In this document: piece by piece, positions 1 through 64,000 of the stretch
How positions within the stretch are numbered: the first letter of the stretch is position 1
How the letters are laid out: each line of letters begins with the position of its first letter
Assembly (NCBI GenBank): GCA_021613535.1
Contig: CP075494.1
Location: 2,046,001-2,110,000, forward strand
Direction: 5' to 3'
From: Adineta vaga
Taxonomy: Eukaryota > Animalia > Rotifera
DNA length: 64,000 bases
Position numbers and translations under genes: made by a program
The notes under the pieces: generated by a model
The model's database searches: none
What the model was told of the DNA's origin: nothing
What the model saw: the letters and a program-made list of their open reading frames with translations, nothing else

Positions 1-230
1 TCTATATATATATATAAAGAAGAAAGTTTCTTTGACTTTCTGTATGTTCGCTATGTATTCAATCCCTATGTATTAGCTACAGTCATCAAAATTTACATGG
101 TGCTTCGCTATAGACCCAGGGGAAGATCGACATACGATCGATTTTTCACATAGGGTTGTGAGGGGAGGGAATACCTTGGTGAAGTTTCATCCAAATCCAA
201 TGACAGTGAAATTTTCGTCAATCTTTGAAA
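1..230 (+). mobile_element. 5' part of a non-autonomous Helitron-like element
   Basis: Begins TCTATATATATATATAAAGAAGAAAGTTT...TTCGCTATG, matching the reverse complements of the element ends at about 40111 and 40726. Internal GTGAAGTTTCATCCAAATCC subrepeat. No 3' CTAG end found. Confidence 0.7.
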
Positions 231-529
231 AATTAAGAGAATTTCTCACTATTCTAACATTTATTATACATATTAATATTTTTAATATGTAAACAAGATT
301 AGTGTCATTTAGAGGGACACGAATGAGGGGAACATTTAGGTGAACTTGAAGTTGCAGCGCATGTGGATATGGTTAATGATTAGAGTAAAGGTGAAAGGAT
401 AAGAATGCGGATGAGGATGCAATGCTGAGGGGAACCCCGATTAAGGAAACAAATGTTAGTGAATACTTTCGTAGAGCTAAATCCAAAGTAATGAATTTGA
501 TAGTACTTCAGTTTTTGTTTTATTTTTAC

Positions 530-2271
530 CTAATAATAGAATTAAATAGATACGAGTAATAATTCTTTGTTGTTTGATACTGTTTTCTGTTTTATCATTA
601 ATATTCTTGAATAAATTTAATTTCTTCATTGATTCAATTGGTTTGAACATGTTTATATTTTCATAAACTATAAAATAAACAAATTTTATCTATAAAAAAA
701 TCTGATATATTTTATTCAAAATTTACTTGAGATTTCATTTGAATAATTTGTAATTTTAAACCAAATAGAAATAACCCATGATGCAATTAAACGAAGTATA
801 ATAATAAGACCACCATAAAGACTAATAAAAAGTGTAATTGTATAAGCTAAATTTGTTTTCTCTATTGTTGTATATGTGCATATTGACGGTGAACATTGAT
901 CAAAATATGAAGAATAATTCATATTCGTTGACCAATTTGAAGTAAAAAATGTTTGTAAATAATCTCCTATGGAATTATTATCTTGTTTAGAAGATAAAAT
1001 CGAATTATTCCAATTAAAGTTTGTCTAAATAAAAGAATAAATATGCTGAAGATATAATAGGAAACTATTCAAACTTGTTCGAGATTTGGAAAATAGTTTT
1101 CTAATAATTGAATACATTCCGATTCGTACAAACAATCGAGTGTACTTGCAAGAAGTGCATCAAAAACAGTACATGCTACAAAGAAACCGTTTACGATTGT
1201 AGAATCAGGACGTGGTTCTGCAAAGATTTGCACTACAACATCACTAAGATTCATTGGTTGTGGAGAAAGGATAGCTGCATTTATTGGATCATTTCCTGAT
1301 GAGCTTACATCACATGCATCGAGAACGAAGGGAGTTGTGCTTATATATGATGCTGAAACTCCATATATCTCAGGGACATCACTAGAATAATCTACTACCA
1401 TCAAATAATTTGTACCAAGAGCTGAAATTAAATTATTTCTTTTAATTGTTATTTTCCAATAATTGAAGAATGATATCATTCGACCGAATGCATCATTCTT
1501 CTGAGATTCAATGGTACCATCTATTTCCAATTGAATTGCTATTTTAGGTAGAAGATTAATTGTTAGAAAGTCAGTATTATTAATATCAGTTTGTATTTGC
1601 GAAATAATCTCTCGAGAAAGTAAACAAAGTCTAGAGAGAAGTTCAAACTAAATGAAATAATCATTTGAAATATCTATACAAGTAAAATTTAATATTGACT
1701 TTCACCTGTGAATAAGCTACTTTTCGAAAATCCCATGTTTCATAATGAGTAGCATTTTCAATATTTAATCCTTCAATCCATTCTTTACTAATAAAAACAC
1801 TTGAACAAACAGGATGCATTATAATATTATTTGAAATAAAATTCTTATATGGTATTGTAATTGTTGAACATGGACATGAAAGAGTTTCAGCATGTTCAGC
1901 ATATAATTGATGAAAAATATTAGGTGTTATATTGTCGATAATCACTGTTTTAGATTCTGTTTTGATTAAAGTTCCATAAAACAATATATAAAGACTTACT
2001 AAAATAAAGAACAACTAACATGATGTTTTCTTTTCTCTCTCACTATCATTGCTCAAAATGAAACTAATTATTATTTGAGAAAATGTGTTATTTATTATTC
2101 ACCTGCAAGAAGTACAACATATAACCAAGTTTTGTATTTTTGTTGTTTTAAAACAATTGCTGGATCTTGAAATCTATCGTCATCGTCCTCATAATCATTT
2201 TCTTCGAACATGAAAAGATTATAACTTGACACCTTTCTATGAATCCATTCATAAATCATCTTTAGATTCAT
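530..2271 (-). CDS. Multi-exon membrane protein of an uncharacterised family with a repeated Cys-rich module; 3' end truncated or outside the window
   Basis: Exons about 2271-2103, 1998-1706, 1647-1075, 1024-727, 667-530 join in frame. Motifs LSCPCS, HPVCSS, STLDCLY..C, YFDQCSP..CTY followed by a TM helix. A second module starts (LNLFKN...QQRIITRIYLILL). Confidence 0.7.
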
Positions 2272-4206
2272 TACGTTGAATGAAATTAAGTTAATCACTT
2301 CTAAGATGAAAAATATTAGTGAAATATCTATGAATAATTCCTGGAAATCTAATCGAAAAAAAAGCGCACTTTTAGGATTTCTTCTAAATCTCGTAGATAT
2401 TCACAGACTAAATACGGTCATTAGTACGAGAGTAGATGTTTGTACGGCCGGTAATTGAAGGGAGAGAAATGGAAAAAGTGCAGTAGTTTTCTTTGAATCA
2501 ACTAAATGTTAAACGGGAAAATAATTTTTTTTTTAAATCGCTTCTTACTCTCAATGTAATTGATTGTCAAAGAAAATGAACTTTGCATCCAAGATAACGA
2601 GAAAGAAGGAGAAGAAGAAAACCTATGACTTTATTTAGAAATATTTCTGTATTTTTTTCAAACATAATTTTCCTAAAAAATACTTAAATAACATTTAATC
2701 TTAGATTTCTTCTTGATTAAAAAACCGTATGAATGCTTCTCTTCAACATACTCTTCTGTTATTATACGATAAAAGCTTCTGAAAATAGAAGAAAGCCATT
2801 CGAATATTGAAAGCAAGAAGTAAATGAGAGAGTATAGAGTATAACACTGCTACGAAGGACATTTTAGAATTTTATAGGAACAACAAGGCGAAATGAAAAA
2901 AAAGCAATTATTATTGATCTATCAAATATTCACTAGTCTATTATTCTTTGTACTTATTGGATTGATCAACTTAGATGAAGAAAGAAAATCAATTGTATCA
3001 TTATTTTTATTAAGATTTTGTTTTCATCAATAAACAGATTTCAAAACAAATGGAAGTCATTTCCAATATATTCATAGAAAGGACAGGGGTATGGGTCTCT
3101 TGTATTCACGTCCACCCTCAAGAAATCCAATATTTTTCTTCATGTTGGCATTAGTAAACTTCTATCTTCTTTTTTCTTATGTTAGATCTCGATGCTTAAT
3201 GCATAGCAAAAAGGTATGAAAACTATCTTTGGATTGATCTACCTATTCATCTTGATAAAAGAACATAAACACTGTGCGAGCTGCCATTTGAAAGTAAAGA
3301 CATAGTCACACCCTCAAGTAATTCTTCGAAGAACGGTATGGCGATGGGAACTGTTATTCCTCCAGTCGTTACCATCGAATTTGCTCTTAGATTAGCATTT
3401 ATACGTCACGCAGTCCTTTTCTGTTTCACTTTTAAGCGAATGAGTTGTTCATCAGAATAGAAGAAAACAATGTAATATTTTCTTCTCTCACTCAAATCTT
3501 TTTTTCTTCTGTTTTCACGCAACATAGAATACATTTATACGTCAGTTTTTTCATTGACGTAAACTTGCCGAACAAAGTACAATGTTTATTTTTTCTGACA
3601 ACCAGTTGACTAAAAGAGAAAAAAACTGCAACAAATTAATTAGGAAAGGCGAGCATTTTGAACAATGTTTTTCATATTATATATTTTCTCAATATTCTCT
3701 CTTTACAATTGTATTCTGATCAATAAAATCGTACATTATAAAATAAATTATAAGTTAGATGCAATGCTTTGGAATATATCTGAATACATTTATATCAGCA
3801 TTAAATTATTATTCAACTGATCAAATTTGTCAATTGTTTCATCCGAATATAAGCTCATTTTTAGTTGAATTCAATCTCAATTCAACTCTAATATTTATTA
3901 ATCATTCTCAAGTTATACAATTTGAATAAATCTATATCTATGTTTAACAAATAGAAACTGTCGTAGATTTACGTGGGGTTATCCGAATAATACAGCTGAA
4001 TGGCAAAGATTCAATTGTTGGTTGAAAGCTGTCAATACACCTGTAAATCATTTAAATGGTTTTGTTAGTACTTATTTGTAATGCATCTGTTGCTTTTTAT
4101 TTTCTCTACAGTATCAATATCATGTAAAATATTAGAGAGGGTGGGTGTCGTATATTTATTCATCAATCCCACCCACAGCCCTCATTCTCGAAAACATCAA
4201 AAGGAA

Positions 4207-6500
4207 TTAACGTAAATGTTCACTTCTTGCATGAGCTATGGAATTTTGTGTTAAAATTCTTTCTTCTGATTCTTTAGCTTCTTTACATTGAATTACGATA
4301 AATTCTTCGGATTCCATTTCGAATCGAATAAAACCATCATCTTCCTTATTTGATATTTCATCAATTAATTCTGCTAGATGTTTAATATTCTTAATTTCGA
4401 TACCATTCACACTTTTTAATACAGCATCTGTAGCATCTGAAGTGATTCCATAATTAACATCATCAGAAAGTATTTGATTCATAACAACAATCTGTTGAGT
4501 TAGTTCTTGTAGTTTACCATTATATGCTAAGCTAACGAAATGTTTTGGAGCTTTCTGATCCCAATCATCGTTACCCCATTCATACAAATAAAAGCGAGTT
4601 AATACTGTGAATACAATTCCAGCATAAATTAAATATTCTGGACGTTTATCATGAGAATGGTATGGAACAAGTGCGGGGATATTACACAGCGAACTTGTTA
4701 ATGTTATTTCTTCTCCTAAAAATTAAACATAAATTTCAAATCAAACAAAATCAATGGTTTCATTTCATCCGAAATGCATTAAATGAGAACTCAGCATTTC
4801 TCCTTGTTTCGTATAAAGTAAAATGAAATATACTTAAATCTACTTGTTTATATCGCACCCGTAATATAACTAAATGTATCTCTACTAATACCATTTAACG
4901 GATAAAAGAAAGTTGGAAAATCTTATATTTCTTACCTTGTCTTATAATTCTCAATGTAACTGTATCGCCAACAAATTTTGATTTTATCGAATGTATGAAA
5001 TTGAGCCTTTCACCACGACGAAAATAGATTGTACCATCATCAGCAATTGACTTATCATCCATAGCTATGATGACATCATCTTTCTTTAATATTTTGCTAA
5101 AAACAGATGCCGGTTCAATCGATGTCACTAAAATACCATGTTGATCATCAGTTAGTTTTAAATACTTTCGATAGGAGGAATTTTCCATTGATTGATATCG
5201 AAACCTTATTGTAGGAAAATTGGTATATCTTCCGTGTAATGCAATATCATCTAGCAGATGTTTGATTACTACGACTGGTATAATGTAACCAATTGATTGA
5301 GCTTCATTGACGATTTGAAATGACATACCGACAACTTGTTTACCTATGCAGAAAAACAGTGTCGTAGTCAGAGGTGTAGAAATGATGTACTTAATTGATT
5401 CGATACTGTTTAATATTTCTAGTCATTTTAACTGAAAAAAACATCAATAAAATCCTTTCTTTCATACCTTGGATAGCTGGTCCACCACTATTACCAGGAT
5501 TTATTGCAGCATCGATTTGTATTGTTAACAAATACTCTAATGAATGCGAATAAGTTGACATACAAACTCTTGAAACGACACCCTTTGTTACCGATAAATT
5601 ATCACCACCTATGAACAAATGCCAATGATATTAGAATACGAAAAGAAACGTAAATTATTTTTACCAATTGGATAACCAACAACTATTATAGATTCTTGTA
5701 ATCGAGGTATTTTATCGCTGAATGTTAATGGTTCTACATTGTCCCAAAATTGATCGTCATCGACAGTCAATATAACTAGATCACATTCATGTGCAATGTG
5801 TAATATACGTCCAGGATATTTTTTCGGATCTCCGTGTTTGCGAATACGAATAGTCGAATGATTTGAAACGCCATGAGCATTTGATAGAATCCATCGATCT
5901 TTTATTATAAACCCTGATGAAGTGTTAGCCACCTGAAGTCGCACTTGCCTAAAGTAAATAATGCAAAAAGACAATATTGCTGGAAAATGTTGATTGAACA
6001 CTTTCGTTTAGATCATGTTTATTATACTGCTCAAAAATTATCTCTCAAAAAAACAGATATGAAATTTTTAGCTTCATGTTCAGGAAGAGAACACGATTCT
6101 CCTTTTTATACATATCGTCGCAAAACTTTCCACTCAATCTCACAGCCTCACCCTCAAGATGAGATCCTTATCGAGAGTCTGAATTTTGTTAAAAAATACA
6201 AATCTCGAACAGATCTTACCAAGGTGACATAAAATTGCATGGAATTGAATTACAAAAAATTTCGACAACACTGTTTAGCAACAGTTCTAATGATTCAATG
6301 ACCTCATGATCAGTTTCGACATCCAATAATGAACAAACAGCTACGTTTGATAGTTGCCGCGTCAGTGATAATGATGACTGACGTTGTTGTTGATCTTTTC
6401 CTATACTATTTTCTAAAGTCAACTGTTTTGTACTCGACGGAGATAATTCATCAATCGGTGGATCCAGATGGCCTTCGGGTCGATCATTATTACCTTCCAT
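4207..6500 (-). CDS. HtrA/Deg serine protease of Deg2/Deg9 type (trypsin-like domain + 2 PDZ)
   Basis: Exons 6500-6220, 5948-5665, 5608-5468, 5343-4936, 4715-4207. Triad SNAH / HECDL / [13 protein letters not shown]; [18 protein letters not shown]; PDZ motif [14 protein letters not shown]; C-terminal PDZ2 ([11 protein letters not shown]). Confidence 0.92.
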
Positions 6501-7785
6501 GAAGCTATGAAAGTAAATATAGATCTAGAATAAACGCCATTATTTTCATAGAGAATGAATCGAAAATAGAAATACAAATAAGAGGATTTCTGATGGAAGA
6601 GGTGTGTGCGTTGGTGTGGTGCTACTATCAATGGAGGCCCTCGACCGAAAACCGAGTTTTTGAATGAAAATATTGGATGTCATCACTACCAACTAGACAT
6701 CCATCACAGAGCCTTGAATGAATGTCAGCAGAAAAACTCGAATCTGCTGCTAACTTTCATTGCGTATGCTACACTTTCATTTATTTCTTCTTCTCAAAAA
6801 TCGCATCGATTCTATACAAAGTCCACATTTATATACATGCACATCAGATGAGGAGGATTAATATGAGAGAAAAGGATCACAAGAGCAATGTAGAGGACAA
6901 TTTAAAAAGTCTTGAGAAAATCTTAAGTGGGAAAACATCAGAAAACTCAATATAGGGTTAAAGAAACTAACTTGATGGTATGGGTGGAGGTTTTTTTTCT
7001 TATTCACACCCACACCCTATACCAATTTACTCGTTTGAATTCGGAAAGAGTAATGTCACTAATCGAAAGTGTCTGAAGACTTTCAGATTTGCACGAAGAA
7101 TTCCACATACACTGATCTTCTACTATTTTCAGCTCGCTCTCAGGACATACCATTTGTCGATTCTAGGGAAGCACATGATGCGAAGCTAACAAGGCATGGC
7201 CACCTTGTAGTTCAACAGCTACGTGAAAATCAGAAGAAGTTTCCAGACTGCCTAAATACACCCTAAAATCTTGTCAGACCTGTTTGAATTTCTTTGGCAA
7301 GATATATATCTACAATATTTTACCTTTCTAAATAGCTGCAATGATTCACAATCAAAATGAAGCACCTGCTCTCTTATGTTTCTCCGTTTACGATCGTGTC
7401 TCTTTCATATCGATTAATCTTGACAAAAACTTGTTGGTAGATAAAAGGAATGTAATGCGATACAATGACAAAGCAGTAAATACACGTGCTCTTACAATTA
7501 TATACAGGGTAGCCATAAAACATGCCGAACATATATATGTCGTTTTTTACAGAACGCAAAACTAAGCGTTTGCAATTGGATATGATTAAACGATCTCTCG
7601 AACACTCGATATGTAGTTGGAGAAGAAAATATCTGCTTTTCTTGTGCGAAGTCATTACAAAAAAAGTCAAAAATGATATCTTTTGAATTCTGATCGTTAT
7701 TGTGTTTGTGTGTTTGTTTAATCAGTTGAAATAATAGCACTGTCAAATACTATATAAATTGACCGAGATTTTTGTAATACATATA

Positions 7786-8350
7786 CTAGCGCAGGTACCC
7801 GTTGATGGCCAAGAACCTTCCAGACTGAAAACTTCATATGTAAGAAAACTTGTCACTGCACATTTTTATTTATACCACAACATATTCTGCCGCGCATATC
7901 TAAGTTAGAACAACTGATACTATGTAGCATTCCAAATTCGGTCGTTTCCTAACAGTGAAGTTTCATCTATTGCGAATACATCCGCACTCACAAAATACTA
8001 TAGTTCAGCGAATGTTGTATGGGGGTGCGTATCTTACTTCTCAATGGCCCTCACTTCCGTGTAACGCCACCAGATTAGGGCGAAATCATAATAATAGATG
8101 GATACTCTAAATTAGATTAAATTTCAATCACCTTTCGTCTCGCACACCCTCTCGACTTTTTCCTGTACAGACGGAAGTTTCACGGACAGTTTGGTGACCA
8201 TTGCTATAGAATAACTTCCTCTCCATCCTCTATTGACCCGAAGAAAGCACGATGGCAAGTTTCGCGACGTTAGCTATCATAGAACCACCTGAGTAAAATT
8301 CCACCCACACCCTAATACACGGATGGAATAGACAAACGTACAATTATTTA
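7786..8350 (-). mobile_element. Degenerate non-autonomous Helitron
   Basis: Minus-strand 3' end ACGGGTACCTGCG-CTAG|T at 7786, similar to the end at 39414. Internal subrepeats (AGTTTGGTGAC, GACGTTAGCTATCAT, GAGTAAAATTCCACCCAC) shared with the 39.4-40.7 kb elements. 5' end eroded. Confidence 0.6.
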
Positions 8351-8569
8351 ATAAATCACTATTGTGATATTTCATGCGAATTATTCTTCATAGTCCTTCT
8401 ACAATGATATACGAGAAAGAAAATAAAAATTTAGTTTTATTTAAAGATAAAATCCATTCTCTTGACGTCTTTAACACATAATATATCTATTTCTGATAGA
8501 AAGAAAGTGTTTTAAATACGTCCATAATGCATCACAATAACACTAAACTAATCTCTACATTTGTTAAAA

Positions 8570-10775
8570 TCAGCTAGTTTTACATGTATCATTTGTTGGA
8601 ATAATATGTGATAATACTTGTTGAATCGTTTGTTCTAGAGTATGTCGTTGCGTAGCATCTCCTATCATTGAGTTATTGTTATAAATCTTAGTCACTTCTG
8701 TATATCTATCTAAAGCATCACTATAATTATTCATATCTTCTAGTATTTTACCAAGACCAAGTAATGTTTCAACTTGTTCATCGAGTGGTAAAGGAATATT
8801 TTGTTCCAATGCCAAGTAATAATTCTTCAACGCTTTATCATTAAACTTCAACTCACGATAACAATGACCAAGTTGTTTATAATATCTGGCTACATGTAAT
8901 GGATCCGAAGACATACCGAGAAATATCTTTTTATAGTTTAATATAGTTTCTAAAATACGAATTGCGACATCATAAATACCATATTTAGTGAGTATCTTAG
9001 CTAGTGGATATACTGAATCTAAAAGCTGTTTGATACCGATACTGTACTCTTCGCTTTGCATAAAGGACAAAAGTTCGTTTATTGGCCGAGTTGGAGACAT
9101 TAACGAAAACATCTTTTCAAAATGTTCGATACCTTGAACATACATTTCATGTTCTTCTTTGCTCATTGATCTGGAACTTGAGTATGTATCTGATGGTACA
9201 AAACCAAATTTTATTTCAGTCATTTTTTTATCAATATTTTGCATTTCAATTCGATCATCTTGAGCTTTAGCTACAGCATATAAACCTTCATAACACTTAC
9301 ATATTTCTTCTTTATCATCATATTCAGAAATTAATCGCATATACAACTCTTTGGCTTCGTCATATCGTTTATTATCAGTAAGCATACGTCCATTAACAAA
9401 CCATGGATTCATCGTATTGAATAAACATTCTAATTCCGTATGTATATTATCGAATTTATCATTCAAACTCATTTCGAATAAAAATATATGTGTATTGTCT
9501 TTCGAAATAATATCAAAATTATCAATAATGAATATTCGTCCTGGTGCAAACAATATTTCTTGTTCGTCAGGATGATTACTAATGTTGGATATATCAGCAA
9601 ATGGAAAGTAAAATGATGGATTTTGTTTTTGTATGGTAATTTTAAAAAGAACGATTGAATGAGTAAGATCAAATATTTTATGGTCTGTGGCTAAAAGAAA
9701 AGAGAGAGCAATATCTTTACTTTTCGAAGTTGAAAGAAAACTAGTGTTCATAATAAACGATTTCTTGCAATAAGCTATAAATAGATCGGCTATCTCGAAG
9801 GATGTTGAGCGTTGACCACGATATACAATTAATGTTTGATTATTTGTTGCTTGTGCCATTTTTTCATATAATTCCTTTCATATATCTTGATAAATAAATT
9901 GAAATGATAAAAGATCATTGATGCTTGATGTACGTAGTGCATTATTCAGTTTGCCATAAATAAATTCATTTTTAGTATAAAATAATACGGCTTTATTCGA
10001 TTCATATGTTTCTTGAAATCTATTAATATTTTGGGAATCTATGTGATATTGTGTTTCGAATAGCTTAATAAGATCTGTCTTGTTGGATGAGAAGAGTCGA
10101 GCATTTCGGAGACATATAATCATCAGAAAACGAAGAAGAAAATTTCCATCGAGTTGTTTATATGAACGCTCGATAGGTTCCGTATCTGAAAGACTATCTT
10201 CACTAGATTCAAAACCAAATGATATTGATTCATTGAATCTTATTTGCTGTGTCGCTTCAATGTCTGATTGTTCAATCAAATCGCATTCCATCTTACTAGA
10301 AACATGATCTGCCATATATTTGACCTACAAGTAAAGAATTAAATATAAATAAAATCTATTAAATTTCAAATATACAAGTATTTACTTTGGGATACAATTG
10401 CATTGCTTTTCGTTCTTCATCAGAATATGGAGGTTTGTTCAAAATAAGAATTGCTTTTACTTCTTCACAGTCATGAATAGAAGACACGACATCACTAACT
10501 AGTTGACCTCCAACGAAAACAGTTATTTGAACAGATTGTCTGGTAGATACTATATCAATAACAAAATCATAACATTCATCGACGTTGTTATAAACAAATA
10601 TTCTTTCAGCAGAATCTTCGTTTTTTGTTGCGATGTTTTTATACATTTCAATTTGCTGTTCATCGTCATGTACCACGATAAAAATACAGCTCGCTTCAAT
10701 TTCAGTTTTTCCACGTTCTAGAGCCATTTGAGCAAAAACTTTCATTTTATCGGCAGTTTCATTTGATTCAGTCAT
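8570..10775 (-). CDS. ADP-ribosyltransferase (R-S-E clade)-TPR protein with one in-frame TGA (possible pseudogene or split gene)
   Basis: Exons 10775-10386 and 10324-8570 (715 codons). Motifs YTKNEFIYGKLNNALR, VYRGQ, SFLSTS, EQEILF, then TPR helices. In-frame TGA at 9878-9880 (QDI*KELYEKMAQ). Confidence 0.85.
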
Positions 10776-11054
10776 GTTGTCTATTGCGCACAATTTCAAC
10801 GAATAAAATGAATTTGAGAAAGAAGAAAAAGAGGAGAAATTATGTAAATATTCATTCAATAATAAATTGATTGTGCATGTATCGTATTTCGAATGCTTTG
10901 CAAGAAATAGTTATTTTCTACTGCATTAACAATCTTGAAAAAAATTTTCTTTTTGTATTGTTGTTGTTGTATTTAGAATTATAAAAACCAAAGAAATTAT
11001 TTCGTTTTCTTACATTCTTTCTCATAAAGAATTCATCCCGATAAAGAATAAAAG

Positions 11055-11107
11055 CATCTTGAGGGTGTGGGTGTCGCTAGTCTCTCGATCTGCTCACCCT
11101 CAAGATG
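11055..11107. repeat. Telomere-like hairpin element, clean copy
   Basis: CATCTTGAGGGTG...CACCCTCAAGATG, a perfect 13-bp inverted repeat. About 20 related copies in the window. Confidence 0.85.
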
Positions 11108-11996
11108 AGATGATATGCACATTCATATCTACTTCTAGAAGATCCAACATGGTAATTGAATGTTATTGCACCAACAAAAATAATGATCTTCAGCCGGAAA
11201 GAATACAGACATGATTCATTGGAAATATTAACTAATGGTTGGTAAAAACCAATGAATATACGGGAAAATAACCAATCTATAGAACGATCCGATGTATATA
11301 AAAAGGAGTTCTATCGTAATACTATCATTCGACGATTGACACAGAACAGAACAGAACATAAGACATATCTATCTTTTATTACTTTATTCTTCCTTATCAT
11401 ACAAAGAAAAGACTGTAATAAGTTAATCTATAACGTTTCATCTAATACTAAAGTAAGTTTAAAAAATGCATTAATAATCACTAAATTTGACGTAATTTCG
11501 AACAACTTGAGAAAACGACAATGATATGTAACTAAACTTAGAGACTTGCTGTTTAAAATATTGTGATAGGTCAAATCTATTTCTAACTAATTTAATTTGA
11601 TTATCAGTATATTATCTATTCTTAGTTTGCTTTCAAACACTCATGTATCTAAAAAAAATGTAGATAACATCTAATTATATATTATGATCCTGAATAGTTC
11701 TCTTCTCGTTTTTTTATGTTTTCGTTCATGACAACATTTGTACTACTATGCATCTCTGAATTTCTCATTAGAAAATTCGACAATATCATTTTGTTTTGTT
11801 GACCTTTTTTAACTGAGTGATTAAATATCTCTTTTGTGAATAATCAAGTTATTATTCGATATGTGAATACAGATCGATTGAAAGTTGGCCGTTTTGAAAT
11901 TTAAAGCCTCGTATACATTTGAGATAATAAAGAAGTATGATTATTTCTCTGTAAGTTCTTACGCTTTTGTTTTTTTAGAGAAATTCATTCATAAAA

Positions 11997-12422
11997 ATGC
12001 CAGTAACGCTAAAAGATGTGATTAACAACACCGTCGGTAGTAATATTACTTATGTGGCGAATGCCTACTCAACTTCAGAAGGTCAATTTGTTTGGCTCCT
12101 TATATACACTGATGACATCGAGTTATCAAAATTAAATCTCACATTCAGCACGACAGGCACTGGAAGTTTAAGTCTAACAGTAGAACCAGCGAGTGAATGC
12201 ACTGTCTTACGTATTCCATACAAAAAGTTTCACAAATACGAGCGCACAAGATGTCGCGAACGGATATCAATTATTTCTCATACTCAAGAAATTTTAGTTG
12301 TTAATTATGAAATTCCTGCAAATCATTCGTTTATTATAACTAGACAAGGTCAAATCGTACGTCAAAAATACGGATCAAACAATCTCTTCGAAGATGAATA
12401 TGGAAACAATCATCGTTCATAG
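11997..12422 (+). CDS. Hypothetical protein, 141 aa
   Basis: Clean ORF with AAAAATG start and an upstream GTAAGT...TTTTAG intron-like segment. No family recognised. Confidence 0.5.
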   Translation: MPVTLKDVINNTVGSNITYVANAYSTSEGQFVWLLIYTDDIELSKLNLTFSTTGTGSLSLTVEPASECTVLRIPYKKFHKYERTRCRERISIISHTQEILVVNYEIPANHSFIITRQGQIVRQKYGSNNLFEDEYGNNHRS

Positions 12423-12795
12423 TAAAAACTGTTATAAGGTTGCCCTCACACACCTTATTTTCTTTCATTTTATCAGAAAATGTCGTGCCTATTCTTAATC
12501 TACATCCATACCTATCCGCACCCGCTAAAAGCTCTATACGAAAAAAAAGAAAAAGAAATACTTACGTTGGATCGTAAAATTCATTATCAATCATATAAAA
12601 CGAAGAAATTCGTTGAAAAAGTATTGATCACACGTTGTAAACATATGTCAACTATTGACTTACTCATAGAAATCTAAAAGGAGGAAAATTAATAAACTAA
12701 ATGTGAATATTTTCTTGATAAATTTGAGTAGTAACGATCGACTGCTATCTGTTGAAATTAAGCCTCAAAAATATTGATAAGAATCTTGAAAAATA

Positions 12796-12858
12796 CATCT
12801 TAAGGATGTGGGTAAAAAAGACACCTTTACTCTCACCCAGACCCTCACACCTTCAATG
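12796..12858. repeat. Telomere-like hairpin element
   Basis: CATCTTAAGGATGTGGG...CACACCTTCAATG, 16 bp beyond the Kelch gene stop codon. Confidence 0.7.
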
Positions 12859-12874
12859 CCGTAGTTATTTTTTT

Positions 12875-14201
12875 TTACAATAGTTCATATAATTCTGCAG
12901 TATTTTTGGCTCCACGATCATAACCACCAGCAACTAAAATTTTTCCGTTTGTCAATGTTGCTGCTATGTGATCAGTCCGAGTATGACTCATGTTTCCAGC
13001 AATTATCCAATTTCCTGTCAATGGATCATACAATTCAGTGGTAATCAGTTCATCAATAGCATATCCACCGGCAATCAATACTTGTCCATTTGTTAATACG
13101 GATGCTGTATGATCAAACCGAATATCCTTTAAACCATTGATAACCGTCCATGTTTCTGTAGTTGGATCATATAATTCAGCACGACTTGCAGGATCATGTG
13201 ATCCACCAATAACTAATACTTTTCCATTTGCTAATACAGTTGCTGTATGGCTTTGTCGTCCACTCGTCATATTGCCAGTATATGTCCATGTTTCTGTCAA
13301 AGGATCATACAGTTCAGCAGTGCGTTCATTAGGATGATCACTTCCACCAACGACTAGAACTCTTCCATCTTTTAACACGCATGCGGTATGATGTTCTCGT
13401 CCACTATTCATACTGGTAGTATTTGTCCATGTTTCGGTTGACATATCAAATAATTCAGCACTATCTAGATGAGTACCACCATTAAATCCACCAGTAATTA
13501 AAACTTTGCCATTCGGTAATATAGTTGCTGCATGTTCACTTCGTGCATCTTGCAGTGAACCTGTAAATGTCCAAATACCTGTTGATGGATCATACAATTC
13601 CGCGGTATCCTGATAACTATGAGAAGCTTCTCCACCCGCAACTAATACTTTTCCGTTTGTTAACATAGATGATGTGTGAAATTCTCTTTCAATATTCATG
13701 TCACCAGTAAGCGTCCAAGTGCCTGCCGATGGATCGTATAACTCAGCAGTTTTTAATTGATATACACTACCCATTCCACCGGTAATTAAAACTCTTCCAT
13801 CATTCAACACAGATGCTGCATGTCGATACCGTGCATTAACCAGGTCACCAGTGTTACGCCAAACTAAATGGAAAAACAATAGTTCCAAAGAAAGAATCTG
13901 ATAGCAACGGATCGAGAAAATCCCAATAATAAATTCATGACAACTCACCATACTCTTGATAGGACGTCGTAGTGGTTGTTGTAATTGTAGTTGATGTAGT
14001 TGTTGTTGTAGTTGATGTTGTGGTAGTAATTTCAGACTTCGTCGGTTTAAGAATAATAAACTTTAATATGAGCGAAAAAACAATTATACATAATACAAGA
14101 ATAATTAAACCTATACAAATAAATTTAGTTCGACGTTGCTGCCACCACTGAAAGCGCTTTATTTCTCTAACAGCAGTATCGCTGAATGGATTAGAATTCA
14201 T
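12875..14201 (-). CDS. Type II membrane Kelch / galactose-oxidase-like beta-propeller protein with Thr-rich stalk
   Basis: Exons 14201-13949 (TM helix, poly-Thr) and 13863-12875. Seven repeats of R..HTA..L.NGKVL..GG...AELYDP....W. Confidence 0.9.
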
Positions 14202-14755
14202 CGTTTGTCTTAAAAAAAGAACTTTAACTAACAAACTACAATAAGATATTGTTCTTTTATTCTTAACGTAATAACTAAAGATAAACGTTATTATTTTGAG
14301 GACGTACAACCATGCTTTGTCATATGATAACGCAGAACTCTGTTGATACATGTATGATAATGCAAAATCGTTTTTATTTTCGAATAGTTTTAAGAGAGTG
14401 GAATTGATATGAAAATATGCCATCTTCACTCACACCCTCAAGATTTCATTCGAGAAAGTTTTTGAATATTTTGTCCATCTTCAAAAGACGATATAAATTG
14501 ATTTTAACTTCAAATAAACAAATCAAAATACATCTTTTGAAAGTTCAGAATTATATATCTAGGATATTCTTTTCTACAGAATTAATTGATAATTTATTTT
14601 TACACCTTTCATTTGATCTCTTATGTCGTACCTATAATGCGCTTTAAAGAAATCATGATTTAATTAAATTTTATGAAAAAAAAACTTTTTGCTTGAAGTC
14701 TTTAGTATAAAAAAAAGTAAAATAAAAAGATTTTCTTTGTAAAATATTCCTAAGA

Positions 14756-15779
14756 ATGTCGTTAAGCATAATATTAACAGATGTTTACTATAAAATAATT
14801 CGTTATGGTTTATCAATAATCTTTGCATTTGGTGTTGTTGGTTGTTTATTTAATTTAATACTTTTTTCTCGTCAAAAATTTCGTCATGTTTCCTGTTGTT
14901 TATGTATGTATTGTTTAAAAGAATTTTCTTTCTTAAAAAATTTCAATTTTAATAGATTTTCTAAGTGGATCATGTAGTAGTTTAATCTCATTATTTTTTG
15001 GAATGATTCCAACATTTTATTTACTTGATCATGTTTATCCTGGAAGTTATTCAATAATCTTTTGTAAAATGCAAGGTTATATAACACATACAAATTTACA
15101 AATTACACGAGTATTTCTTCTTTTATCATGTTTTGATCGTTATACACTTAGTTCAACAAATCAATTTTTAAGAAAATTTGCTCAACCATATATTGCATTA
15201 AGATTAATTCCAATTGTTATTATATTATCTTATTTACTTGCAATACATTTAATAATTTATTTAGAAATATTTTCAAGTAGATGTGGATTATATAATACAT
15301 CTGTATTAACATATAATAGTATTTATACAATAGTAACAATACCAATTTTATATCCATTAATAATGTTAATATGTTCAATCTTAACGTATATGAATTTAAA
15401 AAACCGACAAAAACGACTTGCACAAATTCAACAAAGAATTATTGATAAAACTTATCAAAAAGATAAAAAAATCTTTGTAACATTAGTTTTTCAAATAATT
15501 CTTTATTTTCTTTCAGCAGGTCTTTATGCACCAAATGTTCTTTATAATAAAATAACAGAAAATAGTTTCAAATCAACTGATCAACAAACTATTGAATTGT
15601 TAATTCAAAGAATTGCAGTGAATTTAATTTATATTTATCCATCATTATCATTTTATGTATTTACATTAACATCAAGAACATTTCGAAAAGAATTTTTTTC
15701 ACTTTTCAATTATCGACCACGAAGAAGAATTCAAGTTATTGTAACAACAAATAGAACAAACAATCAAGATACATTTTAA
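14756..15779 (+). CDS. Class A (rhodopsin-like) orphan GPCR
   Basis: Exons 14756-14903 and 14956-15779. Seven hydrophobic segments, TM3 Cys (FCK), FDRY, FYVFTLTSRTFRKE. Confidence 0.88.
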
Positions 15780-16269
15780 TTAAAATATTTCTTAAGAAAT
15801 TAAACCTTAAAGATACTTTCGAAATCATAAATATGTCATTGTAAAAAGATTATTAAAAGTACTTGCAATAAACTCTTCGTCAACATCGCCTCCGTATCAA
15901 TTATGCTGATGTGCGAATTTTAATTAAATGCATTTTGAGTGACGTCACATATCCTACAGATTAGGGATGTTGAAAATTCATCATTCTCTATAGAGATAAT
16001 CCATGATCCACTGGAGATGACTCTCGTTTCATACCCTCATATTTTCATTCTCATTCATATAAATTAAAATGACTCTTCGACAAAATAAAAGAAGAGTCAA
16101 CAAATGAAAGGAGACAAGAGGAAAAAACCTATGAAAATAAAAAATCGTATATATTCGACAGTATCTACAGTTTTTGTTGATGAATACTTATTTTGTTATA
16201 TCATCCAACTTCTCGACTGATTTTATTTGTTTGTATAAGTCAACTATGCTTGTAAAATCATCAGTAAAA

Positions 16270-16490
16270 AGAGACAATAATCTGAAAATGTTGATATTCA
16301 AGTACAACTTCAAGAATCCATCAACCAACTAAAAACACTAAACGATGCTCATAAATGTGAAAAATATATTCATTTTATCTCGAAACAATATTCATGCACT
16401 TCGACAAATATCTGCTCTTTATATCTATAATAATGTTGAAACCATAAAGATATCGTGAATAACACAGTTCTAAAAACGAAGTTAATTTAG
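16270..16490 (+). pseudogene. Remnant of the N-terminal domain of an ART-TPR family gene
   Basis: Translates as ENVDIQVQLQESINQLKTLNDAHKCEKYI...IHALRQISALYIY with a frameshift or deletion. Resembles the N-termini of the ART genes at 10.4-10.8 kb and 54.6-54.9 kb. Confidence 0.5.
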
Positions 16491-16673
16491 AGAATCTAAC
16501 TATTCATATGATTTGTTCAATTTTAACTAAAAACAATATACTCCTTGTAGTTAAAGCTCATTCCCAAATAAATAAATATGAAGCTTATATTTACAGTCAC
16601 AGAATAAAATTTGAGATATATTTTGAGTGTGCATGTCCAATACACGGATACCCTCACATCCAGACCCACACCC

Positions 16674-17981
16674 TCAAGATGACTATACCAATTTTTATTT
16701 CTCTTCATCAAGACTTTATGTTCATTTTGTTTCCTCAATTTGAATTTCAAATATCTCAATATTTCAGATTAAATGAAATGATCGATTTTTGTTCCATATT
16801 CACATGAGAAAATCAAGATGAATTTCTTCTTTATTGAAAAAATCGAAGAAAAATGTATGAGAAAAAAACAAAGAGAGAATAATAATATCAAATATCACTT
16901 TTTTTTTCTTTGTAGAAAAAATATATCAATTTGATTTTGTGAAAAGATTTTATTAAAAAATGTTGAACTTTCACATTTTCATCATTATTCTTCTTTTTAT
17001 TTTCCATAATGAAATAAAAGGTAAATCATTCGACTTTTCATTGATAAGATGAATAGCAAAGCATTGTAAATTAAAGAACCTTATTGAAAAATTTATTTAA
17101 ATATATATTCTTTTAGCTCTTTCATTTAATCAACCAAATTTATCTTCAGCAGCAACTTGGAATCGTAATGGAATTACTTTTGCGAATGAATCGATTGTTG
17201 GAGAATATCCTAGAAGCATTTTTATTAATACAAACAATACAATCTATATCATTAATCAAAATAGGAAGAGGATTGTAATATGGTTTAATAATAGTCTCAA
17301 ACCAACACATTTCTTTCCTGGCAACTTCTCAACTTCCTATTCTCTGTTTGTAACATCAAATGGTAATATTTATATTGATAATGGTTTTTTGCATAAAAAA
17401 GTCGAAAGATGGATATCAAAGAACATGACTTTTGATATTGTTATGAGTGTAAATTCATCTTGTTATGATCTCTTTGTCGATATTAATGATAATTTGTATT
17501 GTTCAATGCAGCGACAGAATAAAGTAGTAAAACGAGACTTGAAAAGTTCTTCATTGACACCAGTTATTATTGCTGGAACAGGTAATCTGGGATTTGCTTC
17601 TAATGAACTTAATAGTCCTCATGGAATTTTTGTTGATATTAATTTGGATTTATATGTGGCAGATTGTGGGAATAATCGAATTCAGTTGTTTCAATCAGGA
17701 GAAATAAATGCTATTACAGTTGTAGGTACGGAATCACTGAAGGCAACTATTTCACTTAAATCTCCTAGTGTAATTGTATTGGATGCTAAGCAATACTTAT
17801 TTATTGTGGATTCTTGGGGTAATCGTATTGTTGGAGAAGGACCTTATGGTTTTCGATGTTTAATTGGATGTTATGGAGCAGGTTCTCGATCTAATCAATT
17901 AAACAAACCAATTACTATGAGTTTCGACAGTTTTGGTAATATATTTGTTGTTGACAATGAGAATCATCGCATTCAAAAATT
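16674..17981 (+). repeat. Recent 1.3 kb segmental duplication of 25027-26334
   Basis: Colinear at a constant offset of 8353 bp; roughly 17 substitutions seen by eye. Covers the upstream region, exon 1, intron 1 and most of exon 2 of the NHL-GPCR. Confidence 0.95.
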
Positions 17982-17991
17982 CTTCATTTAA
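16960..17991 (+). CDS. Truncated duplicate encoding signal peptide + one NHL beta-propeller (secreted?)
   Basis: Exons 16960-17020 and 17117-17991. NHL motifs LNSPHGIFVD..LYVADCGNNRIQ. Stops 3 codons past the duplication breakpoint (RIQKFFI*). Confidence 0.75.
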
Positions 17992-18590
17992 ATTGTGTTT
18001 TCGATAGTTTTTAACACTGCCGGACAGTTGGGCACGATTAAAAACTTCATCGCTGATCGAAGTTGTAACACGATGTAAATTTTTCTTTGTTGTTGAATTG
18101 CTATTCCAATTTGTCGTATATTTATTTGATGTATCATAATCTTCTGGGGCACATGAGTCAGAATCATCCTCATCCTCAGAATCTTCGTCATCGGAGGAGA
18201 GCCGCTCCTCGTCAAGTTTATTACGGTCATACTCTTCTAGAAAATACACACGAAACTAAAAGAAATGAAGAAAAGAACAAGTATATTAACTCAGTTGAAC
18301 TAGCACTTGCTTAAAAAGAAAAATAACAATTTGACACTTACATTCGATATTTGACAATTATAAAGTTCTTACCGGTGTTTTTCGATTCTGGATCCTCTTG
18401 TTGTTGTTGTTTGTTTTGTTGTCTTTTTGGTCGTTTCTTGATAGTTGATCCTATATGAACGTAAAACAATATCACTTTAATTTTCTCTCAGACATTACTA
18501 TAGGGATGACATAGAGTTAGATATATACTTACCACGTCGAGTTGGCATCTTAGTTGAGTTATTTCAATTTCGAAAGTTCTCTAATCAGAT
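17982..18590 (-). pseudogene. Fragment of an unknown spliced gene with an acidic tract, cut at the duplication breakpoint
   Basis: GT-AG bounded exon-like segments about 18590-18532, 18450-18373, 18237-17982. SSDDEDSEDEDDSD tract. The ORF runs into antisense NHL sequence at the junction. Confidence 0.4.
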
Positions 18591-20216
18591 CTAAAAATAT
18601 AAAAATTTGAAGCAATCAATATAGTTTTTGTATTTGTTGGAGTATAATCAGGAACACAACATAGAAAGCAACCATATATACATCGATTTTCTGAGAGAAA
18701 TCAACACACATATTTCGTACCTCATAAGTATATTGCAGACGGCACAGAGAGAAAAAAGTAATGTTCTCTATTATTTCCTATTTTACACGAGATTGCATAC
18801 GAATATTGAAGTACTTATATTATGAAGTAGAAGAATAAAGAAAAATACCATAGGGACAGATATTCCCAGCAAATATCAACCATCAACGTCTTTAAAAACA
18901 TTCATTTTGACGTTCTATGCCTAGACAAAAAAATATGCATTCGCTTCTTTTATACAAGATAATCATGATAATTCTTTCTCATTAGATATAAGATTATTCT
19001 TCTAATTGAAAATCCAGAGATTTTTAAAGTTTCTATCGCGACACCGGCATGTTTTTAGCAGTGATAGATATCTTTGATGTGGATAAGAACATATTTAATA
19101 GTAACATCACCCACACCCTTTTTCTCTATGAATGAATAGAAGTTTGTATGTAATCATATTGTTATTACACATATACAATACAGCGGGTATGGATGTGAGA
19201 ATAAGGAGTACACCCACATCCACCCATTTATCCAAATTGAATATGTTTTTCAATATAATACTACCAATGCATGCGTAACGCCGTGGCAGCTGTTTTTATG
19301 AACAAAACTGCATAGATACACGAGCGGATTATATACAAAATGAGATTTCACCCGTTTGTGTTAATCTAAAGCTGATGTTTTCAATGAAAATTTTACTCGA
19401 ATAAATGAACAATGAATATGATTATGCTTCAGTATTAAACACGAGGTAAAATACAAGTGATTGATGATCATAATTTGTTACTTCAGATGAATTTCTTTTC
19501 CTATTTTATTTAAGACGCTAGATTTTTAGTTATAATAAATCTCTTAGAGTAAAATTCAATATTATCGTAGGATAAATTTGCTTGCGTAAGTGTTGCACAA
19601 CTTTGGTTTCAAGTGAAACTTTACGAGTTCTTTCGATTCAAAAAAAACAAAATGGTGTCCAAAGCTCTCTCTCATCCTCGCTTTTTTTGTGTAAAAACGT
19701 CAAGGATATGAATAGAAGTAAACTATTCTCATTAATAACAATATCTTGAAATAAAAACGGATTTGATTATAAATATTATCTTTATATTTCATTACAGGAA
19801 TAAAACGTATAACATCAAACCACGTGCGATGTATTTTCTATATTTTTTGTCAATTCAGTACCTCACCTGGATGATTAATTTGATAAAATACCTCTCTAGC
19901 AAACAAGCAAAATATCAAACGCTTTTTTTTTCTCATGTAAATTGTCTTTTTTCAATGAGGTATATATCATATTCGTCACATATCAATGATCACTTGGAGA
20001 GAAAAAGACGGATAGGTGAGTATTGCGCTTATATCTATCATTGTATCCTTTAACGAAAGTAAAAGCACATTTACAGAGCTGAAAGTAAATTTAATATTCA
20101 GAGTGAACAAACCAAAAGTGGATTCCAATGTCGGATTAGTCAACTTCGTCCATACTGCATAATAAAAATTCTCATTGCGTATATGATTTTTTTCTTCTAA
20201 GGGCAATTTCGTTACA

Positions 20217-23200
20217 ATGAAATCAAAAGTGAATGACGAGAAAACTGATGAGTATCAACCATTGTTAAATTCAAAGAACAATTCGCCTGAGCAGAGTGTA
20301 CCTCGTCAACGTCAACCATCGCGTCTTGAATGGGCTGAATCATCTTGGATACGATTATGGTATATTATCAGTTGGCAATGGATCAATCCTTTACTTTCAT
20401 TAGGTTATAAAACTACTTTGTCAGAAGAAGATTTGGATGACTTACCTAATCAAGAAAAATGTTCTGTTTTGTATGATATGATAAAAAACTCCCAAACAGA
20501 ACACGAGAAAACATTCATCATATTTCGACGAGTGTTTTGGAAACGTTATTTATTAGTTACGTCTCTCCGATTGCCCATAATGATCTTTGTCATTGCTCAA
20601 CCATTGTTTTTATACAAACTAGTTCTATATATTACAGATCATCAACATAATCAATTGTCTCCATCGGCGCCAGTTTATAGTGGTTACTTATATGCAGCCG
20701 GCTTGTTTAGTTGTGCGCTTTTTCAAGCACTTTTTTATCATCAATATTATTTCTACTCAGCTCGTCTTGATCTAATGATTCGAAACTCCCTTCTATCAAC
20801 TATTTTTGCACATTTGTTGTCAATCAATACGACGACATTACGACAAGTAGGAACTAACTATGTCACGAGTATTGTTACTAATGATGTAACAAAGTTCGAA
20901 GAATTTTCTAAACATACTGCCTACATAATCGAAGCACCATTCATTTCTGCCGTTATTTTTGGTTTACTCTATTGGATTAATGGATTTTGGTCAACAGTAT
21001 CTGGTTATCTTATATTCATCCTATTGATTCCATTGCAAGTGACTTTAGGTCAAAAATTTAATCAACACCGTAAGAACGTTGTCGTCCATACTGACCGACG
21101 TATCCATGCGTGTGAAGAACTTATTCGAGGAATTCATGTTATTAAGATGTACAATTGGGAAGAATATATGAAAAAACGAGTTTGTGAAACGCGTGAGCCT
21201 GAAATAAATAGTATTCGACATGCATTTGTTTTACGTGCAATAAATATGGGCTTGTTCTTGGCATCGATACCTCTTACTGGATTTGCTACATATTTTGGTG
21301 CTTGGCTTAGTGGACGTCATTTAACAACAATTCAACTTTTTATTACTCTCGCATTCTTTTCGCAAATGCGTTTTCCAGTGATGTACTCATTACCGGTTGC
21401 CATTGAAAAATTAGTAGTAATTCGTCAATCATGGAAGAGAATTATTAAATTTCTTCAATTAACTTCCGAACACGAACAAAAACTACTAGACCCAAAAGAT
21501 TCTCAGCAAAAAGGAACAATTACGATGCACGATGCTTCATTTTCATGGGATGAACGTAATTGTTGTCTTTCATTACTTAATATTCGTATTGAACCAGGAA
21601 CATTCGTAGGTATTGTTGGACCGGTTGGATCTGGTAAATCCTCATTATTTTCAGCTATTCTTGGGGAAATGATTCTAGTAGATGGTCAAATCAATGTTAA
21701 TAATAGTTCTTTTTCTTATGCCGCACAATCTCCATGGATATTTGCGGATACATTACGCGCAAACATTATCTTCGGAAAATCCTTCGATGAACAACGTTAT
21801 AGAAGTGTTTTACATGCTTGTTGTCTCGATATTGATTTGACTATTCTTGGATCTAATGCAGATTTGACAATGATTGGTGAAAATGGGGTGAATTTAAGCG
21901 GAGGTCAAAAGGCACGCGTATGTTTAGCACGTGCTTTGTATGCAGATTCGGATATTTATCTTCTTGATGATCCATTAGCTGCAGTTGATCGAGTTGTAGC
22001 AAAACGAATCTATGACAAATGCATTGGCCCAAAAGGATTATTGAAAAATAAAACTCGTCTATTAATCACACATCAAACACAGTATTTAACTAAATGTCAA
22101 CAAATAATCGTGTGCGATCAAGGCAAAATGCAAATAAAAACTCCAAATTACAATCTCAATCAACAGGATAATGAAGATGAAGAAGAAAAACAAATATCAG
22201 CAGCTATGCTCGATATCGGACAATTATCTGCGTCTCATCAATCAATTATTGTGAAAGAAACATCGAAAACCCTACATATTCGTAGTTCTTTGTGGTATTC
22301 TCTTTTTACTGCACCACCATTAAAGGCTTTAGGTTTATGTCTCACGCTTATTCTTCTTTTATGTGGTCAAATACTTCATGATGGTACTAATCTATGGCTT
22401 GCTTTTACCTCGCGACAATTGAAATACGCAAAGTCTACTAATTCTATTCCTCTGTCAACTTACTTTATTTTAACTATTGCAACATTATTTGTAGCAATCG
22501 TACGCAGTAATTTTTTCTTTTATCAAATTTTGAATGGTTCAAATTATCTTCATAATAAAATGCTTTCTGGATTGTTACATGCATCGATGCGTTTCTTCGA
22601 AAGTAATCCAAGTGGACGAATTCTGAATCGAATGAGTAAAGATCAACAAATTGTTGACGAAACATTACCTGAAATCTTATTCGATGCCATACAATCCTTG
22701 TTATTACCAATTGGATTTATTTGTATCATTCTCATTATCAATCTATGGATGATACCTATAACTATTTTCGTAGTAATTATATTTTGGTTCTATTTTCGAT
22801 ATTACATTCGATCAAGTCAACAACTTAAACGAATGGAAAGTATGACGCGCAGTCCGATTTATGGATTATTTGCATCATCACTGAAGGGTTTAACTACTAT
22901 TCGTGCATTTAAAGTTGAAAATGATCTTATAAATGCAATTGAAACTTTTATTGATGACAATACACGTCTACACCTTCATCTGTCAGGCACAACGCGTTGG
23001 TTCACATGTCGAATGGATCTTCTAGCAACTTTATTTGTATTTTTTCCTGCTTTTGCTGCTGTTATCGCGCCCACTAGAGTAGATGCAATATTTTTAACAC
23101 TCACTTTGTTTTATAGTATTAATATAACTGCACGATTACAGCATGCTATTCGACAATCAGCAGACGCATACAATCACATGACTAGTGCAGAACGTATCGA

Positions 23201-24033
23201 TGAATATGGCGATTTGCCACCAGAAGAAGATAATGGTGGATCGAAAAGATTAATTAAAACATCAGCTGATTGGCCAAGTCAGGGAGAAATTCGATTCCAC
23301 AATTATTCCTTACGCTATCAATCGAATCAAGAAGCAACATTGAAAAATCTAAATTTGGTCATTAATTCTGCTGAAAAAGTTGGAATTATAGGTCGCACGG
23401 GTAAGAATGATTTAATTATTGTTGCTCAACGAAACTGTTTCCTTTGATATTTTAATAGGTGCAGGTAAATCATCTGTATTTCAAGGTCTTTTACGTTTAG
23501 TTGATCGATCGTGTATTGATGGTGAAATTCTTATTGATGATATTGATATTAGTCGTATTACTTTGAATCATCTTCGTTCACAGATCAGTGTTATTCCGCA
23601 AAATCCGATACTTTTCTCTGGAACTCTTCGATTTAATCTTGATCCATTGAACTTTTATAGTGACGAACAATGTTGGAAAGTTTTGGAAATTGTTCAATTG
23701 AAAGAAATGGTTTTCAATCATCCCCAAGGTCTTCATATGTCAATAGCTGAATCAGGTCATAATTTAAGTATTGGTCAATGTCAATTAATTTGTGTTTCTC
23801 GAGCTCTTCTTCGAGAAAGTCGAATATTATTAATTGATGAAGCCACTGCTAATGTGGATCATGAAACTGATCAATTACTACAATCATTAATAGTTGATGT
23901 AGTTAAAGATCGAACTGTATTAACCATTGCTCATCGATTGAATACAGTGACAAACAATGATCGACTTCTTTTGTTGGACGGTGGGAAAATCGTCGATTTC
24001 GATGTACCTGAAACAGTTTTAAATCATGTTTAA
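20217..24033 (+). CDS. ABCC (MRP4-like) full ABC transporter, about 1252 aa
   Basis: Exons 20217-23400 and 23459-24033. NBD1 GPVGSGKSS / LSGGQ / YLLDD; NBD2 GRTGAGKSS / LSIGQ / LIDEATA. TMD motifs IKMYNWE, FFESNPSGRILNR, TIRAF. No TMD0. Confidence 0.95.
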
Positions 24034-24311
24034 TAATCATTTGAGATTAATCAAAAAGAGATTAAGAACTATTTTCATATTTCACTTCAACTAATGAATG
24101 AAATAGAAATAATAAACTTCTATTTCACATGTTTTTTTTTTCGACACTTCTCCTCACGCTCTCACTAGGCACACAAGTCGATTATTAATTTTTACAAATG
24201 TTCACAAAGAAAACAGATAACCCACTGGATACATCATTCGTAACAAGTAAACTTAATTTTCTACTTTGGGTGTGGATGTGGATTCTATACTCTAATATAC
24301 ACCCACCCTCA

Positions 24312-24697
24312 ATGACCTGCTACTACGGAGCGTGGATATTCACCAACACCATAATTCATAAGAGTGAAGAAATCTCTATTACTTCTACCCAATCGTATAC
24401 TAACAGTATTATAACCATAATTCGCAACTGCCAAATCCAAAACTTGATCCTTGTTGAAATTAGCGACATTTATAGACCATGGAACATGATCAACAGTATA
24501 TTGATTAGGATAGTGAGAGAATGCGCCATTTAGAAAACCAAATAGTATCATAGTATAACTCCCATCGTCATGACCCACTAAAGAATCTCAATAACCATCA
24601 TCATACAAATCAGTTGATATAACCGATATTAGAATGAGACCAACATAATGTTCGAACAAATAGTTAAAACTTCCTTGCTCATCCCCGAATAGAACAA
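24312..24697 (-). pseudogene. FG-GAP/VCBS repeat gene fragment
   Basis: ANFNKDQVLDLAVANYGYNTVSIRLG, YGVGEYPRSVVAG. In-frame stop at 24588-24590, no start or terminus, hairpin elements on both sides. Confidence 0.75.
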
Positions 24698-24815
24698 GGG
24701 TGTCAGTATGAGTGTGCGTGAGGATGAGTGTGCGTGTGAGACTAAGGGTGTGGGTGCGGGTGTGAATATGCAGGAAAGTGATGCACACCTTCACCCACAC
24801 CCACCTCAGCCACCA
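24697..24815. repeat. Expanded telomere-like hairpin element
   Basis: Degenerate GGGTGT/GAGTGT/GCGTGT hexamer run followed by inverted CACCCACACCCACCTCA. A second copy lies at 24268-24314. Confidence 0.75.
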
Positions 24816-25312
24816 TGAGAATCTCAGTTTCAAAAGAGTAAGTTACATTTTGTTCGAAACATTTCATCGTAATCATTTACATAAAAATTTTCAACCTATA
24901 ATATTTTGCATATTCATAATTCTTTCTTTCAACAAAATTTATTTGATAATAAGACAAATAAACGTGATGAAAATAGGAAAAATGAATATTGACAAAAGAA
25001 TAATAAATGATATTAAAAATAACATTTCAACATGACTATACCAATTTTTATTTCTCTTTATCAAGACTTTATGTTCATTTTGTTTTCTCAATTTGAATTT
25101 CAAATATCTCAATATTTCAGATTAAATGAAATGATCGATTTTTGTTCCATATTCACATGAGAAAATCAAGATGAATTTCTTCTTTATTGAAAAAATCGAA
25201 GAAAAATGTATGAGAAAAAAACAAAGAGAGAATAATAATATCAAATATCAATTTTTTTTTCTTTGTAGAAAAAATATATCAATTTGATTTTGTGAAAAGA
25301 TTTTATTAAAAA

Positions 25313-28300
25313 ATGTTGAACTTTCACATTTTCATCATTTTTCTTCTTTTTATTTTCAATAATGAAATAAAAGGTAAATCATTCGACTTTTCATTGATAA
25401 GATGAATAGCAAAGCTTTGTAAATCAAAGAAACTTATTGAAAAATTTATTTAAATATATATTCCTTTAGCTCTTTCATTTAATCAACCAAATTTATCTTC
25501 AGCAGCAACTTGGAATCGTAATGGAATTACTTTTGCGAATGAATCGATTGTTGGAGAATCTCCTAGAAGCATTTTTATTAATACAAACAATACAATCTAT
25601 ATCATTAATCAAAATAGGAAGAGGATTGTAATATGGTTTAATAATAGTCTCAAACCAACACATTTCTTTCCTGGCAACTTCTCAACTTCCTATTCTCTGT
25701 TTGTAACATCAGATGGTAATATTTATATTGATAATGGTTTTTTGCATAAAAAAGTCGAAAGATGGATATCAAAGAACATGACTTTTGATATTGTTATGAG
25801 TGTAAATTCATCTTGTTATGATCTCTTTGTCGATATTAATGATAATTTGTATTGTTCAATGCAGCGACAGAATAAAGTAGTAAGACGAGACTTGAAAAGT
25901 TCTTCACTGACACCAGTTATTATTGCTGGAACAGGTAATGTGGGATTTGCTTCCAATGAACTTGATAGTCCTCATGGAATTTTTGTTGATATTAATTTGG
26001 ATTTATATGTGGCAGATTGTGGGAATAATCGAATTCAGTTGTTTCAATCAGGAGAAATAAATGCTATTACAGTTGTAGGTACGGAATCACTGAAGGCAAC
26101 TATTTCACTTAAATCTCCTAGTGTAATTGTATTGGATGCTAAGCAATACTTATTTATTGTGGATTCTTGGGGTAATCGTATTGTTGGAGAAGGACCTTAT
26201 GGTTTTCGATGTTTAATTGGATGTTATGGAGCAGGTTCTCGATCTAATCAATTAAACAAACCAATTACTATGAGTTTCGATAGTTTTGGTAATATATTTG
26301 TTGTTGACAGTGAGAATCATCGCATTCAAAAATTTGAACTAATAAAAATCTCTCCTGGTGAGTAGGAAATCAATGTAGGATGTTTTTCTCTTACCCATAT
26401 ACACATTCTCAATTTTATTAAAAATATTTGTTTTTCATTAAATACTTTAGCTCTTTCGTTTAATCAAAAGCAATTTTGTCAAAGACCAATTTGGAATCCT
26501 AACGGAATAACTTTTGCTAATGAATCCATTGTTGGACCATATCCTGCCAGCATTTTTATCAACACTAATAATACTATCTATGCTGTTAATTTAGGAGAAC
26601 AGAATATTTTAGTATGGAATGCTAGTAGTCACGAACTAATAAACATTATTCCAGGAAATTTTTGGAATGTCATCTCTTCGTTTGTAACATTGAATGGTGA
26701 TATTTATATTTCTAGTGGTAATAGGAATAAAAAGGTGGAGAGATGGATATCAAAGAAAATGTTTTTTGAAACTGTTATGAATATAAATTCAACTTGTAAT
26801 GGTCTTTTTGTGGATATTATTGATAATTTATACTGTTCAATGGAGCGTCATCATCAAGTGATAAGAAAGGACTTAAAATACTCTTCATTGACACCAGCAG
26901 TCATTGTTGCTGGAACCGATACTAGTGGAAGTTTTTCCAAACAATTACACAACCCTCATGGAATTTTTGTTGATATTAATTTGGATTTATATGTGGCAGA
27001 TTGCGGAAATGATCGAATTCAGTTGTTTCAATCAGGAGAAAAAGAAGGAGTGACAGTTGCAGGTTCAGAATCACAAAAGGAAACTATTTCATTAAAATGT
27101 CCTACTGGAATTGTATTGGATACTCTAAAATATTTATTTATTGTCGATCAAAAGAACAGTCGTATTATTGGAGAAGGGCCTGATGGTTTTCGATGTTTAA
27201 TTGGATGTTATGGAGAAGGTTTTCAATCTAATCAATTGTATTGGCCAGTTATTATGAGTTTCGATAGTTTTGGAAATATGTTCGTCACTGATTATAAAAA
27301 TCATCGTATTCAAAAATTTCAATTCTTAGAAAATTCTTGTGGTGAGTTAATGAAAGATTTCGTTTCATTGAAAAGTACATGTAAAAATGAAATAAGATGC
27401 GTAGAAAAACTATAAGTTAAATAAAGAACGTTTTACAAAAAACTTAATGATATAATCTTTAGATTCTCCATTGAATCAACCAAAATTTTGTTTGAAACCA
27501 GTTTGGAATCGAAATGGTCTAACTTTTGCTAATCAACACATTCTTGGTTCTAATCCATCTACCATTTTTATCAATAGAAATAATTTCATTTATACAATTA
27601 ATCGAGAGAAAAAACAAATTTTAGTTTGGAATGAAAGTGACATAAATCCATCGTTGATCATTTCCACTGAGTTTTCTAATTCATCTTCTCTTTTCATTAT
27701 GTCAAATGGTGATATTTATATTGATAATGGAGTAGAAAGTCAAGTGAAAAAATGGATTATGAATACAAATATATTTGTTGATGCAATGAATGTCTTTTCA
27801 TCTTGTATCAGTTTATTTATCGATACAAACGATTATTTATATTGTTCAATGCTCAAACATCATCGAATTATAAAAGGAAATCTTCATGAGACTATCATGA
27901 TATGGACTACCGTGGCTGGAAACGGTATCAAAGGATCAGCAGCTAATCAATTTGATCATCCTCATGGGATTTTTGTTAATATAAAGTTCGTTACATATGT
28001 AGCAGATTGTGGAAATAATCGAATTCAACGATTTCCATCAGAAAAAATAGATGGTATTACAGAAGTTGGAAGTACAACATCGGCGCAACAAACATATTCA
28101 CTTTCATGTCCTACAGGAATTACATTAGATACTCAAGGGTTTTTATTTATTGTTGATTCAAATAATCATCGTATTATTCGATCAGGATCAAATGCTATTC
28201 ATTGTATCATAGGATGTGATGGAATCAATATCAAATCTAATCAATTATTATTTCCATCTAATCTTGCTTTTGATAGTTTTGGAAATATGTTTATTATGGA

Positions 28301-30476
28301 TTCAGGAAATAATCGAGTACAAAAATTTGAATATTCAAAAAATTCTTGTGGTAAGTTTTCATGAAAGTAAATAAATATTTTAAGTGATTAAGAAGAAAAA
28401 GTAATTTGATTCAAAGAAAGAGAAATCATGAGAAAACTTATTTAGATATTGAACAAGAATAGTAGAATTAAGATAGAAATTTCAGTTTGGTTCACATTAT
28501 ATCTGTATAGATATGTCATCAGTTATTCAATTGACAAATTCAATAGTATTGACTAGAACTAGTCAGATATATTGTCGAGAATGTATTCAATCTAGTCATT
28601 ATTATGAAACATTTCAAATAAAAGTATCTGAAAATCGTTTTTATAAAATATGGAGTAATGCCAAAATTGATACATATGGTTATATCTATGAAAATACTTT
28701 TGATTCACTTAATCCAAATGAAAATCTTCTTATCAAAAATGATGATGGAGAATCAAATAAACAATTTAAATTTGAACTTCCTCTTTATGATGATGTTATA
28801 TACGTATTAGTTGTTACAACATTTAATCCAATGGATATTGATAATATCACAATTTATATGTCAGGTTTAAACAATGTTATTTTTAACCGTTCGAGTAAGT
28901 AAAGATATTTTCATATTTTTAATAATTAAATGTTGTTGTTATTCTTATTATTAAATAGGTACTCCAATAAATATTCTTTTTAATTATTCATCTGAATTAA
29001 CAGCAAATAGTCCAATGTATTATCGAGATTGTCAAAGACCAAAATGTTATTATGAAATATTTGAAATCAATGTCAATACAAATGCATCATATATTATATG
29101 GAGTGAGAGTACAATTCATACATATGGTTATATCTATAAAGATAATTTTGATCCATTGAAACCATCAGATAATCAATTATTTGAACATAATGGAACGTGT
29201 AATCAACAACAATTGAAATTTATTATTAATCTACAAATGAACATTCGTTATATATTAGTTGTAACAACATTTGAATCTTATACAATTGGAAAATTTTCTC
29301 TTTTTATATCTGGATTAAATCATACAAATGTCACTATTAAACATTCCAGTGAGTAACTTTTTCGTCTTACTTTTTATCATTACAAACGTTGATTCTATTT
29401 TAGATTCAAATAGTAAATATTGTGTTATTGGTGATCAATGTAATCTTCATTATAAAAGTATTGGTTTAACATTAGATGATATTTTATATGAAGAACTTAA
29501 GAAGAATTCAACATTAAATCAACAAATTTTCTCGGTAAAATTCAGTGCTGGTTTAACAATTCTTATGTTTATTGGAGGATTAATAAATAGTTTTCTTTCT
29601 TTTATTACATTTCAAAATAAAGAAACACAACAAGTTGGATGTGGATTATATCTTCTTGCATCATCGATAACTTCTTTTCTAACAATTAGTATGTTTCTTA
29701 TTAAATTTTGGTTTGTTATATTGACTCAAATCAATGATTTTACAAATCTTTCTATTCATCAAAATGGTTGTAAATCAATTGAACCTATTTTGAAAATATT
29801 TCTTTATTTCGATGGTTGGTTAAATAGTTGTGTTGCTATTGAACGAGCATTTCATGTTTTCAAAGGAGTGAATTTTAATAAACAAAAAAGTAAAATTGTT
29901 GCAAAATGGATAATTCTAATTTTACCAATATGTATTATGTTGACTCTTATTCATGAAGTTATCTATCGAAATGTATTCTCATATCAAATTTCAAGAAATG
30001 AAACATTTACAAATGAAACTGAAATAATTAATACAAGACGATATGTATGGTGTGTAACTGGTTATTCTTTTACTATTCAAAACTATAATACAACTATTCT
30101 GTTTTTTCATCTTATTGGTCCATTTATTGCGAATCTTTTTTCCGCTTTATTTATTATTTTTGGAGTAGCTCGAAAACGATCTAAAGCACAAAAGAATCAA
30201 AGTTTAAAATTATATATTCGTGAACAATTCAATGAACATAAACAATTGATAATTAGTCCAATAGTTTTACTTGCATTATCAATACCACGTTTGATTATTT
30301 CATTACTTCCTGGTTGTGTAAATGCATCAGAAAATTTATGGTTATATCTTAGTGCTTATTTTATATCATTTATGCCATCAATACTTATCTTTATCATCTT
30401 TGTCGTTCCTTCGAATCTTTATATGAAAACATTTAAAGAATCGTTTAAGAAATGGCAACGTCGAACACATCAATAA
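25313..30476 (+). CDS. Giant receptor: signal peptide + 3 NHL propellers + 2 PPC-like beta-sandwich domains + class A-like 7TM, 1524 aa
   Basis: Exons 25313-25373, 25470-26357, 26451-27341, 27463-28350, 28511-28894, 28959-29348, 29404-30476 total 4575 nt in one frame, all introns phase 1. The 7TM has CVAIERA. Confidence 0.85.
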
Positions 30477-30478
30477 TA

Positions 30479-30535
30479 TTGAGGGTGTGGGTAATACTCT
30501 TTTCTTCATCCACAACCACCCTCACACACACCCAT
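30479..30535. repeat. Telomere-like hairpin element
   Basis: TTGAGGGTGTGGG...CCACCCTCA starts 2 bp after the TAA of the NHL-GPCR. Confidence 0.75.
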
Positions 30536-31117
30536 CTTCTTAAGCGAATATCCGTACGCGAAAGCTTCACACAAGCCAATTTTTATAGTAATAAATAGCT
30601 CCTTCATTTATCCTCCCAATTTGCTGCGTTACCCCCAAAACTTTTATTTTACATGTTTTTTTTCGACACTTTCCCTCACGCTCTCACTAGACATAAGTAA
30701 TAATGAAATTATTTATTTCATTGATTTAATAAAACCCAGTGCTTATCTAAGGGTACGTGAGTGTAAATAAAGATTTGAACCCGAACATCCACACCTCACC
30801 CATCACATATTTCGATTTAAATAATGAGAAAAGAAGTTTGTGGCATATCAATGTTATTTGTCAACTAAGATTATCATGAAAATCATATTTTTTTCTTAGT
30901 GATAAAAAAAATAAAAGTCAAATATGGTATTTTTTCATCCATCAAAGTTCTTGAAAGTATTAAAATTTCTTTCAGTTAGTTCATTTATTTGCTTTACGTA
31001 CTTTGTCTTTTCTCTATCATGCATATAAATATGATATTTGTTTATTTAATAACAGATTGATTGATGAGGAAAAAAAAGAGTTTAGAATTAGATAGAATAT
31101 TCATTTGAAAGAAAGTC

Positions 31118-34100
31118 ATGCAACTATTTTATCGATATTTTCTTATGATTTTCATAATTTGGTTAAATTTTTTCTATTTAAATGGAAAATATTATTATTT
31201 ATATGATAATGATTGTTTGGATTATAATGCAACAGATTACGAACTAGAGCCCGAACTAGTTACAAATGAACATCAAATAATATCATTTTGTCGAGTTGAT
31301 AATTTTGAATATGAGCAATATAATGAAATTGATAAAGATATTTCACAACTAACATTCTATGAACTATATATACAAAACATAACTAGTTTACAATTATACC
31401 AATGGTCAGTACATCTTGATTTAGTCGAAGAATATCAAGCTTTTCTTGAGAATAGACTTGATATTAATATTCTTACAGCAAATTTAACAATATATAATTG
31501 TTGGATTAAACAAAAATTTGGTCGATATTGTCAATATTCATTTGATTCTCAGGTAAGTTTAATTTTAGATTCTGATCGGAATAGATGAAGTCTCGCTTTT
31601 TCCATCTTGTTAAAACTATAATTTTTTATCGATTTTATAGAAACCATTTGCTACTATAGTAGATAACGCTCTCGAAAGAAGTGTTTCACTATCATTCAAT
31701 GGTACATGTTATATGCATTTGAATTGTAAACGTAACAATGTCACATGGTGCCTCGATTGGCGTGATGTATGTGATGGAAAAGTTGATTGTTGGCCTAATC
31801 ATGTCGATGAACAATTTTGTGAAAGTCTTGAACAAAATCAATGTGATTTAAATGAGTATCGATGTATGGATGGTCAGTGTATTCCTGACATTTTTTACTT
31901 AGATGGAAGTTTTGTTCCAGACTGTTTGGATGGATCCGATGAAGATATACGTGAAAAATATAAATATGCCTGTAGGAAAGGTGATAACCCGTCTTTTAAA
32001 TGTCATGATGTTAAATGTCGACATTGGATTCAATCCATGAGTTCCACAAGTTGTAGACCACTTGCTGAAATTGAAAGAAATTCTATTATCACGCGACAAA
32101 TGGATGAAGATCTGTTATTACCAGATGTCAATACTCATATAAATAAAGGATGTTGGACAACGATGATATGTCTTGTCCATGCACAAAAATCTTTTCTAGT
32201 AAGTAAGAATAAGATTCAATGACGAAATCAAGAAGAAAAGAATTTATTACGTATATTTCGCTTGACAATTCTGCAACAAGTGTTCAAGAGATATGATGAG
32301 AGTAATATACAAATATATTTCATTCTATATTTAGAATAATCCAACCTATGCACATTTATTCAATGGAAGTTGTAGAAATATTTGCTTTGAACCAGATATA
32401 CCTTGTACTAAAAGATTGATGGAATATTGTCCATCATTATTTGAATTTCCAGCATTATCAGTTGGTTGGAGTGATCTACACTTTATTTATGGATGGAATC
32501 GAACAAATACATCCTTAGGTTACCCAAATTATGTCTGTTATAATGAACGACGTTGTTCTATTTCTCAATTAAATATTTATTTCAAGAAAAAAAGTGAATC
32601 GTCGACAATTCTTTCTTGTGAATTTTTACATCTCGACTATATTAACATTGAATGGATAACAAAACTTCAATTCTATAGAAAACACATGCATCAACAATGT
32701 TCTTTAGCAACAGATATAAATGAAAACTATTGCTCTGAGCATACTCAATTTCGTTGTGCTAAGAAATGCATTTCAAAACATCGCATAGGAGATTTTTTTC
32801 AAGATTGTATTAATTTTATGGATGAAAACTTGTACAATGATACTTGTAGTTTAAATTTAAAACATCGTTTAGCATGTACATTTGATATTGCTGAAAATAA
32901 ACAAGTAAAATGTCTACGCATCATAAACGTACTTCCACAATCAAGAATGATTTGCACAGATGATTTAGAAATACCTCATTTTCCTACTTTATGCAATGGA
33001 TTAACTGAATTTGAAGAAAATATTGAAACAAATTGTGAAATGTGGCAATGTGATAATCAATATACAAGATGTGATGGTATTTGGAATTGTCCAAATGGTG
33101 AAGATGAAAACAATTGTTTTCATGAAATATGTAATGGATCAATAGGACAACCATGTTTATTATTATATACAGCTAAATATATATGTTTACCTATAGCTAA
33201 TATAAGTGATGGCATAGTAGATTGTATAGGAGCAACTGATGAACAGCAAGCATGTCGAAATATTGAGGAAAGAGTAGGCAAATATCGTTGTTTGACAAAT
33301 CGTACTGATAATAAACAATTTGCGAATGAGTAAGTCTTTTACGTATAATGTCTTTTTTTAACCTACCATTATCGAATTTGTTTATACTTTCAATAATTAT
33401 TATTATAGGACTCAACAATGTATCCATGTCGATGATACCTGTGTTGAAAAATCTATGTGTATCGTACCCGAATTGAAATGGTCTCCATTGTGTAAAGATG
33501 AAGACTTTTTTGTTACTTTATGTATTAGATTTTGGACTATGGATCGACGAATAACAGAACACAATATAATGTGTAGTTTAGATGAAAACTTATTTTTTCA
33601 TACTTATTGGAAATCTAAACGACCACAATTTTCAGTAAATAATTATAATATTATTTCCGCAGTTGGTAAATCACTCGTTGATAATTCAAAAGCATCGATT
33701 GTAACTAACAGGAAGAAATCTACTCCATTGATTCATTTCACTAAACAAGGTATAGTTTTAAACAATTTTCAATGTCATGGTGGTATACCAATTTATTCGG
33801 GAAAACATATTACATGTTTATGTCCATCTTTTCTCTATGGTTTACAATGTCAATATCAAAATCAACGTATTAGTATGACATTAGAAATTGGTGCACCTGA
33901 ATGGCGAATTCCATTTGTATTTGTTATTTATTTAATTGATGAAACATTGGAAATCGTTAATTCATATTATCAAATAAGATATTTATCAATTCGCGATTGT
34001 AATAGAAAATTTCATTTTCATTTACTTTATTCAACTAAACCAAAATATTTCGATCATAAATATTCAATTCGAATTGATGTTTTTGAAATGAATACACTTG

Positions 34101-36172
34101 TATATCGAGCAAGTTGGTTATATCCAATTTTATTTCCAATCTTACCTGTTTATCGTTTATCACTTCATCTGACTGTACCATTCGTAAGTTTGTCGTCATG
34201 TACACTTAAATGTCCAGTTGATCGAAGTCAATGTAGTTTATATAGAAATATTAATCAATTTGTCTGTCGATGTAAATCTGGTTGGACTGGTTCAATGTGT
34301 ACAATACCTTATAAATGTAATTGTTCTCCAGATTCTATTTGTGTTGGTACATGGATGAATAAATCTATTTGTGTATGTCCAACATATAAATTCGGTCGTC
34401 GTTGTTATCTGAAAAATAATCTATGTGAACGATCAAATGCAAGAAAATGTCGAAATCATGGACAATGTATTCCAGGTATTGTACAATTTCCTCGAAGTTT
34501 TCCAACAATTTGTTCATGTTTATATGGTTTTCATGGTGAATTATGTGAATTTAGAGATTCACAAATCGATATATCACTTCATATGTCAAATATACCAGAT
34601 TCATTATTAATACATTTTATAACAGTTAATTCTCATATGAATTCTTTACCATATGAACCTATACTTAAATATGGTCCACATGAACGTGCAACAACATTTA
34701 AAAGAATTACATTTGATAAAAATTCTGTTCGTATTTATTGGCAAAATCCATTTCATTTCATTTTTGTTCAATATAATTCACAAATCTTTTGGATTTTCAG
34801 TCAATTAAAATACAATCGATCATTACATTTAAAATTAACCCTTCAATCTTATTTTCGTTGTCCATCAATACAAGAAAATTTATTAAATCAAACAATTCTT
34901 AATTATCCTCGAAATCAACGAGTCAAATATTATCATATTCCTTGTCAAACTAATTTCAATTTAACTTGTTTTCATGATCAAGATCAATATATATGTTTAT
35001 GTACATTTGATCATCGAGCAAATTGTTTTACATTTGATCATCAAATCAAATATTCATGTCAACAATTATCTTATTGTGAAAATGGTGGTCAATGTTTTCA
35101 AAATAATCTCAAATGTCCATCATCCGCTGTATGTTCTTGTCCAAAATGTTATTTAGGTACACGTTGTCAATTATCAACTCGAGGTTTTAACCTTCCACTT
35201 GATGTTATTCTTGGTTATAGAATTCGATCAGGTCAATCATTTTCTCAACAACCAATATCTGTACAATTTAGTGGAATTATTACAATGTTTATGTTTTTAT
35301 TTGGTATTATTAATGGAATTCTTTCAATTCTAACATTTCAAGTAAAAGAACTTCAAAAAATTGGTTCAGTTATTTATTTATTTATTGCATCAATTATTTC
35401 AATTATTATTATTATTATTTTTACATTAAAATATTTATTATTTGTTTTAACACAAATATTAATGATATCAAATCGACAATTTTTATTTAGTCAATGTATA
35501 ACAATAGATTTACTTTTAAAAATTACCGTACAAATTGGTGATTGGTTATATGCATGTGTTGCAATTGAACGTCTTATAACAGTTATCAAAGAGATTAATT
35601 TTAATAAAAAATTTAGTAAAATTATAGCAAAATGGATTATTTTATTTGTTTGTTTAACTGTTATTATAAGTTCAATTCATGAATCATTCTATCGACGATT
35701 AATTGATGATGAAGATCAAGAACGAATATGGTGTATTTTAGACCAATCAAATGCTTTAAATTTATTTACATCAATTACAACTGTTTTTCATATTATTTGT
35801 CCATTTATAATTAATATTATTTCAGCATTAGGAATTGTTCTTATGAGAATAAAATCACGTTTAAATTTACGAAAAGATCAAAATATTTATGAACATATTC
35901 AAAATGAATTTCATAAAAATAAATATTTAATAATAAGTCCAATTGGATTAATTATATTAGTTTTACCTCGTATTATTCTTGCTTTTCAATTAGAATGTAT
36001 GAAACCAGCACGTGAATCAGTTACATTTTATTTAATTGGATATTTTATTTCATTTTTACCATCTTTATCTCTTTTTATTATTTTTATTCTACCTTCAAGA
36101 AAATATCGACAAGTATTCAAAAAATCTATTCAAAGTCGATGGAAGAAATTTTCTCAATGGATTCATTGTTAA
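31118..36172 (+). CDS. LDLa- and EGF-repeat 7TM receptor, about 1583 aa
   Basis: Exons 31118-31552, 31641-32198, 32335-33329, 33409-36172 (4752 nt). LDLa motifs (CDGKVDC...DE, DCLDGSDE, CDGIWNCPNGEDE), EGF motifs (CENGGQC...CSCPKCYLGTRC), 7TM with CVAIER. Confidence 0.9.
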
Positions 36173-36245
36173 TAAAAATCTCGAAGTTTTACATTGAAGC
36201 ATTTTTTTATTAATTAATTTTAAAAAAAGAAGATTTTAATGGAAT

Positions 36246-37530
36246 TTATGAATAATTTATCATTGTTTGGATGATCATGATTATGAAAAAGATGGAAAGA
36301 AGAGGATATTGTTGATTACTATCACTTTTCTTTGTATTCGCTATTTGTATAACAGCATCAGCAATTTTACACATATTTTTACCACGTGCAATTCGAAAAT
36401 ATCCCTTTTCTCCCCAATCTGTACCTATATTTACAAAGAAAAACTAATCAAATATATCCTTCATCAATACTCACCCCAATAATTTCTGCATAACCAATAA
36501 GGTTTTCCTTCTTCACTACCATATCCAATGATTTGTACCTAGAAAAGATTAAACAACTGTACCATCGAGCATTATTATTTATTCCTTACGACATCATCTA
36601 GAAAACCTTCAGAACATGATGGTTCATCATAAATACCTCCACTGTACGAAACAAAACCTTTCCCATGAACATTCATTTCTGCCCATAAAGTCGATTCTTG
36701 AATCCATTCTAACATTTGATTTTCATCAGGTTTTGCCATTCGTTTAATTGTATCAAACTATATAGTTACAAAAAATAAATCGAAATTTTCTTATAAATAT
36801 AAACCTACACTAGCATATGGTTTACATAAATTCGGTTCACATCGACCAAGTGCTTTTGGATAATCTATTTTTCGACAAATACCACTCATATTTTTTATAC
36901 AATCAAAAGTATCAATAGGTTGTCGACAACAATCATATACTTGTGATATACTACCAGCAATAAGTTTACCAGTTTCAATAGCATGAAGACTTTCAACAAC
37001 TTCTATATAAAAAAAATATATGATTATGTTAATATTTTTCTTTATTGATATTTACCAGTACCAACAACAGCAGTTACAATCTCTCCAACTTCATCGTGAT
37101 ACACTTCTGTAATTACACCTCTATTACGCCAATCAAGTGATTTAGGTAAATCTTTTACTTCTGTAGAAGTTTTAAATGATGATGCATAAGATTTTATCGA
37201 ACTTCTTCGTGAAGATACAAGTTCCTATAGAAATGAATGGCTCGTATATTAATATAGATATTAATAAATAGAACCTACTTGAATACGTCGATCAGATAAA
37301 TGATTAATTGCTATTGTATAAGTTGCATGTGGATAATTTTGTTGAAAAGAATGAATTTCATTAAGATTTTCGCTAAATATTTGTTTACGTTGAATTTCTT
37401 CCTCAATTGTTTTATATTGTTTATTATATTTTTGTTTAAATTCATTCCATTCAACCGATAAATCAGCAACAACTGTGCCAAATAATACGAAAATGACTGT
37501 AAATTTGAAAATGAAACGTTTACTCAACAT
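36246..37530 (-). CDS. Papain-family (C1A) cathepsin L-like pseudoprotease with I29 prodomain and hydrophobic C-tail
   Basis: Exons 37530-37279, 37224-37056, 37002-36809, 36757-36590, 36538-36475, 36424-36246. [43 protein letters not shown]. Catalytic Cys and His are absent. Confidence 0.9.
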
Positions 37531-38078
37531 TTTTATAAAATAATATGAAAATGTATATATGTTTCATGTTTGATAGATAAGAACTATAGATAAAGAATTA
37601 ATCATCGCCGCAACAGAATATGGATACAAGTAAGTTTAGGACAAAATATTTTATTTGATAATTTTTGTTGATTTCATTCAATAAAAAAAATCATTTGGTT
37701 CGATTATTCGATGATCTAACATAACCATATGAAGACTTTCAATAAATAAATGTGTTAAATTTGGTAAACAATAAATAATCAATGGTTGAATATGATTCAA
37801 AGATGCGTCATTAAAATGAATAGTATGAACACTAGATAAACTTACATTTTTATAATCTTCATCTTTTTGATTAGTCCATTCTGTTATATTGAAGATAATT
37901 GTAGTTGAATTTGGTATTTTTGTTTCAATTAATTTTATTAAATCAGACTTAATTTGATTAAAATGAGTAAAACCATAGAAGATAGATTTGATAATTCTTC
38001 ATTGTTTTTAATTGGATGAATTTTAGTTATAATTAATTCTAAATCTTTTAAATTAGGACAATATGGAGTAATATAATA

Positions 38079-38421
38079 CAGTAAAACCTCTCTATAGTGG
38101 ACACTCTCGGGACCATTCAAAAGTGTCCACTATATAGAGGTGAGATATTTTGCAGAACAGTTCTTTCAAACATAGAGTCGATATGTTTTGCAGATAACTA
38201 AGGGTTTCTAGTGAACAATACAAGATGCTACTGTGTATCGTTACTCCTTCTTGCATTCATATTTGCTCTCGATAATAGAATAGTTGTCAAAATATAGCCG
38301 AATTTTTCCTATGAGCACTAACAGACTTTCAAAAAATCTTTATCGTATATGATTATATTCAAATGTCCACTATACGGAGGTGCCCACTATATAGGAGTGT
38401 CCACTATGAGAGGTTCTACTG
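38079..38421. mobile_element. Tc1/mariner (pogo-type) MITE, 343 bp
   Basis: TIRs CAGTAAAACCTCTCTATAGTGGACACTC / GAGTGTCCACTATGAGAGGTTCTACTG, TA target duplications at 38077-38078 and 38422-38423, internal GT(C)CACTAT subrepeats. Confidence 0.9.
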
Positions 38422-38859
38422 TAGTTAAATAAATTATAATTATTTTCTCTAATATACAATTATCAATTCTATATTTCCTCTGTAAAAATAAAAATATAGA
38501 TTTAGATAGCATTTTTCTATATTCCAATATCAACTAAATTCCCTAACCGACTGCCACATATATTTACAACCATTGATGATCTTGATTGTGGTAAACAAAT
38601 AGTAGGAATAAAAACAGTTGTCACTATTTTGTGCATGTGCACGTTTAAAAACAGAGAGAGTGAGGGACGTTAATTCAAAAAGCACAAGCAAATCAACAAA
38701 ACTGATGAGGAAAGAAAGAACTTCAATGCAGCGTAGAAATGCAAGAAAATGGCCTTTAAATTATTTAAACCACTATTTACCACAAATAAGCAATGGCTAT
38801 AGACGTAGGGTATTTTAGACTAGGATTCGAGTTTTTTCTAAAAGGATTCGCCTATAGGT

Positions 38860-39080
38860 TAGACCAAACGCTGAAACTTCATACATCGATAGAGCTCGAG
38901 TTGCTCTATCGATTGAATAACTTCGATCCTATCTTTGAACGTACTATAGTGGTAAAAATCACTAAATAGTAAACCATTACTAATGAATTTACTATATCCA
39001 AAAAATATTGACTTAAAGATTAGATCAGTGTTGGACCAAGATAGAACTCGATGAGATCTATCGATTGAGTACCATGGATG
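38860..39080. repeat. Probable transposon remnant with two palindromic subrepeats
   Basis: ATCGATAGAGCTCGAGTTGCTCTATCGATTGA and GATAGAACTCGATGAGATCTATCGATTGA, about 155 bp apart. No termini identified. Confidence 0.45.
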
Positions 39081-39413
39081 TTATGTTGAAATTAATTATA
39101 ATCAACAAAGGCTGTTGTAAATGAATTTAAGACAGAATAATAGCAGGAAAAACGAAGTATATACGCTGCTTTTTTAAAAACGTTTCTATTTAGTGATAGT
39201 ACTACATAACAAAACATGAATATTGAATATTAACATTTATTAGAAAAAAATTAAGTACAGAAAAACTAGATGCATATAATTATACAGTAAAGATGTCATC
39301 TAGAACAGTGTTGAAGAGACGTACAGGCCTGCGTACTTCGTTTAGAAAATATCTCCATATATAAAAAAGTATAGAGCAGATAATAGTTACTTATAGAACT
39401 ATAATATATAATA

Positions 39414-40111
39414 CTAGCGGAGATACCCGCTGCAAAAACGACACAATTTACGTTTTTCATCTACAGCAGTGCTTTTCTTATCACCCACAGGACCTCTCCG
39501 TTCGTATTTATCCGTCGTGTATCAAAAAATCCTCACACCCTCCTTTTCCGCCCTGACTTAGTTAGTGTAATCTTTCAGATCGTCACTCAGCGTACGTTAC
39601 CTGTCTTCCACACGTCTTTCTCCTCCGTACTGAGATTCTTCCTATATCCCTTTTTGCGTCATGTACCAGGTCTTTTTTTCAGAACTTCGCATCTCTTCAT
39701 TAGTTCTTTCCTACTGATTTTGTCTCGCTATGCATAAGATATACAACTCTGTTCCTTTTAAATCCACACCCACTGTCCCGCTGCAACTCATTCTCTACTT
39801 TATAAACTTCACTTCTACTCTACACAGGTAGAGTAGTCATTTCACTCCAGATTCAGTTTTTTTGAGAACCCAACCCACGCTTTGTAGTTGTCTATCCTGG
39901 ATGCAGACACCCACACCCACCCTCATTCCTTTATGCCATCTTGAGAGCGAAATTTTACACGCGCCGCCACTGCCATCCCTTGACCGCCATTCTAACCCCA
40001 TGTCGACCTTACTCTGGATCGAGGAAAGCATTGTGGAAAGTTTGGTGACGTTAGCTGTTACAGGAAACGTATGCATAACGAACAAACTTTCTTCTTTATA
40101 TATATAGAAGA
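39414..40111 (-). mobile_element. Non-autonomous Helitron with both ends
   Basis: Minus strand A|TCTTCTATATATATAAAGAAGAAAG ... GCGG-GTATCT-CCGCTAG|T: 5' TC, 3' hairpin + CTAG, AT target, no TSD. Confidence 0.85.
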
Positions 40112-40199
40112 TTATATAGATAGATAGATATAGATTAAAGAACCTTTAACTGTCACATTTATTGCAAGAAATAAATAGTATCAAATAAAAAAACCTCAA

Positions 40200-40726
40200 A
40201 ACTGGAGCACATTCTGTAAGTTTCTACCAAAATAACGACAATTGAAATTCAATACGACTTGGGTGAAATTTCACCCAGACATCGATTCCCACCCTCAAAT
40301 CAATATATTTTGATACGGAACGTGTAAATTACCGTAGATGTGCGCTCAAACGGCCTTCGGCCGCCTTCGCTATCAATTATTTAAAGTTTTTGAAATGCTG
40401 CAATCCTATTGGTCAGTTTCATAGATTGCCCGTAGGAAGCGTAGAATTCATTTTTTTCGGAACAAAGTAAATGTCGACCTTCCCGTGGGCCTAGAGAAGC
40501 ATTGTGGAAAGTTTGGGAATGTTAGCTATCATTGAACTGCCTGGGTGAAATTTCACCCACGCTCCCCACCCTCACCCCCTGATGACCATTCTAACCCCAT
40601 GTAGACCTTTCCTAGGACCTAAGGAAGCATCGTAGAAAGTTTGGTGATCGTGGCTATTACAGCGACTGAATGCATAGCGAACAGACAGGCAGGCAGACAA
40701 ACTTTCTTCCTTATATATATAGAAGA
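40200..40726 (-). mobile_element. Second Helitron of the same family, 3' end degenerate
   Basis: 5' A|TCTTCTATATATATAAGGAAGAAAGTTTGTCTGCCTGCC. Tandem subrepeats GAAGCATTGTGGAAAGTTTGG, hairpin CGGCCTTCGGCCG at 40351-40363, two 18-bp palindromes. Confidence 0.75.
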
Positions 40727-40747
40727 TTAAATTAGTCAAAAAAGAAC

Positions 40748-43700
40748 TCAAACATTTTGTTTATTATTTGATTCATTTTGCATATCAAGACGAGTCTCTG
40801 ATACGACTGGTGTTTTCGGTTTACTGGGTGATTGATTATCTTCTGTATTATTTGTTGGTTGTTGTTCTTCTTGATTCGTTACAAATGTTTCTATAACTAT
40901 ATTAATTATAAATAATTTCTTCTTTTACTGGAAAAAATATTACCTGATTTCTTTTGTTTACTATATGGAGGATCTTCTCTGGACATTTTAACACGTGCCA
41001 TTGCAGTCATAATCCAATCCATTGAATCAATCAACTAAATATACAAATATAATTCTTCATATTAAAATATATTTATCAATACTTTATCAAGACGAGCATC
41101 TATATTATCAACTCGATCAGATATATTCGAATGCATAGATAATAATTTCTCATTAGTTTCCATATGTATACGTGTAAGAGCGACATTCAATTGATTTGTA
41201 TCAAACTTTTGTTGATTTGATTCATTAGTATTCTTCGACATAGCTTCGAATCTGTAAATATGAATAAATCAAAACATATTTTGATCTTTAATTGCAATAC
41301 TTACGAAACATCTGTTGTTATTATATTCGAAGCCGCAGCTATTTGTGCATCGAATAAATGTCGAACATAATCATTTGTTGAATATCGTTCAAATTCTGAC
41401 CAAGCTTTGTCAACACTATCATTAGCTGGAATCATTTCTAAACGAATATAGTTAAGATTAAACATCATATATGCAAAGAATTCATATTCTACTTACTAAA
41501 ATATCGTTTTTCTTTATTTATTATAGAACATTTACTTAAACACCATTTACCAAAATCAACTAACGAAATAAGAAATGTCAATGGAGGAAATAATGCTGGT
41601 CGACCGTAATAATCACGAACTAAACCACAACGATCATAAGCCCAAATATATCGTGCTTGTTCTTGAATATTGGTTATTGTAAAACTAAAATATTCCGTAT
41701 TTTCTTTGTCATCATATTATTATTCAATTTGCTAATTTACTTAAATAAAGCAATAAGTAAATTGACCAAGAGAATATTAACAAATAACATATGAAAAGCA
41801 AATAGAACTTGTGTAGCTATAGTTGTACTAGCATTTGGTGTTTCTAGAAAAAAGAAATTTAATTGAAATAAAGATTAATTGTTCGATTCATTTTACCGTT
41901 TAGAGTGGAAAGTTCATCACCAATATTACCAAGAATAAAATAATAAACTGGATAAACAATTTTTGCAAAGAATTCTCGACCATCAAAAGGAAAAGTATTG
42001 TACGCTATCATTGCTCTTGATCTTATTCCATAACCAAGAATAAAAACCACAATAATAAAGGAAAAAAATAACATATCATTTGCCTATATTAATAATTCTA
42101 ATTATATACACTAACATTAAATTTCTAAAGACATACCATTTTTCGTATCATAACCAATTTTGGACCTAGAAGACGAAAAATACCAATAAATAGAATCGAA
42201 CGAATAAACCATAATTCTAGATCGTATGCCAATACAATTCTATGAAAAATAATTCATTTTAGTATAATTCTAATGTAATGATAATACTTATACCTTGCAG
42301 CTCCGAATGTTTCTGTATCTTTAAGAATAAAACGTAATATAAGTCCAACATAGAAGAGTAAATATGCTGGAATAACAAGAAAAAGATTTGATGATCGATT
42401 CATCACATCAAAATGGCTCAAAAATTTCCTTTTCCATGATAAACCATCTTGGAAATAGAACTATAATTTATAAATAATAAAACGAAAAAGATTAGATGAA
42501 TTAGAATTTATAAACCTGTCGAATATCTTCTATGAGCATTGTAGATACGAATATGATAGTTAAAATTTCAGTCCAATGAATATCGGGAGTACTGTCTGAA
42601 GATGGATTAAATGCATAGAGCATATAATAACTGAAGAACATCAGGAAAAGAATATAACCAAACTAAATAAAAAAACTCAACTAGAAAGACTTTTCTATGA
42701 ATGAAAATATAAAAATCTTACACAAGTATAACAATATTTAACAAATGGACGGTTATGAAAATGTTTAAAATTTTTAAATGTTGATTCATCTATGTGATAA
42801 TCATCTCCATAATTAATACCATTTTTAGCCAATGGTCGTTCATTTATTGATTGTTTAGTGGTCTGTAAAGCTATGAATAATCATATATCATCATGAATAT
42901 ATCAACTTACATTCGTTTGCACAGTTTTTTTCCGAGAATATATTATTTTGTCATAAAATGAAAACAAAGATTGTGCAACACCTAATGTTAACAAACCCAT
43001 GATAAGGCTAGTACGTTCTCGTGTAGAATCAATTTTATCAAACCATATCTTCGTTAATAAAGCATCACATGCATCTTCATTTAAAAATTTCTTATTTTCA
43101 GCAGCAATAGCCACTTGTAAACAAGTTACTTTTCCGTAGAGATCTACTTGTCGTATAATCAATTCACATACTTGTTCACGATCATAAAGATACGAACAAC
43201 GAATACATTCAATTGCATACATTTCAAAATCATCTGCTTCATCATTTAATTTATCTTTTGAATGTTGATCAGGTGCATAGCTTATTAATGATTTAAGAAT
43301 TTTTGAAGCAATCAATGCTGAACAAATACGAATTTTTAATTGACTAAGAAAAAATTTTGCCATATCAAGTCGATGAGTAAGTATACACCATAGAAAAAGA
43401 TCACGATAAATATATTCACTATCAGTTTGACTATTTGAGATTTCTGGTATTACTTTCTGTTGATTTGATGATATTTTATGATGATATAATGGTTCCATAA
43501 AATCTCCAACTAAAATTTTAAGTATTTGACCTAAATATATTCCTTTTTCAGAAATAAGCTTTTCATCGATTCTTTCGAGTAGATACAATGAATCAGTCTA
43601 AAGAAGAGAGGAGAGAGAAAAAAACAAAGCACTTATTGTTCTAAAAATTTTCTAAATCATTCATCAATACATTTTTGCGCATTGTACTTGTATATAATTC

Positions 43701-45875
43701 TTTCAGATAAGTATTCCATGATGTATCTGTATTATTTTGTTTTGAATCAGCAGTAGAAACAAATAAACTAGCTAAATCAATACCAAGTTTAGAGAAATTA
43801 CTGACAAATACTACTAGATTTTTGCTAAGAGCATCAAGAATTAATCTCCGATTATCTTTCATCTATACAATAAACAACATTATAAAAATATCAAATAAAG
43901 ATCATAGCATACTTTTTTTGGATCTTTCCAATTAATTGTATTGATTAATAAATGATTTTCAGTAACATTAGCAACATTCCAACGAAGTGCAAGACGTATT
44001 TGTTCATCAACTGCATTAGCATGGTTTGTAGTATTTTGTGAATGAGATTCTCGTGCTAAGAAAAATAGAAAATTTGATATTGATTAAGAAAAGAATTCAT
44101 CTAACCTTGAACCATTGCATCGTAAATCTTATTTTCTAAACGATCTGATAAATTCATATCAAAAACATGCATTCGATTACGAAAAGGTAATTTTAAACAA
44201 ATTGCAAACCAATATAAATATTGTGCAAATTTATCTTCTTCATGCAAATCTAGTAATTCACTTGTAGATATTTTTGTGCCAATAAGTAAATATTCTTTCT
44301 GTCTGATACTTTCATAGAGTTTCCTTACATCTTTTAAAATATCTGAACGTATTTCGCCGAATACGTTCAAAATTTCTTCTAAACTGAAAATTAAATTATT
44401 TTACATTATTCAAAACTATTATTATAGTTATACATACATCTTTCCTCTAGGCATTTGTTTAAATGAATATTTATCCATTTTATCATGTTCAATGGATTCA
44501 GCAAGATCTAAAATAAAGTTATTATTCATTGAATATTGAAAAAAATGTTGATAATACTTTTAGTTAACTTCAAATATTTACACAATAATGTAGCTAATGG
44601 ACCACTTTGCTGTATGAGATAAAATCAATTATGATAAAAGCAAAATAAGAATAACTTACATCAATAATAACAACTGGAATGTTGTTATACACATAATTGA
44701 ATATGGATTTGAGAGCATGAAGATCAGCTCCTGCAAGAATTGCCAATAATGGTACTAGAATAAGATGAAAAAAATAGATTTTTTAAATAGAATTTCAAAA
44801 AGAATAACTAACTTTTTCGTCGTGTTCCATTTGATATATGTATCGCAAGTTTTGAAGCAAAATCACCAGTATCCATCGAACCATGTGTACCATCATCGAA
44901 AAAAATATATTGTGTAAGATTAGGTTCTAACGTATATCGAGCAAGTGTTGTATGGTATTTTGTATTTTCATCAATATTCTCGATGTTGTGCATAGGCGAA
45001 AATTTAAGCAAATGATCAGTTATATTATACTTGGATTCTATTATTGATGGATCAGGTATATTACCCCATTTACCAATCCCGACTGCTCGAAAATTAATCT
45101 GAGGATTTTTCACACGACTTTTATAAACAACTTCACCGATAAGTTGTGAAATGGTATCTTCTTTGTAAGTATTTGTGATAATACATGCATCTAAAATTGA
45201 ATAGAATATTTTATTGATATATATGCGAATAATTGTAGAAGTCCTACTAGATGCTGTAGCTGCATCAGCAATGCCTTTCAAAACTGCTTTCTCTAATTTC
45301 ACATTCAGTAGAGAACTTGTATCACTTATTATACGTATAATCAAACCAGGTAAATGCATATCCCATATACTCAATAAAACTAAACAGAGCTGATCAAGAT
45401 CTGTCTTAATACTACAACGTAAATACTATAGAATAAATAAGAATAATCAATATTATTTTGCTGTTAAAAGATATTAATACATACAGGACTCTTCGATTGA
45501 GGTAAACAACCATAGACAATCGTCGGTTCTTCCTTGGTATGCCTTTTCCAAGACCATACTTCATTACGATGATCACTTTTGATAGTACTATCCTCATGAA
45601 CTGATTTATGTTGATTACAAACACAAAAATCATTATCAACTCTAATAGATACAACGATTAAATGAGTTTATATTTCAGATGAACTGTGAATGCATACTCT
45701 CGTGGAATGAAGGTAACACATGTTCGTTGTTGAAACTGTAATCGATTTATAGCAGCCTTCCAAGCTGGTAGTTTATCCTATAGTTCAATTTGAAATAAGA
45801 ATCAAACAAAAGAAACAGAACTTGTTTTATACATACATCTATAACTGTTGAGCTTTTTGGAAGCGATGAAAGCAT
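40748..45875 (-). CDS. TRPM-family cation channel (N-terminal SLOG/MHR, 6TM, TRP box), without C-terminal NUDT9-H or kinase
   Basis: More than 20 exons. LEPNLTQYIFFDDG, YRDLFLWCIL, ALIASKIL, TCLQVA, GPKLVMIRKM, NILLVNLLIALF, WAYDR.GLVRDYYGRPALFPP. Stop TGA at 40748-40750. Confidence 0.9.
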
Positions 45876-46154
45876 CTTTTCGAACTGAGTAGTAATTTAT
45901 TTTGTTAACAATAGAAGATTATATAGCTCTTTTTATTTCTGTTTACTATTGATGGAAAAAACCCCTGTAAAGTTTATTTTAAAAGAATTGAGGAATGAAG
46001 TGTAGACTCTTGTACATAATAAAATAATGAGAAAAAACCCTGATTTTTAATTCTTTTCCTTTCCCTAAGAGGAGAAAAAAAATGATTTTCACCCCAATTG
46101 TGAATTGGTTTCGTATAAATATATTCTTTTTTTTTAATTCAGTAAGCAAAAGAG

Positions 46155-47819
46155 ATGAGTGACGATACTGAACAGAAATATCAACAAATGGTTAAAGAAA
46201 TTGGAGAAATTTGTTCACTTTTATTTCAAAATTTTGACAACAGAAACACGTGCAACATGCATAACTATAAAATTAAACACATTAGTTCGTATTTATTATG
46301 TTGATCAATTTAAATCTATTACGTCAAAACCAAAATTTTTAACTTTGACCCATGCGTTTATAACGGAAACTTACATGATACCTACTTCAGACAAATACAT
46401 AAAGTATCATCCTCGAATTTTTAACTTATTACTTATGAATTATGCTAAAGATGATTTTCTCGTCAAATTTCTGAAGAAGTTTTCTCTAAATGAATCAATA
46501 CCAATGACAAGTAAGATTATATAGTATTCTTCTATTAGTGTTCGCAAAAATATAGAGTATGATCGTTGAGAAGCATTACTTACTGTGAAATCCTACATTG
46601 ATAACCTCTTTCTTGACTGAAATCTATATTTAGATCCGGATGTGAATGATAACCAATGCTCACAAACTATTGATAATAATGCCAAAGGTTTACTACTTAG
46701 AGTCATATCATTTGCTCGTGATCTCAGTACTAGCATTGTCATACAATCCATCGAAGATTTCAATAATAATTATCAACTCTTAATGAAATCACTTCTGACA
46801 TATATCGATCATTTTTTGAATATTTATGATGGGAATACAACAAACAGCTTTCTTACGGACATCATAGACTATATATATTGTGGATAAGAGCTAATTTAAC
46901 TGGTAAAGCAATACTAGTGCCAGTTTTTATCGATGCACAATATGCTGATACTACCATCAAATGGGCCAAAACAACCATCCTTTCCTAATATTATTAAACG
47001 ATTCGGAGAACAAATTGTGCTAATCATTTACAATTTATCAAGACATATGAAAGGCTTGAAAATGTTGCGAAAAGGTAAAGTACTCAATACTTTGAAAAAT
47101 CTCAAATTGTTTATAGAAAAATCAGACCAACAGCAATTAAAAATATCATTTGGTATATTTCGGATTACAAACACTATTGTGATGAACTAAGAAATGATGA
47201 TCTTTTATACACTCTAATACGATGTCTTGCTAAACATCCTAAACAAGATGTTGCGAAACGAACTTGATGGAATCTACAACGGCTTGATTATTCGGAATTA
47301 TCAGAAAATATATTAAAAATTGTTAAAACACCACAAATATATGTTAGTTAGAATTTGGACGATGTAGAATTTTGTCGTTTATTCGTTGACATTTTACGTC
47401 AGACTATTAGTTTACCAATCTGAGTCGACTTTAATGAACTAGAGGAATTGGAAGATCCATGGGAATACATTGCTCCAGCAATTAAATCAGCAACAATAAT
47501 TATTATCTTAGCATCGAGTTTCTACGCTAATAGTAATTATAATCGACAAGAATTGACTTATACATTGTAAAAAATCAAATCATCTACTAAAAAAAACGTT
47601 TTGTTGTCGTCGGAATCGAGTATGGCTTACATTTTAATCCATTGCCAATTGATAATCTTTTTAAAATAGACGAAACTATCTCATATGACGAAAAAACTCT
47701 TCAAAATTTGGCACGTAAAGTAACTGATCTAGGGGTACTATCAAAAGACAACAAACAAACGTTTGTTTTCTTGTTCACCTCATATTGTCACTCAATCAAG
47801 TATTTATACTCTCATGTAA
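46155..47819 (+). pseudogene. Decayed tandem paralog of the helical-repeat TIR gene
   Basis: Colinear similarity to 48139-50304 including the intron. Frameshifts, an internal deletion near 47160 and several stops in the TIR region. Ends SSIYTLM (CaaX Cys lost). Confidence 0.88.
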
Positions 47820-48138
47820 ATCAATAGAACACTTAGCATCATATATTACATAGAATTTTTCACTTGTGAATTCATATAATATGTTAAAGAATAACTATAC
47901 TACTATATCTGGATGATATGTAAGTGCTTGTCCTTGATATCTTCGTTATCCCCTTTCAATCTCATTCTAAGTCAAGCTAGAAAGAGAGAGTTTCAAATCC
48001 TGCATTTTTTTGGCACCTGCTATAGTTGATTATTGTAATGACTGACTATGTCTTTATTTTCCTTTGTAGATATAAATCTTCTTTGAACGTATTTATAATT
48101 CATATAAATATATTTTTTATTTAATATAATAACAATAG

Positions 48139-50304
48139 ATGAGTAGCGGTATGGAAGAGAAATATCAACACATCAATTACTTTCGTAATATTAACAATTG
48201 GTTAGAAATATTGAGTCTTCCGAACAATGCCAATGATCCAACGAAGTTATTTGAAGTTAAAGATATTGAAGAAATTTGTTCTCCGTTATCTGAAAATTTT
48301 GACGATATAGTTGCTGATTTGCCATCAAGAACACGTGTAGCACTCGTAACTACAACGTTAAACACATTAATTCGTATTTGTAATGCTGATCAGTCTAATT
48401 CTATCACATCAATCCCAGCATTTTCACATATGTCCACAGTTTTGTTGGAAGAGGCCTTCCAAATAATTAAGTTAGACCAATACATCGAATTTCTTACAGA
48501 AATGTTCAACTTACTTTTTATGAACTTTGCCAAAGATAATTTTCTCGTCAAAATTCTGAAGAGATGTTTTCCAAATAAATCAATACCAAAAACAAGTAAG
48601 ATTATATTTAACTATTACCAACATACTTCATTTGTTTTTCTATTCGTATATTAGAAAAAGTAGGATTTAGTCTGAAAGAATAGTTACTTACTGTAGAATC
48701 CTCTGTTGTTAACTTCTTTGTACATTGAAATCGAAGAAAAGAAATAAAATTTAGAATACTGACTATGTTGAAAATATTTAGATCCAATTATGGACAATCA
48801 ACAATGCTCAGAAACTATTACTGCTGGTACCAAATATTTCTTAGACAATTTGATTGTACTCGTTGCTTTTCTGATTACGAAAATTAGTGTTCATTTCACC
48901 GAAGATTTTGATAATAATTATCAATCGTTCATAGGATCTCTGATTGAATACGTCGATGAATTTTTTGATTCTTATAAAGAATATACAGCGTGCAAAGTTC
49001 AAAAGCTAATCATAGAACATATTTTAAGTATAGCAACTAATTTAACTGATAAAACGTCATTGATACCAATATTTATTAAAGCCAAATATGCTGATAAAAC
49101 TGTTAAATGGGTAGAACAATCATCATTCTCTAATTATATTGATGGATTTGGGGAAAATATTGTTGGAATCGTCTACAATTTATCACGACATAGAAAAGGT
49201 CTGAAAGCATTGCGAGAATGTAAAACACTCGATGTTTTGAAGAATCAAAAATCATTTATAATGAAAACAAAGAATGAAACTTTGATAGGTTTATTTGGTA
49301 TGTTATTAATTGCATTGCCCAGAAATGATGATGAAGAAAAAGATAATGAAAAGATTATTCTCAAGGTTAGTAATTCTCTGTACTCTAAAAGTGTGCTAGC
49401 AGCCAAAGAAGACAACTGGCGATTTGATGGATGTCATTTGTCAGAATATCTTTATTCGCTTCAGAATGCATTCTCAAATATAACGATTATACAAAACATA
49501 TTGGGTGATTCAGAACATGTGAAAAAAGATCGAATTCAATTCTTCAGAGAACGTTTCTGTTCTATCTATGGTATCTTATTCAATGAAGATGAAAGCGATC
49601 TCGACAAGCTTGTTGTCAAGTCTTTATTAAATATTTTTCTATGTATTTCAAATTATGAACAATATCGTAGCGAATTAAGAGACGATCTTTTTCTATACAC
49701 TCTGATTGAAATTCTTGCTAAACAACACAAACAAGGTGTTGCTAAACGGATTTGGAGCAATCTTAACATTGTCAAACCTACGAAAGTATTATTGGATAAA
49801 ATCAAACAAGAAAAAACACCAAAAATATATATTAGTTACAATTGGGCTGATGAAAAATTTTGTCGTTCATTCGTTGACTTTTTACATCAAAATATAAGTA
49901 TTCCAATTTGGGTCGACTATGAGGAAACAGACGAAAATGAAGATCCATGGGATTATGTAGCTCTAGCCATTGAATCTGCCACGATAGTTATTATGTTAGC
50001 ATCGAGTTTCTACGCTAATAGTAAACATAATCATCAAGAATTAACTTATACATTGGAAAAAATCAAATCATCTACTGAAAAGAAACATTTTATTGTCGTC
50101 GTGATTGAAGATAAATTTCGTTTTACTCCATTGCGAATGAACAATCTTTTAGAAATAGACGAAACCATATCATATGACGAAAATCCTGAAAATTTAGCAC
50201 GTAAAGTAGCTGATCTAGAGGTACTATCAAAAGACAACAAACAAACGTTTGTTTCTTGTTCACCTCATATTGTCACTCAATCAAGTATTTGTATTCTCAT
50301 GTAA
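48139..50304 (+). CDS. Helical (ARM-like) repeat + TIR domain protein with C-terminal CaaX
   Basis: Exons 48139-48595 and 48782-50304. TIR motifs IYISYNWAD, IWVD, AIESATIVIMLASSFYANS...QEL. Ends CILM*. Confidence 0.88.
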
Positions 50305-50639
50305 ATCCATGGAACATTTATCATCATACACTATATACAGTTTTGCATTGGTGTGGATTAACAATATGTCAAAGAATAATTATATTCGCTTGTTCAAAAA
50401 AAAACTGTTTTTAATTTCAAAATAATTCATATGACTATAAGTATAATCTTATTCCAAATAAATTGACAGATAATAAATACAAGTTATGATATTGATAGTG
50501 TGGGTGTGGATGTGGTGCAAGAAATAATATCTACATCCTCATGATGTATAGTCAGTAATTTCGAACAGACGAACGAAGAAAGAATATAACGATCGATTTC
50601 GATATTCATAGTCAGTCTTAAAAACAAAATTCCGTTGGT

Positions 50640-51817
50640 ATGTCGATCACAACAATCAAACATTTATCAAATGAAATCTTCTATGAAATTTTCGAATATA
50701 TTGATGCATATGTAATTTTTCATGCATTTTCAAAACTTAATAATCGTTTTCAATTACTTCTCAATTCTTCATTAACACGATTAAAATTAGTTGATGATCC
50801 TCATCCATAAAAAAAAAAGTCTTTCTTAACAATTATAAAGAAATTTTTATTTGCTATCATGATCAAATAATATCAATTTATTCCTATACTAAAAATACAA
50901 ATAAAATCATTTCAACAATCAAATCTGATCTATTATTATTTCAATCTCTTCAATCACTTATTCTTTATTCAAGTCGATCAAATAATATATCATCACTTAT
51001 TTCTCAATTATAGTTTCTTTACCAAATTTCTTTTTATTAACAATTGATCTATGGATTGAAGATCAAAATCATGTTTTTATTTAAAATTTTTGTAAATCCT
51101 ATCGATGCAAATAATCTAAATTCTGTTGAACAATCAATAAATTTAACGAATATTTAAAGTTGAAAATGATTTCGAGAATTTAATTTATTCAATTCAACCA
51201 TACAAGTAAATTATAATTGAACAAAAGTCTTCTTTATTTAATATATATATATATATATATATTTGTTTTAGAAAACAATGGTATCAATATCATTCTAAAT
51301 CAAATCAATTATCGAAATCTGTCGAATTCGAATTAGAGGAGGTTTCACCTGAAGATTGGGTAAAATCAATCAAAATTGATGATCATATTTCTCATGTATT
51401 AACTATTACACAAATTTATCATTTACACATTTCAATGGAAATTTCTCTCGAAAATATATATTTGAAAAAGAAATTCAATGGTTATATTTATTACTTAATG
51501 GAAATCATTTTCAAAACATTTCTTTTAGTGATATTTATCAAATGGCAGATATTCATTTCTTAATGTTTATTCGTTCTCATGTTAAACATATTCATCTTCA
51601 TTGTAAAGATTATGATCACGCTCAATCATTGATAGGACTTATTTTATCTCATATTCGATCAAAAACAGATAGTAAACTTCGATTATTATCATTTACAATG
51701 CGAAAGATTACCAATGATATCGTCGAATATTTAACAGAAATATTCAAACAAAATAAAGTACTTAATGATTTTGTTATTGAACAAGTTAATAAAGACGTTT
51801 ATATAAAATGGACATGA
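50640..51817 (+). pseudogene. F-box protein pseudogene
   Basis: MSITTIKHLSNEIFYEIFEYIDAYVIFHAFSKLNNRF F-box-like start, then stops and frameshifts. A C-terminal remnant survives as ORF 51542-51817. Confidence 0.7.
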
Positions 51818-51989
51818 TTTTATTGTTTCATTAGATTTGTTTTTCTTGTTGTTATAGAGTAGATACTATAGTTGAATAAACTGTTTATTAGAATAGGAAA
51901 AATATTTTGAATTCCATAATTTTAGAGTGGGTGAGGGTCGTGGCGTTGCTATTCAATACAGAACCCAGACCCTCAAGATTTAATTTGTC

Positions 51990-52275
51990 TCCTCTTCTAT
52001 TTCCTCCTGCTACAATCTTTCCATTTTTTCAATATCTTCATTTGGTGTTTTAAAAGTTATTTTGTAAATAAACCATTTATTTCTCCATTCATTCCATATG
52101 TTCCAGATGTACAAACAAATGCAATTAATAAATCAACTTTTGCTGGCATTGATTTCAATCCATGAGGATATTTAGATAAATAACCTCTTGTGAATTTTTA
52201 TTTCTTAAATCATAAGTTCGACAACAATCTAAGAAAAATATTGTAACAAATGGATTTCGATCATCAATAAATCTG
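51990..52275 (-). pseudogene. Caspase-like (C14, meta/paracaspase type) fragment
   Basis: NPFVTIFFLDCCRTY, GLKSMPAK..LLIAFVCTSGT...NGLFTK*LLK. Frameshifts, and the His-containing half is missing. Confidence 0.7.
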
Positions 52276-53296
52276 AACCATATAATTCAACACTATTTTC
52301 ATCCTAAATTGAAAATCATTTATCAGAGAAAAAAAAGAATTTCATCGATTAATAAAATAAAAGAAATACTTACGAAAACGATGTTTATCGACGAAGAAAT
52401 GAAATTGTTATAGTGTGATCGAAAGAGAGAGAAGGTAAGAGATAGGTTATCTTTTCTTTTCACAATAATAACGAGACTTGAAGAAAAGCCTGGTTATCGA
52501 ATAAATATTTTATTCTTGACTTCGATCGAGATCAGATATTCGAATTGTATTGTTGCTACAATTACATTCATGATCTGAGCTCGTAGCTGGGCGTAAAATC
52601 GCGATATTAGCTGCTAGTTCTTTTTTCACAAACTTTAATTTTACTTTTATTGTGCTTTCAATAAAAGATACCGATAACTGTAATGAGTATGAATATTATG
52701 CCAAGACACACATAACACAATGCCTAAAAGGTTCTTAAAAGATCTTCAGATATGCATGCAATCGGATAGCAAGATCTATGTCGAATATCATTAGTGAGTA
52801 TAAAAAATAAATAAGTGAAGAATGTTTTAATTTTATTCTCATCTATATTTTACTTTTATTGATATGTAAAACAGAAAATTTATTATTTATTGAATGTTCT
52901 AATCTCTCACAAAATTAGATGTATTCTGCTTTATTACGTATATCCTATATTGTTTTCTTTCATCTTGTATTTTCAGATCGAAAAGGGTTTTTCGTCAATC
53001 ATAAGTAGCTTGAAATTAGTTTCAAAAAACAACACACACATCCTCAAGAAATATTTAACAATAATATAATGTTTTAGATCATTTATCAACTGTTTTCTCA
53101 AATCATTTTATTTAGAAACTAATATATTACTCAATAATGCAACCGACAATTTTCTTTCCAGTTAATTCACTACTACAGAACCTTCAGATCGTACGAAATT
53201 CGATTAAACAGTTGTATGATTTTCATCCACACTCCCAAACATTTTTTATTGAAAATATACGAAAAAGAATCACACACATATTGACACTCCTTCTTT

Positions 53297-64000: not shown

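Follow-up and report, generated by a model that had tools for sequence, protein, structure and literature searches.

Class A GPCRs with large ectodomains carry mainly LRR or LDLa repeats. In the LGR/RXFP receptors, the snail receptor GRL101, and the Ciona LDLRR-GPCRs (PMC2396169), a rhodopsin-type 7TM lies behind a long repeat ectodomain, as it does in the gene described here. For the bdelloid rotifer Adineta vaga, the passages found in PMC3846280 place 7-transmembrane receptors and NHL-repeat proteins among the expanded gene families and suggest defense, chemosensation, and signaling for these; they handle the two expansions as separate families and mention neither a fusion nor an exon-per-domain design. 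We analyzed a 64,000-nucleotide stretch of the A. vaga genome (the window), in which positions 25313 to 30476 read as an intact gene for a predicted rhodopsin-type surface receptor with an ectodomain assembled domain by exon. Pfam detected no LRR or LDLa repeats in any exon, and literature searches for an NHL or propeller ectodomain on a GPCR, including in bdelloids, returned no paper describing this architecture. Database proteins with NHL plus 7tm_1 already exist; their names ignore the architecture, and the beta-sandwich module is left unannotated.

Gene model, paralogs, and exon phase

Splicing was deduced from the DNA, and the exons were joined by script for a check of the reading frame. 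The features are as follows.

25313..25373, + strand (61 nt): exon 1, ATG and predicted signal peptide (20 aa) with a phase-1 donor; similar hydrophobic first exons lie upstream of paralogs and at the start of ACD54717.1
25470..26357, + strand (888 nt): exon 2, outer NHL propeller 1 (Pfam NHL above cut-off, E 2e-15), variable predicted face, without the terminal Cys pair
26451..27341, + strand (891 nt): exon 3, NHL propeller 2 (Pfam NHL above cut-off, E 3e-12), variable predicted face
27463..28350, + strand (888 nt): exon 4, membrane-proximal NHL propeller 3 (Pfam NHL above cut-off, E 2e-16), predicted face conserved
28511..28894, + strand (384 nt): exon 5, beta-sandwich (jelly-roll) module 1, PPC/calpain-III-like fold with bacterial surface-repeat kin
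28959..29348, + strand (390 nt): exon 6, beta-sandwich module 2
29404..30476, + strand (1073 nt): exon 7, hinge, rhodopsin-like 7TM, and stop codon
29421..29486, + strand, in exon 7: two-cysteine EGF stump and conserved LDDIL hinge ahead of TM1, aligned to the final pair of EGF cysteines in the neighboring LDLa/EGF receptor (31118-36172)
16674..17991, + strand: recent partial duplicate of the upstream region, signal exon, intron 1, and propeller 1 (98.5% over 1308 nt), reading as a secreted single propeller of 311 aa

The seven joined exons (signal, three NHL, two sandwich, and 7TM) form a stop-free frame of 4575 nt, i.e., 1524 aa plus the stop, and each large exon contains 6 to 37 stops in its two alternative frames. 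All six introns are bounded by GT and AG, lie in phase 1, and span 55 to 160 nt. These results confirm the initial annotation, which had proposed that six ORFs splice into one protein, and its claim of one domain per symmetric phase-1 exon was borne out in both the window gene and paralog loci.

About 20 genes, the window gene included, are of the propeller-sandwich-7TM type. At 19 of the 20 paralog loci fetched, the domain order was NHL(1-3)-sandwich(1-4)-7TM with phase-1 borders. Moreover, an automatic picker applied to homologous borders at 21 loci returned phase 1 at 90/90 donors and 108/114 acceptors, an exon and phase pattern that is therefore not due to chance. The family was found in A. 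vaga, A. ricciae, and A. steineri, in the latter two as both proteins and DNA; thus, the window gene is a family member rather than a one-off mosaic. GenBank entry ACD54717.1 shares the order of three NHL propellers, two sandwiches, and a 7TM, and differs from the window gene in its location, being a paralog on a different chromosome, and in its 7TM, which is broken. The same modules are reused with astacin, PLAT, or TIR domains or occur alone, and such phase-1-bounded domains in different architectures are those of class 1-1 exon shuffling, so that the earlier suggestion of shuffling stands, together with duplication. Exon 3 is a tandem duplicate of exon 2 (63% amino acid identity), and propellers 1 and 2 group as sisters within locus L022, within L027, and within L023/L024; we infer that tandem exon duplication supplied the extra propellers on several independent occasions. 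The variation observed lies between paralogs, in the number of domains that the genome encodes; many paralogs carry a single propeller. Exon skipping, which the initial annotation had also raised, may occur, being feasible by frame, but the four putative RNA runs searched gave no sign of it.

The 7TM exon and the LDLa/EGF receptors

Exon 7 has the hydrophobic segments of a seven-helix receptor, its structural model (pLDDT, 80.5) shows the corresponding fold, and the top 50 Foldseek matches were all class A (best E, 1.5e-7). Among 17 7TM exons in the alignment, 16 from the family and one from the LDLa/EGF neighbor, Pfam 7tm_1 matched 13 (best E, 7.9e-10), with no match in the window exon 7, and in the database family members tested, 7tm_1 fell below the gathering cut-off. 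Invariant in the alignment are C122 and C216 (TM3/ECL2), E146-R147 (ER at the DRY position), W168 (TM4), P239 (TM5), and P294 (TM6); we take the relevant alignment positions to be W4.50, P5.50, P6.50, and D2.50. In the window 7TM, D2.50 is replaced by Ser and NPxxY by a hydrophobic stretch, absences that are common in divergent invertebrate receptors. The class A assignment of the initial annotation is thus strengthened by the fold, the TM3/ECL2 cysteines, ER, and the W and P residues. A PDB profile search gave melatonin MT1 and CCR6 as best matches and no LGR/RXFP structure, so no kinship with the LGR branch was shown; nor did it support a likeness between this hinge and the one that acts as internal agonist in glycoprotein-hormone receptors.

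Bdelloid LDLa/EGF-7TM receptors, of which the genome holds hundreds of candidates, have a homologous 7TM; 7TM candidates number roughly 450 in all. The window 7TM is 37% identical to that of the neighbor at 31118-36172, and other long-frame copies, compared by their 7TM alone, reach up to 55%. Both types have a hinge with the last two EGF cysteines; however, in the neighbor, 7TM and EGF repeats are continuous in one long exon, whereas the window 7TM is a separate phase-1 exon behind an ectodomain of unrelated type. Its acceptor lies 68 nt ahead of the LDD motif at 19 of 21 loci, behind an intron of 46 to 890 nt. The 7TM tree included two LDLa/EGF-type sequences, so nesting within that family was not demonstrated by the tree. 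Judged from sequence and model, the 7TM is predicted to be rhodopsin-like and held in common with the LDLa/EGF receptor family.

Kinship of the sandwich and propeller modules

The sandwich had been likened to bacterial PPC domains, a likeness that holds for its PPC-type jelly-roll fold and bacterial kin but not for Pfam membership. None of 46 sandwich copies matched Pfam PPC (PF04151) at E 0.1, a weak first-look test of the genome yielded no PPC candidate, and calpain domain III (PF01067) matched one of the 46 copies (E 0.013), with short sub-threshold matches in repeat proteins. The module is an unnamed jelly-roll whose best folds are calpain III (Z, 12.1 to 12.8, the latter for calpain-7 domain III) and PPC-type domains (Z, 9.9 to 10.9: Tk-SP C-domain, 10.9; ColG CBD, 10.0; B. 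anthracis collagenase PPC, 9.9), so that calpain III scores equal or higher. Language-model features leaned to PPC clusters (0.90-0.91), and PDB sequence searches with the sandwich, single and profile, gave nothing meaningful. Its sequence kin belong to an unnamed family in bacterial PEP-CTERM, dockerin, and cadherin-like surface proteins; among the best 150 of 2594 matches, the kin outside bdelloids were bacterial or belonged to a marine microbial eukaryote. Rotifer copies formed one group (SH-aLRT, 92) in a tree that was unrooted and pointed to no donor. One Atlas cluster matching the sandwich was labeled mostly viral, likely because of mislabeled rotifer contigs; a single scan of viral contigs, bearing on a viral route, found no relative. 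The module also occurs in Rotaria behind an astacin protease, whose PDB matches are animal astacins; a bacterial origin of this protease is therefore unsupported.

For the propellers, PDB matches were six-bladed NHL domains, the best natural ones being animal TRIM-NHL proteins, which leaves a foreign origin of the NHL part unsupported. Of the foreign binding modules envisaged earlier, the sandwich, with its bacterial kin, is a candidate. Terminal cysteine pairs co-vary within propeller exons (Fisher p 0.008).

Apparent face diversification and competing readings

The propellers are under purifying selection (dN/dS about 0.4-0.75). Six blade motifs per propeller were placed by hand, and 24 predicted top-face sites were assigned by motif analogy rather than from a propeller 3D model. 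At these sites, pN/pS was 1.88 (bootstrap, 1.39-2.46) in outer propellers versus 0.28 (bootstrap, 0.11-0.49) in proximal ones, a contrast that rests on four and two pairs and on a partly circular test, since the sites were picked after the entropy track had been viewed. Between propeller 3 of the window and its closest paralog, differences fall at 0/24 face sites and 55/253 other sites. Apparently, then, the outer propellers diversify on their predicted face and the membrane-proximal propeller is conserved.

We favor, with somewhat better than even confidence, the reading that the locus encodes an intact member of a bdelloid (Adineta) rhodopsin-type receptor family with a modular ectodomain. 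Its last exon would derive from the LDLa/EGF-7TM receptors, a far larger family in this genome; a phase-1 acceptor within the final EGF repeat would have detached the 7TM from its old ectodomain. The 7TM exon could then have become a docking exon for symmetric phase-1 modules, which are present in the genome by the hundreds. Sandwich exons probably joined it before the propellers did, because Rotaria has a gene with four sandwiches and a 7TM; the order rests on this one gene. The protein would be secreted to the surface, where the outer propellers may bind an external macromolecule through their fast-diversifying top face, with the proximal propeller and sandwiches as conserved platform and stalk. 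The disulfide-stump/LDDIL hinge would relay binding to the 7TM, and the 7TM would in turn signal to a G protein. Most likely, the receptors would serve as a germline-encoded set recognizing microbes or other environmental macromolecules. A bolder version, which we hold only tentatively and consider doubtful, is a bdelloid germline repertoire of recognition receptors in which a GPCR was fitted with NHL propellers that vary and with a bacterial surface module gained by horizontal transfer. Its multi-propeller members would show an outer variable/proximal constant split, and further forms would come from exon skipping and from duplicates that encode a secreted single propeller, 16674-17991 being one such duplicate.

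The ectodomain of a real receptor might, however, be an adhesive or structural tether under relaxed constraint, with mechanical or constitutive signaling or with the 7TM as an anchor only. In bacteria, the kin of the sandwich occur as repeats of surface proteins, the 7TM is without NPxxY and D2.50, and the dN/dS of sandwich 1 (0.7-0.9) fits relaxation. Yet relaxation alone is insufficient, because pN exceeds pS on the outer-propeller face while these sites stay fixed in the proximal ones, and the 7TM is the most constrained part of the protein (dN/dS, 0.28-0.35); we regard a tether as unlikely. Conservation of the proximal face, which extends across paralogs at 58-65% identity and to A. ricciae, would also suit a chemosensory or endogenous-ligand receptor, in which a signal made by the rotifer itself would bind to the proximal propeller or in the 7TM pocket, with the outer propellers in an accessory role; the clusters that its 7TM resembles most are peptide-receptor-like and Srw-type. 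The many single-propeller members, which are variable too (pooled pN/pS, 1.79), argue against such a receptor and make it quite improbable in our judgment.

It is also conceivable, though very improbable, that the region comprises two or more genes (an NHL-sandwich protein that is secreted, and a 7TM of its own from ATG 29328) or is silent. Four putative RNA runs, chosen by guess, gave no contig of a window gene transcript and only 18- to 48-nt matches from paralogs, the listed "joints" being paralog artifacts; the window DNA is present in public runs from 2013, possibly of the source strain, and none of the runs containing it is on record as RNA. NHL-sandwich proteins without a 7TM exist in databases, some paralogs are broken, and the 7TM frame runs open through intron 6, which contains an ATG. 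However, the introns, at their sizes, leave no room for a terminator and promoter, exon 6 ends without a stop, and all exons are intact and under purifying selection. Furthermore, a start at ATG 29328 is not conserved, an in-frame Met occurring upstream of the hinge at 8 of 21 loci, in contrast to the acceptor fixed in 19.

If the variable face is real, the preferred reading of a modular recognition receptor would offer direct candidates for microbe recognition in bdelloids, in which fungal infection elicits little upregulation of classical invertebrate immune genes (preprint 10.1101/2021.09.04.458992), and the variable versus constant propellers indicate the domain of choice for ligand-binding tests. 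The sandwich, for its part, shows how a module that has kin in bacteria became an exon subject to shuffling. With the LGR/RXFP receptors, GRL101, and the Ciona LDLRR-GPCRs (PMC2396169), the family shares lineage-specific expansion, varying repeat number, and a proposed sensing of large extracellular complexes. LGR/RXFP and GRL101, however, use LRR/LDLa ectodomains, whereas the window gene has NHL propellers and jelly-rolls. The propeller-sandwich-7TM family would thus represent another ectodomain solution, in one animal lineage, with a seam that still shows in the EGF stump where the fixed phase-1 acceptor lies.

Structure of the receptor gene and its sandwich module

The gene under study has seven exons and six GT..AG introns and encodes 1524 aa with one terminal stop, exactly as the initial annotation had modeled it.

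Exons of the gene and its partial duplicate (window coordinates)
25313-25373, +, exon 1, from frame and splice sites
25470-26357, +, exon 2 (propeller 1), Pfam NHL match
26451-27341, +, exon 3 (propeller 2), Pfam NHL match
27463-28350, +, exon 4 (propeller 3), Pfam NHL match
28511-28894, +, exon 5, sandwich 1, no Pfam match alone
28959-29348, +, exon 6, sandwich 2, no Pfam match alone
29404-30476, +, exon 7, 7TM, no Pfam match alone
16674-17991, +, partial duplicate of the gene, a 98.5% copy over 1308 nt

All six introns (55 to 160 nt) are in phase 1, and the length of each of the five internal exons is divisible by three. The gene was searched against databases exon by exon, the exons being joined only to check the frame. 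In these searches the three large exons all passed the proposed per-domain HMM check for Pfam NHL, and exons 5, 6, and 7 each gave no Pfam match.

The initial annotation had likened the sandwich to bacterial PPC domains. Its predicted structure is all-beta (pLDDT 89.6), a jelly-roll nearest in fold to calpain domain III (Z 12.8 and 12.1), followed by PPC-type and collagen-binding domains (Z 9.7 to 10.9); among Atlas models from outside the rotifers, a bacterial PEP-CTERM protein comes closest (TM 0.88). A profile built from 46 sandwich copies matched 2594 proteins, and the kin among the matches listed include repeat proteins that also have dockerin or cadherin-like domains (20 to 48 bits per repeat) and are encoded on contigs that are clearly bacterial. 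A transcript from a marine microbial eukaryote (up to 58 bits) also matched the profile, as did open frames of ~200 aa in Acidobacteria genomes (E 2.5e-14); two related loci that were inspected encode secreted PEP-CTERM-type proteins. In the alignment, six residues are invariant and a Y..F.P..P..N motif is shared. Thus, the proposed bacterial kinship holds at the sequence level, while 0 of the 46 copies match Pfam PPC and the family is unnamed. In an unrooted tree the rotifer copies stay together and no donor is indicated; we judge a horizontal origin of the sandwich to be plausible and somewhat favored.

Bdelloid sandwiches also occur after astacin proteases and with PLAT or TIR domains. The former arrangement, seen in database proteins P0132, P0170, P0190, P0191, and P0251 (Rotaria where a species is named), recalls bacterial peptidase-PPC proteins; in the A. 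steineri models P0312, P0341, and P0360, a PLAT or TIR domain is joined to an NHL-sandwich block.

Propeller duplication and face variation

Propeller 1 shares 63% identity with propeller 2, and propeller 3, the membrane-proximal one, is 47 to 49% identical to either and clusters with the proximal propellers of two close paralogs. In several paralogs the extra propellers cluster within their own gene; multi-propeller forms thus have more than one origin, each by duplication of exons in tandem. Most propeller exons have cysteines at both ends; these two residues co-vary (P = 0.008, duplicates removed), which fits each exon being a closed folding unit.

We scored 24 face sites, located on either side of the blade proline and after the blade aspartate; in NHL propellers we take these positions to line the top face. 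Mean entropy was 2.8 bits at these sites versus 1.47 elsewhere in the propellers. As the test used few pairs and sites set by motif without a three-dimensional model, after the entropy track had been viewed, its ratios are to be read with that bias in mind: in outer propellers (four sister pairs), pN/pS was 1.88 at face sites (bootstrap, 1.39 to 2.46) versus 0.66 at the remaining sites, and in proximal propellers (two pairs) face-site pN/pS was 0.28 (0.11 to 0.49). The bias from selection of sites weighs less on the conserved proximal face than on the variable outer face. The differences between propeller 3 and its closest paralog number 0 of 24 at face sites and 55 of 253 elsewhere; for propeller 1 they number 16 of 24 and 85 of 253, respectively. 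A. ricciae keeps the pattern of the proximal face at 58% identity.

The partial duplicate, 8353 nt upstream, takes in almost the whole of propeller 1 together with intron 1, the signal exon, and upstream sequence. Terminated by a stop, it reads as a 311-aa predicted secreted single propeller and may be either a decoy or a dead-end duplicate; two of its amino acid changes are at predicted face sites. Between it and the receptor gene, ORF translation gives an ABCC-type transporter gene (20217-24033, +). An isolated frame with FG-GAP-like repeats lies just upstream of the receptor on the opposite strand (24309-24578, −); bounded by stops, it resembles a remnant or a lone exon. The window also holds a Kelch-repeat ORF (12875-13951, −) and minus-strand TRPM-like exons facing a TIR-containing ORF (42902-50304).

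The 7TM exon and the bdelloid family

The 7TM exon is predicted to fold as a seven-helix bundle (pLDDT 80.5), and class A receptors fill the top 50 Foldseek matches to this model (best E, 1.5e-7). Among 17 aligned 7TM exons (16 family members and an LDLa/EGF neighbor), 13 match 7tm_1; the TM3 and ECL2 cysteines, ER at the end of TM3, and marker residues in TM4, TM5, and TM6 are invariant, and neither the TM2 aspartate nor NPxxY is present. The neighbor, a multi-exon LDLa/EGF-7TM receptor adjoining the gene (31118-36172, +), has a homologous 7TM (37% identical) and an unrelated ectodomain; the alignment starts at the last two cysteines of its final EGF repeat. The distance from the 7TM acceptor to the conserved LDD hinge that precedes TM1 is 68 nt in 19 of 21 loci, while the intron preceding the acceptor ranges from 46 to 890 nt and contains an in-frame Met in only 8 of 21. 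These data speak against a stand-alone 7TM gene and favor a single old event in which the receptor end became a phase-1 docking exon. The LDLa/EGF form is probably the ancestor of the family 7TM, to judge from the EGF stump and family size.

The gene is one member of a family. The genome, that of the bdelloid rotifer Adineta vaga (six contigs, 100.8 Mb), contains at least 150 sandwich-exon matches and 950 propeller and 447 7TM candidates; the best 7TM matches (50 to 87% identity) lie nearly all in short frames adjoining sandwich matches. The order NHL(1-3)-sandwich(1-4)-7TM was found in 19 of 20 loci examined (short-frame 7TM beside a sandwich), and internal stops are absent from 17 of these 19; the exceptions are L033, whose 7TM contains a stop, and L035, whose propeller is split and which also has a stop. 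The locus without this order, L036, has seven sandwich exons, one with a stop inside, and a candidate signal exon, without a propeller. Homologous borders in 21 loci (automatic picker) were in phase 1 at 90/90 donors and 108/114 acceptors. A. vaga I4U23 database proteins align with the examined loci at 96 to 100%.

The A. vaga paralog ACD54717.1 (UniProt B3G4G9) has NHL x3, sandwich x2, and a partial 7TM; its locus (G000:C1:17072472-17077129, partly L004/L017) has the same architecture with a broken 7TM exon. Loci L023 (G000:C5:495600-505599) and L024 (G000:C5:540600-550599), three-propeller receptor genes ~45 kb apart, are near-identical outside the outermost propeller, which has 8 replacement and 6 silent changes. 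Family loci on contigs C1, C2, C3, and C5 lie within ~5 Mb of chromosome ends, and at L032 translation gives mariner-like transposase fragments (oriented 3121-4058) ~1 kb upstream of the family member.

A. ricciae and A. steineri database proteins have the same architecture, and the A. steineri gene matches in its phase-1 exons too. In one Rotaria gene, a 7TM of the same clade follows four sandwich exons; no propeller was found in the 6.8 kb upstream. All named matches with the NHL-sandwich-7TM architecture, among the matches listed, are bdelloid, and it is likely absent from non-bdelloid animals.

Proposed role and precedents

This is a real gene. Against the closest paralogs, dN/dS is 0.28 to 0.35 for the 7TM, 0.38 to 0.47 for sandwich 2, 0.38 to 0.66 for the propellers, and 0.78 to 0.94 for sandwich 1, which points to a working gene whose outer part evolves faster. 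The locus is in no run recorded as RNA, and four putative RNA runs gave short paralog matches only; expression, and the exon skipping suggested by the initial annotation, may still occur. That the locus comprises separate genes or is silent seems improbable; the fixed acceptor spacing and rarity of an in-frame Met speak against separate genes.

The mechanism we propose builds on the observed gene structure, family, fold classes, and selection pattern. We lean slightly toward a recognition receptor: the protein would be secreted to the surface, the outer propellers would bind ligand, the proximal propeller and sandwiches may form a constant platform and stalk, and coupling to a G protein could run through the disulfide stump and hinge. 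An adhesive tether is a less probable role, at perhaps one chance in several, and a receptor for an endogenous ligand or chemosensory cue is less probable again.

The NHL-sandwich-7TM fusion exists in databases as automatic annotation; a search of the literature available brought up no paper that describes it. In A. vaga, both NHL proteins and 7TM receptors are already known to be expanded, and the expansions have been tied speculatively to defense and sensing (PMC3846280). Class A receptors with lineage-specific repeat ectodomains have been described in Ciona and snails (PMC2396169).

Follow-up and report, generated by a model that had tools for sequence, protein, structure and literature searches.

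In the window analysed here, a 64,000-nucleotide stretch of Adineta vaga DNA, an intact 23-exon TRPM channel gene lies head-to-head with one dead and one intact TIR gene, and this TRPM–TIR pairing is conserved beyond chance. The TIR partner consists of an armadillo (ARM) solenoid followed by a TIR domain, without a SAM domain. Since the TRPM gene sits beside an ARM-TIR gene and its product has lost the residues that bind ADP-ribose (ADPR), the two proteins may well be a dedicated pair. The explanation that we favour, tentatively, is that this TRPM lineage and ARM-TIR quite possibly make up a dedicated unit at the membrane, where the TIR protein would dock onto its partner channel and control it.

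Organization and transcription of the locus

The TRPM gene (40748..45875, minus strand; NCBI model I4U23_022435) runs from an ATG at 45875 to a TGA at 40748-40750, and its 23 coding exons, which are free of internal stops and separated by short, ordinary introns, encode about 1,270-1,300 aa. An earlier sequence-only reading of this DNA had placed the TRPM start 280 bp from the ATG of a decayed TIR paralog (46155, plus strand), followed by an intact TIR gene retaining the Glu of its QEL motif, and all three points were confirmed. The decayed tandem ARM-TIR copy (46155..47819, plus strand) is broken by frameshifts and in-frame stops, lacks ~340 bp that the intact copy has, and has lost the Cys of its CaaX box. 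The 279-bp divergent spacer between the two starts (45876..46154) is, from its layout, a putative bidirectional promoter. The intact ARM-TIR gene (48139-50304, plus strand) encodes 659 aa in two coding exons. The ATG of coding exon 1 (48139..48595) is immediately preceded by a T-rich tract and AG, a context matching the RNA-shown acceptor of the paralog at C5:4.98 Mb, and coding exon 2 (48782..50304) encodes the armadillo-like solenoid and then the TIR. The TIR_2 domain (49825..50200; E 3.3e-14) contains the presumed catalytic Glu at 50038-50040, and the protein ends in a CaaX box (CILM-stop; 50290..50304), a predicted prenylation site.

That the nearest TIR copy is dead had been held against a functional pairing. 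The observation stands but the objection does not, because the remaining loci carry an intact TIR gene in the same position, so that the decay concerns no more than a tandem duplicate confined to this locus. As a separate observation, 4 of the 5 differences found in the intact window TIR in DNA run X1 are non-synonymous; together with the dead proximal TIR, this could mean that the window copy is the least constrained.

For the pair at C5:4.98 Mb, GT-AG splicing of both genes was seen in the same three RNA runs. For the window pair, no RNA run was listed as containing it and only short pieces aligned in three presumed RNA runs, which is uninformative on expression either way. A joint between 47054 and 49903, initially a candidate for splicing within the window, was rejected, as its loose ends correspond to the TIR gene at C5:4.98 Mb and it thus represents a transcript of that paralog.

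Conservation of the pairing

Among the 23 A. vaga TRPM loci, a TIR_2 match occurs within 10 kb of exactly three, which are the three members of one TRPM clade, compared with none of the other 20 loci and 1.5% of random positions. All three channels of this clade, in the window, at C1:16.63 Mb and at C5:4.98 Mb, face a TIR of one ARM-TIR clade. Consistent with this, a profile of the ARM-TIR family, searched over 20 kb around TRPM loci, matched at 3/3 paired controls and gave no match at 9/9 unpaired loci, and no orphan close paralog of the paired TIR was found in the A. vaga genome. The same layout is present on one metagenome contig (a first scan found none; a second gave two loci with identical sequence, counted as one). 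In four further bdelloid species pairing is indicated by adjacent accession numbers (19/41 TIR accessions; 0/6 in Rotaria sp. Silwood2; the TRPM list used was incomplete); head-to-head orientation is known wherever DNA was readable, the four further species being represented by accession adjacency alone. The linkage noticed at a single locus has therefore held up both against chance and across species.

The four loci available as DNA (three from A. vaga and the metagenome locus) have flanks in common only in repeat-family genes. Whole-genome duplication was considered as the origin of the pair copies and discarded, given these flanks and the fact that C1 and C5 are not homoeologs: the published A. 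vaga homoeolog chromosome pairs are 1-4, 2-5 and 3-6, assuming that contig numbers equal the published chromosome numbers.

On the TRPM tree, the 8/8 channels with a known TIR neighbour fall into one clade (support 99/100) on a long stem, and the sister of this clade (86/86; in A. vaga at C6:1.88 Mb) is unpaired and retains the canonical ADPR pocket. The apparent loss of the general ADPR site, as read from the aligned residues, coincides with pairing on the tree. A label test on the tree (7 changes) carries no information, because 8 clade members have unread neighbours. TRPM and TIR have co-duplicated one-to-one and their trees are mirrored (Mantel r 0.75, 10/5040 permutations; most TRPM branches are weak), but mirrored trees are no proof of contact, because co-duplication alone yields them.

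A remodelled SLOG pocket in the paired channels

The channel has the domain order SLOG (MHR1/2), MHR3/4, six-helix transmembrane region, TRP helix and coiled coil, with Pfam matches to LSDAT_euk (E 2.4e-23) and TRPM2-like (E 4.7e-29). Its best PDB sequence matches are TRPM2 of human, zebrafish and Nematostella (E 1e-76 to 1e-70), which share this order. Unlike TRPM2, it shows no NUDT9-H match in Pfam (nor a kinase match; Pfam and PDB gave no match past about residue 1190), and its MHR1/2 ligand residues are replaced. Moreover, the position aligned with D872, a calcium-site residue of TRPM2, is Ser. The missing NUDT9-H, correctly noted before, is no objection to gating, because sea-anemone TRPM2 (nvTRPM2) gates through MHR1/2 alone, its NUDT9-H being dispensable.

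The loops described earlier as degenerate do align as proposed (LIIRIISDT and CIITNT with human TRPM2 LISVTGGAK and WIITGG), the first SLOG loop (45312..45341, minus strand) reading IIRIISDTSS where human TRPM2 has ISVTGGAK. Downstream, the DDGT motif is followed by the Y295 and R302 positions, here Met and Ala (44847..44897, minus strand), and in the phosphate-binding helix start and R358 loop (44592..44743, minus strand) G333 is replaced by Asp, T336 by Ala and R358 by Pro. Decay of the SLOG domain was nevertheless ruled out, because the replacements are fixed across species. In 10/10 paired-clade channels Y295, R302, G333, T336 and R358 are all replaced (R302A, T336A/S, G333D/T, R358P/Q/S, with Y295 lost) and G176 is Asp; G176D, R302A and one added Glu are invariant in the clade. 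An AlphaFold model of the N-terminus of a clade channel (P0014) was set aside, with a mean pLDDT of 51.6 and most of the SLOG below 50.

In human TRPM2, R302A, R358A and T336A each abolish activation by ADPR. Since the pocket residues are replaced in the paired clade and kept in its unpaired sister, classic ADPR gating of the paired channel appears unlikely. Of the idea of a TIR-to-channel signal, the conserved linkage and the retained TIR Glu are supported, and opening by ADPR through the canonical SLOG site is not. The clade may provide a natural example in which the SLOG domain of a TRPM stopped recognizing ADPR on the very branch that gained a partner.

The ARM-TIR protein

An AlphaFold model of the residues encoded by exon 2 (pLDDT 88) matched beta-catenin in its ARM part (Z 15.4, rmsd 5.9 over 293) and gave Z 15.3 (rmsd 2.8 over 136) in its TIR part. 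The best whole-protein fold matches in Foldseek were SARM1 and TIR-1 (SARM1 E 1.3e-5, with a low whole-chain TM of 0.2-0.27). Pfam detected no SAM domain, and in the model only a linker of ~20 residues lies between the last helix and the TIR. A PDB profile search with the TIR family returned weak matches only, with no sequence-level match to SARM1; Kv channel matches in that search were dismissed as chance. In the ESM Atlas, ARM-TIR retrieved just generic armadillo-like leads, under 0.92.

The presumed catalytic Glu is kept in 30 of the 31 close TIR relatives (11/11 in a smaller set). It is no proof of TIR activity: of 61 animal TIRs with the Glu, 12 showed activity in an E. coli test. A CaaX-like end is found in 20/32 close TIR relatives and, as a control, in 0/81 TRPM entries; it also occurs in 8/30 distant family members, which are unpaired in A. 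vaga.

Comparison with known systems

Burroughs and Aravind are said to have linked SLOG, TRPM and TIR in prokaryotes by comparative genomics. In type I Thoeris (ThsB TIR and ThsA SIR2-SLOG) a Glu-bearing TIR likewise adjoins a SLOG effector, and in type X Thoeris the effector is a channel, as in the rotifer pair. However, the rotifer genes are animal, intron-rich and divergent rather than in an operon, and, unlike in type I, the effector is a full TRPM with no SIR2 in Pfam and with the SLOG arginines lost; PADLOC profiles, those of Thoeris included, matched 0/4 proteins. The pair likely arose independently of Thoeris, from an ordinary TRPM lineage. ARM-TIR proteins are a named class of invertebrate proteins. 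SARM1 and C. elegans TIR-1 likewise combine an ARM solenoid with a Glu-bearing TIR, but the rotifer protein lacks the SAM domains, ends in CaaX and has a genomic partner. Plant paired NLRs of the RRS1/RPS4 type are similarly divergent, tightly linked and co-retained with a TIR enzyme; in contrast, the rotifer partner is an ion channel, and Pfam found no NB-ARC or LRR domains in the pair proteins.

Possible functions of the pair

In the dedicated module that we favour, a shared divergent promoter would keep TRPM and ARM-TIR in proportion and prenylation would bring ARM-TIR to the membrane. The ARM solenoid would detect a stress or pathogen cue and free the TIR, as in SARM1, and the activated protein would open its partner channel by touching the remodelled SLOG face, possibly assisted by a locally made NAD-derived product. 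Cation influx and NAD loss could then kill or alarm the cell. More doubtful, though still a possibility worth stating, is the fuller proposal of an animal immune module built independently of bacteria. In it, ARM-TIR would be a prenylated sensor and enzyme that opens its partner TRPM through a SLOG retuned from ADP-ribose to a private TIR signal or to the TIR itself. If true, this would be the first identified receptor/effector for an animal TIR signal.

No published description of this TRPM–TIR pair was found in a search of mainly titles and abstract openings, with subscription journals and bioRxiv supplements outside its scope. The gene-neighbourhood logic that solved bacterial Thoeris is seldom usable in animals. 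Here several paralogous copies of a cognate enzyme-channel pair exist, and the unpaired sister channel, whose ADPR pocket is intact, serves as an internal control, so that the target of an animal TIR becomes a question for patch clamp and pull-down.

The main rival, unlikely in our estimate, is a Thoeris-like relay in which a diffusible NAD-derived product other than ADPR binds a retuned, more acidic SLOG pocket, perhaps via a metal ion. The conserved Glu, the invariant G176D, R302A and added Glu, and the precedent of type X Thoeris speak for it. Moreover, animal TIR domains, rotifer ones among them, were recently shown to make cADPR, in a report whose accessible part names no receiver. The pocket positions are also more conserved within the clade than the remaining MHR1/2 (mean 0.80 against 0.75), but this excess is small, and all known products contain a pyrophosphate, whereas the pocket has lost its two arginines and the start of its phosphate-binding helix. 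One-to-one retention of paralogs is also less well explained by a diffusible signal: the genome has at least 105 TIR_2 matches, and if they shared a messenger that diffuses freely, there would be no need for every channel copy to retain a TIR of its own.

Two further readings are, to a similar degree, improbable. The channel might act upstream, its influx activating the TIR NADase, or serve as decoy or guardee of the ARM, with the TIR as executioner through NAD depletion. This would fit the fold resemblance to SARM1/TIR-1, an NAD-depleting executioner, and a channel with a dead pocket is what one would expect of a decoy. In plants, sensor and executor genes are known to form head-to-head pairs. 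One Rotaria sordida TIR, not known to belong to this family, depleted NAD. However, the transmembrane region is the best-conserved part of the paired clade (0.82), which fits a working channel over a decoy, and ARM-TIR lacks the SAM for octamer formation. Alternatively, the genes may be passive neighbours, kept together by a common promoter or joint segmental duplication without a mechanistic link. Head-to-head pairs can persist through a shared promoter alone, duplications of ~10 kb take neighbours along, and one orthologous locus adjacent across species may be plain synteny. Against this, both genes are intact at all four loci available as DNA although the paired TIRs are now 33-59% identical and every flanking gene differs between loci, the copies split before Adineta and Rotaria did, and the pocket remodelling falls on the same clade.

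Finally, opening of the channel at the canonical TRPM2 site by TIR-made ADPR or a cyclic isomer is very improbable: a SLOG domain is present, nvTRPM2 manages without NUDT9-H and the TRPM2 pocket is homologous to, and superimposes on, the ThsA SLOG, but all five pocket residues are replaced throughout the paired clade, among them those whose mutation abolishes gating of the human channel.

Linkage of TRPM and TIR genes in A. vaga

All the features that the sequence-only reading had reported at the TRPM-TIR locus of the window were recovered by exon mapping, Pfam searches and sequence comparison. The window (C5:2046001-2110000), from a genome of 100.8 Mb in six contigs with ~30% GC and introns mostly of 50-60 bases, encodes proteins that, like their paralogs, carry the source name Adineta vaga, a bdelloid rotifer. 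The TRPM gene (45875-40748, minus strand) is complete, with 23 mapped coding exons and no internal stops; the NCBI model has an additional, doubtful 24th exon located within a repeat. This last exon is drawn from a high-copy repeat at 39830-40730 (depth ~3,600 vs 100 in DNA run X1) adjoining the 3′ end of the gene, and a related piece adjoins the C1 TRPM too. Pfam matched LSDAT_euk and TRPM2-like in the channel and found no NUDT9-H, and the top PDB sequence matches were the TRPM2 of Nematostella and human. Facing the channel, 280 bp off, is a decayed TIR gene with stops, frameshifts and a ~340-bp deletion, followed by an intact paralog (48139-50304; 659 aa), which lies 2,264 bp away from the channel's ATG. 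Given the dead proximal copy, the window copy of the pair may be drifting; four of five differences in run X1 are non-synonymous.

Of 25 TRPM matches in the same genome, two proved to be second pieces, leaving 23 loci as a lower bound; TIR_2 matches numbered 105 or more, many of them arrayed in tandem clusters (e.g. C5:11.69-11.76 Mb). The two paralogs most similar to the window channel, at C1:16.63 Mb (67%) and C5:4.98 Mb (63%), each form a head-to-head pair with one of the two TIR genes most similar to that of the window (59% and 40%). At exactly these two loci and in the window, the TRPM and a TIR_2 match are no more than 10 kb apart; in the remaining 20 the nearest match is at least 46 kb distant. 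The linkage is thus non-random, at 3/23 loci against a background of 1.5% for random genome positions. A profile of the ARM-TIR family matched at 3/3 paired loci and gave no hit over 20 kb at any of the nine unpaired loci examined (of 20), and no orphan close TIR paralog was found in the genome. About ten distant ARM-TIR genes occur, none TRPM-linked; a distant superfamily member at C5:4991596-4992762, with an open frame of 812 aa, sits a few kb beyond the 3′ end of the paired TRPM of that region.

The ATG-to-ATG spacing is 384 bp at C1, ~1.1 kb including an intron at C5:4.98 Mb, and ~340 bp at L051, a metagenome locus where the two genes are likewise divergent and the TIR shows only 33-40% identity. 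The flanks of the four DNA loci have in common only repeat-family genes (NHL, kelch, a GPCR fragment etc.), indicating that the pair moved as a unit. If our contig numbers equal the published chromosomes (numbering as in PMC8494291), C1 and C5 are not homoeologs.

At C5:4.98 Mb, contigs from RNA runs X7, X8 and X9 span the coding intron of the TIR gene together with many GT-AG introns of the channel, so the same samples contain transcripts of both genes; a fourth run, X5, gave almost nothing. One intron seen in X9 runs right up to the TIR ATG, which places a non-coding first exon closer to the channel start. A T-rich tract plus AG resembling this RNA-shown acceptor precedes the intact window TIR (48090-48139), whose transcript may begin with a non-coding exon close to the start of the TRPM and be spliced across the dead copy as intron.

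Conservation in other rotifers

Gene order was read from accession numbers, which step by ~2-18 per gene in these assemblies, as pieces of one split gene show; such adjacency carries no orientation information. A TRPM of the paired clade lay within 20 numbers for 19 of the 41 TIR accessions (A. ricciae 2/2, R. magnacalcarata 11/14, R. socialis 5/14, A. steineri 1/5, Rotaria sp. Silwood2 0/6). Because the look-up covered only 10 of the 34 TRPM clusters, a miss does not imply absence; because a species may be represented by more than one assembly, these adjacencies count as four species. Several pairs also share equal-sized longest contigs (12135, 140447, 56835, 27385, 57461, 44281, 16990 and 15552).

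For seven cognate pairs, both trees contain the clade ((C5:4.98 Mb, A. ricciae), R. socialis) with support of 98-100, the remaining channel branches being weak (Mantel r 0.75; 10/5040 permutations). This common clade means that the duplications are older than the Adineta-Rotaria split; the mirrored trees are a consequence of co-duplication and cannot be read as a sign of contact. Every named close homolog is bdelloid. Among the homologs listed, no paired-clade TRPM came from Didymodactylos; a distant ARM-TIR relative of D. carnosus (P0141) is annotated with a CENP-V/GFA domain. One 52-aa sequence of a rotifer-type TIR cluster (P0052, in the cluster of P0005) is labelled as a Peptoniphilus harei MAG, which probably reflects an error of clustering or of binning.

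The ARM-TIR protein

An AlphaFold model of the 504 residues that exon 2 encodes (62 sequences, pLDDT 88) shows a solenoid of helices joined by a short linker to a TIR domain. Fold searches matched it to SARM1/TIR-1 and armadillo proteins, and also to beta-catenin (Z 15.4) and the TIR of IL-1RAcPb (Z 15.3); a SAM domain is absent. The αC Glu is present in 30 of the 31 close relatives having a residue there, and the SY, D and W motifs are conserved. A C-terminal CaaX-like box, presumably a prenylation motif, ends 20/32 close and 8/30 distant relatives, against 0/81 TRPM entries; from this motif, prenylation of the ARM-TIR protein is predicted. The C1 TIR (P0002) belongs here as well: the 3′ end of its NCBI model is wrong, and the genomic frame closes with IVCTLM-stop, a CaaX box. 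Six of the 32 close relatives (P0011, P0111, P0120, P0121, P0122 and P0124) end in W-V/M, mostly S/T-W-V, which we take to resemble a PDZ-binding tail in place of CaaX.

Animal TIRs, rotifer ones among them, are reported to make cADPR, with only 12 of 61 Glu-bearing ones active, in a preprint whose text, by term search, does not mention TRPM (Hurieva et al., bioRxiv 10.64898/2026.04.20.719644).

A rebuilt pocket and its possible meaning

In human TRPM2, ADPR is reported to be clamped by Y295 and the β5-α3 loop, with R358 and the start of helix α7 contacting the phosphates and R302 the ribose (PMC6759353). Gating is lost in the R302A, R358A and T336A mutants and weakened in G333A; NUDT9-H is dispensable in Nematostella TRPM2 (bioRxiv 10.1101/2024.03.18.584035). 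Aligned to human TRPM2, all ten non-redundant clade members show G176D, Y295 to M/V/L/Q, R302A, E331G, G333D/T, T336A/S and R358P/Q/S (P0041 lacking the second loop). GGAK, Y, R, EGG and GSGR are all still present in the unpaired sister channel P0043, and a GG-type loop persists in most of the unpaired A. vaga channels that were inspected. In a tree of 38 rows built on one exon-sized region, 8/8 channels with a known TIR neighbour fall within one 16-row clade (99/100, stem 0.98), whose sister is a canonical-pocket group (86/86); the pocket was therefore remodelled on the same branch that carries the pairing. This is the main correction to the sequence-only reading, which had inferred a module in which a TIR signal acts on the channel.

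Any interpretation starts from what is observed of the pair: layout, co-retention, co-transcription (for one pair), domain content and residue changes. We tentatively favour a dedicated complex of TRPM and ARM-TIR, because physical partnership predicts a channel that is probably deaf to the common messenger and is kept one-to-one with a presumably membrane-anchored partner among more than 100 other TIR matches. The signs of drift in the window copy speak against this reading. In such a complex, both genes would be driven by a common promoter, and the ARM-TIR protein would be tethered to the membrane, sense through its ARM part and control the channel. Retuning of the pocket to a new messenger, the main rival, is rather unlikely. 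Less probable still are reverse flow or guarding and, to a similar degree, passive linkage. Canonical ADPR gating is highly improbable given the pocket changes.

The pair is real, conserved and undescribed in the literature searched, and apparently represents a new form of TIR-effector coupling in an animal. Its logic resembles Thoeris, in which a TIR adjoins a SLOG effector (as described in Ofir et al., bioRxiv 10.1101/2021.01.06.425286), and type X Thoeris, in which it adjoins an ion channel (as described in bioRxiv 10.64898/2025.12.03.692087). However, it falls outside Thoeris: SIR2 and a PADLOC match are absent and the channel comes from an ordinary rotifer TRPM lineage. Likewise, the channel belongs to the TRPM family without being an ADPR-gated TRPM2, and its partner is an ARM-TIR (a class named in PMC9334734) distinct from SARM1. 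Another NAD-using rotifer expansion is represented in the window by a TPR plus ADP-ribosyltransferase-family gene (8573-10910, minus strand), with akin ORFs at 54128-56322.
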